Shown: one piece after another, positions 1-64,000 of the stretch
Position numbering within the stretch: the stretch's first letter is position 1
Layout of the letters: the number at the start of each line of letters is the position of its first letter
NCBI RefSeq assembly: GCF_044324875.1
Contig: NZ_CP172185.1
Reading direction: 5' to 3' (one strand)
Origin: Escherichia coli
GTDB lineage: Bacteria > Pseudomonadota > Gammaproteobacteria > Enterobacterales > Enterobacteriaceae
DNA length: 64,000 nucleotides
Program-made: the position numbers and the translations under genes
Notes under the pieces: generated by a model
Told to the model about the DNA's origin: nothing
The model's input: the letters and a program-made list of their open reading frames with translations, nothing else
Databases searched by the model: none

Positions 1-984
<984 letters not shown>

Positions 985-985
985 A

Positions 986-1720
986 TCAGTCGCGCACTTT
1001 GTCCGCTTTCTCCCGGGCTTCCCGCTCGAGAGAGAAAATAATCCGCTGTAATTGCCGCTCCACCGTCGGGCTGACGTTAAGAAAACGGAAGCTCAGACGG
1101 GGAGTGGTGATGGTTTCATTCTTGCCATCAATCACTTTGCGCTCGCTGATTGAGATTAACTGGGCGTCAAAGTGAAAAACACCCCATTGCCCCATGTTGA
1201 CTTCAATCTGAGCGAAGCGCATGCCTTCGTGCAATCCGGCAGGCTTTGCTGTTTCCAGTAATGCGCCCATGCCGCCTAACGACAAATCATACAGGCGGAA
1301 ACGTAACGTACTGTTATCCGCCAGTTTGGTCTGGCAAAAATAAGGCGGATGGAGTGGGGCGGAGATGCGGAAATATCGGCGTCGTTGTACAAACCACAAG
1401 GTGGGAGGCGGTACGGTAATAAATGCCGGAAGCTGCAAGTATTCACTCTGCTGTAGTTGTTCAACAGTAAATTCGACTTTCGCGCCCTGGGTTTCGGCGG
1501 TAATGGTAATGTGCTGCGCCTTTAACACAGCGTTGTTATCTTCGGCTTGACTGCCGAAATCCAGCACCAGTTTATCCGGGGTTATTGCCAGTATTTTGCT
1601 GATCAGCTGCCCGCCATTCCAACTGATACGCAAAGGAATTGCGGCTTTGTGCAAATCGCGTAACACGCCCAGGACGGCTAACGGATTTTGTTTCAGGAAC
1701 TGCTCATGGTAATGACTCAC
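986..1720 (-). CDS. ycgR: Flagellar brake protein YcgR (c-di-GMP binding, PilZ domain)
   Basis: 244-aa ORF recognised as YcgR (MSHYHEQFLKQNPLAVLGVLRDL...); convergent with emtA with a 1-bp gap. Confidence 0.92.
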   Translation of the reverse strand: MSHYHEQFLKQNPLAVLGVLRDLHKAAIPLRISWNGGQLISKILAITPDKLVLDFGSQAEDNNAVLKAQHITITAETQGAKVEFTVEQLQQSEYLQLPAFITVPPPTLWFVQRRRYFRISAPLHPPYFCQTKLADNSTLRFRLYDLSLGGMGALLETAKPAGLHEGMRFAQIEVNMGQWGVFHFDAQLISISERKVIDGKNETITTPRLSFRFLNVSPTVERQLQRIIFSLEREAREKADKVRD

Positions 1721-1755
1721 GCGGAAAAACTCCTGACTGACAAACTGTCTTTGGT

Positions 1756-1781
1756 TTATCGGTCACAGTTAACAAAACTTA
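1756..1781 (-). promoter_or_regulatory. Sigma-28 (FliA) type promoter upstream of ycgR
   Basis: Reverse complement reads TAAGTTTT-(11 nt)-CCGATAA, close to the FliA consensus TAAAGTTT-N11-GCCGATAA, about 35-60 nt upstream of the ycgR start; fits ycgR being a late flagellar gene. Confidence 0.7.
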
Positions 1782-1920
1782 ATACAAATGCGTGAATATT
1801 TTTTACATGTTGTTCTTAAATCAGCCGACATACGCCCAGCATCGATTCCGCCCTTGCCTATACTTAGAGCGTTGACGTAAGCATTTCTTGCGTCCGATTC
1901 ATCGAAACGAGGGCCTGAAC

Positions 1921-2175
1921 ATGGGAATTATTGCCTGGATTATTTTTGGCCTGATAGCCGGCATTATCGCCAAGCTAATCATGCCGGGGCGTGATGGTGG
2001 TGGATTTTTCCTGACCTGTATTCTCGGGATAGTCGGTGCGGTGGTCGGCGGCTGGCTGGCGACCATGTTTGGCATTGGCGGCTCCATCAGCGGTTTTAAT
2101 TTGCACAGCTTCCTGGTGGCGGTAGTGGGCGCTATTCTGGTGCTGGGCGTATTCCGCCTCCTGCGAAGAGAATAA
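1921..2175 (+). CDS. ymgE: Small inner-membrane protein, transglycosylase-associated (GlsB/YeaQ/YmgE) family
   Basis: ORF 1888..2175; the ATG at 1921 is preceded by GAGGG and gives an 84-aa glycine-rich two-helix membrane protein (MGIIAWIIFGLIAGIIAKLIMPG...). Confidence 0.85.
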   Translation: MGIIAWIIFGLIAGIIAKLIMPGRDGGGFFLTCILGIVGAVVGGWLATMFGIGGSISGFNLHSFLVAVVGAILVLGVFRLLRRE

Positions 2176-2187
2176 GATTTTCATAAG

Positions 2188-2220
2188 GCGGATAGCGATA
2201 CAGATGCCGCTATCCGCTTT
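2188..2220. terminator. Hairpin between convergent ymgE and the TonB-receptor gene (possible bidirectional terminator)
   Basis: GCGGATAGC (2188-2196) pairs with GCTATCCGC (2209-2217), followed by TTT; A/T-rich on the opposite strand. Confidence 0.55.
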
Positions 2221-2224
2221 CACA

Positions 2225-4195
2225 TCAGAACGTATACTCGATACCTGCCCAGAAATTGCGACCTTCTTCAATAAACCCTTCACTGTAGGCATATTTGGTA
2301 TCAAACAGGTTATTGACCGACGCATTGACGCTGAAGCCATGACCTAAGGTGTAATCGGCTCGAATGTGGGTCACCGCAAAACCGGCGGCTTTTTGTGAAC
2401 CGTCACTGTTGCTGTAGCTGGAGGAACGCGCCTCTTCCGACAGCGTTACGCTTAACGGCTCCCACGGTTTGAGAGTCATCCATGCGGTCATTGTCTGCGT
2501 TGGCAGATCGGTTATCTTGCCGATGTCTTTGCGTTTGGCGTCAGCGTGGATCAGGGCGTAGCTCAATCCTACATCCAGTATATTGCTGATTTTCCCCTTA
2601 ATACCGGCATCCAGACCGCTGTAATCCACCGTGCCGCTGTTCTGATTTTGAATGGTATCGGCATCGATATTGTGCGAGAGGATGGCATCACTCACCCGGT
2701 TATAGTAAACGCTGACCTCAAACCCCCAGTCGTGCGTGAAGGCACCATTCCAGGTTAAATCCACCCCGCGCGCGCGTTCCGGTTTGAGCTGCGGGTTAAC
2801 AATCGCTATCTGGTTATACGCAGGTTTGGACGTGGTATAGCGTTCTTTCAGCGTCGGAAAGCGTGTGCGGTCATAGTACGAAAGCGCCAGCGTGTCTTCA
2901 TTGGCAAAGTGGTATTTCCCCATCACCTGCCAGTTAAAAGCTGACTGATTGTTGTCGTCATAATGGGTGATGCTTCCATCTTTCTCATGTTTTTTCGCTT
3001 CTACGCTATCGCGCCAGTCATAGCTGATTCCAGCCACGACATCGACATTATCGGCAGCAGCCCATTGATATTCACTGGCGAGCGACCAGGTACGATCTTC
3101 ATAGCGATCGTAAGCGGCGTGCGGCGCACCTTTTTCCCGGTGTACGTCATCTTTCCAGTTAACGGCAAACGACAACAGATCGTTTTCACGCACATCGGCT
3201 GCCAGTTGTAACCCGGCACCGTCGCTGTAATCGGAATAATGGCTGTAGCTGCCTTTTTTATTTTTCAAATCAGCCAGCGAGTTGTACATCATTAGCGTAT
3301 TTTCAAAGGTGTCGCGATACAGCCGACTTTTCAGGGTAAAACGATCGTTTAGTTGGGTCGTTCCCTGATAATAAAAACTTTCTTTGTCATACTCTGGCCA
3401 CTGCCAGTAGCGTGATTTCTGACCACTATTTCCACTGTATGGCGGGTTATCTTTTTCACCATCCTGCTTAATGTAAGTCAATGTGTATTCATCGTTTTCG
3501 CGTGGTGTAAAACCGAGCTTCACAATGCCGCGTTTATCATCAGCCGATGAATTAATCATCTTGCCGTGTTTGCCTGCAATATCATTATTTACACCATGCG
3601 GCAGGCCGAGAAAATCCTGCTTTAGCTGGCTACCGCTGACTTGCAAATACCCCAGATCGCTGCTGGCGGCAAATGAAGCATGCATATCGTAGGCATTGTC
3701 CTGGCTACGGCTCCATCCCTGGCGATATCCCAGATTTGCTTCCAGAGGTTTTGTTGGCTTCTGGGTGGTGATATTAATGGCTCCGCCCATCTGATTAGGC
3801 CCCTGAAGCAGCGACGAATACCCTTTGGAAACTTCAACTGCCCCCAAATTGTTGGTCAGAATCCGCGCCAGATCGAGGTTGCCGTCATAGGGAACATAAA
3901 TGGGCACACCGTCGAAATAGACCGGCACCTGACGACTATCAAAGCCACGAACTTTGACCTGTTCTTCGTTGCGGCTACCTGACTTTTGCAGCACCACGCC
4001 GGGGACGACACTTAATGCCTGAGCGACATTCTGTTTATCCAGGGCCTTCATGGTGGGTTGATCGAGAACGGTGGTCGTCGTCGATGATACCGGACTGGAC
4101 CATACGGTCAGCGTGTCACTCTCCTGAGCCGCTACGGCCTGCTGGGTAAAGGCAAGTGATAATGCTGTGCAGAGATAACGTTTTTTGAGTCTCAT
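2225..4195 (-). CDS. TonB-dependent outer-membrane receptor (substrate unknown)
   Basis: ORF 2225..4216; the likely start is the ATG at 4195 (the 4216 start is TTG). It has a signal peptide (MRLKKRYLCTALSLAFTQQAVAAQ), a TonB-box-like DTLTVW, a plug and long beta-barrel, and a C-terminal aromatic residue (…AGIEYTF). No counterpart at this position in K-12 as I remember it. Confidence 0.85.
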   Translation of the reverse strand: MRLKKRYLCTALSLAFTQQAVAAQESDTLTVWSSPVSSTTTTVLDQPTMKALDKQNVAQALSVVPGVVLQKSGSRNEEQVKVRGFDSRQVPVYFDGVPIYVPYDGNLDLARILTNNLGAVEVSKGYSSLLQGPNQMGGAINITTQKPTKPLEANLGYRQGWSRSQDNAYDMHASFAASSDLGYLQVSGSQLKQDFLGLPHGVNNDIAGKHGKMINSSADDKRGIVKLGFTPRENDEYTLTYIKQDGEKDNPPYSGNSGQKSRYWQWPEYDKESFYYQGTTQLNDRFTLKSRLYRDTFENTLMMYNSLADLKNKKGSYSHYSDYSDGAGLQLAADVRENDLLSFAVNWKDDVHREKGAPHAAYDRYEDRTWSLASEYQWAAADNVDVVAGISYDWRDSVEAKKHEKDGSITHYDDNNQSAFNWQVMGKYHFANEDTLALSYYDRTRFPTLKERYTTSKPAYNQIAIVNPQLKPERARGVDLTWNGAFTHDWGFEVSVYYNRVSDAILSHNIDADTIQNQNSGTVDYSGLDAGIKGKISNILDVGLSYALIHADAKRKDIGKITDLPTQTMTAWMTLKPWEPLSVTLSEEARSSSYSNSDGSQKAAGFAVTHIRADYTLGHGFSVNASVNNLFDTKYAYSEGFIEEGRNFWAGIEYTF

Positions 4196-4220
4196 AGAAT
4201 AAATTCCGTTTAACAAAGAA

Positions 4221-5075
4221 TTAAATAGAGGCTGCGGGTTGCAGACTGACTTTAATGTCAGCTGGTGTCGCGTAATAAGGCGCGGAGGTAATAAAAAGGC
4301 GAATGCCGCAGTCGAGGTAATTTTTGAGTGTTGTCAGATTAATTCCACCGGTCAGAGCCAGCGTGCAGTGAGGAGCCAGCGACGGTGCTATTTGCGCAAT
4401 TTCAGTTGCCTGTTGCGGACTAAATTTGTCGAGCTGAAGTACGTCTGGTTGCGCGCGTAACGCGGCGATTGCCTCTTTCGGCGTGTCGGCTTCAACAACT
4501 ATTTTCTTCTCGGGTGCGTGGCGACGTAACTGATTGATTGCGCCTGACCAGTCCTGATTGTCATGAAGAAAATGACGGTGGTTGGCAAACAATAATATGG
4601 TTTCCGCACATCCGGCACGATGAATCAGTCCTCCGGCAGCCAGAATTGCCTGCGAGGCCAGTAAGCGGGTGCCCGGAATCGCTTTTCGGGTGCAGGCGAT
4701 ATTGCCATCAGGGTAACGTTCACGAAGTAACGCCAGCATTTGAGCGAGATAATCAGAAACACCGCAACTCCACTCCAGCACATTCTGGACTGCCTTCCAT
4801 CCCTGATGAAGTGCTGCGGCATTACCCTGCGCACGGATTAGCCGCTGACGCGCGTTCGCTTGTGAACCGTCGCTGACCGCGTCATCAATAGTTAATCCCA
4901 GCGTAGTTAACATCTTACACGCGACAGAAATTCCGCTGACGCAGCCGCCCTGACGGTGAAAAAACTCTATATAGCCATGCTGGTGTCCAATATTTAATGC
5001 TCGCGTGGTCAGGTCACCGCCCTGGATATCTTCCAGAAGTAACGCATCGATTTGTGCCTGAGAAAGGAAAATCAT
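4221..5075 (-). CDS. ModD-like protein (NadC / quinolinate phosphoribosyltransferase fold family)
   Basis: 284-aa ORF with blocks alignable by eye to NadC (…TRKAIPGTRLLASQAILAAGG…, …VVEADTPKEAIAALRAQPDVLQLDKF…). Family assignment is from motif recognition only, with no profile search. Confidence 0.6.
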   Translation of the reverse strand: MIFLSQAQIDALLLEDIQGGDLTTRALNIGHQHGYIEFFHRQGGCVSGISVACKMLTTLGLTIDDAVSDGSQANARQRLIRAQGNAAALHQGWKAVQNVLEWSCGVSDYLAQMLALLRERYPDGNIACTRKAIPGTRLLASQAILAAGGLIHRAGCAETILLFANHRHFLHDNQDWSGAINQLRRHAPEKKIVVEADTPKEAIAALRAQPDVLQLDKFSPQQATEIAQIAPSLAPHCTLALTGGINLTTLKNYLDCGIRLFITSAPYYATPADIKVSLQPAASI

Positions 5076-5884
5076 CGCAGTGCCTCTTGCGGTACGCTAT
5101 CCCACCAGATGAGCGCCCAGTCGCGGCTGGCAGGGGCGAGGGCACGAGCATCTTGTTGTTGATACCAGCGATATAACCGCTCACGCTCATCGTCGTTAAG
5201 TGCGCCCAGACTCCAGCTGACGTTCTGCTCAAAACGTTCCCAGGTGCTGTTATCCTGTTGGCAATTTTGTCCACGGATAAAATCAACGTGAGCATAAATT
5301 CCCATCTGATACAGGACGTTGAGCGCAAAGATATAGTTGGGTAATTCGATCACTTCCCGACCAGCCGCCCGCTGAATGGCTGGAGAGACGAACGAGGTGC
5401 TGACCAGATGAGTCGTATAGACGCGAAGCCGTGCCTGATTATTCAGTTTGCTCATTGCCTGGCGCATATCAGCCACCAGAGTGGAGCGGGAAGCCACGGC
5501 AATATCGCAGCGTGGCAGGTCACTCCAGTCCTCTTCCCAGGCGCGCTGGATCCAGTGGACATTGTCTGCCTTTAGCGCGGCGGCGCGACGGGCGGCAACC
5601 TTCAGCATCCCCTGACTGTAATCAACGCCATAAATCGTCGTGAGTTTGTCAGCCAGCGCCAGCGATACGGTACCCGGTCCGCAGCCCATATCGAATAAGG
5701 TCTGCGCGCCTTGCAGATCAATTTTAGCGGTCAGTTGTTGCAGGTAGCTGTCCGTAGGCGAGGCGCAATTTTCCGCCATTTTTTCCGCCCGTTGATCCCA
5801 GTGATCCGGCGTTTTTTCTGTGCGGTGGGCCAGTTTGAGTTGCTGCAGGTAAAGGTCCGCAAAATCAATATCATCAATGAGCAT
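5072..5884 (-). CDS. Class I SAM-dependent methyltransferase
   Basis: 270-aa ORF with the Rossmann motif I LFDMGCGPG and acidic motif II (IYGVDYS); start overlaps the ModD-like stop by 4 bp (ATGA), indicating translational coupling. Confidence 0.7.
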   Translation of the reverse strand: MLIDDIDFADLYLQQLKLAHRTEKTPDHWDQRAEKMAENCASPTDSYLQQLTAKIDLQGAQTLFDMGCGPGTVSLALADKLTTIYGVDYSQGMLKVAARRAAALKADNVHWIQRAWEEDWSDLPRCDIAVASRSTLVADMRQAMSKLNNQARLRVYTTHLVSTSFVSPAIQRAAGREVIELPNYIFALNVLYQMGIYAHVDFIRGQNCQQDNSTWERFEQNVSWSLGALNDDERERLYRWYQQQDARALAPASRDWALIWWDSVPQEALR

Positions 5885-5893
5885 GATTGTTCC

Positions 5894-6652
5894 TTAGTGG
5901 CTAATTGCAGAGAGGTGATGATGAATCTGGTCGGCAGAAACCCGATACAGGGCAGCCAGTTTGTTCGTTGTTAACTGTTCGGTCGGTAAGCCTTGTGTTA
6001 CTCGTCCATCTGGCTCTACCTGGATAATGCTGTCGGCAATGGCGTTGGCATGGAGCGGATGATGAGTCGACATTAGCATTGTCATGCCGTTATTTTTGAG
6101 CTGCGCCAGCGTGTCCAGTAGTTGGATCTGATGACCGAAATCGAGGCTGGAGGCAGGCTCATCCAGTAATAACAAGCGCGGTTGCTGGACGAGTGCACGG
6201 GCGATTAAAGCCAGCTGACGTTCACCGCCGCTAAGCGTATTCCAGCGTCGTGTCGCCAGATGCAAAATGCCCAGCTTTTCCAGTTGCTCCGTTGCTTTCA
6301 GGCGTTCTTGCTTACCGGGAACGGAAAAAGCGCCTATGGTGGGGGCCAGGCCCATCAACACCATATCCAGCACACTAAAAGCAAAAACGCCGTCGTGCGC
6401 CTGCGGCACCCAGGCAATAGCCTGCGCGCGTTGGCGATGGCTGAGTGTCTGCACAGGGAGGCTATCCAGTAAGATCTCGCCTTTTCATAACGGTATAACG
6501 CCAAGAATGGAGCGCATGAGTGTGGTTTTGCCGCAACCATTGGCTCCTAACAGACAACAAATTGTTCCTTGCGACAGGGTGAAGGACACGTCGCGTAGCA
6601 CCGGATGGCGGGAGTAACCCAGAGACGCATGACGGACGGCAAGCAAAGTCAC
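5894..6652 (-). pseudogene. ABC transporter ATP-binding protein (FecE/BtuD-like) interrupted by an in-frame TGA
   Basis: Track ORFs 6485..6790 (Walker A GANGCGKTTLMRSILGVIPL) and 5894..6454 (LSGGERQ signature, Walker B LLLLDEP) are in the same frame, separated only by TGA at 6485-6487 (complement). Read through, the sequence is contiguous (…ILGVIPL*KGEILLDSLPVQTLSHRQRAQAIAWVPQ…). The proposed GTG start at 6652 overlaps the permease stop (GTGA). Confidence 0.8.
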
Positions 6653-7629
6653 TGGCGACCTCCGCGTAACAACAAAAACAGGAAAAACGGTGCACCAACA
6701 AAAGCGGTCAGAATGCCAAGTGGGATTTCTGTTGTTCCAATGCTGCGTGCCAGCGTATCGGTAAGCAGGAGCAGAATCGCGCCAGTACACATTGCCATGG
6801 GCAACAGCTGCTGATGGTTATGACCGGTCAACAAGCGAGCAATGTGCGGAACGACCAGGCCGACCCAACCAATTATGCCCGCTATTGCTACCGTGCTGGC
6901 GGTGATTAGTGTGGCGCAGACAATTAATCCAAAGCGCAGACGTGTCACGTTCAGTCCCAGCGAACGGGCTTCGTCGTCGGAAAGCGTGAGTAAATTCATG
7001 CGCCAGCGGAGAAAAAACAGGGGCAAGGAGCCTATGAGAATGATCGGTGCAGCATAGCAGAGATCGCGTAAGGTCACGGTGGACAGCCCCCCCAGCAACC
7101 AGAAGGTAATTGACGGTAACTGGGTGTAAGGATCGGCCAGCGTTTTTATTAGCGATATCCCCGCTCCGCACAACGTTCCTAACGCAATGCCTACCAGCAC
7201 CAGGGTTAAGATCGGATCGTGGCGGGTCACCCGACGCGTAATCAACCAGACGCCCGCGACCACCATCAGCCCGCCGCAAAATGCGTACAGCTGGATGTAA
7301 ACAATGGATAATCCCCACAGGATTGCCGCGCAGGCACCAAGTCCGGCACCGGCGGAGACGCCTAAAATATCCGGTGACACTAAGGGATTACGGAACATTC
7401 CCTGATAGGTGGTTCCGGCCCCTGCCAGCGCCGCGCCCAGAAACAGCGCAGCAAGAATACGCGGCACGCGGATTTGCCAGAAGACAATTTGTTCCTGCAC
7501 AGGAACATTTTCTTGACGAAGAATGAGCGCCAGCAGTTGCTGTATATCGAGATGATAAGCCCCACTTACGGCGGCAAAAGTGATACTGATAGCTGCCAGC
7601 AGCAAAATACATCCGTTTACGGTTCTCAT
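6649..7629 (-). CDS. ABC transporter permease, FecCD/BtuC family
   Basis: 326-aa multi-helix membrane ORF typical of iron-siderophore/cobalamin-type permeases; start overlaps the binding-protein stop (ATGA). Confidence 0.85.
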   Translation of the reverse strand: MRTVNGCILLLAAISITFAAVSGAYHLDIQQLLALILRQENVPVQEQIVFWQIRVPRILAALFLGAALAGAGTTYQGMFRNPLVSPDILGVSAGAGLGACAAILWGLSIVYIQLYAFCGGLMVVAGVWLITRRVTRHDPILTLVLVGIALGTLCGAGISLIKTLADPYTQLPSITFWLLGGLSTVTLRDLCYAAPIILIGSLPLFFLRWRMNLLTLSDDEARSLGLNVTRLRFGLIVCATLITASTVAIAGIIGWVGLVVPHIARLLTGHNHQQLLPMAMCTGAILLLLTDTLARSIGTTEIPLGILTAFVGAPFFLFLLLRGGRQ

Positions 7630-8651
7630 TAGCTCGTCACCAATTTTTGATAGTCGGCGTCACTTAATGGGCAATGCCAGAACAGTTGGGCGTAATGCTG
7701 CATGTCACTTTTAAACTGGCGATTGATGGCGGGATCCAGCCAGGCGTGAAGTCTGCGTAATCCCAGAAGACGGTTGATTCCCGGCGGGGCATCCAGCCAG
7801 CCAAAGGGCAGGCCACTTAAAAATAAGATGCGTTGTTCCGCAACCGCTTTCACGCCCTGCCAGAGAGGATCACGACGAATAAAATCTGCAGTAACGGCCT
7901 CCTGAACCAGAATAATATCCGGCTGCCAGCGCAGGAGATTTTCCATGGAAACCTGTGTCAGACCGTGGCGATCGGCTATTTGCGCGACGTTATGCAAACC
8001 TAATAATTCCGCCGCCTCGGTATGCAACGAACCCTGTAAGCCCGTTTCCAGCCCTCGAGGACCGCGCGCAGCATAAAAGCTGAGGTTAGCGGCGGGTGAG
8101 GTGGCGAATGCCTGAGCTTCACCAACGAAGCGGCTGGCGAGATTGGCTTGTTCTGCGGCGCGGTGCTCTTCGCCTAACGTTTTGCCAAGCGTTGTTAACT
8201 GTTCTGCTGATTGTTCCAGTTTCCCGTTAAGCAATAACCAGGGTATTTGTGTCTGTTCGCTAACCTGCCGTGCCTGGGAGATCCAGGTTTCATCCGTATT
8301 GCCGCAATCAACGACCAAATCGGGATGTAACGCCATAAGCCCTTCCAGCGAGAGTGTGCTGGCGCGCCCGGCGAGTCGTCCCAGCCTGGGTAACTGGCGA
8401 ATGTGCTCTGGCAATGGAATTAATGCCTGACGGGCAAAATCAAAAGAGGAAAAACCGACCATTTTTTCTGGCGCGACAGCCAGCAATAGCAAATCGGCGG
8501 GCGCACCTGCGCTGACGATGCGTGTAATGTTTTGGGCTTCGGGAAGCGTCAGTGAGGCCCAGAATTTGACTGATTGTGCAAAAGAAGGCAGATGATGCAG
8601 GAACAACGTCGACGCAAGAATCTGTGTAAACCTCCGTCTGGTTAGTGACAT
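7629..8651 (-). CDS. Periplasmic substrate-binding protein of the ABC importer, with a twin-arginine-like signal
   Basis: 340-aa ORF; N-terminus MSLTRRRFTQILASTLFLHHLPSFAQS has T-R-R-x-F, a hydrophobic core and an AxA-like site; first gene of a six-gene minus-strand operon. Confidence 0.75.
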   Translation of the reverse strand: MSLTRRRFTQILASTLFLHHLPSFAQSVKFWASLTLPEAQNITRIVSAGAPADLLLLAVAPEKMVGFSSFDFARQALIPLPEHIRQLPRLGRLAGRASTLSLEGLMALHPDLVVDCGNTDETWISQARQVSEQTQIPWLLLNGKLEQSAEQLTTLGKTLGEEHRAAEQANLASRFVGEAQAFATSPAANLSFYAARGPRGLETGLQGSLHTEAAELLGLHNVAQIADRHGLTQVSMENLLRWQPDIILVQEAVTADFIRRDPLWQGVKAVAEQRILFLSGLPFGWLDAPPGINRLLGLRRLHAWLDPAINRQFKSDMQHYAQLFWHCPLSDADYQKLVTS

Positions 8652-8920
8652 AAGTTATATCCTGATAATTAAAACCGCTATATATTTACATATATATCGA
8701 AAAAAATCATGTTTGATGTCAAAATTTGTCTAAAGAGACAGAATGATTTGCTTGTTGCTTAAATAACACTTTGTTCCACAAGAAAATTGTCAGGGAGAAT
8801 GGCGGAGTGGCAAAAAATATAAATAGAGGTGTAATGATTAACAAATTGATAAAATAAAATTAAAATCTTCTCTGATAAAAGAAAATAAAGGCATAGACCG
8901 TAGAATGGGGGGCATTTCGT

Positions 8921-8967
8921 GGCGAAAAAAGAGCAATGCCAATTTTATGCACATAATGGCATTGCTC
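8921..8967 (-). terminator. Candidate intrinsic terminator downstream of treA
   Basis: Perfect 11-bp inverted repeat GAGCAATGCCA (8931-8941) / TGGCATTGCTC (8957-8967) with a 15-nt loop, followed on the minus strand by a T-tract (complement of GGCGAAAAAAGA). Confidence 0.6.
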
Positions 8968-8981
8968 GATATACAGCAAAG

Positions 8982-10679
8982 TTAAGGCGTAGGTTCCGCC
9001 TCTTTTTGTTTTACCGGCTGTGTTGTTGATTCACTGAGTGGACGCGTCGCCGGAACATTGTCACACGGTTGCTCTTTCGGGCAGAGCAAATCCAGCATTT
9101 TCAGCGTCACGCCATTGGTCCAGCCAAAGCCATCCTGTAATGGATATTCGCCACCGCCGCCCCCTGTTCCGGTGGTGCTGACATCATATTTCTCGACCAG
9201 CTTCTTCTCCCGGTCATAAGTGTGCTGAACATTGGTCAGGAAGTGCCAGCTAATGTCCATCGCCACCTCGTTCTGCCCGTAGTTTTGCAACCCTTCTGTC
9301 GCCACCCATTGCAGGGGAGCCCAGCCATTTGGCGCATCCCATTGCTGTCCACTTTTCACCGACGTGGTGTTCAGGCCGCCTGGTTGCAGCAGATGTGTTT
9401 TCGTCGCCGTCGCCATTTTGTTGGCGCGATCTTTCGCTGCCGCATTGACGTACAGCGGGAACAGGGCGGCAGCGGTTAACTGATTGCGCACTTTATGACT
9501 TTTCAGGTCGTAATCGGCATACCAGCCTTGTTGATCGTTCCACAGGTATTTTTCGATCCCTTTTTGACGGGCATTCGCCAGCGTTTCGTACTGGTTTGCC
9601 ATCGCGTTATCTCCGGAAGCTTTGCTGGCGCGGGCGAGGATTTTTTCCATTTTAAACATCAGGCTGTTCAGATCGACCGGTACGATGCTGGTGGTGCGTA
9701 AGGTATTTAACTGCTGCGGATTGTCCATCCAGCGCGAGCTGAAATCCCAGCCAGACGCAGCGGCAGAGCGCAGGTCGCGGTAAATTTCAGTGGCAGGTCG
9801 ATTCGGATTGCTTTTGGCGGTGGCAATATCTTCCACCCATGACTCTGGTCGTGGCGTATCGCGATCGTCCCAGTAGCGGTTGAGAAGGGTACCATCCTGA
9901 AGTTTTACAACGCGTTTTTCCTGTTGTCCGGCTTGCAGGTTTTCAACACCGTCCATCCAGTAAGCATATTCTTTTTGCATTTGCGGCAGGTATTGCTTCA
10001 ACGCGGCATCGCCTTCATGCTGCGCCAGTAACTCTACCATCAGGGCAAAGAAGGGCGGCTGCGAGCGACTTAAATAGTAACTGCGGTTGCCGTTGGGAAT
10101 ATGACCGTAAGTGTCTATTTCATGAGCAAAATTGGCCACCATATCCGCGACTTTATCCCAGTGACCGCTTTCGGCAAGCCCCAGCATGGTGAAGTAACTG
10201 TCCCAGTAATACACTTCGCGAAAACGTCCTCCCGGCACGACATAGGGTTCCGGTAACGGCAACAGAGAATCCCATTTCTCGGTACTTTCGGTAGAACGGG
10301 TTAACACCGGCCAAAGTCCGTCTATATGTTCGCGTAGTGATTGCCCCTCTGGCGGAACATATTTCTCGCCCTCTTTCGGCAGGGTGAAATTGACGTTAAC
10401 GAAATGGCGCAGATCAAATCCGCTCTGGTTTTGCTGCATCCGATAATCAGCAAGGATCATCAGCGGATCGCTGTTCGGCACGGCATCGGCAAAGGTTTTT
10501 TGGTCCGGAAAAAGTTTGGCGTTTTGCACATCATTAAACAGCGGCCCTAATAAAATATCAGGCGGCTGTGGCGTTACCGGTGTTTCTTCTGCCTGCACCG
10601 ATAGCGCAGCGAAACACAAAAAGATGCAGGTTGGAATTAACGCCATTTTTAGCGGGCGAGAAGCTGCGGGGGATTTCAT
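8982..10679 (-). CDS. treA: Periplasmic trehalase
   Basis: ORF 8982..10682; the protein ([32 protein letters not shown]…) is recognised as TreA with signal peptide. The start is placed at the second Met to match the remembered 565-aa protein. Confidence 0.93.
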
Positions 10680-10997
10680 CAATCATTCTCCTTTGGCGAA
10701 ACCGAATAAAACGGTATTCAAGTATCAGAAAACCTTAGTTCAGGATCGCACTAGCTGCATGATCGAAATCTCATTCTGCGAACGGTCAGGCATTTTAGAA
10801 AAGGGAATTAAAGGGATAAATAACGTCGAAATAGAGTGAACAAATAACGTCTGTTTGTTAGCCAGCCAGCGGCGTTGGGTTCGCGATTAGCGAAGAAAAA
10901 TCATCACAAATTGGTGAAAAATATAACAGGTAGTTAAAAACATCCGTGCAGAGTAAATAGCCGGATGACATCAGAACGATGCCATCCTAACTGTGGT

Positions 10998-12416
10998 TTA
11001 ACCCTGACGGCTGAAACGTTGCGTTTTAACGTCCAGCGTTAGCGTTTCTTCTGGTTGTATCGCATACAGTTTCTCACCCTGCTGGCAAATCCAGCCAATC
11101 CCCAGTTCACGGGCGATCAGGGCGCTGTGGGATAGCGGACTTCCGGCGCTAAGGCAGATACCTTTTACAACCGCCGGATCCAGTTGCAGTATTGTGGAGG
11201 GATAGATGTTCTCCGCCAGTAGAATAGTTGGCGAGTTAAACTGCGGGAGTTCTTCTTTCGTTTGGGTCAGGTGGACCAGGGTGCGATGCAGAAGATCGTC
11301 CACATCAATATAGCGAGCCTGTAGATATTCATCATCCAGTTGCTGGTATTGCTGGCTAAGTTCTTTAAGAACTTGCTGCCAGGCATATTCTGCCGTGCAA
11401 TGTTCATGCTGAAGGAGTTCGCTTGCCGCTGCCAGCAGTTCCGGATCATCTAACAGTGTATGGTGACCAGAAAAGATTGCGGCAATATCGTCAAGCCCGC
11501 TGGCTTCTGCTTTCGCTGTTAACGTCATCAGATCTAATAACGTGAAGTCAATGGCCTGGCGTAATCGTTCTTGTTCTTCATCCACGGTCAGGGTTGATTT
11601 TGCCTGTACCGTACATAAAACCGGTTGATAATAAAAGGTTTTACCCGAAACAGGCGGAACGGGACGCAGAATAGGTGGAGCAACTTCCTCCGTTTCACCA
11701 AAGTTATCTTCAGCCAGCTGACGGAAAGCGATCAGTGCCTCTTCAGCTTCTGGCCCTTTCGCAATCAGGCGCAGCGTATCGTTATAGCGAACTTGTAGTA
11801 ACGCAATCTGGTTAATACTCTCCGGTGTGACGCATTTGCCGTTTTTCTCCAGCAACATATCGGCATTAAATGTCGATAAGGTATAAACCAGCCGGGAGGC
11901 CGGACGTACATGCAGGCCGTTACGGTTTTTAATGACCACCGCCAGAGAACGGGCTTCTTCATCGTAGGCAGGACATGACTCAGAGATTTCAGTGTCGGAG
12001 GAGGGTAAACCCAGTTGTTCACGTTTGGCTTCCAGCGCATGCATGGCGTCAAAGATAACTTTGTCGATATCCGCCCCCGAGGCCGCGCTGACCGTTGCTG
12101 CCAGTGTACCTTCGACCAACGGCGCAGCACACAAACGTACTTTTGCGGCGATCTCGGGAGCCAGCAATTCCAGCGCAGTTTCAGCACTCAATAATGCGCT
12201 ACCCATATCCATCATGACCAGCACATGGTCGGCATCGGCAACAGATTCGATGGCCTCCATCACTTTGACGGCATCGGTACCAATGGGATTTTGTGGATCG
12301 TCAATTCCCGCGGCAATGGCGATTTTACAACTATCACTCATTAACATCTGACGGGCTAATTCACCGACACCTTCTCCCAGTCGGCTGCTATGTGAAACTA
12401 TGACCAGGTTTACCAT
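10998..12416 (-). CDS. dhaM: Dihydroxyacetone kinase phosphotransferase subunit DhaM (PTS EIIA-HPr-EI fusion)
   Basis: ORF 10998..12422; the sequence from MVNLVIVSHSSRLGEGVGELARQ… is recognised as DhaM. Confidence 0.92.
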   Translation of the reverse strand: MVNLVIVSHSSRLGEGVGELARQMLMSDSCKIAIAAGIDDPQNPIGTDAVKVMEAIESVADADHVLVMMDMGSALLSAETALELLAPEIAAKVRLCAAPLVEGTLAATVSAASGADIDKVIFDAMHALEAKREQLGLPSSDTEISESCPAYDEEARSLAVVIKNRNGLHVRPASRLVYTLSTFNADMLLEKNGKCVTPESINQIALLQVRYNDTLRLIAKGPEAEEALIAFRQLAEDNFGETEEVAPPILRPVPPVSGKTFYYQPVLCTVQAKSTLTVDEEQERLRQAIDFTLLDLMTLTAKAEASGLDDIAAIFSGHHTLLDDPELLAAASELLQHEHCTAEYAWQQVLKELSQQYQQLDDEYLQARYIDVDDLLHRTLVHLTQTKEELPQFNSPTILLAENIYPSTILQLDPAVVKGICLSAGSPLSHSALIARELGIGWICQQGEKLYAIQPEETLTLDVKTQRFSRQG

Positions 12417-12426
12417 CACCAATTCC

Positions 12427-13059
12427 TTACTCTTTTGCGGCTAACGCCAACATTTGCATCATAAACATCACCGAGGTCGCACCGGGGTCCTGGTGACCAA
12501 TACTGCGTTCACCGAGATAACTGGCGCGGCCTTTGCGGGCTTGCATCGTAATCGTACTTTGTGCAGCGGATTCGGCGATGCTACTGGCAGCTTCGAGCGC
12601 CGCCGGAACAGAGAGATTTTGCTCGCTGGACTGACGTAACGATTCCACCACCGGCACCCACACATCACACATGGTTTTATCGCCAGGTTCGGCTTTACCG
12701 CGACTGATTACGCCGTCCGCGCCATCGCGGAACATCTGATAAAGCTCTTCCAGCGTCAGGCTTTGCCGTGCCTGGGTCGCCTGTGCGGCGCGGATAAAGA
12801 AGGTACCGAAAAGCGGACCACTGGCACCACCGACGCTGGAAAGTAGCGTCATACCGGTATTCTTGAGAATGAAACCGATATCTTTATCTGCGATAGCAGG
12901 GAGTTTTTCCACCACTTTGCTAAAGCCTCGGTTCATATTTAGCCCGTGGTCAGCGTCGCCAATTTCGCGATCCAGTCCGGTAAGATACTCGCTCTCGGTG
13001 TTGAAAATATCGCCACAACGAGTGAGCCAGTTAACAATTTGAGTTCTGCTCAGTGACAT
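12427..13059 (-). CDS. dhaL: Dihydroxyacetone kinase ADP-binding subunit DhaL
   Basis: ORF 12427..13137; the internal Met start MSLSRTQIVNWLTRCGDIFN… gives a 210-aa DhaL. Confidence 0.92.
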   Translation of the reverse strand: MSLSRTQIVNWLTRCGDIFNTESEYLTGLDREIGDADHGLNMNRGFSKVVEKLPAIADKDIGFILKNTGMTLLSSVGGASGPLFGTFFIRAAQATQARQSLTLEELYQMFRDGADGVISRGKAEPGDKTMCDVWVPVVESLRQSSEQNLSVPAALEAASSIAESAAQSTITMQARKGRASYLGERSIGHQDPGATSVMFMMQMLALAAKE

Positions 13060-13069
13060 TGCTTTCTCC

Positions 13070-14140
13070 TTATTTACCCCAGTTAAGGGCCGGGGTGTGG
13101 ACCGGGGCGTCCCAGAGTGCCAGCGTTTCGTCATCAACTTTCAGTAAGGTGATTGAGAAACCGGTCATATCCAGTGAGGTGCAGTACGCGCCAATTAAAT
13201 TACGTTCGATAGTCAATCCTGCTTGCTGGCAACGTGTGGTCAGGCGGTTATAGACGCCGTATAGCTCAGAAAGCGGAGTTGCGCCAAGATTGTTAACCAG
13301 CGCAATCACCCGATCGCCAGACTGGAGCGGTTGCTTAGTTTGTGGTTCTTCCTGCCAGCTGCCTTGTTGATAATCCCAGAAACGCAAAGTGCGATGGTAT
13401 GAGCCATTTTCCAGCAGGGTGTCGAACATTTCATCGACGGTTTGATCAAGGGAAGAGAAGGGACGGCGGTCAATACCTGGCTCACCATGAATGCCGACGC
13501 CAAACTCCATCTCATTGTCCGCCAGGGTAAAAGAAGGTTTGCCCGCGGCAGGAACGGTACAGGCACCGAGAGCAATACCTATTGAGTGGCCTTGATTATT
13601 CAACTTACGCCCCAGTTCCGCACAGGCGTCCAGTGAGTCGCCACGCTCCGCCGCTGCGCCTACGAGTTTTTCAATTAATACGGTGTTGGCAACGCCGCGC
13701 CGCCCGGCGGTATAAAGACTGTCTTTTACTGCAACGTCGTCATCAATGACCACAGTGGTCACTTTTACGCCGCTATCGTGCAGTAACTCGGTTGCTGTTT
13801 CGAAGTTAAGAATATCGCCGGTGTAATTTTTGATAATCAACAGTACACCTTCGCCGCCATCAATTTGCATGGCGCATTCAAAGATTTTATCGGGCGTCGG
13901 TGAGGTGAAAATTTCGCCCGGACAGGCCCCCGAAAGCATCCCCTGACCGATATAACCACAATGCATCGGCTCGTGTCCGCTACCGCCACCCGACAGCAGG
14001 GCGACTTTTCCTGCAACGGGGGCATCAGCTCGGGTGACATACACCGGATCCTGGTGCAGTATCAGCGATGGATGCGCTTTCGCCAGTCCTGCCAGTTGTT
14101 CGTCCAGTACGTCTTGCACATCATTGATCAATTTTTTCAT
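13070..14140 (-). CDS. dhaK: Dihydroxyacetone kinase dihydroxyacetone-binding subunit DhaK
   Basis: ORF 13070..14170; the start at MKKLINDVQDVLDEQLAGL… gives a 356-aa DhaK. Confidence 0.92.
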   Translation of the reverse strand: MKKLINDVQDVLDEQLAGLAKAHPSLILHQDPVYVTRADAPVAGKVALLSGGGSGHEPMHCGYIGQGMLSGACPGEIFTSPTPDKIFECAMQIDGGEGVLLIIKNYTGDILNFETATELLHDSGVKVTTVVIDDDVAVKDSLYTAGRRGVANTVLIEKLVGAAAERGDSLDACAELGRKLNNQGHSIGIALGACTVPAAGKPSFTLADNEMEFGVGIHGEPGIDRRPFSSLDQTVDEMFDTLLENGSYHRTLRFWDYQQGSWQEEPQTKQPLQSGDRVIALVNNLGATPLSELYGVYNRLTTRCQQAGLTIERNLIGAYCTSLDMTGFSITLLKVDDETLALWDAPVHTPALNWGK

Positions 14141-14367
14141 TATTTTGCTCCAGCAATTACGGTAGGGCATGGATGATGTTCAACGACACGGCGACCACTG
14201 ACTGCCGATGAATCCATTGTGCATCAGGCAAGGGAAAAGAAAATTAGCCCAAATTATGTTTCATAGTGAAACATATTCTTTAATGAATGTTCCATATTGA
14301 AACTTTTACGTGTATTAATACTTAAAATTGCGAGCCGGAACACCTTTTGTCATAAGGGATGCGGGAT

Positions 14368-16287
14368 ATGAGTAGCGCTTTTAACAACGATGGTCGGGAC
14401 ATATCTCCCTTAATTGCAACCTCCTGGGAGCGATGCATTAAGCTGATGAAACGGGAGACATGGAACGTACCACACCAGGCCCAGGGCGTGACATTTGCGT
14501 CTATTTATCGGCGTAAGAAAGCGATGCTGACGCTCGGGCAGGCTGCGCTGGAAGATGCCTGGGAATATATGGCACCGCGAGAGTGTGCGCTGTTTATCCT
14601 CGATGAAACCGCCTGCATTCTCAGCCGTAATGGCGATCCGCAAACCTTGCAGCAGCTAAGTGCACTGGGATTCAATGACGGCACGTATTGCGCCGAGGGA
14701 ATTATTGGTACTTGTGCGCTATCGTTAGCGGCTATCTCTGGTCAGGCCGTGAAAACGATGGCCGATCAACATTTCAAACAGGCACTCTGGAACTGGGCCT
14801 TTTGTGCAACGCCGTTGTTTGACAGCAAGGGCCGATTGACGGGAACAATAGCGCTGGCGTGTCCGGTTGAGCAAACTACCGCAGCTGATTTGCCGTTGAC
14901 GTTGGCAATCGCCCGAGAGGTCGGTAATTTACTGCTGACGGACAGTTTGCTCGCTGAAACTAACCGTCATTTAAATCAACTTAATGCCCTGTTAGAAAGT
15001 ATGGATGATGGCGTGATTAGCTGGGACGAGCAGGGTAATTTGCAATTTATCAACGCCCAGGCGGCGCGGGTCTTGCGCCTTGACGCGACGGCAAGTCAGG
15101 GAAGGGCAATCACTGAACTCTTAACGTTACCCGCCGTATTGCAACAAGCAATAAAACAGGCACATCCGCTCAAACACGTAGAAGCAACCTTTGAAAGTCA
15201 GCACCAGTTTATTGATGCGGTGATAACCCTTAAACCGATAATAGAAACGCAGGGAACCAGCTTTATTTTGTTGCTCCATCCTGTGGAACAGATGCGGCAG
15301 TTAATGACCAGTCAATTAGGAAAAGTCAGCCATACTTTCGCTCATATGCCACAAGAGGATCCGCAAACCCGCCGCTTGATTCATTTTGGTCGCCAGGCGG
15401 CGCGCAGTAGCTTTCCTGTCCTGCTTTGTGGAGAGGAGGGCGTGGGCAAGGCACTGCTAAGTCAGGCAATTCATAATGAAAGCGAGCGTGCAGCGGGGCC
15501 TTATATTGCCGTCAATTGTGAGTTATATGGTGATGCGGCGCTGGCGGAAGAATTTATTGGTGGCGATCGCACGGATAATGAAAATGGCCGTCTGAGTCGG
15601 CTGGAACTGGCGCACGGCGGCACGCTGTTTCTTGAAAAGATTGAATATCTGGCGGTGGAGTTACAGTCTGCTTTGCTTCAGGTTATCAAGCAGGGTGTTA
15701 TCACGCGACTGGATGCGCGGCGATTAATACCCATTGATGTCAAAGTGATTGCCACAACGACCGCGGACCTCGCAATGCTGGTGGAACAAAATCGCTTTAG
15801 TCGCCAGCTGTATTACGCGCTGCATGCATTTGAAATTACCATCCCGCCTCTGCGTATGCGGCGTGGCAGCATTCCGGCGCTGGTGAATAACAAATTACAC
15901 AGTCTTGAAAAACGCTTCTCTACGCGGCTGAAAATTGATGACGATGCCCTCGCTCGCCTGGTTTCCTGTGCATGGCCTGGCAACGATTTTGAACTTTACA
16001 GCGTCATCGAGAATCTTGCTCTGAGTAGTGATAACGGGCGCATTCGCGTCAGTGATTTACCTGAACATCTGTTTACCGAGCAGGCGACAGATGATGTCAG
16101 CGCCACCCGCCTTTCCACCAGTCTGTCATTTGCGGAAGTTGAAAAAGAGGCAATTATTAACGCAGCCCAGGTCACAGGCGGTCGCATTCAGGAAATGTCG
16201 GCTTTACTTGGAATCGGCCGCACTACGCTGTGGCGGAAAATGAAGCAACATGGCATTGATGCAGGGCAGTTTAAGCGCCGGGTATGA
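14368..16287 (+). CDS. dhaR: Sigma-54-type transcriptional activator of the dha operon (GAF-PAS-AAA+-HTH)
   Basis: ORF 14359..16287; the ATG at 14368 has the better-spaced RBS; AAA+ motifs (GEEGVGKALLSQAIH, GAFTGA-like region) and a C-terminal HTH; divergent from dhaK. Confidence 0.92.
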   Translation: MSSAFNNDGRDISPLIATSWERCIKLMKRETWNVPHQAQGVTFASIYRRKKAMLTLGQAALEDAWEYMAPRECALFILDETACILSRNGDPQTLQQLSALGFNDGTYCAEGIIGTCALSLAAISGQAVKTMADQHFKQALWNWAFCATPLFDSKGRLTGTIALACPVEQTTAADLPLTLAIAREVGNLLLTDSLLAETNRHLNQLNALLESMDDGVISWDEQGNLQFINAQAARVLRLDATASQGRAITELLTLPAVLQQAIKQAHPLKHVEATFESQHQFIDAVITLKPIIETQGTSFILLLHPVEQMRQLMTSQLGKVSHTFAHMPQEDPQTRRLIHFGRQAARSSFPVLLCGEEGVGKALLSQAIHNESERAAGPYIAVNCELYGDAALAEEFIGGDRTDNENGRLSRLELAHGGTLFLEKIEYLAVELQSALLQVIKQGVITRLDARRLIPIDVKVIATTTADLAMLVEQNRFSRQLYYALHAFEITIPPLRMRRGSIPALVNNKLHSLEKRFSTRLKIDDDALARLVSCAWPGNDFELYSVIENLALSSDNGRIRVSDLPEHLFTEQATDDVSATRLSTSLSFAEVEKEAIINAAQVTGGRIQEMSALLGIGRTTLWRKMKQHGIDAGQFKRRV

Positions 16288-16386
16288 AAGACAGAAACGA
16301 TTTCTGATACATCAGAGTGATCTGTATTTCATTCCGGCGCACGCTAACAATTTTCAGCATCGTTTAAGGGCTTGTCTATCCCGCAC

Positions 16387-19254
16387 TTAAAAGCTGAATC
16401 GATATCCTCCGTTGACTTGCTTCTGATCAAAGAGGTTACCCTGCGTGTAATCCGCTTCGAGATAGAATGTGTGCTGTTTGTTATACTGTGCACTGACTCC
16501 CACGCCGTTATTCCAGCCATTACCTTTGAAACTGTACTTCTCCCGGGAGTTGTTCAACAGATATTCGGTATCCCCTGAAAACTCGCGGATAGCGCCAGTC
16601 TTCACATAGACATTCAGCTGGCTGTTGCCTGCGGTGATGTCATATCCCAGTATCATGCTGGCACGCCCCAGCAGCGATTCGTAGTGATTCAGATGTATAT
16701 TGAGGCCATTACTCGCCTTCATAGCCATCTCATTCTGGTGGCTGTATGTGAGCTGGGTTTGCGGCTCTATATAGAACCCATAACCAGTAGGGGTCAGGTT
16801 GAACCTCTGCCCGGCTTCCAGGGCGATACTCATTCCATTCGCAGTGCCGTTGGCATTAACGCCGTTGTTCTGACTGTCCAGTACGTGGAAACTATTTTTC
16901 TGGCGTGATGCTTTTACAACGAGATCGCTGTAAAAACCGCTGTGTGCCATGTAACTGGCGTACATTCCCATGTAGTCTGAACGTGCGGTACCGTCGCCTC
17001 CGCTATAGTCCGGCGATGCATGTGTTGAGCCAATATACAGACCGACATACAACGGCATTTCATCAGAGAGACGTTTATCCCCACCAAACTGGATACCGCT
17101 GTAACCCATGTCAAAGCCGCTCAGTTTGCCACTGGCAAAGGAGTCCAGGCTTCCCCCATAACTGCGCAACCAGATATTACCGTCTTTACTCTGATTTCGC
17201 AGGTCACCCATCCGTTGCATCAGCGTACGGTTTTCAACATAGTTCAATAAGTAACCGACATTGAGATAATTGCCGCCAGCATCTGCAGTCGTGGTGGGTT
17301 TAGGCGTGGGAGCGGGGGCAGGCGTAGGATCGGGGTTGACTATGGGAGGCTGAGCGGGAGCTGGTGTGGGTTCAGGATTAGGAGTCGGTTCCGGAACTGT
17401 CCCGGAAGCGTAAAGCTCCCAGTTAGTGCCATTTTTACGCACATCGTACAGATATCCCCCCAACTCAACCTGAGAAGACGCGCTGAACGAGGCCGCACCG
17501 TCAGTGGTTTTTACCACTGTCAGAACTTCATTTCCCGTTGTGGCCTCGCTGCCCTGGTTGCGGATAGCCAATACGTGATTACCAGCACTACTCCCGCTGA
17601 TATTCAATAAATCCCCTTTATTATTAACGCCATTACCCTCGCCAACAACATCAGCACGCATAATAAAGGTACTGTTACCGCTCAGGTTCTCTACGTTTAA
17701 TGTGGTAAATGTGCCGGCAGTTGACCCGTGGCTGGCAAAATCGACAGTTGAATGGCTCAGCGCCAGCGTGTCGAGATTAGAATTACTTGTTACGTTCCAG
17801 ACGCTGTTATTCATTGCAACGTCCAGTTTCCCGCCATTGACATTATCGCTGAGGGAAGAACCTGTCCAAACCGACCCAGGGTGCATATCCAGATTGATTA
17901 GCCCACCTTTGGAAAGAACGCTACCGTTGATAAGCATACGACCCGAGGCGTTGATGCGGCTGGCGGCATAACCATCGTCATGTTGCGTTGCGATGGCCAT
18001 CTGGTCGGGTGTACTCATATCAATGACCAGATCGCTCGTGAGGTCGATCTGGCTGTTGGTCATGGCATAAATTCCCCTGGCTCCTGCCGCGCCGGTGATA
18101 GCCAAACTGTCTCCGGTTATTCTACCGCCGCTGAGCGCCCACAAACCCAGCGCCAGACTGCCATTACGATCAACCGTAATATCGGTATTTTGCATGTTGA
18201 CAACAGCCGTTGCCGTCTGGGCTGAGGCACCATAAGAACCGCTGGAAAAGATGCTGTTTCGTTGCGCTGCCGTGCCAGAAAAATTGATTGTCGCGTCTGA
18301 ACCACTGGTTACGAGGCCACCGCCCTGCGCGGAAGAAATATGGCTATCAGCACCGATAGTGGTTGTACCACCACGAACTTCGACGCCATTTGCCGCGGCT
18401 CCAGTTACATCAACAGTGAGTGCATTCGCGCTCACCTGGCCAAAGCTCCAGAGGCCGTGTGCATTATCGCCATTGGTTTTAATGGTACTGTTTGTTCCGA
18501 GATCGACAACAGAGTTTTTCTGTACGTTTATCCCCATGGCGCTGTAGCCCTGAACATCGATTGTCAGGTCTGTCGCCGTAAAACGCGCAGCACCATTGGC
18601 GTTATTGCCGTTGAGACCACCGATATAAACACCTGTACTTCCATCGGTCTTGATTTTACTTCCGCTTCCAAGATCGACACTGGTGCCATAGTCATTGATT
18701 GTTAGGCCTATACCGTTCGAGTTTTCAATGGTGAATTGAGTGGCTGTTAGTGTTGAGCTATGTCTAATAATGATGCCGTCATCGTTACTCTTAATGGTGC
18801 TGCCTGTGCCTAAGTCAGCATGGGTATAGTCACCAATTAAATTAATGCCGATGGCAGAGGTTTGACCAACAACATCTACTGTAAGTCGGTTAGCTGTCAG
18901 GGAGCTGTTCTTGCCCTGAATAATGATTCCCTTTGCATATCCAGAGGCGTCGTTGACATTGACGGTGACATCATTACCCAGGTTGATATTGCCAGGCGTG
19001 TTTCCTGCTGGGGTCATTACACCATAGAGGTTTCCTGATGGATCGGCGGTATCTCCTGTAATTCTGTCACCATCATTAATAGTAATATTGGTGCCATTTT
19101 GACTTCCTAAATCAGCAGCTATCAGCAGGGGGGAAAAGATAATTGCATTCAAACCAATAGCGCCATATTTTATCAGTTGAATGGAGGGCGAACGGATTTT
19201 TAATTCAGCGAGACGATCGGCTTTGGTATTCCCATTGTGTTGTTTGATGCCCAT
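16387..19254 (-). CDS. ycgV: Autotransporter (type Va) adhesin-like protein
   Basis: 955-aa ORF with a signal region, a long Gly/Thr/Asn-rich beta-helical passenger, a Pro/Thr-rich linker (PEPTPNPEPTPAPAQPPIVNPDPTPAPAPTPKPTTT) and a C-terminal beta-barrel ending …GGYRFSF. Confidence 0.88.
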   Translation of the reverse strand: MGIKQHNGNTKADRLAELKIRSPSIQLIKYGAIGLNAIIFSPLLIAADLGSQNGTNITINDGDRITGDTADPSGNLYGVMTPAGNTPGNINLGNDVTVNVNDASGYAKGIIIQGKNSSLTANRLTVDVVGQTSAIGINLIGDYTHADLGTGSTIKSNDDGIIIRHSSTLTATQFTIENSNGIGLTINDYGTSVDLGSGSKIKTDGSTGVYIGGLNGNNANGAARFTATDLTIDVQGYSAMGINVQKNSVVDLGTNSTIKTNGDNAHGLWSFGQVSANALTVDVTGAAANGVEVRGGTTTIGADSHISSAQGGGLVTSGSDATINFSGTAAQRNSIFSSGSYGASAQTATAVVNMQNTDITVDRNGSLALGLWALSGGRITGDSLAITGAAGARGIYAMTNSQIDLTSDLVIDMSTPDQMAIATQHDDGYAASRINASGRMLINGSVLSKGGLINLDMHPGSVWTGSSLSDNVNGGKLDVAMNNSVWNVTSNSNLDTLALSHSTVDFASHGSTAGTFTTLNVENLSGNSTFIMRADVVGEGNGVNNKGDLLNISGSSAGNHVLAIRNQGSEATTGNEVLTVVKTTDGAASFSASSQVELGGYLYDVRKNGTNWELYASGTVPEPTPNPEPTPAPAQPPIVNPDPTPAPAPTPKPTTTADAGGNYLNVGYLLNYVENRTLMQRMGDLRNQSKDGNIWLRSYGGSLDSFASGKLSGFDMGYSGIQFGGDKRLSDEMPLYVGLYIGSTHASPDYSGGDGTARSDYMGMYASYMAHSGFYSDLVVKASRQKNSFHVLDSQNNGVNANGTANGMSIALEAGQRFNLTPTGYGFYIEPQTQLTYSHQNEMAMKASNGLNIHLNHYESLLGRASMILGYDITAGNSQLNVYVKTGAIREFSGDTEYLLNNSREKYSFKGNGWNNGVGVSAQYNKQHTFYLEADYTQGNLFDQKQVNGGYRFSF

Positions 19255-19547
19255 ACCACTCCTATATAGTACCCAGGCTATGGGTCTATGGATTTTGTCA
19301 TTTTGTTTAAGTCAATGAATAATATCCTCTTATCATCATGATATTTGTATGGTGCTATCATGATGAGCTGCTCTGAGAATAATTCTCTATTACCGGGCAA
19401 AATCAGGAACACAGGAATTAATATATATTTAACATCCCCCTTACAAAGGTGAGTTTAGATCGAGTTATTCCCTAAGTTGTCGTTACTTATTCCAATTCGT
19501 TACAATGAATATGACAAAAACATTACAACAAACAGCGGTTAAATAAT

Positions 19548-19802
19548 TTGGTGAATATTTTTGGTAATAATCCTAATTGGTTATGGGATTTTCGCTTGAT
19601 GTATCTGCATAACAAAAACAATATGAGCCATTTTTGCATTACTAATAAGAAAAAGCAAAAAACATCGATATTCATTTTTGATCAATGGATTTTCTGGCAT
19701 ATCGTTATTATCGTGATACTGGTTATCATTTTCATCTTGCCAGGATCGCACGTAATCACGTTATTCGGGGATTTTATCTGCGGGATATTACCCTTCAGGT
19801 AA
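19548..19802 (+). CDS. Hypothetical small hydrophobic protein (84 aa) in the AT-rich ycgV-ychF intergenic region
   Basis: ORF-track entry only; the product has a long hydrophobic stretch (IFWHIVIIVILVIIFILPG). No obvious RBS and a very AT-rich context, so it may not be expressed. Confidence 0.2.
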   Translation: MVNIFGNNPNWLWDFRLMYLHNKNNMSHFCITNKKKQKTSIFIFDQWIFWHIVIIVILVIIFILPGSHVITLFGDFICGILPFR

Positions 19803-20014
19803 GTCCTTTTCTCGCCAGCATATTGGAGCGTGATCAATATTGATCAGCTGTAAAAAGGTGTCTGATGTGCAGTGGAACACAAACTTACGTTATCTCATTG
19901 CTAATGAGATATCCCTCATCTGAACACTTATGTCTTTAATTATTCTCGTGGTTCACTATAGGCAATAAGCACAAAAGTGTAGGATGTTATAAGAATGGTT
20001 AGGACTCGGTGAAA

Positions 20015-20045
20015 TGAAAAATCCACGCAATTGCGTGGATTTTAT
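20015..20045 (-). terminator. Intrinsic terminator downstream of ychF
   Basis: Perfect hairpin ATCCACGC-AATT-GCGTGGAT (20021-20040) flanked by an A-run and a T-run; lies ~55 nt past the ychF stop. Confidence 0.75.
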
Positions 20046-20099
20046 ATACTTTTGCGCTCTTCATGAGATTTAGCGAAACCTCTTGAGACAACAAATTAA

Positions 20100-21191
20100 T
20101 TAGACGTTGAACAGGAAGTTCATTACATCGCCATCTTTAACGATGTAATCTTTGCCTTCTGCACGCATTTTGCCTGCTTCTTTCGCGCCTTGTTCACCTT
20201 TGTAAGTGATGAAATCTTCAAACGAGATGGTTTGTGCACGGATAAAGCCTTTTTCAAAATCAGTATGGATTTTGCCAGCGGCCTGCGGCGCGGTTGCACC
20301 AACCGGAATGGTCCATGCACGTACTTCTTTCACCCCAGCGGTGAAGTAAGTTTGCAGGTTCAGCAGCTTATAACCGGCACGGATCACACGGTTCAGGCCC
20401 GGCTCTTCCAGCCCAAGCTCCTGCATAAACTCGTCACGTTCTTCGTCGTCCAGTTCGGCAATGTCTGCTTCAACAGCAGCACAAACCGGAACCACAACAG
20501 AACCTTCTTTCGCCGCGATTTCACGCACCTGGTCAAGATACGGGTTGTTTTCAAAACCGTCTTCGTTGACGTTGGCGATGTACATTGTTGGTTTCAGCGT
20601 CAGGAAGCTCAGGTAACGAATAGCCGCTTTCTCTTCAGCGCTTAAATCCAGCGCGCGCAGCATACCTGCGTTTTCCAGCTGCGGCAGGCATTTTTCCAGT
20701 ACCGCCAGCTCGGCTTTCGCGTCTTTATCGCCACCTTTGGCTTTCTTCTGTACGCGATGAATCGCACGTTCGCAGGTGTCGAGGTCTGCCAGCGCCAGTT
20801 CGGTGTTGATAACTTCAATATCATCCGCCGGGTTAACTTTGCCGGAAACGTGAATGATGTTGTCATTTTCAAAGCAGCGAACAACGTGACCGATCGCTTC
20901 AGTTTCACGGATGTTGGTCAGGAACTGGTTACCCAGACCTTCGCCTTTCGATGCGCCTTTTACCAGACCGGCGATATCGACAAATTCCATGGTCGTGGGA
21001 AGCGTACGCTGCGGTTTTACGATTTCAGCCAGTTGATCCAGGCGAGGGTCAGGCATTGGTACGACGCCTGTGTTCGGCTCGATGGTACAGAATGGAAAGT
21101 TGGCCGCTTCAATACCGGCTTTGGTCAGCGCGTTGAACAGGGTAGATTTCCCGACGTTGGGCAAACCGACGATACCGCATTTGAATCCCAT
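20100..21191 (-). CDS. ychF: Ribosome-binding ATPase YchF (Obg-family GTPase fold)
   Basis: 363-aa [26 protein letters not shown]… with the G1 motif and TGS domain. Confidence 0.95.
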
Positions 21192-21307
21192 GATTTAAAT
21201 CACCTTAATATCTTAATAATCAAGCTGTTATTGCTAACAGATTGCAGAAATGGAAATAACTTTGCCTATTATACACGGCACTCGGCAAAAATGCCGCAGA
21301 CAACGAC

Positions 21308-21892
21308 TTATTGCGCTTTAAAGGCGTGCAATCGGTTCGTTGCTTTGGTCAAGCCATCTGTAAACCACATTTCAGTACAACGCGCCGCTTCGTCGATGGC
21401 TTCATCAATTAACTTCTGTTCACTAACAGGCGGTTTGCCTAATACAAAACCAACAACTTTATTTTTATCGCCCGGATGACCGATTCCGATGCGTAAACGG
21501 TGAAAGTTAGGGTTATTACCCAATTTACTGATGATGTCTTTCAATCCATTGTGACCACCATGGCCACCGCCCAACTTAAATTTGGCGACGCCAGGAGGCA
21601 GATCCAGTTCGTCGTGGGCCACCAGAATTTCGTCCGGATTAATGCGGAAAAAACTGGCCATCGCCGCAACGGCTTTGCCGCTGAGATTCATAAATGTAGT
21701 CGGGACTAACAGGCGGACATCTTCGCCTCCAAGGGTGACTCGCGAAGTATAACCAAAGAATTTAGCCTCTTCGCGCAGCGGAGCGCGCAATCGCTCTGCC
21801 AGTAAGTCAACGAACCAGGCACCAGCATTATGTCGCGTTGCGGCGTATTCAGCGCCGGGGTTCGCCAGGCCGACAATCAATTTAATCGTCAC
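21308..21892 (-). CDS. pth: Peptidyl-tRNA hydrolase
   Basis: 194-aa [32 protein letters not shown]… recognised as Pth. Confidence 0.95.
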
Positions 21893-22169
21893 GTTTTTTT
21901 GTCCTGAGTGTGTACATAACTGGCGCGTAGTTTACTGGTTGCGGCCCCGCTTGACAAAAAACTGCGTATCAAATGCAGATAACGCAATAATTGCCTGAGT
22001 GGACTATTAGAAAGTCAAGGTGTTCAGGCGTTTATTTGTAAAGTTTTGTTGAAATAAGGGTTGTAATTGTGATCACGCCCGCACATAACCCACAGGGTGT
22101 TGTCTATACTTTACACATAAGGAAGAGGGGTATTCCCTGTTACAACCCAGAAAGTTCCGGAGGTGACAT

Positions 22170-22448
22170 ATGAAACGCAAAAACGCTTCGTTACTCGGTA
22201 ACGTGCTCATGGGGTTGGGTCTGGTGGTAATGGTGGTCGGCGTGGGGTATTCAATCCTCAACCAGTTACCACAGTTTAATATGCCCCAGTATTTCGCACA
22301 TGGTGCAGTGCTAAGTATTTTCGTCGGTGCCATTCTCTGGCTGGCGGGTGCCCGTGTTGGCGGGCATGAACAGGTGTGCGACCGTTACTGGTGGGTTCGC
22401 CACTATGACAAACGTTGCCGCCGTAGCGATAATCGCCGTCATAGCTAA
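22170..22448 (+). CDS. ychH: Small inner-membrane stress-induced protein YchH
   Basis: 92-aa ORF, MKRKNASLLGNVLMGLGLVVMVVGVGYSILNQL…. Confidence 0.85.
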   Translation: MKRKNASLLGNVLMGLGLVVMVVGVGYSILNQLPQFNMPQYFAHGAVLSIFVGAILWLAGARVGGHEQVCDRYWWVRHYDKRCRRSDNRRHS

Positions 22449-22502
22449 CAAATAATGCAGTTTGCTGACCAGTCAGTTTGCGCTGACTGGTCAATCTCGT
22501 AC

Positions 22503-24182
22503 TTATAAATCCGCCATCGCCGCGCGACGATTCGGGAAGAAAGCAAGGCGGCCCGGGATCGGTTGAATGCCTGCGCGAGCCATAGTGCGCAGTGGCTGGA
22601 ATTCCAGGTTGCACACGCGCAGTTCACATCCTTCGGGCAGACGCTTCACAAAACGCTGGAACGCATCAAGACCACCAGCATCAAGTACCGGAACGGCATC
22701 CCACTTCAGAATCACAATCCGTTTGCCTTCAAGACGTGACTCCAGGTCCGTGAACAAGCCTTCAGCGGCAGCAAAAAACAGCGGACCAATAACGCGCAGA
22801 ACCAGAACATCGTCTGGAACGTCTACGACTACCGGTGCCAGGCGAGTCATACGTGCGATACGACGCATAAACAGTAGCGATGCCAGCACGATCCCCACGC
22901 TGATGGCAATAACCATATCAAACAGCACAGTCAGCGACATGCACAGCAGCATGACGATGATGTCATCTTTCGGCGCATGACGCAGCAAGTCGACCACTTT
23001 GTGCGCTTCACTCATGTTCCACGCCACCATCAACAGCAGGGCAGCCATGGCGGAAAGCGGCAGCCAGGAGAGCAGCGGTGCCAGTACCAGCAGGGCAAGA
23101 ATAACCAGAATAGAGTGGATCACCGCCGAGATAGGGGAAGTTGCCCCGGCACGGACGTTAGCGGCAGAACGCGCGATGGCAGCTGTAGCGGTAATACCAC
23201 CAAAGAACGGGGCGATGATATTCCCCAGTCCCTGTCCAACCAGTTCGCTGTTCGCTTTGTGTTTCGTTCCGGTCATACCATCCAGTACCACGGCGCAGAG
23301 CAGAGATTCGATTGCGCCGAGCATTGCCATTGAGAATGCCGCAGGCAGCAGTGTGCGAATAGAATCCCAGGTGAGGGTAAATTCTGAATTGGGCAGGTCC
23401 CACGGTAGTACCAGTTGCGGCAGCAGTTGCGGAATACCGTTACCCTGAGAACCATCTGCCAGAACGTAGTGGAATTGCGATCCGATGGTAGCAACATGCC
23501 CGCCGAGCAGGTTAACAATCCCCATCACCGCGCAACCAGCCAGCAAGGCCGGAAGGTGACCAGGCAAACGAATGCCCAGACGCGGCCAGAAAACCAGAAT
23601 GCCAAGCGTCACAATGCCAATGGCAGCATCACCCACATTAATGGTCGGCAACGCCATAAATAATGCGCCGACTTTTTGTAGATAATGCTCCGGGACATGG
23701 GCCATTTGCAGACCGAGAAAATCTTTAATCTGCATGGTACCGATGGTGATCCCGATACCCGAGGTGAAACCTAAGGTCACGGAAACCGGAATATATTCAA
23801 TCAAGCGTCCAAAACGTGCCAGCCCCATCAGGATCAAAAAGACACCTGACATGAGTGTCGCGACCAGCAGTCCTGCCAGTCCAAACTGTTGCGAAACGGG
23901 ATAGAGAATTACCACAAATGCCGCAGTCGGACCGGAAACGCTAAAGCGTGACCCACCCGTCAGAGCAATGACAATCCCCGCAACAGCTGCGGTATATAAA
24001 CCGTACTGGGGTGCCACACCACTACCAATAGCCAACGCCATTGCCAGCGGGATAGCAATAATCCCGACGGTTATCCCGGCAATCAGGTCACGGGTAAACC
24101 GTGCGGCAGTATATTTTTCTTTCCAGCAAGCGTCGATCAGAGCGCGGAAAGGCATCACATGTGAGGAAAATATTTTGTTCAC
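22503..24182 (-). CDS. dauA: C4-dicarboxylate (succinate) transporter, SulP family with STAS domain
   Basis: 559-aa ORF; multi-helix SulP core plus C-terminal STAS domain; position and sequence match DauA (YchM). Confidence 0.9.
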
Positions 24183-24271
24183 AATAATGTTTCATCCGTG
24201 AGCGCATCATCTGTCAACTAAATGGCAGGTGAAGGAGGCATAGGTCATACAAATGGATATTACAGACAAAA

Positions 24272-24295
24272 AAACCCGCCGCAGCGGGTCTTTGA
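24272..24295 (-). terminator. Intrinsic terminator downstream of prs
   Basis: Plus strand AAAAAAACCCGCCGCAGCGGGTCTTTGA: stem CCCGC/GCGGG with a T-run on the minus strand just past the prs stop. Confidence 0.7.
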
Positions 24296-24306
24296 GCCGG
24301 GTTCGA

Positions 24307-25380
<1,074 letters not shown>

Positions 25381-25404
25381 TCACCGAAACTCAGCTTGCC
25401 CGGC

Positions 25405-26255
25405 TTAAAGCATGGCTCTGTGCAATGGGGAAAGATTAACGCCTTTCGCCACAAAGCCATTGAGCCATTCCGGGGCTTGCTCTAGCACCTGGCGGGCTTC
25501 AGACTCTGTATCAAATTCAGCAAAGACACAGGCCCCTGTCCCAGTCAGGCGCGACGGGGCGTATTCTAACAGCCAGGAAAGCACCGCATCAACCTCGCGA
25601 AAACGTTTTCTTGCGATAACCTCGCAATCATTGCTGAATTCACATTTTAGCAACGTTTCTATTGACCTTTTTGGCGTATTGCGCGGGAGTTCAGGATCTT
25701 TAAAAATCACTGGTGTCGGAATACTTACACCAGGGTGCGCCACCAGATACCACTTCTCTGGCGGATCCACCGGCGTTAGTATTTCACCAACGCCTTCGGC
25801 AAACGCGGCATGCCCCCGAACAAAGACAGGAACATCTGCGCCCAGCGTCAGCCCCATTTCCGCCAGCTCATCCATGCTTAGCCCGCATTGCCAGAGATGA
25901 TTTAATGCCACCAGGACCGTCGCGGCATTGGATGAACCACCGCCGAGACCGCCGCCCATCGGCAAACGCTTGTCAATGCTGATATCCGCACCGCTTCCCG
26001 TCGGAAGACGCCCGCTGTCTGCCGCAGTTTTCATCAACAATCGTGCTGCGCGAACGATCAGGTTATCTTCATGTTCCACGCCTTCAACGGGCGTTAACAG
26101 ACGAATATCCCCATCGTCACGAAGCTCAATGCTGATGGTGTCGCCGTAATCAAGAAACTGAAACAGCGTTTGCAGCGTGTGGTAACCATCCGCACGCTGA
26201 CCGGTAATGTATAAAAACAGATTAAGTTTTGCCGGAGAGGGCCACTGTGTCCGCA

Positions 26256-26256
<1 letters not shown>
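25405..26256 (-). CDS. ispE: 4-diphosphocytidyl-2-C-methyl-D-erythritol kinase
   Basis: 283-aa GHMP-kinase ORF ([26 protein letters not shown]…). Confidence 0.95.
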
Positions 26257-26948
<692 letters not shown>

Positions 26949-27092
26949 CTATGTTCAAGTTGTCTTAATTGCCAGAATCTAACGGCTTTCGGCAATTACT
27001 CCAAAAGGGGGCGCTCTCTTTTATTGATCTTACGCATCCTGTATGATGCAAGCAGACTAACCCTATCAACGTTGGTATTATTTCCCGCAGAC

Positions 27093-28349
27093 ATGACCCT
27101 TTTAGCACTCGGTATCAACCATAAAACGGCACCTGTATCGCTGCGAGAACGTGTATCGTTTTCGCCGGATAAGCTCGATCAGGCGCTTGACAGCCTGCTT
27201 GCGCAGCCGATGGTGCAGGGCGGCGTGGTGCTGTCGACGTGCAATCGCACGGAACTTTATCTTAGCGTTGAAGAGCAGGATAACCTGCAAGAGGCGTTAA
27301 TCCGCTGGCTATGCGATTATCATAATCTTAATGAAGAAGATCTGCGTAAAAGCCTCTACTGGCATCAGGATAACGATGCGGTCAGTCATTTAATGCGCGT
27401 TGCCAGTGGGCTTGATTCTCTCGTCCTTGGCGAGCCGCAGATCCTCGGTCAGGTTAAAAAAGCGTTTGCCGATTCGCAAAAAGGTCATATGAAGGCCAGC
27501 GAACTGGAACGCATGTTTCAGAAATCTTTCTCTGTGGCGAAACGCGTTCGCACTGAAACAGATATCGGTGCCAGCGCTGTGTCTGTCGCTTTTGCGGCTT
27601 GTACGCTGGCGCGGCAGATCTTTGAATCGCTCTCTATGGTGACGGTACTGCTGGTTGGCGCGGGCGAAACCATCGAGCTGGTGGCGCGTCATCTGCGCGA
27701 ACACAAAGTACAGAAGATGATTATCGCCAACCGCACTCGCGAACGTGCCCAAATTCTGGCAGATGAGGTTGGCGCGGAAGTGATTGCCCTGAGTGATATC
27801 GACGAACGTCTGCGCGAAGCCGATATTATCATCAGTTCCACCGCCAGCCCGTTACCGATTATCGGGAAAGGCATGGTGGAGCGCGCATTAAAAAGCCGTC
27901 GCAACCAACCGATGCTGCTGGTGGATATTGCCGTTCCGCGCGATGTTGAGCCGGAAGTTGGCAAACTGGCGAATGCCTACCTTTACAGCGTTGACGATCT
28001 GCAAAGCATCATTTCGCATAACCTGGCGCAGCGTAAAGCCGCAGCAGTTGAGGCGGAAACTATTGTCGCCCAGGAAACCAGCGAATTTATGGCGTGGCTG
28101 CGTGCACAAAGCGCCAGCGAAACCATTCGCGAGTATCGCAGCCAGGCAGAGCAAGTTCGCGATGAGTTAACTGCCAAAGCGTTAGCGGCCCTTGAGCAGG
28201 GCGGCGACGCTCAAGCCATTATGCAGGATCTGGCATGGAAACTGACTAACCGCCTGATCCATGCGCCAACGAAATCACTTCAACAGGCCGCCCGTGACGG
28301 GGATAACGAACGCCTGAATATTCTGCGCGACGGCCTCGGGCTGGAGTAG
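27093..28349 (+). CDS. hemA: Glutamyl-tRNA reductase
   Basis: ORF 26895..28349; the ATG at 27093 gives the 418-aa protein [21 protein letters not shown]…. Confidence 0.95.
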
Positions 28350-28390
28350 CAGTACATCATTTTCTTTTTTTACAGGGTGCATTTACGCCT

Positions 28391-29473
28391 ATGAAGCCTT
28401 CTATCGTTGCCAAACTGGAAGCCCTGCATGAACGCCATGAAGAAGTTCAGGCGTTGCTGGGTGACGCGCAAACTATCGCCGACCAGGAACGTTTTCGCGC
28501 ATTCTCACGCGAATATGCGCAGTTAAGTGATGTTTCGCGCTGTTTTACCGACTGGCAACAGGTTCAGGAAGATATCGAAACCGCACAGATGATGCTCGAC
28601 GATCCTGAAATGCGTGAGATGGCGCAGGATGAACTGCGCGAAGCTAAAGAAAAAAGCGAGCAACTGGAGCAGCAATTACAGGTTCTGTTGCTACCAAAAG
28701 ATCCTGATGACGAACGTAACGCCTTCCTCGAAGTCCGTGCCGGAACCGGCGGCGACGAAGCGGCGCTCTTCGCTGGCGATCTGTTCCGTATGTACAGCCG
28801 TTACGCCGAAGCCCGCCGCTGGCGTGTAGAAATCATGAGCGCCAGCGAGGGTGAACATGGTGGTTATAAAGAGATCATCGCCAAAATTAGCGGTGATGGT
28901 GTATATGGTCGTTTGAAATTCGAATCTGGCGGTCATCGCGTGCAGCGTGTGCCTGCTACGGAATCGCAGGGTCGAATTCATACTTCTGCTTGTACCGTTG
29001 CGGTAATGCCAGAACTGCCTGACGCAGAACTGCCGGACATCAACCCAGCAGATTTGCGCATTGATACTTTCCGCTCCTCAGGGGCGGGTGGTCAGCACGT
29101 TAACACCACCGATTCGGCAATTCGTATTACTCACTTGCCGACCGGGATTGTTGTTGAATGTCAGGACGAACGTTCACAACATAAAAACAAAGCTAAAGCA
29201 CTTTCTGTACTCGGTGCTCGCATCCACGCTGCAGAAATGGCAAAACGGCAACAGGCCGAAGCGTCTACCCGTCGTAACCTGCTGGGGAGTGGCGATCGCA
29301 GCGACCGTAACCGTACTTACAATTTCCCGCAGGGGCGCGTTACCGATCACCGCATCAACCTGACGCTCTACCGTCTGGATGAAGTGATGGAAGGTAAGCT
29401 GGATATGCTAATTGAACCGATTATCCAGGAACATCAGGCCGACCAACTGGCGGCGTTGTCCGAGCAGGAATAA
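28391..29473 (+). CDS. prfA: Peptide chain release factor 1
   Basis: 360-aa ORF with the GGQ motif ([11 protein letters not shown]) and PxT-type recognition region. Confidence 0.96.
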
Positions 29474-30306
29474 TGGAATATCAACACTGGTTACGTGAAG
29501 CAATAAGCCAACTTCAGGCGAGCGAAAGCCCGCGGCGTGATGCTGAAATCCTGCTGGAGTATGTTACCGGCAAAGGGCGTACTTTTATTCTCGCCTTTGG
29601 TGAAACGCAGCTGACTGACGAACAATGTCAGCAACTTGATGCGCTACTGACACGTCGTCGCGATGGTGAACCCATTGCTCATTTAACCGGGGTGCGAGAA
29701 TTCTGGTCGTTGCCGTTATTTGTTTCGCCAGCGACCTTAATTCCGCGCCCGGATACGGAGTGTCTGGTGGAGCAGGCACTGGCGCGGTTGCCTGAACAAC
29801 CTTGCCGTATTCTCGATCTCGGGACGGGTACCGGGGCGATTGCGCTTGCGCTTGCCAGCGAGCGTCCGGACTGCGAAATTACCGCTGTAGATCGTATGCC
29901 CGATGCTGTCGCCCTGGCACAACGTAATGCCCAGCATCTGGCGATCAAAAATATCCACATTCTGCAAAGCGACTGGTTTAGCGCGCTAGCCGGGCAGCAG
30001 TTTGCGATGATTGTCAGTAATCCGCCGTATATTGACGAGCAGGACCCACATCTTCAACAAGGCGATGTCCGCTTTGAGCCGCTCACTGCGCTGGTTGCCG
30101 CAGACAGTGGAATGGCAGACATCGTGCATATCATCGAACAGTCGCGTAACGCGCTGGTATCCGGCGGCTTTCTGCTTCTGGAACATGGCTGGCAGCAGGG
30201 CGAAGCGGTGCGACAAGCATTTATCCTCGCGGGGTATCATGACGTCGAAACCTGCCGTGACTATGGTGATAACGAGCGCGTAACGCTCGGCCGCTATTAT
30301 CAATGA
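29473..30306 (+). CDS. prmC: Release-factor glutamine N5-methyltransferase
   Basis: 277-aa ORF with the NPPY motif (VSNPPYIDE) and SAM motif (LDLGTGTGAIALAL); start overlaps the prfA stop. Confidence 0.95.
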   Translation: MEYQHWLREAISQLQASESPRRDAEILLEYVTGKGRTFILAFGETQLTDEQCQQLDALLTRRRDGEPIAHLTGVREFWSLPLFVSPATLIPRPDTECLVEQALARLPEQPCRILDLGTGTGAIALALASERPDCEITAVDRMPDAVALAQRNAQHLAIKNIHILQSDWFSALAGQQFAMIVSNPPYIDEQDPHLQQGDVRFEPLTALVAADSGMADIVHIIEQSRNALVSGGFLLLEHGWQQGEAVRQAFILAGYHDVETCRDYGDNERVTLGRYYQ

Positions 30307-30695
30307 CAAGTTTTTCTACACTGCTTAGTGTTCATCTTATTAGTATCGCGCTTTCTGTTGGGCTATTAACCTTACGTTTCTGGCTACGTTATCAGAAGCA
30401 TCCACAGGTATTTGCGCGCTGGACGCGCATTGTGCCGCCGATTGTCGATACGGTGTTATTGTTAAGTGGCATTGCGTTGATGGCTAAAGCGCACATCCTG
30501 CCATTTTCCGGGCAGGCACAGTGGCTGACTGAAAAGCTGTTTGGAGTTATCATTTATATCGTTTTGGGTTTTATTGCACTCGATTATCGTCGTATGCACA
30601 GTCAGCAGGCGCGCATTATTGCCTTCCCGCTGGCGTTGGTGGTGCTGTACATCATCATTAAACTCGCCACCACAAAAGTACCGTTACTGGGGTAA
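30303..30695 (+). CDS. ychQ: Inner-membrane protein SirB2/YchQ
   Basis: 130-aa four-helix membrane ORF overlapping the prmC stop. Confidence 0.85.
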   Translation: MTSFSTLLSVHLISIALSVGLLTLRFWLRYQKHPQVFARWTRIVPPIVDTVLLLSGIALMAKAHILPFSGQAQWLTEKLFGVIIYIVLGFIALDYRRMHSQQARIIAFPLALVVLYIIIKLATTKVPLLG

Positions 30696-30698
30696 GTC

Positions 30699-31508
30699 AT
30701 GAGATCGTTAGCTGATTTCGAATTTAATAAAGCGCCATTGTGCGAAGGCATGATCCTGGCTTGCGAAGCAATCCGCCGCGATTTTCCCTCGCAAGATGTT
30801 TACGACGAACTGGAGCGTCTCGTTAGTCTGGCGAAGGAAGAAATCAGCCAGCTTCTGCCTTTAGAAGAGCAGCTGGAAAAACTGATCGCGCTGTTTTACG
30901 GCGACTGGGGATTTAAAGCCTCACGCGGCGTTTATCGTCTTTCCGATGCATTATGGCTGGACCAGGTGTTAAAAAATCGGCAGGGCAGTGCGGTATCGTT
31001 AGGTGCCGTTTTATTGTGGGTTGCTAATCGTCTCGATTTGCCGCTATTGCCGGTGATATTCCCGACGCAGCTTATATTGCGCATAGAATGCCCGGACGGA
31101 GAAATCTGGCTGATTAACCCTTTTAACGGTGAATCATTAAGCGAACATATGCTGGATGTGTGGTTAAAGGGAAATATCAGCCCGTCTGCGGAACTGTTTT
31201 ATGAAGACCTTGATGAAGCTGATAACATTGAGGTAATCCGCAAATTGCTGGATACACTCAAAGCTTCATTGATGGAAGAAAATCAGATGGAGCTGGCGTT
31301 ACGCACCAGCGAAGCTTTATTACAATTCAACCCGGAAGATCCCTATGAAATTCGCGATCGCGGGTTGATTTATGCGCAACTGGATTGCGAACACGTTGCG
31401 TTGAACGATTTAAGTTATTTCGTTGAACAGTGTCCGGAAGACCCGATCAGCGAAATGATCCGTGCGCAAATAAATAACATCGCGCATAAACATATTGTGC
31501 TGCATTAA
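30699..31508 (+). CDS. ychA: SirB1/YchA (transglutaminase-like / TPR protein)
   Basis: 269-aa ORF in the expected position between ychQ and kdsA. Confidence 0.85.
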   Translation: MRSLADFEFNKAPLCEGMILACEAIRRDFPSQDVYDELERLVSLAKEEISQLLPLEEQLEKLIALFYGDWGFKASRGVYRLSDALWLDQVLKNRQGSAVSLGAVLLWVANRLDLPLLPVIFPTQLILRIECPDGEIWLINPFNGESLSEHMLDVWLKGNISPSAELFYEDLDEADNIEVIRKLLDTLKASLMEENQMELALRTSEALLQFNPEDPYEIRDRGLIYAQLDCEHVALNDLSYFVEQCPEDPISEMIRAQINNIAHKHIVLH

Positions 31509-31534
31509 TTAATCGACATTTTACTCAAGATTAA

Positions 31535-32398
<864 letters not shown>

Positions 32399-32417
32399 TC
32401 TTTTTTGCCTGAAAACT

Positions 32418-32448
32418 AAAGCCTTAGCGTTCTGCGTTAAGGCTTTTT
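32418..32448 (+). terminator. Candidate intrinsic terminator after kdsA
   Basis: Imperfect stem GCCTTAGCG / CGTTAAGGC followed by TTTTTT. Confidence 0.55.
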
Positions 32449-32459
32449 TCATGGGGGCC

Positions 32460-32994
32460 GGATACAAAAAGGGCCGCAGGCTGTTACCCCTGCGGCCGGT
32501 TTCGGGCGCATATTGCCATCACGGCAGCCTGACGCCCGTTTTCACCTTACTTCCGGTTACGCCACCAGCTGACAATCACTGCGGTAATAATCCCCGCCAG
32601 GATCGGTGCCGCCAGGTCGTGCCAGAAAATCATGGCAAACTGCGCGAGCGTCATATAGCCGCCTTGTTGTAATGACAACAATTTGCGGCTATTCTTGAAT
32701 TGTTCTGGTTCAAGATTAGCCCCCGTTCTGTTGTCAGGTTGTACCTCTCAACGTGCGGGGGTTTTCTCTTTCCAGCAACCAATGCCACCAGGGATAAAGC
32801 CCCCGCAACATTGCGCCTCACCGGATAACGCCGGCTTGGTGTGGATACTACGACTCAATTCATCTTCACTTCATCCCTGAAATGTTTGCAATGAAGAGTG
32901 CATTCCGGTTTTTCAACAGCTGTTACAGTCGTTTCATGAGTGCTCTGAATGATGCTTCCAGCTCGGGTTGCCAATATTTACTTGTGGAAGAGAT
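32460..32994. repeat. Long direct repeat unit 1 (Ldr/Rdl type I toxin-antitoxin module)
   Basis: A ~535-bp unit repeated nearly identically at ~32995-33530 (e.g. AAAAAGGGCCGCAGGCTGTTACCCCTGCGGCCGGTTTCGGGCGCATATTGCC at 32461 and 32996). Each unit contains a 35-codon ldr ORF on the minus strand. Confidence 0.85.
32547..32654 (-). CDS. ldr: Ldr-family small toxic membrane peptide (35 aa)
   Basis: Reverse-strand ORF MTLAQFAMIFWHDLAAPILAGIITAVIVSWWRNRK, recognised as an Ldr toxin; too short for the ORF track. Confidence 0.8.
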   Translation of the reverse strand: MTLAQFAMIFWHDLAAPILAGIITAVIVSWWRNRK

Positions 32995-33530
32995 AAAGAC
33001 AAAAAGGGCCGCAGGCTGTTACCCCTGCGGCCGGTTTCGGGCGCATATTGCCATCACGGCAGCCTGACGCCCGTTTTCACCTTACTTCCGGTTACGCCAC
33101 CAGCTGACAATCGCTGCGGTAATAATTCCCGCCAGGATCGGTGCTGCCAGGTCGTGCCAGAAAATCATGGCAAACTGCGCGAGCGTCATATAGCCGCCTT
33201 GTTGTAATGACAACATTTTGCGGCTATTCTTGAAGTGTCTGGTTTCAAGATTAGCCCCCGTTTTGTTGTCAGGTTTTACCTCTCAACGTGCGGGGGTTTT
33301 CTCTTTCCAGCAACCAATGCCACCAGGGATAAAGCCCCCGCAACATTGCGCCTCACCGGATAACGCCGGCTTGGTGTGGATACTACGTCTCAATTCATCT
33401 TCACTTCATCCCTGAAATGTTTGCAATAAAGAGTACATTCCGGCTTTTCAACAGCTGTTGCAGTGGTTTCGTGCAGGTTCTGGTACAGGCTCGCAATTCT
33501 GATTAACAACCTGTTCAGGTAGTATGAAGA
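32995..33530. repeat. Long direct repeat unit 2 (Ldr/Rdl type I toxin-antitoxin module)
   Basis: Second copy of the ~535-bp unit; a handful of substitutions relative to unit 1. Confidence 0.85.
33082..33189 (-). CDS. ldr: Ldr-family small toxic membrane peptide (35 aa), second copy
   Basis: Reverse-strand ORF MTLAQFAMIFWHDLAAPILAGIITAAIVSWWRNRK; differs from copy 1 by one residue (V to A). Confidence 0.8.
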   Translation of the reverse strand: MTLAQFAMIFWHDLAAPILAGIITAAIVSWWRNRK

Positions 33531-33593
33531 AATACAATAAGCAGAAATTTATATTATCTCCCCCGATTTCAGTCATCGGAGGAGATATAACTG

Positions 33594-34694
33594 TCAGGCA
33601 AATATCGTCATCAAATAGGCGGCAAACAGTGCCAGATGCGCTGCGCCATTGAGCACGTTAGTACGTCCGGTGGAGAAGGAGATATGGCACAGCACTAAAG
33701 AGGCCACCATCACCACCATTTCTGGCGCACCAAGTGCAAACTGCAATTCGTTACCCGTCATAAAGGCAATTAGCGTGACGACAGGTACGGTAAGCGAAAT
33801 GGTTGCTAACACTGAACCAAAGAACAGATTCATCGCGCGCTGGACCTGGTTGTTCAACACTGCTTTTAACGCACCTAAACCTTCCGGCGACAGAATCAAC
33901 AGAGCCACCAGGAAGCCAGTAAAGGCGACAGGGGCATTCATGCTGTCGAGCAATGTCTCCAGCGGTCTGGCGTTCATTTTGGTCACCGCAATAACGGCAA
34001 TCAGATGGACAATCAACCAGATAGCATGCCACAGGCTGCTATGGGCAGACGGTTTACCGTGGTGCGGGTCGTCATCATCACTGTCATCTTCGTGCTCGTA
34101 GACAAATAAACTTTGATGCGTTTTGGTCTGGATCAGCAAAAATACGCCATACATTGCCGCAGAAATTAATGCTACCAGTAACGCCTGACCGGTTGAAAAA
34201 TTCGCCACAGGCAGAGCCATTGGAAATACCAGTACGATTATCGCCAGGGGGAACAGCGCAATTAAATACTGCTTGATACCAAACAGATTCATATATTGGG
34301 TGGCAAACTTGCGTCCGCCCAACAATAATGAAAAGCCAACCAGCCCACCGGTAACAATCATAATGATTGAATAGAGCGTATCACGCATTAGCGTTGGTGC
34401 GGCGTCGCCGGTTGCCATTAAAGCTGAAATCAAACTGACTTCAAGAATAACCACTGAAAGGCTAAGAATAAGCGAACCGTAAGGTTCTCCCAGGCGATGG
34501 GCTAATACGTCCGCATGACGGACAACACTAAAGGCGCTACTTAAAATACCAATAAGAGCAAGAAGATTGATGCCAATGACCACTGGTAGTGTCTGGCTGC
34601 TTCCCCACAGGAACAGCACTACCAGCGCCAGAACCGGGAAAATAAGCGAAGTCTCCTTGTGGCGGGTTTTTACCGCCTCTTGAGCATTTGACAT
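33594..34694 (-). CDS. chaA: Ca2+/H+ (Na+/H+) antiporter
   Basis: ORF 33594..34781; the ATG at 34694 gives the 366-aa MSNAQEAVKTRHKETSLIFPVLALVVLFLWG… with an acidic loop (EHEDDSDDDDPHH). Confidence 0.92.
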   Translation of the reverse strand: MSNAQEAVKTRHKETSLIFPVLALVVLFLWGSSQTLPVVIGINLLALIGILSSAFSVVRHADVLAHRLGEPYGSLILSLSVVILEVSLISALMATGDAAPTLMRDTLYSIIMIVTGGLVGFSLLLGGRKFATQYMNLFGIKQYLIALFPLAIIVLVFPMALPVANFSTGQALLVALISAAMYGVFLLIQTKTHQSLFVYEHEDDSDDDDPHHGKPSAHSSLWHAIWLIVHLIAVIAVTKMNARPLETLLDSMNAPVAFTGFLVALLILSPEGLGALKAVLNNQVQRAMNLFFGSVLATISLTVPVVTLIAFMTGNELQFALGAPEMVVMVASLVLCHISFSTGRTNVLNGAAHLALFAAYLMTIFA

Positions 34695-34963
34695 TATGGT
34701 TATCCCTTTGCAGATGAATTTATCGAAAATGTAAAAAATAGGTAGGAAAAATAACAGAAAGTGTCTGGATATCGGTAACATTTTACGAATTTTTACCCCG
34801 CTGTCGATTTTTTACTCATCGGGCCATAAAAATAAGCAATGCGTTTAGACAATGTTTGTTTTAGCGTTTCTTAAGAAGAGTCTGACATGAAAATTCTTAT
34901 GTTTTGGCAAGAGTGGATATTGTTGACCACACTTAATGTTCAACTTTGTAAAAGGAGTCAACG

Positions 34964-35194
34964 ATGCCGTATAAAACGAAAAGCGATCTGCCGGAAAGCG
35001 TAAAGCACGTGCTACCGTCTCATGCTCAGGATATCTATAAAGAAGCGTTCAACAGCGCATGGGATCAATATAAAGATAAAGAAGATCGGCGTGATGACGC
35101 CAGTCGCGAAGAAACCGCGCATAAAGTGGCCTGGGCTGCTGTGAAGCATGAATATGCCAAAGGGGATGATGATAAATGGCATAAAAAATCGTAA
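34964..35194 (+). CDS. chaB: Cation transport regulator ChaB
   Basis: 76-aa ORF, MPYKTKSDLPESVKHVLPSHAQDIYKEAFNSAWDQYKD…. Confidence 0.92.
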   Translation: MPYKTKSDLPESVKHVLPSHAQDIYKEAFNSAWDQYKDKEDRRDDASREETAHKVAWAAVKHEYAKGDDDKWHKKS

Positions 35195-35351
35195 AACCGG
35201 TAGCTTAGTTAAAGCTATTCGTGCGGTGTTGCCTTGCAAGTGGTCCGTGGATTGCATATTGTCCCGTTAGTGGTTTCAAAATGAGCAGTAAAAATGTCCG
35301 GAAGACACCAAAAAGTTGTCGCAGGGAAGTATGCAGTGGCGGAGGTGTAAG

Positions 35352-36047
35352 GTGATAACGCGTGATTTCTTGATGAATGCCGATTGTAAAACGGCATTTG
35401 GTGCCATTGAAGAATCACTCTTATGGTCAGCAGAGCAACGGGCGGCTTCGCTGGCGGCGACGCTGGCTTGTCGACCTGATGAGGGACCGGTGTGGATCTT
35501 CGGTTATGGATCGTTGATGTGGAATCCGGCACTGGAGTTTACCGAGTCGTGCACCGGTACACTGGTTGGATGGCATCGCGCGTTTTGCCTGCGTCTGACC
35601 GCCGGGCGCGGGACTGCGCACCAGCCGGGACGAATGCTTGCACTGAAAGAGGGCGGACGCACCACAGGCGTCGCCTATCGACTGCCAGAAGAGACGCTGG
35701 AGCAGGAACTAACCCTGTTGTGGAAGCGCGAGATGATTACCGGCTGTTATCTGCCAACCTGGTGTCAGCTTGATCTTGATGATGGACGCACAGTAAACGC
35801 CATTGTGTTTATTATGGACCCGCGACATCCAGAATATGAATCTGACACTCGCGCTCAGGTCATCGCGCCGTTGATTGCGGCGGCGAGCGGTCCACTGGGA
35901 ACCAACGCACAATACCTGTTTTCACTGGAACAGGAGCTTATCAAACTGGGAATGCAGGACGATGGGCTGAATGATTTGCTGGTATCGGTAAAAAAACTGC
36001 TGGCGGAGAATTATCCGGATGGTGTGTTACGGCCGGGATTCGCCTGA
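35352..36047 (+). CDS. chaC: Glutathione-specific gamma-glutamylcyclotransferase ChaC
   Basis: ORF 35316..36047; a GTG start at 35352 gives the 231-aa MITRDFLMNADCKTAFGAIEES… with the YGSL motif (IFGYGSLMWNP). Confidence 0.9.
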   Translation: MITRDFLMNADCKTAFGAIEESLLWSAEQRAASLAATLACRPDEGPVWIFGYGSLMWNPALEFTESCTGTLVGWHRAFCLRLTAGRGTAHQPGRMLALKEGGRTTGVAYRLPEETLEQELTLLWKREMITGCYLPTWCQLDLDDGRTVNAIVFIMDPRHPEYESDTRAQVIAPLIAAASGPLGTNAQYLFSLEQELIKLGMQDDGLNDLLVSVKKLLAENYPDGVLRPGFA

Positions 36048-36090
36048 GTAAACTTCCCTCATAGTGGGGCGTCAGACGCCCCCTCAAACA

Positions 36091-36444
36091 CTAAAATGTG
36101 AGCACTTTATCGGCTGACAGCGTCCATTGCGCCAGTTCCACAAGCGTACCGATTTCCACCCCATCAATCAGAGGAAGTGTGCTAATCCCGCGTCCGTCAG
36201 TACAGGTTTTGCACAATTTCACCGGTACATTCTGAGCGGTAAGGATCTCCAGCATTTGCTGAATGTTGTAGCCTTCCCCTGGTTTTTGCCCGCGCAACCC
36301 GGCTGTGACCGCATCAGACATCAGGAACAGGCGCAGATCCAGATTGCTCTCCTGCTCTCGTAACGCAATGGCCAGCCGCAAGCTGTTAAACAAGGATTCG
36401 CTCCCGTAAGGTGCGCCATTGGCAACGATCACGATTTTTTGCAT
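36091..36444 (-). CDS. ychN: DsrE/TusD-family protein YchN
   Basis: 117-aa ORF, MQKIVIVANGAPYGSESLFNSLRLAIAL…. Confidence 0.9.
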   Translation of the reverse strand: MQKIVIVANGAPYGSESLFNSLRLAIALREQESNLDLRLFLMSDAVTAGLRGQKPGEGYNIQQMLEILTAQNVPVKLCKTCTDGRGISTLPLIDGVEIGTLVELAQWTLSADKVLTF

Positions 36445-36461
36445 TATTTACTCCTGTATTC

Positions 36462-36565
<104 letters not shown>

Positions 36566-36593
36566 TTGCCAGTAATCGTTATTCTTTAGGGCT

Positions 36594-38024
36594 ATGGTTT
36601 TTCATTTTTTACCGGAAGTTACCGACGTTTTGAGCCGTTTCGTTCCTCGCATTATTCCGTTTTATTTACTCTTGCTGGCGGCAGGCGGTACAGCTAACGC
36701 ACAATCTACCTTCGAGCAAAAAGCGGCAAATCCCTTTGATAATAACAATGATGGTCTGCCGGATTTAGGCATGGCACCTGAAAATCATGATGGGGAAAAA
36801 CACTTTGCTGAAATTGTGAAAGATTTCGGCGAAACCAGTATGAATGATAACGGGCTGGATACTGGCGAGCAGGCAAAAGCTTTCGCATTGGGAAAAGTCC
36901 GCGATGCGCTTAGTCAACAGGTTAATCAGCACGTAGAGTCCTGGCTATCACCGTGGGGAAATGCCAGTGTTGACGTCAAAGTGGATAACGAAGGACATTT
37001 CACCGGCAGTCGTGGAAGCTGGTTTGTGCCGTTACAAGATAATGATCGTTATCTCACCTGGAGCCAGCTTGGTCTTACTCAGCAGGATGATGGGCTGGTG
37101 AGCAATGTGGGCGTTGGGCAACGCTGGGCGCGCGGCAGCTGGCTGGTGGGTTATAACACTTTTTATGACAACTTGCTGGACGAAAATCTTCAGCGAGCGG
37201 GCTTCGGTGCCGAAGCGTGGGGCGAATATTTGCGACTATCGGCAAACTTTTATCAGCCGTTTGCTGCATGGCATGAACAGACAGCCACGCAGGAACAACG
37301 GATGGCGCGCGGGTACGACCTGACAGCCCGGATGCGCATGCCGTTTTATCAACACCTCAATACCAGTGTCAGCGTAGAACAGTATTTTGGTGATCGTGTT
37401 GATTTGTTTAACTCTGGTACGGGTTATCACAATCCCGTCGCGTTGAGTCTGGGATTAAATTATACCCCAGTGCCATTAGTCACTGTGACGGCCCAGCATA
37501 AACAGGGTGAAAGTGGCGAGAATCAAAATAACCTCGGGCTGAATCTTAATTACCGCTTTGGTGTACCGCTCAAAAAACAACTTTCTGCGGGCGAGGTTGC
37601 CGAAAGTCAGTCGTTACGTGGTAGTCGCTATGACAATCCGCAGCGAAATAATCTTCCGACTCTTGAGTACCGACAGCGAAAAACGTTAACGGTGTTTCTG
37701 GCGACACCGCCGTGGGATCTAAAACCTGGCGAAACAGTGCCGCTGAAATTACAAATCCGCAGTCGTTATGGTATTCGGCAACTGATTTGGCAGGGCGATA
37801 CGCAGATATTAAGTTTAACGCCAGGCGCACAAGCCAACAGCGCGGAGGGCTGGACGCTGATCATGCCTGACTGGCAAAACGGGGAAGGGGCAAGCAATCA
37901 CTGGCGATTGTCGGTGGTGGTGGAAGATAACCAGGGGCAGCGTGTCTCCTCCAATGAGATCACGCTAACGCTTGTCGAACCGTTCGACGCATTGTCAAAC
38001 GACGAACTGCGCTGGGAACCGTAA
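36594..38024 (+). CDS. ychO: Invasin/intimin-like outer-membrane protein YchO
   Basis: 476-aa ORF with an N-terminal signal-like region and beta-barrel-like middle; position between ychN and narL; start codon not verified. Confidence 0.8.
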   Translation: MVFHFLPEVTDVLSRFVPRIIPFYLLLLAAGGTANAQSTFEQKAANPFDNNNDGLPDLGMAPENHDGEKHFAEIVKDFGETSMNDNGLDTGEQAKAFALGKVRDALSQQVNQHVESWLSPWGNASVDVKVDNEGHFTGSRGSWFVPLQDNDRYLTWSQLGLTQQDDGLVSNVGVGQRWARGSWLVGYNTFYDNLLDENLQRAGFGAEAWGEYLRLSANFYQPFAAWHEQTATQEQRMARGYDLTARMRMPFYQHLNTSVSVEQYFGDRVDLFNSGTGYHNPVALSLGLNYTPVPLVTVTAQHKQGESGENQNNLGLNLNYRFGVPLKKQLSAGEVAESQSLRGSRYDNPQRNNLPTLEYRQRKTLTVFLATPPWDLKPGETVPLKLQIRSRYGIRQLIWQGDTQILSLTPGAQANSAEGWTLIMPDWQNGEGASNHWRLSVVVEDNQGQRVSSNEITLTLVEPFDALSNDELRWEP

Positions 38025-38675
38025 TCAGAAAATGCGCTCCTGATGCACCCATACCGCTGCTTCCACGCGAGACTTGAGCTTCATTTTCTTCAGCATGTGC
38101 TTGACGTGCACTTTTACTGTGCTTTCGGTGATGTCCAGGCGGCGGGCAATCATCTTGTTCGGCAAACCCTGGGCAATCAGCTTGAGAATATCGCGCTCGC
38201 GTGGGGTTAACTGGTTAACATCGCGCTCAGTAGTGGCACGGTTAGCGCGCAAGCTGGCGGCCAGAACAGGCGTTAATGCTTCGCTTAATACCATTTCGCC
38301 AGCAGCTGCCTGATGCAATGCTTTCAGCAGATCTTCCGGTTCCATATCTTTTAACAGATAGCCATCCGCGCCGCGTTTCAGTGCGGTGACCACATCTTCT
38401 TCATGGTTAGAGACGCTGAATACCACAATGCGCCCTGAGAGGGACTTTTCGCGGAGTTTATCCAGCGTTTCCAGACCATTCATGCCGGGCATATTGAGAT
38501 CTAACAGGATCAGATCGGGATCAAGAGATTCCGCCAGTTCAATACCCTGTTCGCCATTACTCGCTTCGCCAACCACGCTGATATCTGGTGCCATACTGAT
38601 AAGCTGTTTTACGCCAGTTCGCAGCATCGGGTGATCGTCGATCAGCAGGATAGTAGCCGGTTCCTGATTACTCAT
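38025..38675 (-). CDS. narL: Nitrate/nitrite response regulator NarL
   Basis: ORF 38025..38789; the start at [25 protein letters not shown]… gives a 216-aa receiver plus LuxR-type HTH protein. Confidence 0.95.
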
Positions 38676-40464
38676 GGGTATCTCCTTGGACGTCTGTGAA
38701 AGTTTTTTCGGGAATAAAGGTGACAACCACTTCGGTGCCACCTGATTCACGACGGCGGACGCGGCAATCGCCTCGTAAACTTTGCGCACGGTCGCGCATT
38801 ATTATCATGCCGTAGTGATTGCTGCGGATGGCATTTTCAGGCACGCCGCAGCCGTTATCCTGGACGGTCAGTTTGACCTGATTATCGTTTTGCGCCACCG
38901 TCACCAAGACCTCACTCGCTTGCGAATGTTTGAGGGCGTTACTTAATGCCTCACGGGCAATTTGCAACAAGTGGATTGCCTGATGCGAAGGCACCAGACG
39001 AGGTGGCAATTGATAATCCAGCTTCACCGGGAAGCCAAATTTGGCGCTGTACTCTTCGCAACTCGCCTCCAGCGCTGGACGTAATCCAGGCTCGGTGAGC
39101 TGCAAGCGGAATGTGGTGAGCAATTCACGCAACTGCGCCCAGGATGCATTCAGTTCGTTACGGATCTGACTTAACAGTTCGCGGCTGCTTTCTGGCAGCG
39201 CATCGCCCTGCATCTGTAAACAACTCACCTGCATCTTCATGCAAGAGAGAGATTGGGCAATAGAATCATGCAGTTCGCGCGCAATGGTGGCACGCTCTTC
39301 CATCACGATCAACTGTTGCTGACGTTCCTGATGGCGATCCAACGCCAGCGTGGCGGTGAGTTGTTCAACCAGGGTATCCACCAGTTGTTGTTGATCATGG
39401 CTAAGATGACGCCCCTGCGGTAGGGTCGCCAGCAAAATGCCGTACTGCGTATGAGAGTCAGCCAGCCGCCACTTCAGGGTTGTGCCGCGATCGCCAACGG
39501 GTAATACGCCGCGCGGGCAGAGCTGGCAGCCTTTATCATCACAAGTCATATCTGGCTGGCAGGTAAACTCCTGATGATTCTCTTCATCATCAGTGTCATA
39601 CACCCGCAGTTCGATATCACGTAGCAGGGTCAAATTCTGTAAGCCGTTGAGTACAGGTGACAGGCGTTCACACAGCGGGGCGCGGGAATGCAAACGGCGG
39701 TTAGCCTGCCATAAAAAAGAGAGGATCTGATTTTTATGCTCCAGCCCGGCAGTTTTCTCCTGAACCCGCTGCTCAAGTACGGCATAACTTTCGGCCAGTT
39801 CTGCAGACATATTGTTCAATGCAGTTCCAAGCATCGCCATTTCGTTGCGCCCGCTGATGTTTGCGCGTTGGGTAAAATCGCGATGGCTGACGGCACTCGC
39901 CATTGCCAGCAGTTGCCGCCACGGTTGTAGCAATCGCGCCCGCAACCAGATAATAGTGAACACCAGTAAAAGTGCCATAAATACCGCCATTACCCGATGG
40001 ACCAGCACCACTGTCTCAATGCGCATTTCCGTGGTGCGGTCAAAACCAGATACCAGCTGATCAAGCCCGGCAACAAACTGGCTGACATCCGCTGACACCG
40101 TTTCGCGGTTTTGTGCACGCATCAGCGTAGGGATCAGTTCATTACGCCAGTAATCTTGTAAACCCTGTAATTGCGCCAGTTGTCCGTCTCCTTCTGCTGC
40201 TCGGGTTAACTCGGCGCTAAATGCCGTTTGTTCCATTTCTTTAATTAAGGGCTTGTCTTTCTCGCTTAATGGCACTGCTGCCAACAGACGGTAACTTTGC
40301 ATGCGCAGCGATCCCGCTTTGTTGATCGCATGGGCGCTGCCCTGAACGCCTTGCACCAGCCAGCCAGAAACCGCCATCCCTGCCAGTCCAATAGCAGTAG
40401 AAAGCAACACAATAAGCGCAACCTGATTAACCAGGGTGAGCGGAGAGAGACAACGTTTAAGCAT
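38668..40464 (-). CDS. narX: Nitrate/nitrite sensor histidine kinase NarX
   Basis: 598-aa ORF with a periplasmic P-box region, HAMP domain and histidine kinase core (HDSIAQSLS); overlaps narL by 8 bp. Confidence 0.95.
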
Positions 40465-40729
40465 GTAAACCTCTTCCTTCAGGCTTTAAATGAGCAATAA
40501 CCTTAATGAATGTGACGATACATTCTGGAATGGCAGTATTCTCGGCTATTGGCTGAAGTATACCCATACCCGGAAAGAGTTACTCCTTATTTGCCGTGTG
40601 GTTAGTCGCTTTACATCGGTAAGGGTAGGGATTTTACAGCACCGTGAAAAATCTCATAATTTTTATGAAATCACTGTACTCACTATGGGTAATGATAAAT
40701 ATCAATGATAGATAAAGTTATCTTATCGT

Positions 40730-40743
40730 TTGATTTACATCAA
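40730..40743 (+). promoter_or_regulatory. Fnr box upstream of narK
   Basis: TTGATTTACATCAA matches TTGAT-N4-ATCAA, ~60 nt upstream of the narK start. Confidence 0.7.
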
Positions 40744-40802
40744 ATTGCCTTTAGCTACAGACACTAAGGTGGCAGACATCGAAACGAGTATCAGAGGTGT
40801 CT

Positions 40803-42194
40803 ATGAGTCACTCATCCGCCCCCGAAAGGGCTACTGGAGCTGTCATTACAGATTGGCGACCGGAAGATCCTGCGTTCTGGCAACAACGCGGTCAACGTAT
40901 TGCCAGCCGCAACCTGTGGATTTCCGTTCCCTGTCTGCTGCTGGCGTTTTGCGTATGGATGTTGTTCAGCGCTGTTGCGGTGAACTTACCAAAAGTTGGT
41001 TTTAATTTTACGACCGATCAGCTATTTATGTTGACTGCGCTGCCTTCGGTTTCTGGCGCGTTATTACGTGTTCCATACTCCTTTATGGTTCCTATCTTCG
41101 GTGGTCGTCGCTGGACGGCGTTCAGCACCGGTATTCTGATTATTCCTTGCGTCTGGCTGGGTTTTGCCGTGCAGGATACCTCCACGCCTTATAGCGTCTT
41201 CATCATCATCTCTCTGCTGTGCGGCTTTGCTGGCGCGAACTTCGCTTCCAGTATGGCAAACATCAGCTTCTTCTTTCCGAAACAGAAGCAGGGTGGCGCG
41301 CTGGGTCTGAATGGTGGTCTGGGCAACATGGGCGTCAGCGTCATGCAGTTGGTTGCTCCGCTGGTGGTATCACTGTCGATTTTCGCAGTATTTGGTAGCC
41401 AGGGTGTCAAACAGCCGGATGGGACTGAGCTGTATCTGGCGAATGCGTCCTGGGTATGGGTGCCGTTCCTTGCCATCTTCACCATTGCGGCGTGGTTTGG
41501 CATGAACGATCTTGCTACCTCGAAAGCCTCCATCAAGGAGCAGTTGCCGGTACTCAAACGGGGTCATCTGTGGATTATGAGCCTGCTGTATCTGGCAACC
41601 TTCGGCTCCTTCATCGGCTTCTCCGCGGGCTTTGCGATGCTGTCAAAAACGCAGTTCCCGGATGTTCAGATTCTGCAATACGCTTTCTTCGGGCCGTTTA
41701 TTGGTGCGCTGGCGCGTTCTGCAGGTGGTGCATTATCTGACCGTCTGGGCGGAACTCGTGTCACACTGGTGAACTTTATCCTGATGGCGATTTTCAGCGG
41801 CCTGCTGTTCCTGACCTTACCGACTGACGGGCAGGGCGGAAGCTTCATGGCGTTCTTCGCGGTCTTCCTGGCGCTGTTCCTGACAGCTGGGCTGGGTAGT
41901 GGTTCCACTTTCCAGATGATTTCCGTGATCTTCCGTAAACTGACAATGGATCGCGTGAAAGCAGAAGGGGGTTCTGACGAACGTGCGATGCGTGAAGCGG
42001 CAACCGACACGGCGGCGGCGCTGGGTTTCATCTCTGCGATTGGCGCGATTGGTGGCTTCTTTATCCCGAAAGCGTTCGGTAGCTCGCTGGCATTAACGGG
42101 TTCGCCAGTCGGCGCAATGAAAGTATTTTTGATTTTCTATATCGCCTGTGTAGTGATTACCTGGGCGGTATATGGTCGGCATTCTAAAAAATAA
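40803..42194 (+). CDS. narK: Nitrate/nitrite antiporter (MFS)
   Basis: ORF 40797..42194; the start at MSHSSAPERATGAVITDWRPEDPAFWQQ… gives a 463-aa, 12-TM protein. Confidence 0.95.
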   Translation: MSHSSAPERATGAVITDWRPEDPAFWQQRGQRIASRNLWISVPCLLLAFCVWMLFSAVAVNLPKVGFNFTTDQLFMLTALPSVSGALLRVPYSFMVPIFGGRRWTAFSTGILIIPCVWLGFAVQDTSTPYSVFIIISLLCGFAGANFASSMANISFFFPKQKQGGALGLNGGLGNMGVSVMQLVAPLVVSLSIFAVFGSQGVKQPDGTELYLANASWVWVPFLAIFTIAAWFGMNDLATSKASIKEQLPVLKRGHLWIMSLLYLATFGSFIGFSAGFAMLSKTQFPDVQILQYAFFGPFIGALARSAGGALSDRLGGTRVTLVNFILMAIFSGLLFLTLPTDGQGGSFMAFFAVFLALFLTAGLGSGSTFQMISVIFRKLTMDRVKAEGGSDERAMREAATDTAAALGFISAIGAIGGFFIPKAFGSSLALTGSPVGAMKVFLIFYIACVVITWAVYGRHSKK

Positions 42195-42319
42195 ATCTTA
42201 ATATTTGATTATCCTTTGCGCGGCATGATGTCGCGCTTTTTTTATCTGTCGTTTAGTTACAACATACTCATGTGTGAGTGGCTTATTTCGCCGGATTTCA
42301 TTAAGAGCCATTAATATGT

Positions 42320-42349
42320 TACCCATGGGGAATACTCCTTAATACCCAT
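42320..42349 (+). promoter_or_regulatory. NarL heptamer cluster in the narG upstream control region
   Basis: TACCCAT (42320-42326), TACTCCT (42334-42340) and TACCCAT (42343-42349) match the NarL heptamer TACYYMT, ~250 nt upstream of narG. Confidence 0.7.
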
Positions 42350-42482
42350 CTGCATAAAAATCTTAATAGTTTAAATAACTACAGGTATAAAACGTCTTAA
42401 TTTACAGTCTGTTATGTTGTGGCTGTTAATTATCCTAAAGGGGTATCTTAGGAATTTACTTTATTTTTCATCCCCATCACTC

Positions 42483-42496
42483 TTGATCGTTATCAA
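42483..42496 (+). promoter_or_regulatory. Fnr box of the narG promoter
   Basis: TTGATCGTTATCAA is a perfect TTGAT-N4-ATCAA, ~95 nt upstream of the narG ATG. Confidence 0.8.
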
Positions 42497-42587
42497 TTCT
42501 CACGCTGTTTCAGAGCGTTACCTTGCCCTTAAACATTAGCAATGTCGATTTATCAGAGGGCCGACAGGCTCCCACAGGAGAAAACCG

Positions 42588-45500
42588 ATGAGTAAATTCC
42601 TGGACCGGTTTCGCTACTTCAAACAGAAGGGTGAAACCTTTGCCGATGGGCATGGCCAGCTTCTCAATACCAACCGTGACTGGGAGGATGGATATCGCCA
42701 GCGTTGGCAGCATGACAAAATCGTCCGCTCTACCCACGGGGTAAACTGCACCGGCTCCTGCAGCTGGAAAATCTACGTCAAAAACGGTCTGGTGACCTGG
42801 GAAACCCAGCAGACTGATTATCCTCGTACCCGTCCGGATCTGCCAAACCATGAACCTCGCGGCTGCCCGCGCGGTGCCAGCTACTCCTGGTATCTTTACA
42901 GTGCCAACCGCCTGAAATACCCGATGATGCGCAAACGCCTGATGAAAATGTGGCGTGAAGCGAAGGCGCTGCATAGCGATCCGATTGAGGCATGGGCTTC
43001 TATCATTGAAGACGCCGATAAAGCGAAAAGCTTTAAGCAGGCGCGTGGACGCGGTGGTTTTGTTCGTTCTTCCTGGCAGGAAGTGAACGAACTGATCGCC
43101 GCATCTAACGTTTACACCATCAAAAACTACGGCCCGGACCGTGTCGCTGGCTTCTCGCCAATTCCGGCAATGTCGATGGTTTCTTACGCGTCGGGTGCGC
43201 GTTATCTCTCGCTGCTTGGCGGTACTTGCTTAAGCTTCTACGACTGGTACTGCGACCTGCCTCCTGCGTCTCCGCAAACCTGGGGCGAGCAGACTGACGT
43301 ACCGGAATCTGCTGACTGGTACAACTCCAGCTACATCATCGCCTGGGGTTCAAACGTGCCGCAGACGCGTACTCCGGATGCTCACTTCTTTACTGAAGTG
43401 CGTTACAAAGGCACCAAAACTGTTGCCGTCACACCGGACTACGCTGAAATCGCCAAACTGTGCGATCTGTGGCTGGCACCGAAACAGGGCACCGACGCAG
43501 CAATGGCGCTGGCGATGGGCCACGTAATGCTGCGTGAATTCCACCTCGACAACCCAAGCCAGTATTTCACCGACTATGTGCGTCGCTACACCGACATGCC
43601 GATGCTGGTGATGCTGGAAGAACGCGACGGTTACTACGCCGCAGGTCGTATGCTGCGTGCTGCTGATCTGGTGGATGCGCTGGGCCAGGAAAACAATCCG
43701 GAATGGAAAACTGTCGCCTTTAATACCAATGGCGAAATGGTTGCGCCGAACGGTTCTATTGGCTTCCGCTGGGGCGAGAAGGGCAAATGGAATCTTGAGC
43801 AGCGCGACGGCAAAACTGGCGAAGAAACCGAGCTGCAACTGAGTCTGCTGGGTAGCCAGGATGAGATCGCTGAGGTGGGCTTCCCGTACTTTGGTGGCGA
43901 CGGCACGGAACACTTCAACAAAGTGGAGCTGGAAAACATTCTGCTGCACAAACTGCCGGTAAAACGCCTGCAACTGGCTGATGGCAGCACCGCACTGGTG
44001 ACCACCGTTTATGATCTGACACTGGCAAACTACGGTCTGGAACGTGGCCTGAACGACGTTAACTGCGCAACCAGCTATGACGATGTGAAAGCTTACACTC
44101 CGGCGTGGGCCGAGCAAATCACTGGCGTTTCTCGTAGCCAGATTATCCGTATTGCCCGTGAATTTGCCGATAACGCTGACAAGACGCACGGTCGTTCGAT
44201 GATTATCGTCGGTGCGGGGCTGAACCACTGGTATCACCTCGATATGAACTATCGTGGTCTGATCAACATGCTGATTTTCTGCGGCTGTGTCGGTCAGAGC
44301 GGGGGTGGCTGGGCGCACTATGTAGGTCAGGAAAAACTGCGTCCGCAAACCGGCTGGCAGCCGCTGGCGTTTGCTCTTGACTGGCAGCGTCCGGCGCGTC
44401 ACATGAACAGCACCTCTTATTTCTATAACCACTCCAGCCAGTGGCGTTATGAAACCGTGACCGCAGAAGAGTTGTTGTCGCCGATGGCGGATAAATCCCG
44501 TTATACCGGACACTTGATCGACTTTAACGTCCGTGCAGAACGTATGGGCTGGCTGCCGTCTGCGCCGCAGTTAGGCACTAACCCGCTAACTATCGCTGGC
44601 GAAGCGAAAAAAGCGGGCATGAATCCGGTGGATTACACCGTGAAATCCCTGAAAGAGGGTTCTATCCGTTTTGCGGCAGAACAACCAGAAAACGGTAAAA
44701 ACCACCCGCGTAACCTGTTCATCTGGCGTTCTAACCTGCTCGGTTCTTCCGGTAAAGGTCATGAGTTTATGCTCAAGTACCTGCTGGGGACGGAGCACGG
44801 TATCCAGGGCAAAGACCTGGGGCAGCAGGGCGGCGTGAAGCCGGAAGAAGTGGACTGGCAGGACAACGGTCTGGAAGGCAAGCTGGATCTGGTGGTGACG
44901 CTGGACTTCCGTCTGTCGAGCACCTGTCTCTATTCCGACATCATTTTGCCGACGGCGACCTGGTACGAAAAAGACGACATGAATACTTCGGATATGCATC
45001 CGTTTATTCACCCGCTGTCTGCGGCGGTCGATCCGGCCTGGGAAGCGAAAAGCGACTGGGAAATCTACAAAGCCATCGCGAAGAAATTCTCCGAAGTGTG
45101 CGTTGGTCATCTGGGTAAAGAAACTGACATCGTCACGCTGCCTATCCAGCACGACTCTGCCGCTGAACTGGCGCAACCGCTGGATGTGAAAGACTGGAAA
45201 AAAGGCGAATGCGATCTGATCCCAGGTAAAACTGCACCGCACATTATGGTCGTAGAGCGCGATTATCCGGCAACTTTCGAACGCTTTACCTCTATCGGCC
45301 CGCTGATGGAGAAAATCGGTAACGGCGGTAAAGGGATTGCCTGGAACACCCAGAGCGAGATGGATCTGCTGCGTAAGCTCAACTACACCAAAGCGGAAGG
45401 TCCGGCAAAAGGTCAGCCGATGCTCAATACCGCAATTGATGCGGCAGAGATGATCCTGACGCTGGCACCGGAAACCAATGGTCAGGTAGCTGTAAAAGCC

Positions 45501-46331
45501 TGGGCTGCCCTGAGCGAGTTTACCGGTCGTGACCATACGCATCTGGCGCTGAATAAAGAAGACGAGAAGATTCGCTTCCGCGATATTCAGGCACAGCCGC
45601 GCAAAATCATCTCCAGCCCGACCTGGTCTGGCCTTGAAGATGAACACGTTTCTTACAACGCCGGTTACACCAACGTTCACGAGCTGATCCCGTGGCGTAC
45701 GCTCTCTGGCCGTCAGCAGCTGTATCAGGATCACCAGTGGATGCGTGATTTCGGTGAAAGCCTGCTGGTTTATCGTCCGCCGATCGACACCCGTTCGGTG
45801 AAAGAAGTGATGGGCCAGAAATCCAACGGCAACCCGGAAAAAGCGCTCAACTTCCTGACGCCGCACCAGAAGTGGGGTATCCACTCCACCTACAGCGACA
45901 ACCTGCTGATGCTGACTTTAGGTCGCGGTGGTCCGGTGGTCTGGCTGAGTGAAGCCGATGCCAAAGAGCTGGGTATCGCCGATAACGACTGGATTGAAGT
46001 CTTCAACAGCAACGGTGCACTGACTGCCCGTGCGGTTGTCAGCCAGCGTGTTCCGGCAGGGATGACCATGATGTACCACGCGCAGGAACGTATCGTTAAC
46101 CTGCCTGGTTCGGAAATTACCCAACAGCGTGGTGGTATCCATAATTCGGTCACCCGTATCACGCCGAAACCGACGCATATGATCGGCGGCTATGCCCATC
46201 TGGCATACGGCTTTAACTACTATGGCACCGTAGGTTCTAACCGCGATGAGTTTGTTGTAGTGCGTAAGATGAAGAACATTGACTGGTTAGATGGCGAAGG
46301 CAATGACCAGGTACAGGAGAGCGTAAAATGA
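42588..46331 (+). CDS. narG: Respiratory nitrate reductase A, alpha subunit
   Basis: 1247-aa ORF with the N-terminal [4Fe-4S] motif (HGVNCTGSCSWKIYVK) and a large molybdopterin oxidoreductase body. Confidence 0.97.
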   Translation: MSKFLDRFRYFKQKGETFADGHGQLLNTNRDWEDGYRQRWQHDKIVRSTHGVNCTGSCSWKIYVKNGLVTWETQQTDYPRTRPDLPNHEPRGCPRGASYSWYLYSANRLKYPMMRKRLMKMWREAKALHSDPIEAWASIIEDADKAKSFKQARGRGGFVRSSWQEVNELIAASNVYTIKNYGPDRVAGFSPIPAMSMVSYASGARYLSLLGGTCLSFYDWYCDLPPASPQTWGEQTDVPESADWYNSSYIIAWGSNVPQTRTPDAHFFTEVRYKGTKTVAVTPDYAEIAKLCDLWLAPKQGTDAAMALAMGHVMLREFHLDNPSQYFTDYVRRYTDMPMLVMLEERDGYYAAGRMLRAADLVDALGQENNPEWKTVAFNTNGEMVAPNGSIGFRWGEKGKWNLEQRDGKTGEETELQLSLLGSQDEIAEVGFPYFGGDGTEHFNKVELENILLHKLPVKRLQLADGSTALVTTVYDLTLANYGLERGLNDVNCATSYDDVKAYTPAWAEQITGVSRSQIIRIAREFADNADKTHGRSMIIVGAGLNHWYHLDMNYRGLINMLIFCGCVGQSGGGWAHYVGQEKLRPQTGWQPLAFALDWQRPARHMNSTSYFYNHSSQWRYETVTAEELLSPMADKSRYTGHLIDFNVRAERMGWLPSAPQLGTNPLTIAGEAKKAGMNPVDYTVKSLKEGSIRFAAEQPENGKNHPRNLFIWRSNLLGSSGKGHEFMLKYLLGTEHGIQGKDLGQQGGVKPEEVDWQDNGLEGKLDLVVTLDFRLSSTCLYSDIILPTATWYEKDDMNTSDMHPFIHPLSAAVDPAWEAKSDWEIYKAIAKKFSEVCVGHLGKETDIVTLPIQHDSAAELAQPLDVKDWKKGECDLIPGKTAPHIMVVERDYPATFERFTSIGPLMEKIGNGGKGIAWNTQSEMDLLRKLNYTKAEGPAKGQPMLNTAIDAAEMILTLAPETNGQVAVKAWAALSEFTGRDHTHLALNKEDEKIRFRDIQAQPRKIISSPTWSGLEDEHVSYNAGYTNVHELIPWRTLSGRQQLYQDHQWMRDFGESLLVYRPPIDTRSVKEVMGQKSNGNPEKALNFLTPHQKWGIHSTYSDNLLMLTLGRGGPVVWLSEADAKELGIADNDWIEVFNSNGALTARAVVSQRVPAGMTMMYHAQERIVNLPGSEITQQRGGIHNSVTRITPKPTHMIGGYAHLAYGFNYYGTVGSNRDEFVVVRKMKNIDWLDGEGNDQVQESVK

Positions 46332-47866
46332 AAATTCGTTCACAAGTCGGCATGGTGCTGAATCTCGATAAGTGCATCGGCTGCCACACCTGTTCAGTTA
46401 CCTGTAAAAACGTCTGGACCAGCCGCGAAGGCGTGGAATACGCGTGGTTCAACAACGTGGAAACCAAGCCGGGCCAGGGCTTCCCGACTGACTGGGAAAA
46501 CCAGGAAAAATACAAAGGCGGCTGGATCCGTAAAATCAATGGCAAACTGCAACCGCGCATGGGTAACCGCGCCATGCTGCTGGGTAAAATCTTCGCTAAC
46601 CCGCATCTGCCGGGGATCGACGATTATTACGAGCCGTTCGATTTTGATTATCAGAATCTGCATACCGCGCCGGAAGGCAGCAAATCGCAGCCGATTGCCC
46701 GTCCGCGTTCGCTGATTACCGGGGAACGGATGGCGAAAATCGAAAAAGGGCCGAACTGGGAAGATGACCTGGGCGGTGAGTTTGACAAGCTGGCGAAAGA
46801 CAAGAACTTCGACAACATCCAGAAGGCGATGTATAGCCAGTTCGAAAACACCTTCATGATGTATTTGCCGCGCCTGTGCGAACACTGCCTGAACCCGGCA
46901 TGTGTGGCGACCTGCCCGAGCGGTGCGATTTACAAGCGTGAAGAAGATGGCATCGTCCTGATCGACCAGGATAAATGCCGTGGCTGGCGTATGTGCATCA
47001 CCGGATGCCCATACAAAAAAATCTACTTCAACTGGAAGAGCGGTAAGTCTGAGAAGTGCATCTTCTGCTATCCGCGTATTGAAGCGGGTCAGCCGACCGT
47101 GTGCTCTGAAACCTGTGTCGGTCGTATCCGTTATCTCGGCGTGCTGTTGTACGATGCCGACGCCATTGAACGTGCAGCCAGCACCGAGAACGAGAAAGAT
47201 CTCTACCAGCGTCAGCTGGAGGTGTTCCTCGATCCGAACGATCCGAAAGTCATCGAGCAGGCAATTAAAGACGGTATTCCGCTGAGCGTTATTGAAGCCG
47301 CACAGCAGTCGCCGGTTTATAAAATGGCGATGGAATGGAAACTGGCGCTGCCGCTGCATCCAGAATATCGCACACTGCCGATGGTCTGGTACGTGCCGCC
47401 TCTGTCTCCGATTCAGTCTGCAGCAGACGCGGGTGAGCTGGGCAGCAACGGCATTCTGCCAGACGTCGAAAGCCTGCGTATTCCGGTACAGTATCTGGCG
47501 AATCTGCTGACCGCCGGTGATACCAAACCGGTACTGCGCGCGCTGAAACGTATGCTGGCGATGCGTCATTACAAACGTGCTGAAACCGTTGACGGTAAAG
47601 TCGATACCCGTGCGCTGGAAGAGGTCGGTCTGACCGAAGCCCAGGCACAGGAGATGTACCGTTATCTGGCGATTGCTAACTACGAAGATCGCTTTGTGGT
47701 GCCGAGCAGTCATCGTGAACTGGCGCGGGAAGCCTTCCCGGAGAAAAATGGCTGCGGCTTTACCTTTGGTGATGGCTGCCACGGTTCAGATACCAAATTC
47801 AATCTGTTCAACAGCCGCCGTATCGATGCCATCGACGTAACCAGCAAAACGGAGCCGCACCCATGA
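46328..47866 (+). CDS. narH: Respiratory nitrate reductase A, beta subunit (Fe-S)
   Basis: 512-aa ORF with multiple Cys clusters (CIGCHTCSVTC, CEHCLNPACVATCP); overlaps the narG stop by 4 bp. Confidence 0.97.
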   Translation: MKIRSQVGMVLNLDKCIGCHTCSVTCKNVWTSREGVEYAWFNNVETKPGQGFPTDWENQEKYKGGWIRKINGKLQPRMGNRAMLLGKIFANPHLPGIDDYYEPFDFDYQNLHTAPEGSKSQPIARPRSLITGERMAKIEKGPNWEDDLGGEFDKLAKDKNFDNIQKAMYSQFENTFMMYLPRLCEHCLNPACVATCPSGAIYKREEDGIVLIDQDKCRGWRMCITGCPYKKIYFNWKSGKSEKCIFCYPRIEAGQPTVCSETCVGRIRYLGVLLYDADAIERAASTENEKDLYQRQLEVFLDPNDPKVIEQAIKDGIPLSVIEAAQQSPVYKMAMEWKLALPLHPEYRTLPMVWYVPPLSPIQSAADAGELGSNGILPDVESLRIPVQYLANLLTAGDTKPVLRALKRMLAMRHYKRAETVDGKVDTRALEEVGLTEAQAQEMYRYLAIANYEDRFVVPSSHRELAREAFPEKNGCGFTFGDGCHGSDTKFNLFNSRRIDAIDVTSKTEPHP

Positions 47867-48573
47867 TCGAACTCGTGATTGTATCGCGTCTCCTTGAATA
47901 TCCGGATGCTGCTTTATGGCAGCATCAACAAGAGATGTTTGAGGCAATTGCTGCGTCGAAAAATCTGTCGAAAGAAGATGCCCATGCGCTGGGCATTTTC
48001 CTGCGCGATTTAACGACGATGGATCCGCTCGATGCCCAGGCGCAGTACAGCGAACTGTTCGATCGTGGTCGCGCCACGTCGCTGTTGCTGTTTGAACACG
48101 TTCACGGGGAATCCCGCGATCGCGGTCAGGCGATGGTGGACCTGCTGGCACAGTACGAGCAGCACGGTTTGCAGTTAAACAGCCGCGAATTGCCCGACCA
48201 TTTGCCGCTGTATCTGGAGTATCTGGCGCAGCTGCCGCAAAGCGAAGCCGTGGAAGGTTTGAAAGATATCGCGCCGATTCTGGCATTGCTCTGCGCGCGT
48301 CTGCAACAGCGTGAAAGCCGTTATGCCGTGCTGTTTGATCTGCTGCTGAAACTGGCGAATACCGCAATCGACAGCGACAAAGTGGCGGAAAAAATTGCCG
48401 ACGAAGCGCGCGACGATACGCCGCAGGCGCTGGATGCTGTCTGGGAAGAAGAGCAGGTTAAATTCTTTGCTGACAAAGGCTGCGGTGATTCAGCCATCAC
48501 TGCTCATCAGCGTCGCTTTGCCGGTGCCGTCGCGCCGCAATATCTGAATATCACCACCGGAGGACAGCACTAA
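47863..48573 (+). CDS. narJ: Nitrate reductase assembly chaperone
   Basis: 236-aa ORF overlapping narH by 4 bp. Confidence 0.95.
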
Positions 48574-49250
48574 TGCAATTCCTGAATATGTTCTTCTTTG
48601 ATATCTACCCGTACATAGCCGGGGCGGTCTTCCTGATTGGTAGCTGGCTGCGTTATGACTACGGGCAGTACACCTGGCGCGCGGCGTCCAGCCAGATGCT
48701 GGATCGCAAAGGGATGAACCTGGCGTCGAACCTGTTCCATATCGGTATTCTGGGGATTTTTGTCGGTCACTTCTTCGGTATGCTGACGCCGCACTGGATG
48801 TATGAAGCCTGGCTGCCGATTGAAGTGAAACAGAAAATGGCGATGTTTGCTGGTGGTGCCAGCGGCGTGCTGTGTCTGATTGGCGGCGTGCTGTTGCTGA
48901 AGCGTCGTCTGTTCAGCCCACGCGTGCGTGCAACCACTACCGGAGCGGATATCCTGATCCTGTCGCTGCTCGTTATCCAGTGCGCGCTGGGCCTGTTGAC
49001 CATTCCGTTCTCCGCCCAACATATGGACGGTAGCGAGATGATGAAACTGGTTGGCTGGGCGCAGTCGGTAGTGACCTTCCACGGTGGCGCTTCTCAACAC
49101 CTTGATGGTGTGGCGTTTATCTTCCGTCTGCACCTGGTGCTGGGGATGACGTTATTCTTGCTGTTCCCGTTCTCACGTCTGGTGCACATCTGGAGCGTAC
49201 CGGTGGAGTATCTGACACGTAAGTATCAGCTGGTGCGCGCTCGTCACTAA
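48573..49250 (+). CDS. narI: Respiratory nitrate reductase A, gamma subunit (cytochrome b)
   Basis: 225-aa five-helix membrane ORF overlapping narJ by 1 bp. Confidence 0.95.
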
Positions 49251-49271
49251 GCGAATTTAAGTTTGCATAGA

Positions 49272-49294
49272 CCCCGCTTCGGCGGGGTTTTTTT
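49272..49294 (+). terminator. Intrinsic terminator of the narGHJI operon
   Basis: CCCCGC-TTCG-GCGGGG followed by TTTTTTT, 22 nt after the narI stop. Confidence 0.85.
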
Positions 49295-49430
49295 ATGGGC
49301 ACGGTACGGGGTGAGTTGTCGGATGCGCTTCGCTTATCCGAACAACAGGGAAGGATATTGTAGGTCCGGTAAACGCGGTGCCATTGGGCAGAATTAGCTC
49401 GGAGTAACAGGTTTTGAGTATTTACAGGAA

Positions 49431-49964
49431 GTGATGGTGGTTGGGGAAGGATTATTCAGCGCTGCGCGCTTCACCCTTCGGGTCGTTGCCTGCGGCAACG
49501 CTCTCTCGCTGGCGCTCGAGTCGAACCTTGGTCGAAGCTTCTCATCCTTCCCCGCTTGGGCAGAATATTTAATTACGGATTCGTTTGAGAGTTCAGGGAC
49601 TTTTGAAAGTGATGGTGGTGGGGGAAGGATTACTCAGCGCTGCGCGCTTCGCCCTTCGGGTCGTTGCCTGCGGCAACGCTCTCTCGCTGGCGCTCGAGTC
49701 GAGCCTTGGTCGAAGCTTCTCATCCTTCCCCGCTTGGGCAGAATATTTAATTACGGATTCGTTTGAGAGTTCAGGGACTTTTGAAAGTGATGGTGGTGGG
49801 GGAAGGATTACTCAGCGCTGCGCGCTTCGCCCTTCGGGTCGTTGCCTGCGGCAACGCTCTCTCGCTGGCGCTCGAGTCGAGCCTTGGTCGAAGCTTCTCA
49901 TCCTTCCCCGCTTGGGCAGAATATTTAATTACGGATTCGTTTGAGAGTTCAGGGACTTTTGAAA
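49431..49964 (-). repeat. Three tandem 178-bp repeats downstream of tRNA-Tyr (rtT-type units)
   Basis: Units begin at 49431, 49609 and 49787 (exact 178-bp period); units 2 and 3 are identical, unit 1 has a few substitutions. Each begins with a copy of the tRNA-Tyr 3' end (TGGTGGTGGGGGAAGGATT). Confidence 0.85.
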
Positions 49965-49968
49965 GTGA

Positions 49969-50053
<85 letters not shown>

Positions 50054-50212
50054 ACGGGGTAATGCTTTTTACTGGCCTGCTCCCTTATCGGGAAGCGGGG
50101 CGCATCATATCAAATGACGCGCCGCTGTAAAGTGTTACGTTGAGAAAAATGAACTGGTTGCGTAATTTTCACCCGTAACGGATTAAAGGTAACCAGTTAT
50201 TTTTGCTGGCGA

Positions 50213-51055
50213 TTAAAGAATAATCGTCCGATTACCGTAAACAAAGACGCGCTGCGCCAGTACTTTGTAGAGTGCGCGACTTAAGACGTTTTTCTCGACG
50301 TCACGACCTGCGCGCATCATATCTTCAGCTGTGTAGGTATGATCGACATGAATAACGTCCTGCATGATGATTGGACCTTCGTCCAGATTGTCATTCACAT
50401 AGTGAGCGGTTGCGCCAATAATCTTCACGCCACGTTCATAGGCCTGGTGATAAGGACGTGCGCCGATAAACGCTGGCAGGAATGAATGGTGAATATTGAT
50501 GATCTTATTCGGGAAGCGTGCCACAAATTCTGGCGTTAATACCCGCATATACTTCGCCAGCACCACGTAGTCAGGCTGATAAGCATCAATGGCATCCGCC
50601 ATCTTTTGATCGTGCTCGTTGCGGCTTAACCCTTCATGGCTTACCAGCTCAAACGGAATATCAAAACGCTCAACCAGAGAACGTAAAGTATCGTGGTTAC
50701 CAATAACTGCCGCGATTTCGACATCCAGGCCGCCGTAATTGGCTTTCATCAACAAATCGCCGAGGCAATGCGCCTCTTTAGTGACCAGAATCACTATCCG
50801 GCGACGACCGGCAGGATTCAGCTCACGTACGGAGCCTTCTGGCAATGCGCTGTCGAGATCCGCCAGCAGGGTGGAATCATTAAAAATTCCTTCCAGTTCC
50901 GTGCGCATAAAAAAGCGCCCGGTACGGTGATCAACAAATTCATTGTTCTGTACGATATTTAACTCGTGCTTGTAGCAAATATTGGTAATACGTGCGATCA
51001 GACCTTTTTGGTCCGGACAAATAGTACGCAGAACTTTACGTTGGAGTGAATGCAT
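50213..51055 (-). CDS. purU: Formyltetrahydrofolate deformylase
   Basis: 280-aa ORF with an N-terminal ACT domain and formyltransferase core (MHSLQRKVLRTICPDQKGLIARIT…). Confidence 0.95.
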   Translation of the reverse strand: MHSLQRKVLRTICPDQKGLIARITNICYKHELNIVQNNEFVDHRTGRFFMRTELEGIFNDSTLLADLDSALPEGSVRELNPAGRRRIVILVTKEAHCLGDLLMKANYGGLDVEIAAVIGNHDTLRSLVERFDIPFELVSHEGLSRNEHDQKMADAIDAYQPDYVVLAKYMRVLTPEFVARFPNKIINIHHSFLPAFIGARPYHQAYERGVKIIGATAHYVNDNLDEGPIIMQDVIHVDHTYTAEDMMRAGRDVEKNVLSRALYKVLAQRVFVYGNRTIIL

Positions 51056-51104
51056 TGCTGGAAAAACCTTGTTGAGAGTGTTTGCTAAACCGTACCGTCA
51101 ACCA

Positions 51105-51563
51105 TTATTGGCCGCAGCACTTTTTAAATTTTTTACCTGAACCACAAGGGCAGGGATCGTTGCGGCCAAACTGCGGACGTGTACCGTCAATATAGTACCA
51201 TTGACCGTTTTCTTTCAAAAATCGCGAACGTTCAATGATTGCACCTGTTTTGCCACCTTCGGTATATCGCGCAACAAAACTGACAAATCCGATATTGTCG
51301 ACGTCCTGCCAACAATGTTCAAATACGGTCAATCCTAACCATTCAGTATGCGCAAATCCGGCAATCAATTCGGCACGTAACGCCGCCGCTCCACAAGATG
51401 GATGCCAGGTCTTTATTAAATAATCTGCGTCTTTCATCACAAAAGCGCAGTAACGCGAACGCATGAGATGTTCTGGATCAGGTGCAACCTTTTCACCAGA
51501 CACATAAGGGTGGCAACATAGGCTATACTCGACAGCACTACCACAGGGACAAAGCTGAGACAC
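51105..51563 (-). CDS. ychJ: UPF0225 / SEC-C-motif protein YchJ
   Basis: ORF 51105..51584; a GTG start at 51563 gives a 152-aa protein with Cys-rich motifs at both ends (CPCGS…, [14 protein letters not shown]). Confidence 0.85.
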
Positions 51564-51675
51564 AAATAATCTCCCTGGAAACAATAACGGCGTATTAACC
51601 GCCTGAGTAGCACTATGTTAACCGAGCAGTAGCGATGTTGCTACGATTGCATTCCAGGGGAATCTTGCGGGAATA

Positions 51676-52581
51676 ATGAGAAAGATAAAAATAGGGCTGG
51701 CGCTGGGATCTGGCGCGGCGAGAGGTTGGTCGCATATTGGCGTTATTAATGCGCTAAAAAAAGTGGGTATTGAAATTGATATCGTTGCAGGATGTTCAAT
51801 TGGTTCGCTGGTGGGCGCTGCCTATGCATGCGATCGACTATCTGCGCTGGAAGATTGGGTGACCTCTTTCAGTTATTGGGATGTTTTACGCCTGATGGAT
51901 CTCTCCTGGCAGCGCGGTGGGTTACTGCGCGGCGAGCGTGTCTTCAATCAATATCGCGAAATAATGCCGGAAACAGAGATCGAAAATTGTTCCCGTCGCT
52001 TCGCGGCTGTTGCCACCAATTTAAGTACTGGGCGCGAATTATGGTTTACTGAAGGCGATCTCCATCTTGCTATTCGTGCATCATGCAGTATTCCAGGACT
52101 AATGGCACCCGTTGCGCATAACGGCTACTGGCTGGTTGATGGCGCTGTAGTTAACCCAATTCCTATTTCGCTCACGCGTGCATTGGGTGCTGATATTGTG
52201 ATAGCGGTCGACCTGCAGCACGATGCTCATTTGATGCAACAAGATCTGCTCTCCTTTAATGTTAGTGAAGAAAATAGCGAGAATGGTGATTCTCTGCCGT
52301 GGCATGCGCGTCTGAAAGAAAGGTTGGGCAGCATAACGACACGTCGGGCGGTGACAGCGCCAACGGCAACAGAGATTATGACCACTTCTATCCAGGTGCT
52401 GGAGAACCGCCTTAAAAGGAACCGCATGGCAGGTGATCCGCCCGATATTCTGATTCAACCTGTTTGCCCGCAAATATCTACGCTTGATTTCCATCGCGCG
52501 CACGCTGCCATTGCGGCTGGGCAGCTGGCAGTGGAAAAGAAAATGGATGAACTTTTGCCGTTGGTACGCACCAACATTTGA
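51676..52581 (+). CDS. rssA: Patatin-like phospholipase family protein RssA
   Basis: 301-aa ORF with the patatin motifs GGAARG and GCSIGS. Confidence 0.9.
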   Translation: MRKIKIGLALGSGAARGWSHIGVINALKKVGIEIDIVAGCSIGSLVGAAYACDRLSALEDWVTSFSYWDVLRLMDLSWQRGGLLRGERVFNQYREIMPETEIENCSRRFAAVATNLSTGRELWFTEGDLHLAIRASCSIPGLMAPVAHNGYWLVDGAVVNPIPISLTRALGADIVIAVDLQHDAHLMQQDLLSFNVSEENSENGDSLPWHARLKERLGSITTRRAVTAPTATEIMTTSIQVLENRLKRNRMAGDPPDILIQPVCPQISTLDFHRAHAAIAAGQLAVEKKMDELLPLVRTNI

Positions 52582-52672
52582 CCAGAATTTTTATCTACAC
52601 TTAAGTTAATTCTGACAGGCGCAGGTGGCAATAGCATGCCACTATTGAGTAAAGCCAGTCAGGGGAGAGAAC

Positions 52673-53686
52673 ATGACGCAGCCATTGGTCGGAAAACAGA
52701 TTCTCATTGTTGAAGATGAGCAGGTATTTCGCTCGCTTCTGGATTCGTGGTTTTCCTCATTGGGAGCGACAACGGTACTGGCGGCTGATGGGGTGGATGC
52801 CCTTGAGTTGCTGGGAGGTTTCACTCCAGACCTGATGATATGTGATATCGCGATGCCACGAATGAACGGGCTTAAACTGCTGGAGCATATACGTAACAGA
52901 GGCGACCAGACACCTGTTCTGGTGATATCTGCCACTGAAAATATGGCAGATATTGCCAAAGCGTTACGTCTGGGCGTTGAAGATGTTTTGCTGAAACCAG
53001 TTAAAGATCTGAATCGCTTGCGCGAGATGGTTTTTGCCTGTCTCTATCCCAGCATGTTTAATTCCCGCGTTGAGGAAGAGGAGAGGCTTTTTCGCGACTG
53101 GGATGCAATGGTTGATAACCCTGCCGCAGCGGCGAAATTATTACAGGAATTGCAACCGCCGGTTCAGCAGGTGATTTCCCATTGCCGGGTTAATTATCGT
53201 CAATTGGTTGCCGCGGACAAACCCGGCCTGGTGCTTGATATTGCCGCACTTTCGGAAAACGATCTGGCATTTTATTGCCTTGATGTCACCCGAGCTGGAC
53301 ATAATGGCGTACTTGCTGCCTTGTTATTACGCGCATTGTTTAACGGATTATTACAGGAACAGCTTGCACATCAAAATCAACGGTTGCCAGAGTTGGGCGC
53401 GTTATTGAAGCAGGTAAACCATTTACTCCGTCAGGCCAATCTACCGGGGCAGTTTCCGCTATTAGTTGGCTATTATCATCGCGAACTGAAAAATCTCATT
53501 CTGGTTTCTGCGGGTCTGAATGCGACATTAAATACTGGCGAACACCAGGTGCAAATCAGTAATGGTGTTCCGTTAGGCACTTTAGGTAACGCTTATTTGA
53601 ATCAATTGAGCCAGCGATGCGATGCCTGGCAATGCCAAATATGGGGAACCGGTGGTCGGCTTCGCTTGATGTTGTCTGCAGAATGA
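52673..53686 (+). CDS. rssB: RpoS proteolysis adaptor / response regulator RssB
   Basis: 337-aa ORF with an N-terminal receiver domain (ILIVEDEQVFRSLL…DLMICDIAMPRMNG) and PP2C-like C-terminal domain. Confidence 0.95.
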   Translation: MTQPLVGKQILIVEDEQVFRSLLDSWFSSLGATTVLAADGVDALELLGGFTPDLMICDIAMPRMNGLKLLEHIRNRGDQTPVLVISATENMADIAKALRLGVEDVLLKPVKDLNRLREMVFACLYPSMFNSRVEEEERLFRDWDAMVDNPAAAAKLLQELQPPVQQVISHCRVNYRQLVAADKPGLVLDIAALSENDLAFYCLDVTRAGHNGVLAALLLRALFNGLLQEQLAHQNQRLPELGALLKQVNHLLRQANLPGQFPLLVGYYHRELKNLILVSAGLNATLNTGEHQVQISNGVPLGTLGNAYLNQLSQRCDAWQCQIWGTGGRLRLMLSAE

Positions 53687-53887
53687 GCAAACGATAACGC
53701 GGGCTAAATTTGCATTACCTGCTAATGTCGGCTGGTGTTACTATCGTCGCCATTCGTATAAGTAATTGTCTTAATTATGCTAACTCGCCTCCTTTTCAGA
53801 ACTTAGCCCCTTCGGGGTGCTGATATACTGGGATGCGATACAGAAATATGAACACGTTCAAAACACGAACAGTCCAGGAGAATTTAA

Positions 53888-54796
53888 ATGGCTGCCATTA
53901 ATACGAAAGTCAAAAAAGCCGTTATCCCCGTTGCGGGATTAGGAACCAGGATGTTGCCGGCGACGAAAGCCATCCCGAAAGAGATGCTGCCACTTGTCGA
54001 TAAGCCATTAATTCAATACGTCGTGAATGAATGTATTGCGGCTGGCATTACTGAAATTGTGCTGGTTACTCACTCATCTAAAAACTCGATTGAAAACCAC
54101 TTTGATACCAGTTTTGAACTGGAAGCAATGCTGGAAAAACGTGTAAAACGTCAACTGCTTGATGAAGTGCAGTCTATTTGTCCGCCGCACGTGACTATTA
54201 TGCAAGTTCGTCAGGGGCTGGCGAAAGGCCTGGGACATGCGGTATTGTGTGCTCACCCGGTAGTGGGTGATGAACCTGTGGCTGTTATTTTGCCTGACGT
54301 TATTCTGGATGAATATGAATCCGATTTGTCACAGGATAACCTGGCAGAGATGATCCGCCGCTTTGATGAAACGGGTCATAGCCAGATCATGGTTGAACCG
54401 GTTGCTGATGTTACCGCATATGGCGTTGTGGATTGCAAAGGCGTTGAATTAGCGCCGGGTGAAAGCGTACCGATGGTTGGTGTGGTAGAAAAACCGAAAG
54501 CGGATGTTGCGCCGTCTAATCTCGCTATTGTGGGTCGTTACGTACTTAGCGCGGATATTTGGCCGTTGCTGGCAAAAACCCCTCCGGGAGCTGGTGATGA
54601 AATTCAGCTCACCGACGCAATTGATATGCTGATCGAAAAAGAAACGGTGGAAGCCTATCATATGAAAGGGAAGAGCCATGACTGCGGTAATAAATTAGGT
54701 TACATGCAGGCCTTCGTTGAATACGGTATTCGTCATAACACCCTTGGCACGGAATTTAAAGCCTGGCTTGAAGAAGAGATGGGCATTAAGAAGTAA
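53888..54796 (+). CDS. galU: UTP-glucose-1-phosphate uridylyltransferase
   Basis: 302-aa ORF with [26 protein letters not shown]. Confidence 0.96.
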
Positions 54797-54820
54797 CATC
54801 CGTATCGGTGTTATCCACGA

Positions 54821-54851
54821 AACGGCGTTGAGCAATCGACGCCGTTTTTTT
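54821..54851 (+). terminator. Intrinsic terminator after galU
   Basis: AACGGCGT … ACGCCGTT stem followed by TTTTTTT. Confidence 0.8.
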
Positions 54852-54889
54852 ATAGCTTATTCTTATTAAATTGTCTTAAACCGGACAAT

Positions 54890-54918
54890 AAAAAATCCCG
54901 CCGATGGCGGGATTTTTA
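54890..54918 (-). terminator. Intrinsic terminator after hns (possibly bidirectional)
   Basis: AAAAATCCCGCC-GAT-GGCGGGATTTTT: a GC stem flanked by an A-run and a T-run. Confidence 0.8.
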
Positions 54919-54940
54919 AGCAAGTGCAATCTACAAAAGA

Positions 54941-55354
54941 TTATTGCTTGATCAGGAAATCGTCGAGGGATTTACCTTGCTCATCCATTGCTTTTTTGAT
55001 TACAGCTGGAGTACGGCCCTGGCCAGTCCAGGTTTTAGTTTCGCCGTTTTCGTCAACGTAGCTATATTTTGCCGGACGCTGAGCACGTTTAGCTTTGGTG
55101 CCAGATTTAACGGCAGCAAGGCTATTCAGCAGTTCGTTCGGGTCAATACCGTCAGCGATCAGCATTTCGCGATATTGCTGCAGTTTACGAGTGCGCTCTT
55201 CAACTTCAGCAGCAGCCGCGCTTTCTTCTTCGCGACGTTCGTTAACAACAACTTCTAATTTTTCCAGCATTTCTTCCAGCGTTTCAAGTGTACATTCTCT
55301 TGCCTGCGCACGAAGAGTACGGATGTTGTTCAGAATTTTAAGTGCTTCGCTCAT
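54941..55354 (-). CDS. hns: Nucleoid-associated protein H-NS
   Basis: 137-aa [47 protein letters not shown]…. Confidence 0.97.
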
Positions 55355-55957
55355 TGTAGTAATCTCAAACTTATATTGGGGTGGTTTGTTGAGGTAATAA
55401 TAGAGCCTTAAATTCAGTTGTGCAATAGCCAGGAATGTAAGGAATTCAAAATTGTTCTTTATTTTGTGCCGCCAATAAATATCTTTTCATAAAATTAGCC
55501 AGAAAAGACGCGGCATATAGCCCTATTTGCGCCGATGATTTCGCAGCACGTGAGGTTAAAACTTCCTGATTCATGTCACATTTTATGGGGAGATTATCGT
55601 AGGCTGACGACCTTTCAGTCTTCTGTATTAGTCGTGTTTACGAGAATTCCCTATTAAGCGAATGATGAAAAGTAGAACAGTCGCAATAAGAGCAGGGACT
55701 TAGTATTGCACTATCTCCAGGAGGTCAACAGAGGGCTATTACTTGCGCAACAGGTTAAAGATTGTGAATAGTTACCAGCAGTCATTTACCCGCTTATAAC
55801 AAGCGAGGCAGTTGTAATGATAGCTCAGAAGGATTATGCAAGGCTTCGTAAGGGAGAACGCATATACCACTTCTGTGCATACTGTTGAGCTGAAAAACTG
55901 ACGAATTATGATAAACTCCAGCCAACTTTAATTCATATCATTGAGGGCCTGTGGCTG

Positions 55958-56575
55958 ATGGCACAGCTATATTTCTACTATTCCGCAATGAATGCGGGTA
56001 AGTCTACAGCATTGTTGCAATCTTCATACAATTACCAGGAACGCGGCATGCGCACTGTCGTATATACGGCAGAAATTGATGATCGCTTTGGTGCCGGGAA
56101 AGTCAGCTCGCGTATAGGTTTGTCATCGCCTGCAAAATTATTTAACCAAAATTCATCATTATTTGATGAGATTCGTGCGGAACATGAACAGCAGGCAATT
56201 CATTGCGTACTGGTTGATGAATGCCAGTTTTTAACCAGACAACAAGTATATGAATTATCGGAGGTTGTCGATCAACTCGATATACCCGTACTTTGTTATG
56301 GTTTACGTACCGATTTTCGAGGTGAGTTATTTATTGGCAGCCAATACTTACTGGCATGGTCCGACAAACTGGTTGAATTAAAAACCATCTGTTTTTGTGG
56401 CCGCAAAGCAAGCATGGTGCTGCGTCTTGATCAAGCAGGCAGACCTTATAACGAAGGTGAGCAGGTGGTTATTGGTGGTAATGAACGCTACGTTTCTGTA
56501 TGCCGTAAACACTATAAAGAAGCGTTAGAAGTCGGCTCATTAACGGCTATTCAGGAAAGGCATCGCCACGATTAA
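55958..56575 (+). CDS. tdk: Thymidine kinase
   Basis: 205-aa [33 protein letters not shown]… with P-loop. Confidence 0.96.
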
Positions 56576-56808
56576 TAAGAATTTCTTTACTGACAGGGTG
56601 AGCAGGGCGCTTTTATCCTGTCAGTTCGTTTTACTCACTTCATCCGGTGTATATACCCTTCTCGACAGTTCTTTAACGCCACTATACCCCTCACAGAGCG
56701 CTTTTACAGTGACGTTGACTTGTGGACCTGTAAAGTACAATATCGCTGTGTGTAGGCGTTATACATCGCCGTAAATATGATGAAGGCAAATGCGGTAATG
56801 ACTCCAAC

Positions 56809-57312
56809 TTATTGATAGTGTTTTATGTTCAGATAATGCCCGATGACTTTGTCATGCAGCTCCACCGATTTTGAGAACGACAGCGACTTCCGTCCCAGCC
56901 GTGCCAGGTGCTGCCTCAGATTCAGGTTATGCCGCTCAATTCGCTGCGTATATCGCTTGCTGATTACGTGCAGCTTTCCCTTCAGGCGGGATTCATACAG
57001 TGGCCAGCCATCCGTCATCCATATCACCACGTCAAAGGGTGACAGCAGGCTCATAAGACGCCCCAGCGTCGCCATAGTGCGTTCACCGAATACGTGCGCA
57101 ACAACCGTCTTCCGGAGCCTGTCATACGCGTAAAACAGCCAGCGCTGGCGCGATTTAGCCCCGACATAGCCCCACTGTTCGTCCATTTCCGCGCAGACGA
57201 TGACGTCACTGCCCGGCTGTATGCGCGAGGTTACCGACTGCGGCCTGAGTTTTTTAAGTGACGTAAAATCGTGTTGAGGCCAACGCCCATAATGCGGGCA
57301 GTTGCCCGGCAT
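56809..57312 (-). CDS. insB: IS1 transposase InsB
   Basis: 167-aa [61 protein letters not shown]…. Confidence 0.92.
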
Positions 57313-57506
57313 CCAACGCCATTCATGGCCATATCAATGATTTTCTGGTGCGTACCGGGTTGAGAAGCGGTGTAAGTGAACTGCAGTTGCCATGTTTTAC
57401 GGCAGTGAGAGCAGAGATAGCGCTGATGTCCGGCGGTGCTTTTGCCGTTACGCACCACCCCGTCAGTAGCTGAACAGGAGGGACAGCTGATAGAAACAGA
57501 AGCCAC
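57231..57506 (-). CDS. insA: IS1 protein InsA
   Basis: 91-aa [46 protein letters not shown]…; overlaps insB in the -1 frame. The A6C slippery run is visible as GTTTTTTAA on the plus strand (~57248-57256). Confidence 0.92.
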
Positions 57507-57602
57507 TGGAGCACCTCAAAAACACCATCATACACTAAATCAGTAAGTTGGCAGCATCACCGGCAAATGCTGTCGGTTTATGGGAAAGTTGCTTTGGGTA
57601 AA

Positions 57603-57632
57603 ACAAAAAAACGGCCCCAGAAGGGACCGTTT
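57603..57632 (-). terminator. Intrinsic terminator downstream of adhE
   Basis: Plus strand AAAAAAACGGCCCCAGAAGGGACCGTTTA: a stem-loop with a T-run on the minus strand, ~25 nt past the adhE stop. Confidence 0.7.
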
Positions 57633-57655
57633 ATGTTGCCAGACAGCGCTACTGA

Positions 57656-60331
57656 TTAAGCGGATTTCTTCGCTTTTTTCTCAGCTTTAGCCGGAGCGGC
57701 TTCCTTTTTCGCTGCAGTTTCACCTTCTACATAATCACGACCGTAGTAGGTATCCAGCAGAATCTGTTTCAGCTCGGAGATCAGCGGGTAACGCGGGTTA
57801 GCGCCGGTGCACTGGTCATCGAATGCATCTTCAGACAGTTTATCCACATTCGCCAGGAAGTCTGCTTCCTGAACGCCAGCTTCACGGATAGATTTCGGAA
57901 TACCCAGTTCAGCTTTCAGCGTTTCCAGCCATGCCAGCAGTTTCTCGATCTTAGCAGCAGTACGGTCGCCCGGTGCGCTCAGACCCAGGTGGTCAGCAAT
58001 TTCAGCATAACGACGGCGAGCTTGCGGACGGTCATACTGGCTGAATGCAGTCTGCTTGGTCGGGTTGTCGTTCGCGTTGTAGCGAATAACGTTACAAATC
58101 AGCAGGGCGTTTGCCAGACCGTGCGGAATATGGAACTGGGAACCCAGTTTGTGCGCCATTGAGTGACATACACCCAGGAAGGCGTTCGCAAACGCGATAC
58201 CCGCGATAGTTGCTGCACTGTGAACACGTTCACGCGCTACCGGATTTTTAGATCCTTCGTGGTAGGACGCTGGCAGATATTCTTTCAGCAGTTTCAGCGC
58301 CTGCAGAGCCTGACCATCAGAGAACTCAGATGCCAGTACAGAAACATAAGCTTCCATGGCGTGAGTTACTGCGTCCAGACCACCGAAAGCACACAGGGAC
58401 TTCGGCATGTCCATAACCAGGTTGGCATCGACAATCGCCATATCCGGGGTCAGCGCATAGTCTGCCAGCGGATATTTCTGACCAGTAGCGTCGTCAGTTA
58501 CAACCGCAAACGGAGTGACTTCAGAACCTGTACCAGAAGTGGTGGTGACAGCGATCATTTTCGCTTTCACGCCCATTTTCGGGAACTTGTAGATACGTTT
58601 ACGGATATCCATAAAGCGCAGCGCCAGTTCTTCGAAGTGAGTTTCCGGATGTTCGTACATGACCCACATGATCTTCGCGGCGTCCATCGGGGAACCACCA
58701 CCCAGCGCGATAATCACGTCTGGTTTAAAGGAGTTTGCCAGTTCTGCACCTTTACGAACGATGCTCAGGGTCGGGTCAGCTTCTACTTCGAAGAAGACTT
58801 CAGTTTCAACGCCTGCTGCTTTCAGTACGGAAGTGATCTGATCAGCATAACCATTGTTGAACAGGAAGCGGTCAGTCACGATGAGCGCACGTTTGTGGCC
58901 ATCAGTAATCACTTCATCCAGCGCGATTGGCAGGGAGCCACGGCGGAAGTAGATAGATTTCGGAAGTTTGTGCCACAACATGTTTTCAGCTCGCTTAGCA
59001 ACGGTTTTCTTGTTGATCAGGTGTTTCGGACCAACGTTTTCAGAGATGGAGTTACCACCCCAGGAACCACAACCCAGAGTCAGGGAAGGTGCGAGTTTGA
59101 AGTTATACAGGTCACCGATACCACCCTGAGAAGCCGGGGTGTTAATCAGGATACGAGCCGTTTTCATTTTCTGACCGAAGTAAGAAACGCGAGCCGGTTG
59201 GTTATCCTGGTCAGTGTACAGGCAAGAGGTATGACCGATACCGCCCATAGCAACCAGTTTCTCTGCTTTTTCTACCGCGTCTTCGAAATCTTTAGCGCGG
59301 TACATTGCCAGAGTAGGGGACAGTTTTTCATGTGCGAACGGTTCGCTTTCATCAACAACGGTCACTTCACCGATCAGAATCTTGGTGTTTTCTGGTACAG
59401 AGAAGCCTGCCAGTTCAGCAATTTTATAGGCTGGCTGACCAACGATAGCCGCGTTCAGCGCACCGTTTTTCAGGATAACGTCCTGAACAGCTTTCAGCTC
59501 TTTACCCTGCAACAGATAGCCGCCGTGGGTTGCGAAACGTTCACGTACTGCGTCATAAACAGAGTCAACAACAACAACAGACTGTTCAGAAGCACAGATT
59601 ACGCCGTTGTCGAAGGTTTTGGACATCAGCACAGATGCAACTGCACGTTTGATATCAGCAGTTTCATCGATAACAACAGGCGTGTTACCCGCGCCTACAC
59701 CGATAGCTGGTTTACCGGAGCTGTATGCGGCTTTAACCATGCCCGGACCACCAGTCGCGAGGATCAGGTTGATGTCTGGGTGGTGCATCAGTGCGTTAGA
59801 CAGTTCAACAGAAGGTTGATCGATCCAGCCGATCAGATCTTTCGGAGCACCGGCAGCGATAGCAGCCTGCAGAACGATATCAGCCGCTTTGTTGGTTGCA
59901 TCTTTTGCACGCGGGTGCGGGGAGAAGATAATGGCGTTACGGGTCTTCAGGCTGATCAGCGATTTGAAGATAGCAGTTGAAGTCGGGTTAGTGGTCGGAA
60001 CGATACCGCAAATAATACCGATTGGTTCAGCGATAGTGATGGTACCAAAAGTGTCGTCTTCAGACAGAACACCACAGGTTTTTTCATCTTTATAGGCGTT
60101 GTAGATATATTCAGAAGCAAAGTGGTTTTTGATCACTTTATCTTCGACGATACCCATGCCGGATTCGGCAACGGCCATTTTCGCGAGTGGGATTCGAGCA
60201 TCTGCAGCAGCCAGAGCGGCGGCGCGGAAGATTTTGTCTACTTGCTCTTGAGTGAAACTGGCATATTCACGCTGGGCTTTTTTTACACGCTCTACGAGTG
60301 CGTTAAGTTCAGCGACATTAGTAACAGCCAT
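57656..60331 (-). CDS. adhE: Bifunctional acetaldehyde-CoA / alcohol dehydrogenase
   Basis: 891-aa [63 protein letters not shown]…. Confidence 0.97.
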
Positions 60332-60807
60332 AATGCTCTCCTGATAATGTTAAACTTTTTTAGTAAATCATCTGCTCGAATACGAGAGTATAGTCAGTGC
60401 GGTGATGATTTGCTTAACCGATGAAAATCAAAAGCTTACTCGCGCTCACACTCACTGTGATTTACTAAAAGAGTTTAAACATTAGAGTTATTATCTCTAA
60501 TGCGTCACTTCCAGGTGGCGTAAGCAAGATTACTCACTTCTGGGTACTGATTACGTGATCCAAATCAAATTTTTGCAAAGCTGACACCTTTCAGCATCGC
60601 TTTTCGCCATTATAGCTAACAGTTAATAAATTGTAGTATGATTTGTTGGCTACATTATCATGTTTTGCACAACCAGATAACAATAACGAATGATAGCAAT
60701 TTTAAGTAGTTAGGAGGTGAAAAATGCTGTCAAAAGGCGTATTGTCAGCGCGTCTTTTTAACCTTATTTATGGCTAACATTATCCGGCTTTTGCTTCGGA
60801 GCTAACC

Positions 60808-61455
60808 GTGATTCAGACCCTTTTTGATTTTCCCGTTTACTTCAAATTTTTCATCGGGTTATTTGCGCTGGTCAACCCGGTAGGGATTATTCCCGTCTTT
60901 ATCAGCATGACCAGTTATCAGACAGCGGCAGCGCGAAACAAAACTAACCTTACAGCCAACCTGTCTGTGGCCATTATCTTGTGGATCTCGCTTTTTCTCG
61001 GCGACACGATTCTGCAACTTTTTGGTATATCAATTGATTCGTTCCGTATCGCCGGGGGCATCCTGGTGGTGACGATAGCGATGTCGATGATCAGCGGCAA
61101 GCTTGGCGAGGATAAACAGAACAAGCAAGAAAAATCAGAAACCGCGGTACGTGAAAGCATTGGTGTGGTGCCACTGGCGTTGCCGTTGATGGCGGGGCCA
61201 GGGGCGATCAGTTCTACCATCGTCTGGGGTACGCGTTATCACAGCATTAGCTATCTGTTTGGTTTCTTTGTGGCTATTGCATTGTTCGCTTTATGTTGCT
61301 GGGGATTGTTCCGCATGGCACCGTGGCTGGTACGGGTTTTACGCCAAACCGGCATCAACGTGATCACGCGTATTATGGGGCTATTGCTGATGGCATTGGG
61401 GATTGAATTTATCGTTACTGGTATTAAGGGGATTTTCCCCGGCTTGCTTAATTAA
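60808..61455 (+). CDS. ychE: MarC-family inner-membrane protein YchE
   Basis: 215-aa six-helix membrane ORF; divergent from adhE. Confidence 0.9.
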   Translation: MIQTLFDFPVYFKFFIGLFALVNPVGIIPVFISMTSYQTAAARNKTNLTANLSVAIILWISLFLGDTILQLFGISIDSFRIAGGILVVTIAMSMISGKLGEDKQNKQEKSETAVRESIGVVPLALPLMAGPGAISSTIVWGTRYHSISYLFGFFVAIALFALCCWGLFRMAPWLVRVLRQTGINVITRIMGLLLMALGIEFIVTGIKGIFPGLLN

Positions 61456-61467
61456 TTCCTTTCAAAT

Positions 61468-61495
61468 GAAACGGAGCTGTCATGCTCCGTTTACT
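61468..61495 (+). terminator. Candidate intrinsic terminator after ychE
   Basis: AAACGGAGC-TGTCAT-GCTCCGTTT followed by a T-rich stretch. Confidence 0.6.
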
Positions 61496-62192
61496 TCGTC
61501 ATTATTTTTACTTTGTTCCGGTGCAGTTATCAAAAGCAAAGGGAATGGGTAAAAATATTCTTCTTGAATTACAGTTGGTTATAAGGATTTCCTTAACTGC
61601 TTCTCCTCACCATCATGTTATTTTCGCCACATCATAATCCTGGGCTTGCTGAAGAATAATTGAAATGATATTAGTTATTCCACTGCCTTTGGTAGAGGAA
61701 AGTGCTAAATAATAATCAATTGTTAAATTATTGTGCATTTCACTACTGGAACTGTAATCAGAAAAGATAGACATGCTTAACCAATCTCTATTTGATTGAA
61801 TTGAAAGATGTTTGTTAAGACATGGATGCAAGCTATAGATTCTGATACGGTCAATAAAAGAGAATTGCTTAACAATTTTGCAAAATGTATTGGCGAGTAA
61901 GAAGCGCATTTGGTACTTTCCGGGCAACCGCCAGACGATTCTTTATTGGTAATGAGAATAATTAACAATTAAAGAGCGTCGCGAAAGAATAATGTGTCTC
62001 GACAGGGGAGACACAGTACGAATCGACATAAGGTGATCGTCTGAATCACCAGAATAAATAAAGTCGGTGATAGTAATACGTAACGATAAAGTAACCTGAC
62101 AGCAGAAAGTCTCCGAGCCTGTGCAGGGTCCCAATCCGGGATTACACATGCTGGTTAATACCAGTAATTATAATGAGGGAGTCCAAAAAACA

Positions 62193-63824
62193 ATGACCAA
62201 CATCACCAAGAGAAGTTTAGTAGCAGCTGGCGTTCTGGCTGCGCTAATGGCAGGGAATGTCGCGCTGGCAGCTGATGTACCCGCAGGCGTCACACTGGCG
62301 GAAAAACAAACGCTGGTACGTAACAATGGTTCAGAAGTTCAGTCATTAGATCCGCACAAAATTGAAGGTGTTCCGGAGTCTAATATCAGCCGAGACCTGT
62401 TTGAAGGCTTACTGGTCAGCGATCTTGACGGCCATCCGGCACCTGGCGTCGCTGAATCCTGGGATAATAAAGACGCGAAAGTCTGGACCTTCCATTTGCG
62501 TAAAGATGCGAAATGGTCTGATGGCACGCCAGTCACAGCCCAAGACTTTGTGTATAGCTGGCAACGTTCTGTTGATCCGAACACCGCTTCTCCGTATGCC
62601 AGTTATCTGCAATATGGGCATATCGCCGGTATTGATGAAATTCTTGAAGGGAAAAAACCGATTACCGATCTCGGCGTGAAAGCTATTGATGATCACACAT
62701 TAGAAGTCACCTTAAGTGAACCTGTTCCGTACTTCTATAAATTACTTGTTCACCCATCAACTTCACCGGTGCCAAAAGCCGCTATCGAGAAATTCGGAGA
62801 AAAATGGACCCAGCCTGGTAATATCGTCACCAACGGTGCCTATACCTTAAAAGATTGGGTCGTAAACGAACGAATCGTTCTTGAACGCAGCCCGACCTAC
62901 TGGAACAACGCGAAAACCGTTATTAACCAGGTAACCTATTTGCCTATTGCTTCTGAAGTTACCGATGTCAATCGCTACCGTAGTGGTGAAATCGACATGA
63001 CTTATAACAACATGCCGATCGAATTGTTCCAGAAGCTGAAAAAAGAGATCCCGGACGAAGTTCACGTTGATCCATACCTGTGCACTTATTATTACGAAAT
63101 TAACAACCAGAAACCGCCATTTAACGATGTACGTGTGCGTACCGCACTGAAACTGGGTATGGACCGCGATATCATTGTTAATAAAGTGAAAGCGCAGGGC
63201 GACATGCCCGCCTATGGTTACACTCCACCGTATACTGATGGCGCAAAATTGACTCAGCCGGAATGGTTTGGCTGGAGCCAGGAAAAACGTAACGAAGAAG
63301 CGAAAAAACTGCTGGCTGAAGCGGGTTATACCGCAGACAAACCGTTAACCATCAACCTGTTGTATAACACCTCCGATCTGCATAAAAAGCTGGCGATTGC
63401 TGCCTCTTCATTGTGGAAGAAAAACATTGGTGTAAACGTCAAACTGGTTAACCAGGAGTGGAAAACATTCCTCGACACCCGTCACCAGGGCACTTTTGAT
63501 GTGGCCCGTGCAGGCTGGTGTGCAGACTACAACGAACCAACTTCCTTCCTGAACACCATGCTGTCGAACAGCTCGATGAATACCGCGCATTATAAGAGCC
63601 CGGCCTTTGACAGCATTATGGCGGAAACGCTGAAAGCGACTGACGAGGCGCAGCGCACAGCTCTGTACACTAAAGCAGAACAACAGCTGGATAAGGATTC
63701 GGCCATTGTTCCTGTTTATTACTACGTGAATGCGCGTCTGGTGAAACCGTGGGTTGGTGGCTATACCGGCAAAGATCCGCTGGATAATACCTACACCCGG
63801 AATATGTACATTGTGAAGCACTAA
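62193..63824 (+). CDS. oppA: Periplasmic oligopeptide-binding protein
   Basis: ORF 62121..63824; the start at MTNITKRSLVAAGVLAALMAGNVALA gives the 543-aa protein. Confidence 0.95.
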   Translation: MTNITKRSLVAAGVLAALMAGNVALAADVPAGVTLAEKQTLVRNNGSEVQSLDPHKIEGVPESNISRDLFEGLLVSDLDGHPAPGVAESWDNKDAKVWTFHLRKDAKWSDGTPVTAQDFVYSWQRSVDPNTASPYASYLQYGHIAGIDEILEGKKPITDLGVKAIDDHTLEVTLSEPVPYFYKLLVHPSTSPVPKAAIEKFGEKWTQPGNIVTNGAYTLKDWVVNERIVLERSPTYWNNAKTVINQVTYLPIASEVTDVNRYRSGEIDMTYNNMPIELFQKLKKEIPDEVHVDPYLCTYYYEINNQKPPFNDVRVRTALKLGMDRDIIVNKVKAQGDMPAYGYTPPYTDGAKLTQPEWFGWSQEKRNEEAKKLLAEAGYTADKPLTINLLYNTSDLHKKLAIAASSLWKKNIGVNVKLVNQEWKTFLDTRHQGTFDVARAGWCADYNEPTSFLNTMLSNSSMNTAHYKSPAFDSIMAETLKATDEAQRTALYTKAEQQLDKDSAIVPVYYYVNARLVKPWVGGYTGKDPLDNTYTRNMYIVKH

Positions 63825-63909
63825 TGGCAATACGTGGGGCAGGCGTGTCCTGCTCCACGGTGTCTGATTTTTATCGCATTACAGAAGGCACAGGCCAGAA
63901 GGTAGGGCA

Positions 63910-64000
63910 ATGTTAAAATTTATTCTACGTCGCTGTCTGGAAGCGATTCCGACGCTATTTATTCTTATTACTATTTCGTTCTTTATGATGCGCCTCGCGC
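63910..64000 (+). CDS. oppB: Oligopeptide ABC transporter permease OppB, N-terminal part (runs off the window end)
   Basis: ATG at 63910 followed by MLKFILRRCLEAIPTLFILITISFFMMRLA; truncated by the window edge. Confidence 0.85.
   Translation, partial: MLKFILRRCLEAIPTLFILITISFFMMRLA

Follow-up and report, generated by a model that had tools for sequence, protein, structure and literature searches.

The promoters of the class 3 flagellar genes of Escherichia coli, such as tar, tsr, fliC and flgMN (consensus TAAAGTTT-N11-GCCGATAA), and the promoter of the phosphodiesterase gene pdeH/yhjH are read by the sigma factor FliA (sigma-28), and they share two 8-mers, an 11-nt spacer between them, a distance of 6 nt from the -10 element to the transcription start, and complete dependence on FliA. 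The promoter in front of ycgR likewise has two 8-mers, the same spacer length and the same dependence, and the same distance to a start that is predicted, and differs from the class 3 sites in three respects. First, position 2 of its -35 element is T instead of A, which is unique among the 52 published sites and is conserved in orthologues; second, its -10 element begins with A instead of G, a feature confined to E. coli and the species closest to it; third, its transcription start has been inferred and not mapped. The ycgR product binds c-di-GMP and brakes the flagellar motor via MotA, FliG and FliM (review PMC13432727).

The closest described system is ycgRp of E. coli K-12 (RegulonDB ECK120009895), and the experimental evidence for this promoter comes entirely from that strain. 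The exact 28-mer TTAAGTTTTGTTAACTGTGACCGATAAA lies under a FliA ChIP-seq peak assigned to ycgR (Fitzgerald et al. 2014, Table 2; PMC4183435), which is centred on 1243779 and has a fold-above-threshold (FAT) score of 67; when the sites of that study are ranked, this score is tied fifth of 52 with yhjH (also 67), so that the two genes show comparable occupancy. In the same work ycgR RNA has a value of 104 in motile wild-type cells and drops significantly, to 0, when fliA is deleted, and qRT-PCR places it at 0.022 of the wild-type level in the deletion (PMC4183435). In vitro, genomic SELEX with the RpoF (FliA) holoenzyme yields a peak between ycgR and ymgE (Shimada et al. 2017; PMC5493296), and in the corresponding table for RpoD the entry for ycgR is blank, with no sigma-70 promoter proposed (Shimada et al. 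2014; PMC3946193).

We analysed the same spacer in a 64,000-nt stretch of E. coli DNA (contig NZ_CP172185.1), which is called the window below. Positions 1721-1920 of the window very probably form a divergent ycgR/ymgE control region, in which two promoters stand back to back without overlapping and are served by different alternative sigma factors. On the ycgR side the feature is the already known ycgRp promoter and not a new member or variant of its class: the 28-mer, the gene, the orientation and the neighbours emtA and ymgE are the same as in K-12. The reading of the raw sequence recovered a real and experimentally documented promoter. A c-di-GMP-dependent flagellar brake in the late flagellar regulon is textbook biology, and neither this nor the further points below alter current understanding.

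Gene content of the locus and its relation to K-12

According to the list of open reading frames, the first 3000 positions of the window hold, after the end of ldcA, emtA (plus strand), ycgR (minus strand) and ymgE (plus strand), and the next gene after ymgE encodes a TonB-dependent receptor (minus strand). The two genes that flank the spacer are as follows.

986..1720, minus strand: ycgR coding sequence, an open reading frame with a GTG start and 244 aa, annotated in RefSeq; c-di-GMP-binding flagellar brake
1921..2175, plus strand: ymgE coding sequence, an annotated open reading frame of 84 aa; membrane protein of the GlsB/YeaQ/YmgE family

Of 5,426 complete E. coli genomes searched by megablast, 5,422 contain a match to positions 900-2300, with identities between 95 and 99.8%. 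The flanking genes are named ycgR (flagellar brake protein) and ymgE in more than 5,300 of these genomes, and the RefSeq annotations of the best match and of MG1655 agree on both names. The YcgR translation contains the PilZN (PF07317, 2e-25) and PilZ (PF07238, 1e-8) domains together with both c-di-GMP motifs (RRRYFR for RxxxR and DLSLGG for DxSxxG), as expected of a YcgR/FlgZ-type protein, and proteins 100% identical to it are annotated as flagellar brake protein YcgR. YmgE carries the Pfam domain Transgly_assoc. The gene identities that the initial annotation had read from the letters alone are therefore right, both by the names used in more than 5,300 genomes and by the domains of the two proteins.

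Two records in the databases are related to the YcgR protein itself. Many entries call YcgR as 280 or 290 aa, with N-terminal extensions that read through the promoter region; as the arrangement GGAG-N9-GTG at the start is invariant in 11 species (listed below), these longer calls are likely gene-calling artefacts. In addition, a 381-bp contig (NZ_FXUZ01000104.1) of an assembly named 'Staphylococcus cornubiensis' encodes a fragment that is 95% identical to E. coli YcgR, and it is almost certainly a contamination of that assembly.

The 200-bp spacer 1721-1920 differs from that of K-12 MG1655 in two positions, both on the ymgE side: 1847 is T (C in K-12) and 1876 is C (T in K-12). The first 126 bp in front of the ycgR start codon are unchanged, with no difference on the ycgR side, and the spacer is otherwise that of MG1655, which makes the K-12 data directly applicable; the FliA occupancy, the FliA-dependent RNA and the in vitro holoenzyme binding described above were all obtained with an identical ycgR promoter. 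Coordinates are converted by adding 1,242,807 to the window position for NC_000913.3, and those of NC_000913.2, the older version used in the literature, are 777 lower.

No Rfam family was found in or near the ycgR/ymgE spacer. Elsewhere in the window, two rdlD antitoxin RNAs lie at 32702..33302 (plus strand) in the ldr/rdl locus, which has three copies in K-12, and three tandem RtT repeats lie at 49435..50053 (minus strand) beside a tRNA in the tyrT/tyrV region.

The FliA promoter of ycgR

The elements of the ycgR promoter and leader are the following; positions relative to the start refer to the predicted +1.

1775..1782, minus strand: sigma-28 (FliA) -35 element TTAAGTTT, with 7/8 matches to TAAAGTTT, at -33 to -26
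1764..1774, minus strand: 11-nt spacer TGTTAACTGTG, fixed in length and free in sequence
1756..1763, minus strand: sigma-28 -10 element ACCGATAA, with 7/8 matches to GCCGATAA, at -14 to -7
1749, minus strand: predicted ycgR start (G), corresponding to NC_000913.3 1244556 and NC_000913.2 1243779
1721..1748, minus strand: remainder of the ycgR 5' UTR (29 nt in all), which contains the Shine-Dalgarno sequence AGGAG at 1734..1730, 9 nt before the GTG

In the standard register the motif is TTAAGTTT-N11-ACCGATAA (1782..1756, minus strand), which matches TAAAGTTT-N11-GCCGATAA in 14 of the 16 positions, and the end of its -10 8-mer is separated from the ycgR GTG by 35 nt on the correct strand. The motif had initially been noted as TAAGTTTT-N11-CCGATAA (1756..1781, minus strand); its presence upstream of ycgR on the minus strand, its bases and its spacing hold, and it is unique in the window, but the register of that -35 box is one base off the usual convention. 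The string TAAGTTTTGTTAACTGTGACCGATAA, at 1756..1781 (minus strand), occurs nowhere else in the window and was absent from all 100 dinucleotide-preserving shuffles. When up to two mismatches to the 16-base consensus are allowed, the ycgR site is still alone in the 64 kb (0.05 expected; five of 100 shuffles had one), and it also remains alone when three are allowed (0.78 expected).

Weight matrices present a less clear-cut picture. They were derived from the 52 FliA ChIP-seq motifs of Fitzgerald et al. 2014 with ycgR left out, and were restricted to 17 informative columns. These leave-one-out matrices give the ycgR site 12.4-16.7 bits and, according to the training set used, the 6th, 4th or 2nd place in the window; random sequence of 64 kb holds 2.8, 0.46 or 0.16 sites that score as well, and within 200 nt of one strand 0.0003-0.004 would be expected. 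The scan for sigma-28 promoters, which the initial annotation had named as a check, thus detects the site and does not single it out. An earlier matrix that used all 28 columns, spacer included, left the site outside the top 10 (51-site version) or ranked it 5th (24-site version), and was replaced by the informative-column matrices. The modest score of the ycgR site is due to T at motif position 2, which occurs in none of the 51 other published FliA sites and costs 5.7 bits. Because of this deviant and conserved base in the -35 element, a FliA promoter that is among the strongest is underrated by standard weight matrices.

Similar or better scores are reached by sites in the gene for the TonB-dependent receptor (3047..3074), in lolB (26529..26556) and in front of chaA (34768..34795, 74 nt from its start). 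The last of these (minus strand) is a sigma-28-like TAAAAATT-N11-ACCGATAT, which is oriented towards the chaA start and is identical in K-12; two of the three informative-column matrices score it above the ycgR site, and it is missing both among the 52 FliA ChIP-seq sites and in the portion of the RpoF genomic SELEX list that covers this region, where it would fall between entries 37 and 38. The site at 3047..3074 (minus strand, TGAATATC-N11-GCCGATAA) stands in sense orientation inside the receptor gene (2225..4195), in DNA that is absent from K-12, and is the top or second-best matrix match in the window; it might belong to the intragenic FliA sites, of which many have been described in E. 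coli. Considering the matrix ranks and the higher-scoring chaA site that is apparently unbound, the sequence alone is suggestive and not decisive for ycgR, and it is the context and the experiments that carry the case.

This raises the question of whether the sigma-28-like motif could be a chance match, or a site where FliA binds ineffectively, with ycgR being read from another promoter in the spacer, for example one of sigma-70 type. Such a reading draws on the frequency of equally good matrix scores in random sequence, on the apparently unused chaA site, and on the finding that numerous E. coli FliA sites lie within genes or are non-productive (PMC4183435). However, the loss of all ycgR RNA in the fliA deletion and the place of the site among the strongest ChIP peaks in K-12 are difficult to reconcile with it. 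No sigma-70-type promoter for ycgR was found here, as a simple scan for sigma-70 promoters and terminators returned nothing in 900-2400, or has been proposed for it. The conservation of the site among orthologues points in the same direction.

The alignment of orthologous promoters comprises 11 species from eight genera, and three of the 11 sequences are from Escherichia. The ycgR loci collected for comparison were those of Escherichia sp. E1V33, E. whittamii, E. albertii, three Citrobacter, one Enterobacter, Salmonella, Lelliottia, Kosakonia and Scandinavium. Mean column identities in the 11 species are as follows.

-35 8-mer: 0.94
11-nt spacer between the boxes: 0.55
-10 8-mer: 0.94
G of the predicted start and the A next to it: 1.00
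remaining spacer sequence, between the ycgR and ymgE promoters: 0.56

Both boxes and their spacing are kept, with no indel between them in any of the 11 promoters, whereas the sequence of the spacer between them drifts. In every species the best sigma-28 matrix match is the one in the aligned position on the sense strand, 35-40 nt before the GTG; the orthologous sites score 11.5-22.3 bits and the runner-up never exceeds 6.4 bits, with a lead that is always greater than 5 bits. CCGATA is invariant in the -10 element, and nine species have the consensus G as its first base (GCCGATA). The differences between species are mostly toward the consensus, as in the -35 element TAAAGTTT of Escherichia sp. 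E1V33 and E. whittamii. Ten of the 11 species keep T at motif position 2. The motif is therefore conserved upstream of ycgR orthologues in flagellated relatives. Among E. coli genomes, 3,300 carry the 66-nt promoter segment unchanged and 2,032 carry it with one to three differences, and in the three variants that were sampled the changes are confined to bases outside both boxes.

Taken together with the K-12 experiments, this footprint largely refutes the explanation by a chance match or by another promoter, which we regard as extremely improbable. The membership of ycgR in the flagellar regulon, as initially claimed from the motif, is borne out by FliA ChIP-seq, by the loss of ycgR RNA upon fliA deletion, by RpoF SELEX and by the phylogenetic footprint. 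A FliA promoter places ycgR among the late (class 3) flagellar genes, and the brake would be made only in flagellated cells.

A separate observation concerns E. coli strain 167 (NZ_CM132939.1, about 195..347), in which IS903B is inserted directly downstream of the ycgR -10 element, after ...CCGATAAAC. The insertion parts the FliA promoter from any remaining ycgR and would represent a natural loss of brake expression.

Predicted transcription start, leader and upstream block of ycgR

The start of ycgRp in RegulonDB (1243779, minus strand) carries the evidence codes HIPP/AIPP, which stand for an inferred and not a mapped position (Fitzgerald et al. 2014, Table S3; PMC4183435), and it deserves a direct check. 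The centre of the FliA ChIP-seq peak coincides with this coordinate. As the peak centre corresponds to window position 1749 and the centre of the motif to approximately 1770, the distance between them fits the published observation that peak centres fall about 25 nt downstream of the motifs. No mapped start for ycgR or ymgE was found in the accessible literature: Cappable-seq supplements gave no match to the start coordinates or to the gene names, a study of run-off transcription in vitro covers sigma factors other than sigma-28, and ycgR is not mentioned in the text of Zhao et al. 2007.

The geometry of FliA promoters with mapped starts also bears on the position. Among the seven start-mapped promoters (evidence code TIM), the distance from the -10 8-mer to +1 is 6 nt in six (fliC, tsr, tar, fliAp2, fliLp2 and ves) and 5 nt in aer. 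In ycgR the -10 element is followed by the six nucleotides ACCAAA and then by G. The 6-nt spacing therefore places the ycgR start, in standard geometry, most likely at the G in 1749, and both this G and the A that follows it are invariant in the 11 species. From this start the transcript would have a 29-nt leader with AGGAG before the GTG; GGAG and GTGAG are also invariant in the 11 species. The predicted fold of the leader is not significantly stable (z = -1.8; nine of 200 shuffles fold as well), and a structured leader was rejected for this reason.

On the basis of these elements the expression of ycgR could be described as follows. FlhDC would turn on fliA, and once the hook-basal body is complete the anti-sigma factor FlgM would be exported and FliA freed. 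The FliA (sigma-28) polymerase would then read TTAAGTTT (1782-1775) and ACCGATAA (1763-1756), 11 nt apart, and the YcgR made in flagellated cells would bind c-di-GMP and brake the motor. This logic would mirror that of pdeH/yhjH, which has the same kind of promoter.

Conservation does not end at the -35 element.

1783..1804, minus strand: conserved block directly upstream of the -35 element, with CATTTGTA at -41..-34 and an A6 tract at -55..-50

In the 11 species column identity is 0.90 at -34..-41 and 0.72 at -42..-60, compared with 0.56 in the rest of the spacer, and no equivalent block was seen by eye upstream of other FliA promoters in RegulonDB. Considering its position and conservation, the block is possibly an UP element or a regulator site. 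If so, FliA might be necessary and not sufficient for ycgR expression, and the block could explain the heavy occupancy of a promoter whose -35 element departs from the consensus in one base: T at position 2 is found in none of the 51 other FliA sites, yet it is kept in ten of the 11 orthologues, and the site is tied fifth of 52 by ChIP. The A tract at -55..-50 stands where UP elements stand, a position known from the rrnB P1 UP element. On the other hand, the RpoF holoenzyme alone binds the spacer in vitro, which argues that no extra factor is needed for binding; no known regulator motif was recognised in 1783-1804; and the conservation of the block could partly be carried over from close relatives, given that three of the 11 sequences are from Escherichia. 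A contribution of the block beyond FliA is consequently a tentative proposal, somewhat unlikely in our estimation, and recognition of the two boxes by FliA itself is preferred as the account of the ycgR promoter.

The ymgE promoter

The initial annotation stated that the same 200 bp must hold the promoter of ymgE. This is reasonable, and the statement is sound because the upstream gene is divergent and the RpoD holoenzyme binds the spacer in genomic SELEX, from which a sigma-70 promoter was assigned to ymgE only (PMC3946193); a conserved RpoS-type -10 element adds to it. Two placements of the promoter have to be compared.

1858..1866, plus strand: candidate ymgE -10 element of RpoS type, C(-13)-TATACT-TA, with a predicted start near 1871 and a 5' UTR of about 50 nt
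1854..1881, plus strand: alternative sigma-70 guess, TTGCCT-16-TGTAAG in K-12 and TTGCCT-16-CGTAAG here (table of Shimada et al. 2014)

The candidate CTATACTTA is unique in the window, where 0.17 would be expected. In all nine species that have ymgE beside ycgR there is exactly one TAYRCT hexamer, 55-70 nt before the ATG; in all nine the TATACT-type hexamer has C at -13, and in eight TTA comes next. The best -35 candidates, 16-18 bp upstream of TATACT, have at most two of six matches to TTGACA. RpoS-dependent promoters reportedly combine C at -13 with a -10 element TATACT(TAA). The ymgE candidate takes the same form, with C-TATACT-TA, an A/T-rich discriminator and no good -35 element, and departs from this consensus in that the hexamer is followed by TAG instead of TAA in E. 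coli, whereas TAA is present in most other genera.

The gene is also reported to be RpoS-controlled: ymgE and its Salmonella orthologue STM14_2173 are tabulated as such, second-hand from array studies (PMC5437024, Table 1), and ymgE rises on entry to the stationary phase in O157:H7. The dependence on RpoS could be indirect; ymgE is absent from the main text of the RpoS regulon papers that were examined, and no direct RpoS binding data were found for it.

Alternatively, ymgE could be transcribed mainly from the sigma-70 pair TTGCCT (1854-1859)-16-TGTAAG (1876-1881), with a start near 1888, and CTATACTTA would then not be a -10 element. The authors who assigned this hexamer pair showed that the RpoD holoenzyme alone binds the spacer in genomic SELEX (PMC3946193), and TTGCC is conserved in Escherichia, Citrobacter and Salmonella. 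However, TTGCC overlaps TATACT and directly abuts it, which means that its conservation may reflect an extended -10 region. The proposed -10 hexamer is CGTAAG in the present strain, and C at 1876 is also found in E. albertii, E. whittamii and Escherichia sp. E1V33, which makes the T of K-12 the derived state; furthermore, TGTAAG is not conserved in Citrobacter, Salmonella, Lelliottia, Kosakonia or Scandinavium, while C-TATACT is present in all nine species. The sigma-70 scan reported nothing at this pair, which is below its threshold. RpoD and RpoS recognise very similar -10 elements, and for this reason SELEX binding cannot discriminate between the two proposals. Transcription of ymgE mainly from the sigma-70 pair is therefore considered unlikely.

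Our comparison, which goes beyond the accessible literature, suggests that the conserved RpoS-type -10 element CTATACTTA is most likely the ymgE promoter and explains ymgE better than the published sigma-70 guess. From the sequence, ymgE would be read on the plus strand from C-TATACT-TA (1858-1866), with a poor -35 element as is typical of RpoS-dependent promoters. Its start would probably be found close to 1871, some 122 bp away from that of ycgR, which would leave the two promoters back to back and non-overlapping.

RegulonDB also lists a computational sigma-28 promoter for ymgE, 'ymgEp7' (plus strand, window position 1748). It was rejected as a candidate: ChIP-seq lends it no support, and the best antisense matrix match in the spacer reaches 5.6 bits.

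The flagellar regulator FliZ is reported to bind sequences that resemble RpoS -10 elements. It is conceivable, though quite improbable, that the ycgR/ymgE spacer works as one coupled switch between motile and stress conditions, in which the upstream element and the conserved T boost or gate the FliA polymerase, FliZ targets the RpoS-type -10 element of ymgE, and the two genes are expressed in opposition. Two separately recognised promoters, of FliA type for ycgR and of RpoS type for ymgE, are the preferred reading.

Apart from positions 1847 and 1876, the locus differs from that of K-12 in what follows ymgE. In the window, 2225..about 8650, between ymgE and treA, is occupied by genes for the TonB-dependent receptor, ModD, a SAM methyltransferase and an iron-type ABC transporter (coordinates of this block past 5075 were taken from collinearity with NZ_CP042899.1), and K-12 has ycgY in its place. 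Since the TonB receptor gene adjoins ymgE in Salmonella and Scandinavium as well, K-12 may have lost this block.

Follow-up and report, generated by a model that had tools for sequence, protein, structure and literature searches.

The six-gene minus-strand locus that lies between ymgE and treA in this Escherichia coli genome (positions 2225-8651 of the window, the 64,000-nucleotide stretch analysed here) most likely encodes a molybdate-repressed, ModE-controlled system that acquires molybdenum and/or tungsten, as suggested by its operator and by the closest relatives of its transporter. It corresponds to a cluster already described as prrA-modD-yc73-fepC (OI#55/S-loop#83 of O157; PMC1890555, PMC12928451): gene content and gene order agree for all six genes over about 6.4 kb, and its DNA is 98-99.6% identical to the copies compared from O157 and other E. 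coli. An earlier note had taken it for accessory DNA and gave it no name. O157 ECs1693-1699 (OI#55) had been mapped to prrA-modD-yc73-fepC with a proposed role in iron uptake (PMC1890555), and a 6,382-bp region of the same name was described as 'possibly mediating iron uptake' (PMC12928451). The accessible literature labels the cluster putative iron uptake and reports no experimentally defined substrate. The earlier note had said that its reading would be refuted by a named transport system whose substrate is experimentally defined; of these two features the cluster has only the name. The locus was known already, and its function has probably been mis-assigned.

ORF analysis identified, from the first gene to the last and all on the minus strand, a periplasmic binding protein of Peripla_BP_2 cluster A (7629-8651, 340 aa; Pfam PF01497), a FecCD-family, MolB-like type II ABC permease (6649-7629, 326 aa), a fepC-like ABC ATPase gene (5894-6652), the class I SAM-dependent methyltransferase yc73 (5072-5884, 270 aa), modD (4221-5075, 284 aa) and the TonB-dependent outer-membrane receptor prrA (2225-4195, 656 aa; an identical gene in genome L001 is annotated in RefSeq). 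The binding protein and permease genes overlap by 1 nt and the permease and ATPase genes by 4 nt; a 9-nt gap separates the ATPase gene from yc73, which overlaps modD by 4 nt, and 25 nt separate modD from prrA. These data support the earlier view of a single, tightly packed operon in which two enzyme genes are embedded between a TonB-dependent receptor and an ABC importer. The coordinates and packing of the six genes and five of the ORFs were confirmed, but the ATPase frame 5894-6652 is not open. NCBIfam and Pfam searches bore out the family assignments, and genome comparison confirmed ymgE and treA as the flanks, with ycgY alone between them in K-12-type genomes.

A predicted ModE operator (8676-8699; CGATATATA-TGTAAA-TATATAGCG on the minus strand) was located 25 nt ahead of the binding-protein gene, matching the core pattern CGnTATATA-N6-TATATAnCG at 16 of 16 positions. 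The extended site (8674-8701) agrees with ATCGNTATATA-N6-TATATANCGAT at 18 of 20 positions. The consensus used for this search is quoted in PMC545781, and the operator was its sole match in the 64 kb at up to two mismatches, with 0.00 expected by chance. Upstream of it lies a consensus −35 hexamer, TTGACA (8717-8722, minus strand). In the E. coli promoter no clear −10 hexamer fits at a distance of 17 nt from this −35, and the −10 element must lie within the left arm of the operator; in Edwardsiella, TTGACG-N17-CATTAT overlaps the operator. A Shine-Dalgarno sequence, AGGA (8660-8663, minus strand), is found 8 nt before the binding-protein ATG, and TCAGGAT is kept there in several genera. ModE-repressed genes of the E. 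coli ModE regulon would be expected to show this layout, with a consensus operator overlapping the promoter region directly in front of a transporter operon, and modA is arranged in the same way. The operator had gone unnoticed in the earlier note.

Orthologous loci across Enterobacterales and in Shewanella carry the ModE operator at the corresponding position. When 81 related loci (1.37 Mb) were surveyed for sites scoring at least 14/16, 40 sites lay within 150 nt upstream of a binding-protein gene, 28 upstream of a receptor gene and 5 upstream of a methyltransferase gene where this came first, and just 6 were found elsewhere. Alignment of the upstream regions of 11 loci from Escherichia, Citrobacter, Raoultella, Klebsiella, Serratia, Pectobacterium and Shewanella revealed a TTGAY hexamer, the TTGA(C/T) island of the −35, and the ModE operator as the sole conserved elements in otherwise diverged DNA. 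Both the operator and the gene order are kept across many genera, with protein identities of 42-94%, which implies that the whole system is under purifying selection.

The transporter components were then compared with proteins of solved structure. The best PDB match of the permease was HI1471 (MolB; 5.9e-65, 223 bits, 43% identity, 313 aligned positions), followed by FhuB, HmuU and BtuC at 175, 168 and 146 bits. MolB belongs to the Haemophilus influenzae MolBC-A system (HI1470/HI1471/HI1472), a type II molybdate/tungstate importer encoded in the mol cluster HI1469-HI1473, in which HI1469 and HI1473 may be the counterparts of Yc73 and ModD. Among importer ATPases, HI1470 (MolC) was the top PDB match of the ATPase (126.6 bits). 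The structures nearest to the binding protein, by both sequence and fold, were 4pag, whose ligand is unknown, and then MolA (3psa), which on either measure comes nearest among binding proteins whose ligand is known; identity to MolA is about 20% and the TM score 0.66-0.69, with iron-chelate binders not far behind. In H. influenzae, molybdate is imported by MolBC-A and molB is repressed 10-fold by molybdate (PMC4031551); repression by molybdate is what the ModE operator predicts for the E. coli operon. The two systems differ in that the E. coli operon adds a TonB-dependent receptor and carries a canonical ModE operator, whereas for H. influenzae the factor linking expression to molybdate had not been identified. 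In Pectobacterium and Burkholderiales loci the operon is adjoined by a di-Mop molybdate-binding gene (two TIGR00638 and two TOBE matches), and in Geobacter ModD is found within modDABC, with a ModE site (PMC545781, Table 6). ModABC, the high-affinity molybdate transporter, differs in being a type I importer that works with a class II binding protein and lacks a dedicated outer-membrane receptor, whereas the E. coli cluster joins a type II importer and a cluster-A binding protein to a TonB-dependent receptor and two enzymes.

The gene content, the disrupted ATPase gene, the operator sequence with its conservation, the homologies and the distribution are observed directly, whereas binding and repression by ModE, the identity of the substrate and what the two enzymes do are inferred. 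At low cytoplasmic molybdate, ModE would leave the promoter-overlapping operator and the six genes would be transcribed as one unit. PrrA, whose sequence includes a signal peptide, a TonB-box-like motif (DTLTVW) and YTF at the C-terminus, would use TonB energy to carry molybdate or tungstate through the outer membrane, either unbound or in complex with a small ligand. The cluster-A binding protein, predicted to be Tat-exported (it carries a twin-arginine signal peptide, TRRRF, whose RR motif is kept in orthologues), would pass the substrate to the MolBC-type (type II) ABC importer. ModD, a phosphoribosyltransferase-fold protein distinct from NadC, and the Yc73 methyltransferase would act in the cytoplasm on some substrate as part of the same molybdate-starvation response. 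PrrA orthologues of 50-94% identity occupy the operon end in other genera; PrrA itself gave weak, sub-cutoff NCBIfam matches to generic TonB siderophore, hemin, B12 and copper receptor families. The common view that free molybdate crosses the outer membrane through porins, whereas TonB-dependent receptors normally serve bulky or very scarce ligands, counts against free molybdate as the substrate.

Because MolA has a low reported affinity for molybdate and an H. influenzae mol deletion showed no phenotype at low molybdate, free molybdate may not be the physiological ligand. It is therefore conceivable, though rather doubtful, that the ModE-controlled operon takes up an organic compound, either bearing Mo/W or sparing molybdenum, whose organic part would be processed by ModD and Yc73 after import. 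A TonB receptor coupled to a type II importer is typical of bulky ligands (B12, heme, siderophores), and the two small-molecule enzymes are kept inside the operon across Enterobacterales loci. A 'molybdophore' complex and a pterin- or molybdenum-cofactor-related molecule are conceivable types, but no candidate ligand is known, which counts against this reading. ModD (TIGR01334, 498 bits, cutoff 179) has the NadC/QPRTase fold, finds its best PDB matches among QPRTases and shares with NadC the T-R-K, H-R, Glu and Asp active-site residues (T129-R130-K131, H152-R153, E195 and D216), yet it scored 133 bits against TIGR00078 NadC, under the cutoff of 198. A NadC lysine, aligned with Lys172 of M. tuberculosis, is replaced by phenylalanine (F163) in 57/57 ModD orthologues. 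The roles assigned to these residues follow the M. tuberculosis structure papers. PRPP-type catalytic residues retained alongside one altered substrate-pocket lysine would suit an organic substrate. Yc73 (Pfam Methyltransf_25/31/11/12) is of the small-molecule type and reached the cutoff of no NCBIfam family; its AlphaFold model (pLDDT 89.5) loosely resembles natural-product and small-molecule methyltransferases (TM about 0.5). Against such a compound, bare molybdate and tungstate are reported as specific MolA ligands, and the enzymes are separable from the importer. Edwardsiella carries methyltransferase-ModD alone under its own ModE operator, Leminorella likewise keeps the pair without the transporter, and Shewanella keeps the transporter without ModD. 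Enzymes and importer are thus able to work apart, and the Edwardsiella arrangement weakens the earlier proposal that the enzymes process the imported compound.

Iron-chelate uptake of the siderophore type, with a ferric complex entering through PrrA, passing into the cytoplasm via the ABC transporter and having its ligand modified by the enzymes, appears unlikely. This function is given as proposed or possible in the ExPEC literature (PMC1890555, PMC12928451) and is assumed in the product names that RefSeq uses, 'TonB-dependent siderophore receptor' and 'iron ABC transporter substrate-binding protein'. FecCD and Peripla_BP_2 proteins belong mostly to iron-chelate, heme or B12 systems, several iron-related proteins were among the fold matches of the binding protein, and the cluster shares its overall architecture and protein families with BtuB-BtuCDF, FhuA-FhuBCD, FecA-FecBCDE and HmuR-HmuTUV. 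However, no Fur box above chance was detected in the 330-bp promoter region, where the best site scored 13/19 (141 sites reach at least 12/19 in the window), and the only conserved upstream elements are the −35 hexamer and the ModE operator. All iron-family NCBIfam matches were far under cutoff, the permease is closest to MolB, and the neighbours in other lineages are molybdate-binding Mop proteins rather than siderophore biosynthesis genes. Unlike those four systems, the cluster has neither a cobalamin riboswitch nor a convincing Fur box, falls far under the cutoffs of the family-specific models and holds two enzyme genes inside its operon. The published iron-uptake label is thus backed by neither the regulatory nor the homology evidence obtained here.

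Among complete E. coli genomes, 39% carry the cluster. Alignment with the K-12-type genome L002 placed the junctions at 2248/2249 and 8980/8981, where K-12-type genomes have 622 bp with ycgY in place of 6,732 bp; up to 2248 the two sequences differ by one base, and beyond it they are unrelated. The last seven codons and stop of prrA (2225-2248, minus strand) are kept in K-12-type genomes as a 24-nt deletion scar. Because E. albertii and Citrobacter carry the cluster at the same treA-ymgE site, it is, judged by position, an ancestral Escherichia/Citrobacter operon lost by about 60% of E. coli, including K-12, and not an insertion. The term accessory DNA used earlier is correct in that K-12 lacks the cluster, but misses this ancestry.

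In contrast to the published cluster, this copy has a private premature stop in the ATPase gene: codon 56 reads TGA (L56*, TTA>TGA; 6485-6487, minus strand, altered base 6486), whereas the closest genome has TTA (Leu). The intact form, present in genome L001, encodes 252 aa; in this strain the gene is a pseudogene whose longest remaining ORF (5894-6454, 186 aa) excludes the Walker A loop, the codons for which precede the stop. The earlier note had overlooked this stop. A search for an identical 61-mer did not find the TGA allele in any of the 2,139 complete E. coli genomes carrying the segment; hence it is a private mutation or a sequencing error. As a result of the truncation, import via the cluster is probably abolished in this strain. 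This nonsense mutation, loss from about 61% of complete genomes and a W215* methyltransferase allele common to 196 records, with O157 strains among those listed, could portray the cluster as a decaying remnant with little present function in E. coli. We regard this as very improbable, since the closest genome has the full set of six genes intact and this strain has five of them, and operator and gene order have been kept across many genera. Least credible of all is the corrinoid or tetrapyrrole uptake-and-remodelling system raised in the earlier note: Yc73 does match CpaM, 'corrinoid protein-associated methyltransferase', best among NCBIfam models (43 bits, cutoff 180) and precorrin methyltransferases weakly in PDB, and the permease matches BtuC models, but all corrinoid-related matches are far under cutoff, BtuC is the weakest solved type II permease match (MolB being closer than BtuC or HmuU), positions 1500-11000 contain no cobalamin riboswitch or other Rfam match at E<=1, and the conserved regulatory element is the ModE operator.

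On the upstream side, the operon is separated from treA by the intrinsic terminator of that gene (8925-8967, minus strand), an 11-bp stem followed by U6 that folds at −18.6 kcal/mol (z = −3.7), with none of 200 shuffled sequences folding equally well.

The ORF table and the translations agreed with the earlier note on the six minus-strand genes between ymgE and treA, which encode a TonB-dependent receptor (prrA, 2225-4195), ModD (4221-5075), a methyltransferase (yc73, 5072-5884), an ABC ATPase (5894-6652), a FecCD permease (6649-7629) and a periplasmic binding protein (7629-8651). The tight packing that it had described was also found: the binding-protein and permease genes overlap by 1 nt, the permease and ATPase genes by 4 nt and the methyltransferase and ModD genes by 4 nt, while 9 nt separate ATPase from methyltransferase and 25 nt separate ModD from the receptor. 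Its family assignments held as well, with matches of ModD to TIGR01334, of the methyltransferase to class I SAM domains and of the binding protein to Peripla_BP_2. The receptor gave full-length matches to TonB receptor models, and its orthologues carry Pfam Plug and TonB_dep_Rec; in the translation, DTLTVW follows the signal peptide and the protein ends in YTF, so that plug, barrel, TonB box and C-terminal aromatic residue are all in place. Its PDB sequence matches were at the level of the plug domain only.

The ATPase gene, which the earlier note had taken as open, is interrupted: codon 56 is TGA (6485-6487), and the Walker A loop is encoded upstream of the stop. In the closest genome, which holds an intact copy of all six genes, this codon is TTA (Leu), the sole difference within the gene. 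Because a 61-mer centred on the change had no identical copy among the 2,139 E. coli records with the segment, the TGA is either an error of sequencing or a nonsense mutation private to this strain. Taking the sequence as it stands, the importer of this strain would lack a functional ATPase, and the system is probably non-functional in it.

Examination of the 330 bp before the first gene (8652-8981) revealed a perfect palindrome, CGATATATA-TGTAAA-TATATAGCG, at 8676-8699, 25-48 nt before the ATG. It fits the E. coli ModE consensus ATCGNTATATA-N6-TATATANCGAT, as quoted in PMC545781, in all 16 core positions and in 18 of 20 positions of the extended site (8674-8701), and the 64-kb window has no second such site with up to two mismatches (0.00 expected by chance). 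A TTGACA consensus hexamer precedes the left arm of the operator by 17-20 nt, so the -10 element must fall inside it; a -10 within the predicted operator is the layout that would be expected for repression. A generic sigma-70 scan predicted no promoter at the operator and returned no more sites than in shuffled sequence; the -35/operator arrangement rests instead on its conservation across genera. Since a strong intrinsic terminator (8925-8967) follows treA, the operon needs a promoter of its own.

To follow the operon and its operator in other species, we gathered 80 loci with a methyltransferase profile. Comparison of the neighbourhoods across the Enterobacteriaceae and other families showed the order binding protein-permease-ATPase-methyltransferase-ModD-receptor in Escherichia, Citrobacter, Serratia, Raoultella, Klebsiella and Enterobacter, and also in Pectobacterium, Erwinia, Morganella, Proteus and Providencia. 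The Shewanella operon is without ModD, Edwardsiella and Leminorella have methyltransferase-ModD only, and in Burkholderiales the order is receptor-DUF2478-binding protein-permease-ATPase-methyltransferase, and genes for ModD-like and Mop proteins are close by. The operator scan covered 81 loci (1.37 Mb, including three gathered earlier) at a threshold of at least 14/16. Of 79 such sites, 73 sit no more than 150 nt upstream of binding-protein, receptor or methyltransferase genes: 40 before the binding-protein gene, 28 before the receptor gene (Shewanella, Morganella, Proteus, Providencia and Pectobacterium) and 5 before the methyltransferase gene where this comes first (Edwardsiella and others). 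The other 6 were found elsewhere. When 11 upstream regions from seven genera were aligned, the only conserved elements were a TTGA(C/T) hexamer and the operator, and the two-gene remnant of Edwardsiella shows TTGACG-N17-CATTAT overlapping the operator. None of the Betaproteobacteria loci scanned had a ModE box of the E. coli type before its binding-protein gene; there the receptor gene comes first, and in three loci weaker sites (13-14/16) lie 92-120 nt upstream of it. These data make it likely that the operon is controlled by ModE, which would bind the predicted operator and repress.

Two variants of the neighbourhood were also seen. A DUF2478 (PF10649) gene, without an NCBIfam match, replaces ModD between the receptor and binding-protein genes in loci L005-L007, L077, L079-L081, L083, L085 and L087, which belong to Betaproteobacteria and metagenome relatives. 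The methyltransferase gene stands alone, with no match to the other five proteins, in L004, L030, L033, L038, L039 and L088; in the first of these, from Shewanella avicenniae, it adjoins a transposase gene.

The transporter proteins were then compared with solved structures. The best match of the permease was H. influenzae HI1471, MolB (5.9e-65, 223 bits, 43% identity), ahead of FhuB (175 bits), HmuU (168) and BtuC (146), and in a PDB search with the intact ATPase HI1470, MolC, was the top importer ATPase (126.6 bits). Orthology of the two proteins to MolB and MolC comes from a one-way search from the E. coli side. For the binding protein, the nearest structure both by sequence and by fold was 4pag (ligand unknown), followed by MolA, which stood third in the fold ranking of the model (pLDDT 88.5; TM 0.66-0.69, 20% identity); the likeness to MolA, the nearest structure of known ligand, is suggestive. 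MolBC-A imports molybdate, MolA has a low affinity for molybdate and tungstate, and molB, in the mol cluster HI1469-HI1473 whose coupling factor was then unknown, is repressed 10-fold by added molybdate (PMC4031551). The E. coli system would resemble MolBC-A both in its permease and ATPase, nearest to MolB and MolC, and in the molybdate repression known for molB in H. influenzae. In Pectobacterium the operon adjoins a gene for a 142-aa di-Mop/TOBE molybdate-binding protein, similar genes occur in the Burkholderiales loci, and in Geobacter sulfurreducens ModD belongs to a modDABC operon for which a ModE site is predicted (PMC545781). The N-terminus of the binding protein (8622-8651) carries a twin-arginine motif, TRRRF; because the (T/S/N/H)-R-R-x-F/L pattern is kept across genera, export by the Tat pathway rather than by Sec is predicted.

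ModD scored 498.4 bits on TIGR01334, above the cutoff of 178.85, and 133.5 bits on the NadC model TIGR00078, below the cutoff of 198.4. When its active site was compared with that of the M. tuberculosis quinolinate phosphoribosyltransferase, the residues aligning with T-R-K, H-R, Glu and Asp were found to be kept, their roles presumably being those assigned in structural papers, and the position of Lys172 was Phe163 in ModD and Phe in all 57 orthologues. The sub-cutoff score and the Phe at the Lys172 position, which leaves the basic pocket for quinolinate incomplete, led us to reject ModD as a NadC quinolinate phosphoribosyltransferase. Because the catalytic residues are kept and Lys172 is replaced, ModD is probably an active phosphoribosyltransferase with a different and less acidic substrate. 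The methyltransferase has class I SAM methyltransferase domains (model pLDDT 89.5), and searches for its substrate in NCBIfam, by PDB sequence and by fold returned generic class I small-molecule methyltransferases only. A match to CpaM, 'corrinoid protein-associated', reached 43 bits against a cutoff of 180 and was not counted as evidence. The earlier note had the enzyme families right, and had also proposed that the two enzymes process the imported compound; the link is not obligatory, because in Edwardsiella both genes persist under a ModE operator although the transporter is missing, and in Shewanella the transporter persists although ModD is missing. ModD and Yc73 would belong to a molybdate-starvation response, with no obligatory tie to such processing.

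The best-supported reading of the locus is a ModE-repressed, TonB-dependent system of the MolBC-A type for the acquisition of molybdate or tungstate, free or complexed, whose functional steps we infer; it would include two co-regulated cytoplasmic enzymes and is probably inactivated in the window strain by the nonsense mutation. That molybdenum or tungsten is the substrate we regard as moderately probable. A more specific proposal, which we consider rather unlikely, is that the intact operon is a dedicated TonB-dependent route for these metals whose ligand is a molybdophore or cofactor-related compound, ModD and Yc73 forming a new ModE-controlled pathway for producing or recycling the organic partner; it would account for the weak binding of free molybdate by MolA. 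Uptake of an iron chelate is what the family names, and only they, suggest, but there is no Fur-box match within 3 mismatches near the locus, and the best site in 8652-8981 (13/19) is at chance level, the window holding 141 sites of at least 12/19. The best Fur-box-like site of the window (16/19, 19715-19733) is intergenic, with a ycgV-like autotransporter gene (16387-19254) on one side and ychF (20100-21191) on the other, both on the minus strand. A corrinoid (Btu-type) or tetrapyrrole substrate, which the earlier note had thought plausible, was discarded, as an Rfam scan of 1500-11000 on both strands gave no match of any kind at E<=1 and hence no cobalamin riboswitch.

In the inflamed gut and urinary tract, the growth of Enterobacteriaceae is driven by molybdenum-cofactor enzymes of nitrate, formate and DMSO/TMAO respiration, and poisoning of these enzymes with tungstate is being explored. 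Comparative genomics of ExPEC, APEC and O157 strains lists the cluster as an 'iron-uptake virulence gene'. If it is a ModE-controlled molybdenum/tungsten system, such links of genotype to phenotype will have to be revised, as will the RefSeq product names, and pathogenic E. coli would have a second molybdate route, absent in K-12. The papers searched named no TonB-dependent receptor for molybdate and no demonstrated function of ModD; with an intact operon, both points can be addressed directly in a tractable organism.

The locus is almost certainly the prrA-modD-yc73-fepC cluster, already named and catalogued: gene content and order are those of the ~6.4-kb block (O157 OI#55), and the copy in an O157 genome is 98% identical, with identical annotation. 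ECs1698-1699 have been described as adjacent putative transport proteins (PMC1890555), and the 6,382-bp region in APEC BEN2908 as 'possibly mediating iron uptake' (PMC12928451). The literature searched contained neither a functional study of the cluster nor a description of its ModE site, which may have been mentioned earlier elsewhere.

Alignment with K-12 and other E. coli genomes showed the 7.6-kb region at full length in 2,139 of 5,426 complete genomes; the remaining matching genomes have the flanks only, with ycgY between them. The junctions are 2248/2249 and 8980/8981, 6,732 bp being exchanged for 622 bp with ycgY in K-12-type genomes; beside ymgE these retain the 3' end of the receptor gene, seven codons plus the stop. 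The operon lies between treA and ymgE also in E. albertii and several Citrobacter species, and adjoins treA in Raoultella, Intestinirhabdus and one Enterobacter. Because of this shared placement and of the receptor remnant, the cluster is taken as ancestral at the site, and K-12-like lineages have lost it; the description of it as accessory DNA stands in that K-12-type genomes are without it, and fails for an inserted island, which the shared site in E. albertii and Citrobacter rules out. A 10-bp inverted repeat, GCGGATAGCG...CGCTATCCGC, at 2188-2217 between the convergent ymgE and prrA also occurs in K-12-type genomes; it is probably the terminator of ymgE.

Searches of the E. coli genomes also placed 8-12 copies of the cluster on plasmid-typed records, and some genomes have it in two or three places. 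In O157 strain FRIK1989 (L003) the methyltransferase gene, marked 'internal stop' by RefSeq, is a pseudogene by W215* (TGG>TAG, L003:4041-4043), equal to codon 215 of the 5072-5884 gene; 196 E. coli records have this exact allele, which fits the five ORFs of Sakai (ECs1693-1697) for four named genes. In the same genome treA beside the cluster (L003:7788-8606) is annotated as a frameshifted pseudogene. Finally, a 3,168-bp contig binned in a MAG of the actinobacterium 'Collinsella sp.' (L010, JAIJJM010000374.1) encodes an ATPase, a methyltransferase and ModD that are 99-100% identical to those of E. coli; the contig is most likely a binning contamination.

What the first reader, a model, noticed from the sequence alone, without database searches (positions are those of the whole stretch)
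4221..5884. Translationally coupled ModD-like phosphoribosyltransferase-fold gene and SAM methyltransferase inside a transporter operon
The ModD-like ORF shows blocks similar to NadC (type II phosphoribosyltransferase fold) and its start overlaps the stop of a class I SAM methyltransferase (ATGA). ModD-family proteins have no established biochemical function. Co-transcription with a methyltransferase and a dedicated TonB/ABC importer suggests a salvage or modification step acting on the imported molecule. That is a hypothesis from gene context only.
Basis: inference. Interest (0 to 1): 0.6.

Follow-up and report, generated by a model that had tools for sequence, protein, structure and literature searches.

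The report
Molybdenum-regulated TonB/ABC uptake operon with ModD
The ModD and methyltransferase genes are real and translationally coupled, but they sit in a known E. coli accessory operon (prrA-modD-yc73-fepC), long labelled "iron uptake", whose conserved operator and closest relatives point instead to molybdenum or tungsten acquisition.

Summary
On the minus strand a 270-aa class I SAM methyltransferase (5884..5072) ends in ATGA, which starts a 284-aa ModD protein (5075..4221). Both lie inside one operon: binding protein, FecCD permease, ABC ATPase, methyltransferase, ModD, TonB-dependent receptor.

The window is E. coli. The operon is the accessory island known as prrA-modD-yc73-fepC (O157 ECs1693-1699), present in 2139 of 5426 complete genomes and described in papers only as possible iron uptake.

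New here: a near-perfect ModE (molybdate repressor) operator lies 22 nt upstream of the first gene. Such boxes recur at the same places in at least 41 of 44 orthologous clusters across 11 genera. No Fur box exceeds chance.

The permease's best solved relative is MolB of the Haemophilus molybdate/tungstate importer, which also sits next to modD. The closest solved binding protein (4PAG) is encoded beside modE in Sulfurospirillum.

ModD is not NadC: two quinolinate-site residues are replaced family-wide. ModD also follows classical ModBC-type genes in other taxa.

Best reading: a ModE-repressed, TonB-dependent Mo/W import system with a conserved methyltransferase–ModD module of unknown chemistry. 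In this window the ATPase carries a nonsense codon.

The parts
8674..8701 (.). ModE operator-like palindrome. Minus strand reads TTCGATATATA-TGTAAA-TATATAGCGGT, matching 18 of 20 specified positions of ATCGNTATATA-N6-TATATANCGAT. It ends 22 nt before the ATG of the first gene.
   Evidence: The core pattern CGNTATATA-N6-TATATANCG occurs once in the 64 kb window with 0 mismatches, and in 0 of 100 shuffles. The consensus is quoted in PMC545781. The authentic E. coli modA operator scores 16 of 20 and ends 17 nt before the modA ATG. The same position is occupied in 34 of 44 orthologous clusters.
8717..8722 (-). TTGACA hexamer, a possible -35 element about 16-17 nt upstream of the operator's left half.
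   Evidence: Read directly from the sequence. The consensus scan did not call it as a full promoter, so this is inference only.
7629..8651 (-). Periplasmic substrate-binding protein (340 aa) with a twin-arginine-type signal (TRRRF). Equivalent to ECs1699/Z1966.
   Evidence: Pfam Peripla_BP_2. The best solved relatives are 4PAG (95 bits; TM 0.79) and then MolA HI1472 (34.6 bits; TM 0.67, rank 3). The RR motif is conserved in orthologues.
6649..7629 (-). FecCD/BtuC-type (type II) ABC permease, 326 aa.
   Evidence: Its best match in the whole PDB is MolB HI1471 (2NQ2) at 222.8 bits, against FhuB 175, HmuU 168 and BtuC 146.
5894..6652 (-). ABC ATPase gene ('fepC'), interrupted in this window by a TGA at codon 56 (nt 6487..6485; changed base 6486), downstream of Walker A.
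   Evidence: Translation shows PL*KGE. The same codon is TTA (Leu) in L001 (99.7% identical) and in O157 L002. The intact protein's best bacterial PDB match is MolC HI1470 at 126.6 bits.
5072..5884 (-). Class I SAM-dependent methyltransferase ('yc73'), 270 aa, with the motif DMGCGPG.
   Evidence: Pfam. No NCBIfam family is reached. The AlphaFold model has pLDDT 92. Nearest folds are small-molecule N/O/C-methyltransferases with TM 0.5-0.6.
5072..5075 (-). ATGA overlap: the methyltransferase stop (TGA) sits inside the ModD start (ATG).
   Evidence: A 4-nt overlap is conserved in 47 of 50 loci.
4221..5075 (-). ModD protein, 284 aa, with the type II phosphoribosyltransferase fold.
   Evidence: TIGR01334 at 498 bits and Pfam QRPTase_N/C. 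Active-site comparison.
2225..4195 (-). TonB-dependent outer-membrane receptor ('prrA'), 656 aa. It has a signal peptide and a DTLTV TonB-box-like motif. Its start is 25 nt after the ModD stop.
   Evidence: Pfam Plug plus TonB_dep_Rec_b-barrel. RefSeq start. No specific NCBIfam equivalog is reached.

Best explanation
The six genes form one ModE-controlled operon for acquiring molybdenum, and probably tungsten too. Steps marked (inferred) are not shown by any result here.

1. When cytoplasmic molybdate is plentiful, molybdate-bound ModE sits on the palindrome 22 nt upstream of the first gene and blocks transcription, as it does at modA (inferred from sequence and comparative data).
2. Under Mo limitation the cell makes three things. 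The first is a TonB-energised outer-membrane receptor. The second is a Tat-exported periplasmic binding protein with a type II (MolBC-like) ABC importer. Together these bring molybdate/tungstate, or a Mo/W complex, into the cytoplasm (inferred; the ligand is unknown). The third is a translationally coupled methyltransferase–ModD pair.
3. ModD is a cytoplasmic Mo-homeostasis protein found with several kinds of Mo transporter. It keeps the PRPP/ribose-binding residues of quinolinate phosphoribosyltransferase but has a remodelled, more hydrophobic substrate pocket. Most likely it phosphoribosylates a small aromatic acid other than quinolinate, with the methyltransferase modifying the same metabolite (inferred, low confidence).
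4. In this particular strain the ATPase nonsense codon probably inactivates import.
For: Regulation.
- The operator matches the E. coli ModE consensus at 18 of 20 positions. It is unique in the window and absent from 100 shuffles.
- It scores better than the real modA operator (16 of 20) and has nearly the same spacing to the start codon.
- Across 80 species loci there are 81 boxes scoring at least 16 of 20 in 1.52 Mb, against 0-6 in 20 local shuffles. Nearly all lie just upstream of the binding-protein gene, or between modD and the receptor gene, or upstream of modBC-like genes followed by modD, or upstream of modD alone.
- At least 41 of 44 full clusters carry a box.
- No Fur box exceeds chance in 42 upstream regions. 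There is no riboswitch.

Homology.
- The permease's best PDB hit is MolB, the ATPase's best bacterial hit is MolC, and the binding protein's best characterised relative by sequence and by fold is MolA.
- MolA binds molybdate and tungstate, and molB is repressed by molybdate (PMC4031551).
- The Haemophilus mol locus also contains modD (PMC3928620).

Independent lineages.
- The 4PAG binding protein of Sulfurospirillum is encoded next to a full-length ModE (33% identity, E 7e-30), alongside exbBD-tonB, FecCD/ABC genes, a TonB-dependent receptor and ModE boxes.
- Related clusters in Desulfuromonas and Desulforegula carry TonB-dependent receptors plus Mo/W-cofactor genes or a regulator with a molybdopterin-biosynthesis-like C-terminal domain.
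- Pectobacterium has a Mop molbindin gene directly upstream of the cluster.

ModD.
- It occurs behind TOBE-less ModC-like ATPases in 10 loci.
- Its residues equivalent to M. tuberculosis QPRTase R139, K140, H161, R162, E201 and D222 are kept, but K172 becomes Phe and E104-R105 becomes Trp-Lys across 86 diverse ModDs.
Against: - There is no experimental datum for this operon. Regulation, ligand and enzyme activities are all predicted.
- The binding protein is only about 20% identical to MolA, and siderophore- or haem-binding proteins follow closely in fold score (TM 0.62-0.71).
- A bare oxyanion would not obviously need a TonB-dependent receptor, and E. coli already has high-affinity ModABC.
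- MolBC-A is a low-affinity system.
- Nothing explains why a methyltransferase and a phosphoribosyltransferase-like protein would be needed to import an inorganic ion.
- The literature consistently calls the cluster an iron system, although without data.
Confidence: 0.65

Rival explanations
1. The standing annotation: a Fur-type iron or siderophore uptake system. PrrA is the receptor, FepC-like, FecD-like and binding proteins import the ligand, and ModD and the methyltransferase are passengers.
For: The transporter parts belong to broad families dominated by iron-chelate systems (TonB-siderophore/hemin subfamilies, FecCD, Peripla_BP_2). Papers list the cluster among iron-uptake loci.
Against: No transporter part reaches the cutoff of any iron-specific NCBIfam model. 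The best Fur-box matches upstream are 9-14 of 19 and no better than shuffles in 42 loci. ModE boxes are conserved instead. The closest characterised importer is the molybdate system MolBC-A. There are no siderophore biosynthesis genes nearby. The papers give no functional data.
Confidence: 0.08
2. The importer takes up an organic heterocycle or a Mo-loaded chelator (a 'molybdophore'). ModD (PRPP-dependent) and the methyltransferase then process, salvage or destroy that ligand in the cytoplasm to release or recycle it.
For: The fixed six-gene order is conserved in 44 species loci, with translational coupling. ModD keeps the ribose/phosphate-binding residues but has a changed aromatic-acid pocket. 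The methyltransferase has a small-molecule methyltransferase fold. Needing a TonB-dependent receptor fits a bulky ligand better than a free oxyanion. Distant homologous clusters also carry extra enzymes (radical SAM, methyltransferase, DUF364).
Against: ModD is equally found behind ModBC-type oxyanion transporter genes, or alone. The methyltransferase–ModD pair survives without the importer in Edwardsiella and Leminorella, preceded by a ModE box in several of these loci. The methyltransferase of Desulforegula is not orthologous. No exporter or chelator biosynthesis gene is present.
Confidence: 0.2
3. ModD is not an enzyme here but a regulatory or oxyanion-binding subunit. It senses cytoplasmic molybdate, or a Mo-related metabolite, and modulates the transporter ATPase, standing in for the TOBE/Mop domain that classical ModC carries.
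For: In 10 loci ModD directly follows a 199-215 aa ModC-like ATPase that lacks the TOBE domain. Two metagenomic proteins fuse such an ATPase domain to ModD, and one fuses ModD to Mop domains. The cluster of Arg/Lys/His residues that binds anionic groups in QPRTase is retained.
Against: The fusion proteins are singletons and could be frameshift artefacts of overlapping genes. The acidic residues that hold the PRPP ribose, and the GG phosphate loop, are conserved, which suggests catalysis. In E. coli ModD is coupled to the methyltransferase, not to the ATPase.
Confidence: 0.15
4. A corrinoid or cobalamin-related import and modification system.
For: The permease scores well against BtuC models, and the methyltransferase's top NCBIfam hits are CpaM and CbiT-like.
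Against: All these scores are far below cutoff (for example 43 against 180 bits). There is no cobalamin riboswitch or any Rfam hit in 12 kb. MolB outranks BtuC by 76 bits.
Confidence: 0.02

Closest known systems
Haemophilus influenzae MolBC-A (HI1470-HI1472), the type II molybdate/tungstate ABC importer, with adjacent modD (HI1473)
   Same: A type II FecCD-type permease plus ATPase plus Peripla_BP_2 binding protein. The E. coli permease and ATPase have MolB and MolC as their best solved bacterial relatives, and MolA is the best characterised relative of the binding protein. modD is in the same locus. Expression is repressed by molybdate in Haemophilus, and that is predicted here from the ModE box.
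   Different: The binding protein is only about 20% identical to MolA. The E. coli cluster adds a TonB-dependent receptor and a methyltransferase, both absent from the H. influenzae locus as listed. A Glaesserella relative does have both. MolBC-A is described as low affinity. Nothing has been measured for the E. coli system.
E. coli ModABC / ModE regulon
   Same: The same operator consensus at nearly the same distance from the start codon as at modA. Presumably the same repressor and the same signal.
   Different: ModABC is a type I importer with a ModA-type binding protein and a TOBE-bearing ATPase, and it has no outer-membrane receptor. The proteins of the two systems are not homologous, apart from the generic ATPase fold (27-35% identity).
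NadC, quinolinate phosphoribosyltransferase (type II PRTase)
   Same: The same two-domain fold (Pfam QRPTase_N/C). The residues equivalent to M. tuberculosis R139, K140, H161, R162, E201 and D222 are retained.
   Different: It is below the nadC model cutoff (133 against 198 bits). Mtb K172 becomes Phe163, which is nearly invariant in ModD. E104-R105 becomes Trp93-Lys94. The gene context is Mo transport rather than NAD synthesis.
ModD of Rhodobacter capsulatus modABCD and of nif/mod clusters in diazotrophs
   Same: The same TIGR01334 family. It is linked to molybdenum transport or use, and its function is unknown.
   Different: Those copies sit with modABC or nif genes. This one sits with a methyltransferase, a type II importer and a TonB-dependent receptor.
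Fur-regulated TonB-dependent siderophore systems (Fec, Fhu, Fep)
   Same: The overall architecture: outer-membrane receptor plus binding protein plus FecCD permease plus ATPase.
   Different: There is no Fur box. ModE boxes are present instead. No iron-specific family model is reached. Two cytoplasmic enzymes are embedded in the operon.
Opine-metallophore loci (Cnt: staphylopine, pseudopaline). This comparison is from my own knowledge and was not tested here.
   Same: The logic is similar: a metal-sensor-repressed operon combines an outer-membrane or ABC importer with a SAM-using enzyme and a second small-molecule enzyme.
   Different: No homology was found, and there is no exporter or nicotianamine-synthase-like signature. 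This is an analogy only.

Membership tests
ModD (NCBIfam TIGR01334) | Whole-protein score above the curated cutoff | tested here: met
   498.4 bits against a cutoff of 178.85, covering model positions 1-277.
NadC / quinolinate phosphoribosyltransferase (TIGR00078) | Score above the curated cutoff | tested here: not met
   133.5 bits against a cutoff of 198.4.
NadC / quinolinate phosphoribosyltransferase (TIGR00078) | Full set of quinolinate/PRPP-binding residues (Mtb R105, R139, K140, H161, R162, K172, E201, D222; the list is from my own knowledge of the 1QPN work) | tested here: not met
   Alignment to 1qpn shows six retained. K172 becomes F163 and R105 becomes K94 (with E104 becoming W93). 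F163 and W93 are at least 90% conserved in 86 ModDs.
Class I SAM-dependent methyltransferase | Rossmann methyltransferase domain with a GxGxG SAM motif | tested here: met
   Pfam Methyltransf_31/25/12/11. The motif D65-x-G67-C-G69-x-G71 is invariant. The fold was confirmed.
Any named methyltransferase equivalog (UbiE, BioC, CbiT, CpaM, PrmC and others) | Score above the curated cutoff | tested here: not met
   The best is CpaM at 43 bits against a cutoff of 180. All others are lower.
ModE regulon (E. coli type) | Operator matching ATCGNTATATA-N6-TATATANCGAT in the promoter region | tested here: met
   18 of 20 at 8674-8701, unique in the window, 0 of 100 shuffles. The modA operator itself scores 16 of 20.
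ModE regulon (E. coli type) | Conservation of the site in orthologous loci of other genera | tested here: met
   At least 41 of 44 clusters have a box scoring 16 of 20 or better at equivalent positions. In total 81 sites against about 2 expected.
ModE regulon (E. coli type) | Molybdate- and ModE-dependent transcription in vivo, and ModE binding in vitro | not testable with these tools
   Needs reporter fusions, EMSA or footprinting.
MolBC-A type II molybdate/tungstate importer | Permease and ATPase closest to MolB and MolC among characterised transporters | tested here: met
   MolB 222.8 bits against the next best FhuB at 175. MolC 126.6 bits is the best bacterial importer ATPase.
MolBC-A type II molybdate/tungstate importer | Binding protein orthologous to MolA, with its oxyanion-binding pocket | tested here: inconclusive
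   MolA is the best characterised hit, but only at 34.6 bits, about 20% identity and TM 0.67-0.69. The pocket residues could not be checked because the paper is not held.
MolBC-A type II molybdate/tungstate importer | Binding and transport of molybdate/tungstate | not testable with these tools
   Needs ITC or uptake assays.
Fur-regulated siderophore uptake system | Fur box in the promoter | tested here: not met
   The best match is 13 of 19 in the window (21% of shuffles do as well). Across 42 orthologous upstream regions the range is 9-14 of 19 with no enrichment.
TonB-dependent receptor | Plug domain plus 22-strand barrel domain, signal peptide, TonB box | tested here: met
   Pfam Plug (E 7e-21) and TonB_dep_Rec_b-barrel (E 1e-33). 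The signal peptide and the DTLTV motif were read from the translation.
Cobalamin/corrinoid uptake (Btu) | Cobalamin riboswitch, or BtuB/BtuC/BtuF equivalog scores | tested here: not met
   No Rfam match at E up to 1. BtuB, BtuC and BtuF models are all far below cutoff.

The most novel reading that the evidence does not exclude
The prrA-modD-yc73-fepC island would be one member of a widespread and, as far as I could find, undescribed class of TonB-dependent molybdenum/tungsten acquisition systems, found in Gamma-, Epsilon- and Deltaproteobacteria. In these systems a Mo/W sensor (ModE or an analogue) controls an outer-membrane receptor, a MolBC-like importer and accessory enzymes. The methyltransferase–ModD pair would make or process a small heteroaromatic Mo/W ligand. 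That would give ModD its first biochemical role and would define a 'molybdophore'-type pathway in enteric pathogens.
Probability: 0.2. Interest if true: 0.85.

Novelty: new variant of a known kind. Interest (0 to 1): 0.62.

Why it matters
Molybdoenzymes (nitrate reductases, formate dehydrogenases) drive Enterobacteriaceae blooms in the inflamed gut. How these bacteria compete for trace Mo is therefore relevant to colonisation.

This island is present in about 40% of complete E. coli genomes, including O157:H7, APEC and ExPEC strains, and in Proteus, Providencia, Morganella, Citrobacter and Pectobacterium. It has been counted for 20 years as an iron-uptake or virulence marker without data.

If it is really a ModE-repressed, TonB-dependent Mo/W system, three things follow:
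- it corrects a widespread annotation;
- it adds molybdenum to the metals taken up through TonB-dependent receptors;
- it gives a genetically tractable setting in E. coli for the long-open question of what ModD does.

Simple predictions follow: molybdate/ModE repression, tonB dependence, and a phenotype in a modABC mutant at low Mo.

Tried and rejected
- **NadC paralogue.** Rejected on model scores and on two substituted active-site residues.
- **Housekeeping methyltransferase.** Rejected: no equivalog is reached, and fold neighbours are natural-product or small-molecule methyltransferases at 10-20% identity.
- **Corrinoid link** (suggested by weak CpaM/CbiT/BtuC hits). Rejected: no riboswitch and low scores.
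- **Fur regulation.** Rejected: nothing above shuffles in 42 promoters.
- **Promoter and terminator consensus scans.** Uninformative: the counts equal the shuffle expectation.
- **Genome scan with the 86-sequence ModD alignment.** It was repeated with 17 closer sequences, so the 80 loci are biased towards Gammaproteobacteria and do not sample the diazotroph or Geobacter ModDs.
- **Methyltransferase of the Desulforegula cluster.** It shares only the SAM motif with yc73 and is not an orthologue.
- **ATPase–ModD and ModD–Mop fusions.** Each is a single sequence, so they are treated as weak evidence.
- **Shewanella.** It has the methyltransferase alone next to an IS element, which is uninformative.
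- **Papers wanted but not held.** Studholme and Pau 2003 (ModE sites) and Tirado-Lee 2011 (MolA structure). I therefore could not check whether this ModE site was already reported, nor compare MolA pocket residues.
- **Paper searches.** All ten were used. None returned a paper linking this cluster to molybdenum.
Full report
**1. What is there.** The window is Escherichia coli chromosome. The 6.9 kb around the finding matches E. coli genomes at 98-99.7% identity. It is flanked by emtA, ycgR and ymgE on one side and by treA and dhaM on the other.

On the minus strand six genes follow each other with 0-25 nt gaps or overlaps:
- a periplasmic binding protein (8651..7629);
- a FecCD-type permease (7629..6649);
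- an ABC ATPase (6652..5894);
- a class I SAM methyltransferase (5884..5072);
- ModD (5075..4221);
- a TonB-dependent receptor (4195..2225).

Pfam confirms QRPTase_N/C for ModD, methyltransferase domains for its neighbour, Plug plus barrel for the receptor and Peripla_BP_2 for the binding protein.

**2. It is a known, named island.** At least 80% of the region is present in 2139 of 5426 complete E. coli genomes. In O157 Sakai the genes are ECs1693-1699, equivalent to Z1961-Z1966, S-loop 83 and O-island 55.

A 2007 paper equates them with the 'prrA-modD-yc73-fepC' cluster of the uropathogenic CFT073 pathogenicity island, 'proposed to be involved in iron uptake' (PMC1890555). Another paper lists the cluster as iron-uptake locus 4 (PMC2323221). 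A 2026 paper still says 'possibly mediating iron uptake' (PMC12928451). None of these gives functional data, and I found no paper linking the cluster to molybdenum.

**3. ModD is ModD, not NadC.** NCBIfam places the protein in TIGR01334 (498 bits, cutoff 179). It misses the nadC model (133 bits, cutoff 198). No ModD structure has been solved; the best PDB relatives are quinolinate phosphoribosyltransferases at E 3e-19 and weaker.

In the alignment to the M. tuberculosis enzyme, the residues equivalent to R139, K140, H161, R162, E201 and D222 are kept. K172 is Phe163, and E104-R105 is Trp93-Lys94. In 86 diverse ModD sequences F163 and W93 are at least 90% conserved, together with T129-R130-K131, H152-R153, E195, Q214, K217 and G243-G244. 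The acidic position 216 is Asp or Glu.

So the ribose/phosphate side of the active site looks intact, while the quinolinate side is remodelled and more hydrophobic. The roles assigned to these residues come from my own knowledge of the QPRTase literature.

The methyltransferase reaches no named family (best 43 bits against a cutoff of 180). Its confident model (pLDDT 92) resembles small-molecule N-, O- and C-methyltransferases only generically (TM 0.5-0.6, 10-20% identity).

**4. The unexpected part: a ModE operator.** The minus strand at 8701..8674, ending 22 nt upstream of the binding-protein ATG, reads TTCGATATATA-TGTAAA-TATATAGCGGT. The E. coli ModE consensus is ATCGNTATATA-N6-TATATANCGAT (PMC545781). 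The site matches 18 of the 20 specified positions.

The core pattern occurs once in the 64 kb window with no mismatch, and in none of 100 shuffles even when two mismatches are allowed. For calibration I fetched the mod locus of O157 Sakai. The authentic modA operator scores 16 of 20 and ends 17 nt before the modA ATG. The site here is therefore a better match in an equivalent position.

There is no riboswitch or other Rfam hit in 12 kb. The best Fur-box match is no better than shuffled sequence.

**5. Comparative test.** A scan of one genome per species with a ModD alignment returned 80 loci.
- The order binding protein, permease, ATPase, methyltransferase, ModD (plus receptor) is conserved in 44 of them. 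These come from Escherichia, Citrobacter, Raoultella, Enterobacter, Klebsiella indica, Yokenella, Proteus, Providencia, Morganella, Pectobacterium and Pantoea.
- The methyltransferase–ModD overlap is ATGA or GTGA in 47 of 50 loci.
- Boxes scoring at least 16 of 20 number 81 in 1.52 Mb, against 0-6 in each of 20 locally shuffled sets.
- The boxes are not scattered. They sit just upstream of the binding-protein gene (34 clusters) and/or in the spacer between modD and the receptor gene (25 clusters). At least 41 of 44 clusters have one or more. Of the three apparent exceptions, one has its box 45 nt outside my counting window and one lacks the upstream DNA in its contig.
- In Proteus, Providencia, Morganella and Pectobacterium the receptor gene has its own box.
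- Edwardsiella, Leminorella and Intestinirhabdus keep only the methyltransferase–ModD pair. A ModE box precedes the pair in four of these six loci, and a weaker one in E. tarda.
- In Pasteurellaceae, Yersinia alsatica, Photobacterium and Gilliamella, ModD instead follows ModB- and ModC-like genes, several of which have a box upstream. The ModC-like ATPase there is only 199-215 aa and lacks the TOBE domain.
- Pectobacterium has a Mop molbindin gene directly upstream of the cluster.

**6. What the transporter resembles.** Against all PDB sequences:
- The permease's best hit is MolB (HI1471, 222.8 bits), ahead of FhuB (175), HmuU (168) and BtuC (146).
- The intact ATPase's best bacterial hit is MolC (HI1470).
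- The binding protein's hits are an uncharacterised protein, 4PAG (95 bits), then MolA (HI1472, 34.6 bits).
- A model of the binding protein (pLDDT 86) gives the same order by fold: 4PAG at TM 0.79, then MolA at TM 0.67. Siderophore- and haem-binding proteins follow closely.

MolBC-A is the Haemophilus type II importer for molybdate and tungstate. molB is repressed by molybdate (PMC4031551). The locus reads modA, molABC, modD-salX-cysU (PMC3928620). A Glaesserella locus contains a receptor, an ATPase, a methyltransferase, ModD, a permease and a binding protein of the E. coli type, together with three ModE boxes.

**7. An independent lineage.** I traced 4PAG to its gene in Sulfurospirillum deleyianum. 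It lies next to a full-length ModE homologue. That protein is 33% identical to E. coli ModE (E 7e-30), and its ModE and Mop domain models score above cutoff.

The pair is divergent from exbB-exbD-tonB-FecCD-ABC genes and a TonB-dependent receptor. E. coli-type ModE boxes sit in both regulatory regions. The neighbours include FdhD, a selenocysteine-containing molybdoenzyme-like gene and a NarJ-like chaperone.

Relatives in Desulfuromonas and Desulforegula combine a receptor, TonB-ExbBD, the binding protein and FecCD/ABC genes with other Mo/W-related genes. These include a regulator carrying a molybdopterin-biosynthesis-like C-terminal domain, an XdhC-type aldehyde-oxidoreductase maturation factor, FmdE, radical SAM proteins and a non-orthologous methyltransferase.

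The association of this binding-protein subfamily with a TonB-dependent receptor and with Mo/W genes is therefore not confined to enterics.

**8. Interpretation.** Shown directly by sequence and comparison:
- the operon structure;
- the family assignments;
- the conserved ModE-type boxes;
- the absence of Fur boxes;
- the MolBC-like affinity of the importer;
- the recurrent link of ModD to Mo transporters.

Inferred:
- ModE represses the operon when molybdate is plentiful;
- the system imports molybdate/tungstate or a Mo/W complex;
- ModD and the methyltransferase act in the cytoplasm on a small aromatic metabolite.

The ligand is the weakest point. A TonB-dependent receptor and two enzymes are more than a bare oxyanion seems to need. 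It also keeps alive a regulatory, non-catalytic role for ModD (about 0.15).

The iron reading has only family-level annotation behind it (about 0.08).

**9. This strain.** The ATPase gene in the window has TGA where near-identical genomes have TTA (codon 56, base 6486). The remaining open frame lacks Walker A. The importer is therefore probably inactive here, unless this is a sequencing error. The other five genes are intact.

The gene pair is not new: it belongs to a named island. The evidence re-assigns that island from iron to molybdenum/tungsten and ties it to the MolBC-A type of importer, with a TonB-dependent receptor and a methyltransferase–ModD module added. I rate it a new variant of a known kind, with interest 0.62.

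Two caveats apply. Everything rests on sequence inference. I also could not read the 2003 ModE-site survey, which may already list this site.

Noticed in passing
window 6485-6487 (minus strand, codon 56 of the ATPase gene 6652..5894): TTA to TGA nonsense change truncates the ABC ATPase after Walker A. The codon is intact in a 99.7% identical genome and in O157. The importer is probably dead in this strain, or this is a sequencing error.
   Followed up: partly
window 8651..8560 (N-terminus of the binding protein); loci L011-L066: The binding protein carries a twin-arginine-type signal (TRRRF, and S/T/H/N-R-R-x-F in almost all orthologues). This suggests Tat export of a folded protein.
   Followed up: partly
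L050, L073, L074, L076, L077, L078, L080, L082, L084, L086 (about 9320-10017): ModD directly follows a short (199-215 aa) ModC-like ATPase that lacks the TOBE regulatory domain of E. coli ModC. In two loci the 4-nt overlap is the same.
   Followed up: partly
proteins P0264, P0265, P0288 (metagenomic): Two ABC-ATPase–ModD fusions and one ModD–Mop fusion. Each is a single sequence, so they may be frameshift artefacts.
   Followed up: partly
L007 3643-4071 (Pectobacterium wasabiae): A 142-aa di-Mop molbindin gene (TIGR00638, 136 bits) sits directly upstream of the six-gene cluster.
   Followed up: yes
L089 (Glaesserella australis) 2132-12881: A rearranged version of the system: a receptor–ATPase–methyltransferase operon, a second FecCD/ABC/binding-protein set, ModD, and a divergent permease plus binding protein. 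Three ModE boxes are present, and an unannotated 243-aa gene lies between the units.
   Followed up: partly
L091 9041-10822 and L092 13915-15735: Radical SAM proteins lie next to the homologous binding-protein genes in Sulfurospirillum and Desulfuromonas. In Sulfurospirillum the radical SAM protein is fused to a Peripla_BP_2-like region. Function unknown.
   Followed up: no
L093 1613-2482 and 9265-10080 (Desulforegula): Two DUF4213/DUF364 genes flank a receptor–methyltransferase–TonB–binding protein–FecCD–ABC cluster, next to an XdhC-like maturation factor.
   Followed up: no
loci L010-L066, receptor gene versus the other cluster genes: The receptor diverges much faster than the cytoplasmic and inner-membrane parts. 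Its identity to E. coli is 89%, 65%, about 46% and about 33% in lineages where ModD is 95%, 88%, about 77% and about 59%. This is typical of surface-exposed receptors, but it could also mean replacement.
   Followed up: no
L008 (Shewanella avicenniae) 7743-9816: A 64%-identical copy of the methyltransferase stands alone beside an IS transposase, without ModD or a transporter.
   Followed up: no
L002 and L009 (O157:H7), beside the island: In O157 strains treA and ycgR next to the island are annotated as frameshifted or split. In the window treA is an intact 566-aa ORF.
   Followed up: no

Follow-up and report, generated by a model that had tools for sequence, protein, structure and literature searches.

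MolBC-A of Haemophilus influenzae (HI1470/HI1471/HI1472; PDB 2nq2) is a described importer of the class in which a FecCD-type permease is combined with a Peripla_BP_2 binding protein. BtuCD-F, FhuBC-D, HmuUV and FecCDE, which are associated with B12, siderophores and haem, have the same architecture as the Escherichia coli locus analyzed here and significant similarity to it. A precedent of another kind is provided by strain-specific nonsense pseudogenes in accessory E. coli loci, in which a single-base nonsense change is found together with intact relatives and undamaged neighbours. We analyzed a stretch of 64,000 nucleotides from an E. coli chromosome (assembly GCF_044324875.1, contig NZ_CP172185.1), hereafter the window, which contains a locus of the first kind with a lesion of the second. 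Compared with MolBC-A, the E. coli locus additionally contains genes for a TonB-dependent receptor and a SAM methyltransferase, its binding protein is only weakly similar to HI_1472, and in the window its ATPase gene is cut by a stop codon. Very probably, a recent T>G change at window position 6486 turned Leu56 of the ATPase of this accessory, MolBC-like type II importer into an opal stop.

The window is collinear with the chromosome of E. coli GMF054 at 98.6–99.5% identity, with the gene order ldcA-emtA-ycgR-ymgE, treA, dhaMLK, nar, adhE and oppA. Two stretches were more diverged from GMF054: treA (8982–10679) was only 97.1% identical, with 49 mismatches and with neighbours at 99–100%, and narG (42588–46331), narJ and narI were about 97.5–98% identical. 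Both stretches look like recombination patches. In addition, a copy of IS1 is located at 56793–57561 between adhE and tdk; it is 99.6% identical to the IS1A of strain GN25 and is flanked by a 9-bp direct repeat, GGCAAATGC. The same adhE-tdk intergenic region of GMF054 contains an IS200C transposase gene.

Between ymgE and treA, six closely packed genes are encoded on the minus strand (Table 1). Because the spacings between them are tight (overlaps of 1 and 4 nt, gaps of 9 and 25 nt), we suggest that the six genes form a single operon. A scan of the locus for promoters and terminators returned matches at chance level. Precomputed Pfam matches on identical loci identified FecCD (PF01032) for the permease and Peripla_BP_2 (PF01497) for the binding protein, and these two are encoded together with a cognate ATPase, as expected of a type II ABC importer of the BtuCD/MolBC class. 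When the proteins were compared with solved structures, HI1471 (2nq2_A) was by far the best match of the permease (E = 5.9e-65), and HI1470 was the best importer match of the ATPase with its reading frame restored (E = 8.5e-36, residues 16–238). Other structures matched by the ATPase or the permease included 7lb8, 4g1u and 1l7v. The binding protein matched HI_1472 weakly (E = 1e-7, over the 73 residues 214–286); its better match was the uncharacterised binding protein 4pag.

Table 1. Coordinates of the six-gene cluster and of the features within its interrupted ATPase gene (window positions)
Feature	Position	Strand	Remarks
Periplasmic substrate-binding protein (Peripla_BP_2, PF01497)	7629..8651	-	Intact; first gene of the putative operon
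FecCD-family (PF01032) type II ABC permease	6649..7629	-	Intact; best solved relative HI1471 (MolB)
ABC transporter ATP-binding gene, whole, now a pseudogene	5894..6652	-	252 codons and stop; GTG start at 6652-6650
N-terminal ATPase remnant, 55 codons, still translatable	6488..6652	-	First beta strands, P-loop and the helix after the P-loop
Walker A / P-loop GANGCGKT, residues 36-43	6524..6547	-	5' of the stop
Premature opal stop TGA, codon 56 of the ATPase gene	6485..6487	-	TCA on the plus strand; from sequence and translation
Downstream ORF in the same frame, GTG start, 186 aa	5894..6454	-	Contains Q-loop, signature, Walker B and H-loop
Q-loop, residues 82-84	6401-6409	-	3' of the stop
Signature LSGGERQ, residues 140-146	6215-6235	-	3' of the stop
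Walker B LLLLDEP, residues 160-166	6155-6175	-	3' of the stop
H-loop, residues 195-198	6059-6070	-	3' of the stop
Class I SAM-dependent methyltransferase	5072..5884	-	Intact; 9 nt 3' of the ATPase gene
ModD (nicotinate-nucleotide pyrophosphorylase family)	4221..5075	-	Intact; TIGR01334, 498 bits against a cut-off of 179
TonB-dependent outer-membrane receptor	2225..4195	-	Intact; last gene of the cluster

None of the NCBIfam equivalog cut-offs was reached by the ATPase, the permease, the binding protein or the receptor. The highest scores, all below cut-off, were obtained with putative F420-0, haem, corrinoid, FecE and FhuC models; the matches included haem, corrinoid, FecE and FhuC models for ATPases and BtuC, FecC/D and FhuB models for permeases. 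Because no equivalog cut-off was reached, the locus cannot be assigned to B12, siderophore or haem substrates. The best candidate for a Fur box 5' of the first gene scored 12/19, and this score was reached 107 times in the window, which corresponds to background. Thus, in contrast to what would be expected of a Fur-regulated iron or siderophore operon, and to the BtuCD-F, FhuBC-D, HmuUV and FecCDE systems, the locus has neither a convincing Fur box nor an equivalog assignment. The transporter appears closest to the MolBC (HI1470/HI1471) type II importer, and iron uptake should not be assumed. The presence of a ModD gene in the cluster is suggestive of an importer of molybdate or tungstate, and, taken together, the six genes are predicted to encode a TonB-dependent type II ABC uptake pathway. 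A literature search returned no paper in which the E. coli locus is described.

On the minus strand, positions 5894–6664 were translated as a single frame with one internal stop, reading GANGCGKTTLMRSILGVIPL, the stop and then KGEILLDSLPVQTLSHRQRAQAIAWVPQ; the peptide across the stop of the ATPase gene (6664..5894, minus strand) reads GANGCGKTTLMRSILGVIPL, the stop and then KGEILLDSLPVQ. A sequence-only reading of this DNA had placed an in-frame TGA within 6455–6490, splitting an ABC ATPase gene into two fragments that share one frame, with the Walker A motif upstream of the stop and the signature and Walker B motifs downstream. Its coordinates and the peptide that it quoted were accurate: the TGA is codon 56 (6487..6485), the peptide is continuous across it, and the motifs lie on the two sides as described (Table 1). 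The altered base is window position 6486 (C on the plus strand, G on the coding strand), which is base 167 of the gene, and the GTG start of the gene overlaps the stop codon of the permease gene (GTGA). The Pfam domain ABC_tran (PF00005) spans the stop, covering residues 19–167 of the restored ATPase (E = 1.6e-30). Because the TGA parts Walker A from all other motifs, Walker A, Q-loop, signature, Walker B and H-loop do not occur in one polypeptide, as they do in an ABC nucleotide-binding domain. The ATPase sequence is a member of PF00005 by descent, not as an intact protein.

We compared the ATPase gene with its orthologues. Codon 56 was TTA in the DNA alignment of GN25, GN02461, Nissle 1917 and O157:H7 Z1831, and translation of the GMF054 gene gave Leu at this position; in all of these genomes the ATPase is one annotated CDS of 759 nt. 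The orthologous codon points to one T>G transversion, from TTA (Leu56) to TGA (opal), as the cause of the stop. The gene was 99.5% identical, without gaps, to its GMF054 orthologue, and GN25, the closest genome, differed from the window at 1 base in 851, namely the base that makes the stop. Since the orthologues are single 759-nt CDSs and GN25 differs by this one base, the split ATPase is not a chance pair of ORFs. Moreover, the restored 252-aa protein with Leu56 was found verbatim on 276 public contigs. Hence the questions raised by the sequence-only reading, namely which sense codon is ancestral, whether other strains carry an intact gene and whether orthologues also carry two separate ORFs, can be answered: the codon is TTA (Leu), the annotated complete genomes inspected have an intact gene, and the two-ORF arrangement is contradicted by orthologues that are single CDSs.

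The same comparison bears on the idea that the TGA is decoded by design, as selenocysteine, by programmed recoding or within an ATPase that is naturally made in two pieces. In favour of this idea, the TGA is in frame and both halves keep intact motifs; however, codon 56 is TTA (Leu) in every orthologue examined, the complete genomes inspected have the gene as a single CDS, and the downstream ORF has no Shine-Dalgarno sequence. Neither SECIS nor any other Rfam family was found at 5700–6900, even at E ≤ 1. We accordingly rejected selenocysteine and recoding, given the ancestral TTA and the lack of an Rfam match; the properties expected of a selenoprotein were not found, and we give decoding by design practically no credence.

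The 851-bp ATPase region was present in 2,139 of 5,426 complete E. coli genomes (about 39%), and the locus is therefore accessory and dispensable, which bears out the earlier description of the system as accessory. A 61-mer centred on the TGA had no exact (100%) match among the 2,138 complete E. coli genomes matched, and a 61-mer with TAA in an O157-like context had none among about 2,130 locus-bearing complete E. coli genomes; these queries covered TGA in the context of the window and TAA in the O157-like context. In metagenome contigs that matched a 27-nt flanking pattern with N at the variable base, the base was T in all cases (51/51).

We then considered whether the G at 6486 is a sequencing or assembly error, in which case the gene of the strain would in reality be intact, with TTA at codon 56. 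In favour of this view, no error could be smaller than a single-base substitution, the TGA is shared by no complete RefSeq genome, and breaks within a few bases of the site are found in many short-read assemblies, which could hint at a locally difficult sequence. However, a Logan contig of ERR14764776 was 100% identical to window positions 3485–9652 (6,168 bp) and one of SRR31073000 was 100% identical to positions 1–16454 (16,454 bp), in both cases with the TGA included. These two runs were submitted to different archives and assembled separately, although, in this comparison of assemblies, one matching run may be the source of the window itself. Both the exact 55-aa product and the exact 186-aa downstream product were called on the Logan contigs of these runs, and a third matching contig with the TGA is on record. 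A run from a different lineage, SRR3745275, also assembles with the TGA. Furthermore, when 49 CDSs were mapped from GMF054 onto the window, the other 48 were free of stops and full-length, with no frameshift, and none of the 49 was gapped (0/49). An assembly of generally low quality was rejected on the basis of these 48 intact CDSs and the absence of gaps. These results argue that the TGA is probably a real mutation and that an assembly error, the alternative offered by the sequence-only reading, is unlikely; indeed, for the G at 6486 in particular, we regard an error as very improbable.

The breaks in short-read assemblies near the stop were characterized separately. Many Logan, ENA and NCBI contigs break at bases 161–167 of the ATPase gene (window positions 6492–6486). 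Of the 10 places shown for the 55-aa product, 7 were contigs that stop at gene bases 165–167 and not real stop codons, and contig ends at these bases occurred in at least five haplotypes. When we looked up prefixes of 49–60 aa, those of 53 aa (contig end at base 161; 114 blocks), 55 aa (49 blocks) and 58 aa (18 contigs) were over-represented, and those of 49–52, 54 and 56 aa were absent from the collection. Contigs of the Nissle-type allele start at bases 164–165. As causes of the breaks, we rejected an 8-bp duplication or deletion between CGTTAT direct repeats, for which neither predicted product is on record, and considered an IS junction unlikely, as the contig tails follow the gene sequence up to their final base. 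The likeliest explanation would be strain mixtures in metagenomes.

Two further read sets contain a stop at the codon affected in the window. In SRR3745275, TGA is found at the same nucleotide on a different ATPase haplotype, in a sequence 1.1% diverged from the window over 16.4 kb. This stop and a polymorphic site 55 bp from it are found in all four combinations of alleles; the four-gamete test thus fails, which indicates either recurrent mutation or a very short recombination tract. In ERR4784044, which is 2% diverged, the same codon is TAA. These observations raise the possibility that window position 6486 is a recurrent nonsense target, through a mutational hot spot or through selection to lose the importer, and that the TGA of the window is one instance of it. 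The T at this position is adjacent to an A4 run and a CGTTAT direct repeat, which makes the site a candidate local hot spot, and a T>A change beside an A run fits dislocation mutagenesis. The frequent breaks of short-read assemblies within a few bases of base 167 would agree with such a site, as would the adjacent codon 55, which is also TTA and for which no 54-aa product is on record, a weak internal control. On the other hand, the stop alleles were found by looking up the exact 55-aa product, a query that can detect truncation only at codon 56, and there are 72 one-step nonsense paths in the gene. The SRR3745275 and ERR4784044 alleles are each singletons in the collection, no such allele was present in the 2,138 complete genomes or the 51 metagenome contigs, a short recombination tract could also explain the shared TGA, and T>G has no obvious templated mechanism here. 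We therefore regard a recurrent target at this position as improbable, and the same doubt applies to the claim that stops arose independently at base 167 in at least three E. coli lineages (TGA twice and TAA once). Compared with other strain-specific nonsense pseudogenes of E. coli, the only oddity of this case is that two other read sets, unrelated to it, have a stop at this nucleotide as well.

Other alleles of the locus were also disrupted. In ERR12830931 and SRR4300075, the ATPase gene has a -1 frameshift (GG to G) 15 nt 5' of the position of the stop, which gives a product ending in SILALYRY; the 1-bp deletion affects gene bases 151–152 (window positions 6502–6501) and occurs in two haplotypes. 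In O157:H7 Z1831, the ATPase is intact, but the methyltransferase orthologous to 5072–5884 is a RefSeq pseudogene with an internal stop. Because the stop, the frameshift and the methyltransferase alleles occur in different lineages, the operon is one that decays repeatedly, with different genes affected in different lineages. The permease gene of SRR4300075 is also split, into ORFs of 184 and 142 aa. Separately, a 153-aa C-terminal ATPase fragment starting at Met100 was called on 55 contigs (E. coli ISC41 and 54 others, including one genome of 5.1 Mb), which suggests another, more widespread allele, disrupted or mis-started, in a Nissle-type lineage.

We next considered the consequence of the Leu56-to-opal change in the window. 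Translation of the ATPase gene, coupled to that of the permease gene through the GTGA overlap, would end after 55 residues, leaving a fragment with only the first strands, the P-loop and the next helix; about 78% of the nucleotide-binding domain is missing from this remnant. The first in-frame start codon after the stop is the GTG at 6454, whose product has no Walker A, and a Shine-Dalgarno sequence is absent from the 30 nt 5' of it (AAAGGCGAGATCTTACTGGATAGCCTCCCT). Consequently, the 186-codon remainder, with all other catalytic motifs, would lack its own ribosome-binding site. As ABC importers work only with two complete nucleotide-binding domains, the inner-membrane step of uptake should be lost in this lineage, or cut to the level that UGA read-through allows; we infer that transport by the importer is lost. 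The 590 nt left untranslated could have a polar effect on the genes that follow, namely those for the methyltransferase, ModD and the receptor. Within this untranslated stretch, 83 nt 3' of the premature stop, a terminator-like hairpin followed by a T run is located at 6402–6385 on the minus strand. This weak hairpin could add to polarity, with the reservation that such matches occur at chance frequency in the region.

UGA is the leakiest stop codon in E. coli, where Trp-tRNA(Trp) competes with RF2 for it, and read-through of UGA in a K-12 reporter was about 2% at 37°C and 4% at 25°C (PMC10570021). Read-through by Trp-tRNA(Trp) would here give a full-length L56W ATPase and a partly functional importer, so that the gene would be down-regulated and not dead. 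In the alignment to HI1470 (PDB 2nq2), residues 55–56 lie in the loop right after the helix that follows the P-loop, and residue 56, which aligns with an Ile of HI1470, is in a variable, non-conserved part of this loop. The context UGAA is relatively leaky, and the stop in the window is followed by A; the remainder of the gene is undamaged. However, a few per cent of an ATPase that is required as a dimer would still be a severe reduction, strains other than K-12 generally have a more efficient RF2, and the untranslated 590 nt may lower mRNA stability in addition to any polarity. The absence of further damage is equally expected of a very young pseudogene. We therefore consider a leaky but working gene unlikely. 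Nevertheless, as a full-length L56W product by read-through is possible, 'inactive' may mean 'strongly reduced'.

The loss of the ATPase by the T>G change would be a recent event. Compared with GN25, the T>G change is the only disabling one in the allele of the window, and none of the five remaining operon genes is damaged, both of which speak for a young event. The features expected of a young pseudogene were all found here: one disabling change, close relatives with an intact allele, a lack of secondary decay and an identical sequence in independent runs. The proposal of the sequence-only reading that an accessory importer was recently pseudogenised is thus supported by the TTA of the orthologues, the intact gene elsewhere, the contigs with the restored allele and the otherwise intact operon. 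Selection would tolerate the loss because the locus is accessory. The case is an ordinary strain- or lineage-specific nonsense pseudogene, a kind of event that is already known.

These results reveal no new mechanism, and their value is mainly practical. In annotation, the ATPase gene is best recorded as a pseudogene (Leu56 to opal) and not as two ABC-related ORFs, and no functional MolBC-like, ModD-associated, TonB-dependent uptake system should be assumed for this lineage. As a lineage marker, the SNP is clean: it is absent from all complete E. coli genomes searched and present in at least three public read sets. If the recurrence at base 167 were true, the decay of this accessory locus would be a minor instance of site-specific homoplasy.

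Follow-up and report, generated by a model that had tools for sequence, protein, structure and literature searches.

A probable twin-arginine-type signal on the binding protein of a modD-linked ABC importer operon with a ModE-type operator in Escherichia coli

The MolBC-A importer of Haemophilus influenzae transports molybdate and tungstate; its binding protein, MolA (HI1472), is encoded beside modD in the HI1470-1475 region (PMC3928620), and expression of molB is repressed by molybdate (PMC4031551). The importer that MolA serves is of type II (FecCD/BtuCD-like), and MolA itself belongs to the cluster-A binding proteins. FhuD, a binder of ferric hydroxamates (ferrichrome) that serves the FhuBC importer in E. 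coli and Salmonella, is likewise a cluster-A binding protein of a FecCD-type importer, has a twin-arginine signal, and appears among the listed substrates of the twin-arginine (Tat) pathway (PMC7549933, Table 2; PMC8262268, Table 1). We analyzed a 64,000-nucleotide stretch of E. coli DNA (contig NZ_CP172185.1, assembly GCF_044324875.1; hereafter the window), in which a minus-strand operon begins with a gene for a binding protein whose nearest characterized relative is MolA. An earlier note on this DNA had drawn attention to a T-R-R-x-F core at the N-terminus of this protein and had suggested export by the Tat pathway, possibly with a bound cofactor. In a full-text literature search of incomplete coverage we found no paper that treats this operon, the Tat-type signal of its binding protein or the ModE-type site.

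All six genes of the operon are on the minus strand, in the order binding protein, permease, ATPase, methyltransferase, ModD and TonB-dependent receptor. The first gene (7629..8651) encodes a 340-aa substrate-binding protein of the cluster-A / Peripla_BP_2 type (PF01497, E 7.5e-17), which at a 99.7% identical locus in RefSeq is annotated as 'iron ABC transporter substrate-binding protein'. Its stop codon overlaps the start of a FecCD-family permease gene (6649..7629, 326 aa; PF01032, E 2.5e-89), and the best NCBIfam similarity of the permease, below the cut-off, is to BtuC. In the ABC ATPase gene that follows (5894..6652; ABC_tran matches on both halves), codon 56 (6485-6487) is a premature stop, TGA, where strain K_EC180 has TTA. 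A frameshift was ruled out as the origin of the split ATPase reading frames, since alignment to the intact 759-nt K_EC180 gene revealed substitutions only, one of them nonsense; because of this premature stop, the transporter may be inactive in the analyzed strain. The two cytoplasmic enzymes encoded next are a class I SAM-dependent methyltransferase (5072..5884, 270 aa; Methyltransf_25/31 matches), with weak, below cut-off similarity to the corrinoid-protein-associated methyltransferase CpaM, and ModD (4221..5075, 284 aa; TIGR01334, 498 bits against a cut-off of 179), which is quinolinate phosphoribosyltransferase-like and carries both QRPTase_N and QRPTase_C domains. Most of the literature retrieved under the name 'ModD' concerns an unrelated DNA methyltransferase of Neisseria and Haemophilus. 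The last gene of the operon (2225..4216) encodes a TonB-dependent outer-membrane receptor with Plug and TonB_dep_Rec_b-barrel domains. The locus is present in 2148 of 5426 complete E. coli genomes (~40%). The same gene order was found in Citrobacter, Serratia and one further locus (L008), and the linkage to modD is kept in these three and in locus L010, which adjoins genes for a molybdopterin formate dehydrogenase, but is absent in Shewanella. Unlike the E. coli operon, the modD-linked H. influenzae cluster, as described in PMC3928620, names neither a TonB-dependent receptor nor a methyltransferase.

A palindromic ModE-type operator, CGATATATA-TGTAAA-TATATAGCG when read on the minus strand, occupies positions 8676..8699, which is 25-48 nt upstream of the start codon of the binding-protein gene. 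Its fit to the E. coli ModE consensus, ATCGnTATATA-N6-TATATAnCGAT (PMC545781), is perfect over the core, and it represents the sole match to this consensus in the window at two or fewer mismatches, while 0 of 100 shuffles gave a match. ModE-type operators were also found upstream of the homologous operons at five other loci, namely those of Citrobacter, Serratia and Shewanella and two related loci. Regulation by iron was considered as well and is unsupported: the best candidate Fur box in 8641-8990 matches at 13 of 19 positions, and the window holds 25 equally good matches. A sigma-70 scan over 8600-9000 returned only weak matches on the minus strand (8816-8844 and 8786-8813), none of them beside the operator, and the promoter was therefore not located. 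The presence of a ModE operator at the operon promoter makes repression by molybdate-bound ModE probable, which would parallel the repression of H. influenzae molB by molybdate. The operon looks molybdate-controlled rather than iron-controlled, as its annotation would have it.

The binding protein is a cluster-A (Peripla_BP_2) protein of a FecCD-type ABC importer by its PF01497 match, its fold, and its neighboring permease and ATPase genes. Its AlphaFold model (pLDDT 93) displays an ordinary two-lobed cluster-A fold, and all of its top matches among solved structures are cluster-A binding proteins (4PAG, MolA, YiuA, BtuF, BhuT and CeuE). The closest solved relative, both by sequence (E 4e-26 over residues 36-335) and by structure (E 9.5e-22, TM 0.79-0.83, 26% identity), is 4PAG, a structural genomics target from Sulfurospirillum deleyianum whose crystallized chain begins after the signal. 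MolA (3PSA) is the second-best structural match, with a Foldseek E of 1.3e-15 and TM of 0.66-0.69, although in sequence the two proteins resemble each other only weakly and in part (phmmer E 1.1e-7 over residues 214-286, ~20% identity). Judged from its genes and operator, the operon probably serves the acquisition of molybdenum or tungsten, not the uptake of iron.

Residues 1-27 of the binding protein, MSLTRRRFTQILASTLFLHHLPSFAQS, correspond to the reverse complement of window positions 8571-8651. This minus-strand reading frame offers no start codon between the upstream stop and the ATG at 8651, which is preceded, at a spacing of 8 nt, by a Shine-Dalgarno-like AGGA read from the sequence (8660..8663, minus strand); since the next in-frame methionine is residue 64, no alternative start could drop the arginine pair. 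On the basis of the sequence and a homologue alignment, the signal peptide is predicted to comprise residues 1-25, MSLTRRRFTQILASTLFLHHLPSFA (8577..8651, minus strand), with cleavage by signal peptidase I predicted between A25 and Q26 (S-F-A|Q-S) and small residues at both -3 and -1. The core described in the earlier note is indeed present as part of a twin-arginine motif, T4-R5-R6-R7-F8-T9-Q10 (8622..8642, minus strand), and fits the default TatP pattern RR.[FGAVML][LITMVF] (PMC1182353) through RRRFT. Relative to the consensus S-R-R-x-F-L-K, with serine or threonine allowed at the first position, the motif agrees at the S/T, R, R and F positions, and has T rather than L at +4 and Q rather than K at +5. 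The motif leads into an h-region in which 21 residues beyond R7 are uncharged, where a Tat signal calls for 12 or more, and the helix breakers P22 and S23 follow R6 by 16-17 residues, within the 12-17 residues expected; in the AlphaFold model, a helix at residues 5-20 gives way to coil of lower confidence. The h-region, helix breakers, small cleavage-site residues and an early basic residue are listed among the features of Tat signals in a review of Tat targeting (PMC7317946). The c-region of the E. coli protein contains H19-H20 and neither Arg nor Lys, so that Sec avoidance would be weaker here than in the orthologues, and a lysine, K29, occurs at position +4 of the predicted mature protein.

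A Tat-like rule, under which [ST]RRx[FL] or the TatP pattern must occur by residue 35 and an uncharged stretch of 13 or more residues must come after it, was applied to the 99 ORFs that reach 100 aa in the six frames of the 64-kb window. The binding protein is the sole ORF that fits this rule. The motif by itself is not decisive, because the TatP pattern alone also fits ~7% of Gram-negative Sec signals (PMC1182353); its conservation among homologues places it beyond chance. We assembled 90 distinct homologue N-termini of at least 38% identity, and 85 of them keep the arginine pair, embedded in T/S-R-R-x-F/L-L/A-Q. The remainder comprises gene starts that are truncated or mis-called, a single K-R variant (P0114), and one truly Sec-like sequence. 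Because the default TatP pattern under-calls this family, in which many orthologues have Ala at +4 (TRRMFAQ), positions were counted in the 85 sequences anchored on the arginine pair. Both arginines are present in 85/85, with no lysine at either position, and they are flanked by T/S at -1 (76/85), F/L at +3 (84/85) and Q at +5 (66/85); further along, R occurs at +14 in 31/85, P at +17 in 61/85, and Ala at +20 from the first Arg, the cleavage-site position, in 69/85, with A, G or S at +18. The codons for the two arginines differ synonymously across genera (AGA CGG, CGT CGT, CGC CGT, CGT AGA and CGC CGC). The earlier note had held that orthologues without the pair would speak against a Tat signal, and the orthologues instead retain it. 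Its statement that FecCD-type importers usually have Sec-exported binding proteins agrees with the more distant relatives, since 59 of 74 that are less than 33% identical have no RR and many of these are lipoproteins, but it overlooked FhuD.

The hydrophobic core of the signal is weak and falls inside the range of known E. coli Tat signals. Its best 10-residue Kyte-Doolittle window is 1.48, compared with an average of 1.81 ± 0.32 by the same measure for 25 E. coli Tat signals taken from PMC7549933, and with a span of 1.92-3.09 for an informal reference set of twelve E. coli Sec signals. Within the family, RR-type signals are less hydrophobic than non-RR signals (2.11 vs 2.61 among representatives; Mann-Whitney p = 0.009). 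The curated Tat models PF10518 and TIGR01409 did not match the signal even at E <= 10, with either the full protein or the isolated N-terminus as the query. Control signals fared unevenly with these models: FhuD was missed by both, AmiC was missed by TIGR01409 and scored below the Pfam threshold, and TorA was missed by PF10518. Since the same models miss FhuD, their silence is weak evidence; a 46%-identical homologue (P0124) clears the Pfam TAT_signal threshold (26.1 vs 22.7 bits). We also trained a home-made HMM on the 25 E. coli Tat signals and applied it to the query, 16 Sec-type controls and orthologues. The query scored 9.7 bits, all 16 Sec-type controls scored 5.2 or less, and the Tat signals averaged 14.6 ± 6.4 in a leave-one-out test. 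The Citrobacter and Serratia orthologues scored 3.4 and 1.7 bits, respectively, which is in the Sec range, and this HMM therefore provides only rough support.

Comparison with two E. coli Tat signals, those of FhuD and SufI (FtsP), places these features in context. The signals of FhuD (ISRRRLLTAMALSP...) and of the present binding protein (LTRRRFTQILAST...) both escape the Pfam and TIGRFAM Tat models; the mature domains, in contrast, are only distantly related (NCBIfam ferrichrome-binder match, E 0.1). FhuD belongs to an iron regulon, whereas the operon described here has a ModE-type operator and lacks a convincing Fur box, and the Tat status of FhuD is supported by the literature, whereas that of the present protein is assigned from sequence. 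Because FhuD has such a signal, a Tat signal on a FecCD-type binding protein is ordinary and has a precedent in the same species. In SufI, a model E. coli Tat signal, the n-region MSLSRRQFIQAS is nearly the same as MSLTRRRFTQIL in the binding protein, and both have Q, not K, at +5. The two signals differ in that SufI has an h-region rich in Gly, Ala and Cys and a Lys in its c-region, and in that SufI is detected by TIGR01409 (24.8 bits) and, below the cut-off, by the Pfam model (17.7 bits), neither of which finds the present signal. The mature proteins are unrelated.

The Tat-type reading of this N-terminus, as the earlier note had it, is well supported by the near-invariant arginine pair in a conserved context, the varying codons, and the weakly hydrophobic h-region. 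The explanation that we consider likely for the observations taken together is that residues 1-25 are the Tat signal of a MolA-like binding protein, encoded in a probably ModE-repressed operon for acquisition of molybdenum or tungsten. According to this model, the precursor would fold in the cytoplasm and be recognized by TatBC through the T-R-R-x-F core and the weakly hydrophobic h-region; the folded precursor would then cross the inner membrane and be cut by signal peptidase I after S-F-A (A25|Q26), and the mature cluster-A protein would hand over its ligand to an importer whose FecCD-type permease and ABC ATPase are the products of the genes just downstream. An ordinary Sec signal with a chance Arg-Arg in its basic n-region, directing unfolded export via SecYEG as in BtuF, FepB and FecB, would agree with the silence of the curated Tat models, the occurrence of the TatP pattern in some Sec signals, the absence of Arg or Lys from the E. 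coli c-region, the Sec-like scores of the Citrobacter and Serratia signals with the home-made HMM, and the Sec or lipoprotein signals of most distant relatives. We nevertheless regard it as unlikely. Lysine and arginine are equally tolerated in Sec n-regions (PMC7317946), yet no lysine replaces either arginine in any of the anchored homologues; the pair stays despite free variation at flanking h-region positions and changes in the arginine codons, and the residues at -1 and +3 are conserved along with it. Moreover, the hydrophobicity of the h-region lies under that of every Sec control in the informal reference set, and in many orthologues the late h- or c-region contains an Arg, which disfavors Sec.

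A signal competent for both routes, used mainly by Tat with Sec as a possible second path, would be most permissive in the E. coli allele, which has HH instead of RH in the c-region and thus lacks the arginine found there in 31/85 homologues. Because Sec-type signals occur in some relatives, the binding-protein fold is not intrinsically incompatible with Sec. Against this, K29 at mature +4 could still serve as a Sec-avoidance charge, and the short, weak core (ILASTLFL, with T, Q and HH on its flanks) makes a poor target for SecA or SRP; dual export is in our view quite unlikely. The suggestion in the earlier note that a bound cofactor underlies Tat export found no support. An obligatory Tat route, with a cofactor or ligand acquired in the cytoplasm and the protein exported loaded, could be accommodated by the two cytoplasmic enzymes of the operon, ModD and the methyltransferase, but the model is that of a plain two-lobed binding protein, and no cofactor-binding motif was identified in it. 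The Shewanella operon keeps the RR signal without ModD, and a Sec-type relative (P0133, 38% identical) is encoded directly downstream of a TonB-dependent receptor gene, as in related clusters. SufI, AmiA, AmiC and FhuD are all E. coli Tat substrates without a cofactor, and FhuD in particular shows that a binding protein of this class can be one. Cytoplasmic loading is thus very improbable, and the Tat signal of an otherwise ordinary MolA-like binding protein is the reading that we retain.

These results would extend the list of E. coli Tat substrates by one probable, strain-variable member, and would provide the second instance in E. coli, after FhuD, in which the binding protein of a FecCD-type importer takes the Tat route. 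A published TatP screen of one ExPEC strain, which may lack the locus, listed 25 substrates, and this protein is not one of them. A Tat signal on this protein is useful for annotation and for reading the phenotypes of tat mutants, and is not in itself surprising. The larger potential is in the context, an operon annotated as an iron transporter that has a conserved ModE operator, ModD and a likeness to MolA. Tentatively, and with rather less than even confidence, we propose that the binding protein is the periplasmic part of an uncharacterized, ModE-repressed, TonB-dependent system for molybdenum or tungsten acquisition, mis-annotated as an iron transporter and distributed over the E. coli genomes counted above as well as Citrobacter, Serratia and Shewanella. 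If this is true, uptake of these metals would include an energized outer-membrane step, perhaps for a chelated form, and assembly of the system would need the Tat pathway, by which the molybdoenzymes that it would supply are themselves exported. Given the operon context, the role of ModD and possible TonB-dependent molybdenum or tungsten uptake in enterobacteria become directly testable.

The twin-arginine observation of the earlier note was confirmed in the binding-protein gene (7629-8651, minus strand; 340 residues; Peripla_BP_2, PF01497, E 7.5e-17): the N-terminus of the product is MSLTRRRFTQILASTLFLHHLPSFAQS, and 8571-8651 encodes exactly its residues 1-27. No other start codon lies between the upstream stop and the ATG at 8651, before which AGGA stands at 8660-8663; the reading frame offers no further Met until residue 64. 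The segment T4-R5-R6-R7-F8 fits the default TatP pattern RR.[FGAVML][LITMVF] (PMC1182353), and the model Tat substrate SufI has a closely similar N-terminus (MSLSRRQFIQAS). A six-frame scan of the window gave 99 ORFs of 100 aa or longer, and no ORF but this one combines such a motif within the first 35 residues with at least 13 uncharged residues after it. Since the pattern alone also fits about 7% of Gram-negative Sec signals (PMC1182353), the motif by itself is not decisive. Assessed by criteria from a Tat targeting review (PMC7317946), the h-region, with 21 uncharged residues after R7, is of sufficient length and weakly hydrophobic. Its best 10-residue Kyte-Doolittle window is 1.48, compared with a mean of 1.81 ± 0.32 for the 25 Tat signals of E. 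coli given in PMC7549933 and, as a softer comparison, a range of 1.92-3.09 for 12 E. coli Sec signals. Pro22 and Ser23 lie 16-17 residues past R6, the expected site of helix-destabilising residues, and the predicted cleavage site, S-F-A-Q-S cut after the Ala, has small residues at -3 and -1. Sec-avoidance charge is partial, the c-region holding His-His without Arg or Lys, and Lys29 is the predicted mature +4 residue.

We collected 269 homologous proteins by word-indexed searching and by an exhaustive search of representatives, binned the full-length sequences with distinct N-termini by identity to the E. coli protein and scored them for RR followed by a hydrophobic stretch. The pair was present in 29 of 31 sequences at 70-90% identity, 30 of 31 at 55-70%, 16 of 17 at 45-55%, 8 of 9 at 38-45%, 7 of 12 at 33-38% and 15 of 74 below 33%. 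From 38% identity upward, the sequences without the pair are P0053 and P0056, JGI gene calls from an internal Met (MFAQLVAS...) in which the RR is cut off; P0085, with a mis-called N-terminus; P0142, a truncated gene call; P0114, a K-K-R variant; and P0133, whose signal is truly Sec-like. The starts of P0053 and P0056, both Citrobacter-like, drop the M-x-L-T-R-R n-region, which would hide the Tat motif from automated predictors. When 85 homologues were anchored on the pair (position 0 being the first Arg), positions 0 and +1 were R R in all 85, followed in constancy by F/L at +3 (84), L/A/I at +4 (79), T/S at -1 (76), A at +20 (69), Q at +5 (66), P at +17 (61) and R at +14 (31); the remaining h-region positions varied widely. 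The Arg pair is encoded by AGA CGG in E. coli and Citrobacter, by CGT CGT in Serratia and by CGC CGT in Shewanella; two other loci use CGT AGA and CGC CGC. This variation between genera indicates that the constraint acts on the protein. Because K and R are equivalent in Sec n-regions (PMC7317946), nothing argues more strongly for Tat recognition than the complete absence of K from both positions. Among diverse representatives, RR-type signals were also less hydrophobic than non-RR signals (2.11 vs 2.61, p = 0.009).

The Tat profile models PF10518 and TIGR01409 did not report the protein, either at full length or as an isolated N-terminus at E <= 10. The sensitivity of these models is limited, as the controls indicate: SufI, HybO and CueO were detected, while FhuD was missed by both models, AmiC was missed by TIGR01409 and sub-threshold in Pfam, and TorA was missed by Pfam. 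A 46% identical homologue, P0124 (MAINRRQFLKSS...), scored above the Pfam threshold (26.1 vs 22.7 bits). With a home-made HMM built from the 25 E. coli Tat signals, the E. coli protein scored 9.7 bits; leave-one-out Tat scores averaged 14.6 ± 6.4, with 6 of 25 below it, and all 16 Sec-type controls scored 5.2 bits or less. The orthologues from Citrobacter and Serratia reached just 3.4 and 1.7 bits. These model and HMM scores mark the predicted family signal as an atypical-looking Tat signal, with Q replacing K at +5 and a core rich in Leu, for which dedicated predictors might return borderline calls.

Taken on sequence features, Tat targeting of the binding protein is probable. Export by Sec alone is unlikely given the invariant pair, and dual targeting, to which the partial Sec-avoidance charge might be related, is about equally unlikely. 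The premise that such binding proteins usually use Sec holds for the wider family, where most relatives below 33% identity carry Sec or lipoprotein signals, but it overlooked FhuD, the Tat-exported precedent among FecCD-type binding proteins; in the periplasm of Achromobacter, too, ABC-transporter binding proteins were detected among the predicted Tat substrates. The further suggestion, that a Tat signal could mean export with a bound cofactor, found no support and is very improbable. The AlphaFold model (pLDDT 93, pTM 0.87) is an ordinary cluster-A binding protein, with 4PAG, MolA, 4HN9, 4OVK, 2ETV, YiuA, BtuF, BhuT and CeuE as best solved structural matches. Against the cofactor idea, moreover, the gene of the Sec-type P0133 directly follows one for a TonB-dependent receptor, an arrangement shared with related clusters, and the RR signal persists in the Shewanella operon, which keeps the methyltransferase and lacks ModD.

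The binding-protein gene, named 'iron ABC transporter substrate-binding protein' in RefSeq, is the first of a minus-strand operon in the ycgR-ymgE / treA-dhaMLK-dhaR region of the E. coli chromosome. It is followed by genes for a FecCD permease (6649-7629), an ABC ATPase (5894-6652), a SAM-dependent methyltransferase (5072-5884), ModD (4221-5075; TIGR01334, 498 bits vs a cut-off of 179) and a TonB-dependent receptor (2225-4216). Two cytoplasmic enzymes of unassigned role, ModD, which is similar to quinolinate phosphoribosyltransferase, and the methyltransferase, with weak similarity to the corrinoid-protein-associated CpaM, are conserved within a transporter operon (4221-5884). Gene order is conserved in Citrobacter (at the same chromosomal site), Serratia and the related locus L008. 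Window 7400-8900 is present at >=90% identity in 2148 of 5426 complete E. coli genomes, the closest matches being swine isolates (99.7%). The binding-protein gene is intact in the window strain, and the ATPase gene has a premature TGA at 6485-6487 (codon 56), where K_EC180, the closest complete genome, has TTA (Leu56). Because ORFs 6485-6790 and 5894-6454 share a frame, the break is due to a nonsense mutation and not to a frameshift. Given this stop, the transporter may be inactive in the window strain. The K_EC180 receptor gene carries a frameshift by annotation, and treA of that genome is interrupted by an internal stop (L001 3827-5796 and 10583-12280); broken genes of the locus vary by strain. 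The ATPase stop and the K_EC180 receptor frameshift suggest possible decay of the operon in some lineages of E. coli.

A Fur box search in front of the operon found nothing convincing: its top score there is 13/19, a quality reached by 25 matches in the window. The top Fur-box-like match of the window (16/19, 19715-19733, GATACTGGTTATCATTTTC) is intergenic, between the ycgV autotransporter gene and ychF. The coding strand at 8676-8699, a stretch 25-48 nt before the ATG, reads CGATATATA-TGTAAA-TATATAGCG, a perfect match to the core CGnTATATA-N6-TATATAnCG of the ModE consensus known for E. coli, ATCGnTATATA-N6-TATATAnCGAT (PMC545781). It is the sole match in the 64 kb at <=2 mismatches, and 0 of 100 shuffles matched. 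A perfect -35 hexamer, TTGACA (8717-8722, minus strand), lies 17 nt upstream of this element, which would place the ModE box over the -10 region; a consensus promoter scan reported no promoter at this hexamer. ModE-type elements also stand before homologous operons in five other loci. Upstream of the binding-protein gene they are perfect in Shewanella dokdonensis (L006/L007), have one mismatch in Citrobacter and in Serratia fonticola, and have three in L008. Directly upstream of the receptor gene they are perfect in S. dokdonensis (L006 11759-11782) and in the related locus L010 (4878-4901), and have one mismatch in L008 (11579-11602). The receptor gene comes first in the L010 cluster (receptor-SBP-ModD-permease-ATPase), which adjoins molybdopterin formate dehydrogenase genes (L010 457-4463).

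MolA, the second-best solved structural match to the model, binds molybdate and tungstate for MolBC-A, a type II importer of H. influenzae; modD adjoins the molABC genes there (PMC3928620), and molybdate represses molB (PMC4031551). We infer that the operon is a putative ModE-controlled system tied to molybdenum or tungsten acquisition rather than an iron transporter; 'iron ABC transporter', as RefSeq has it, is probably a misnomer. A full-text literature search, with incomplete coverage of the likeliest sources, found no paper on the operon, its signal or its operator. A TatP screen of an ExPEC genome gave 25 substrates, this protein not among them (PMC7549933), in a strain that may or may not carry the locus. 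The Tat signal adds to a known type, after the FhuD precedent; the more interesting lead is that a transporter annotated for iron has a conserved ModE-type operator.
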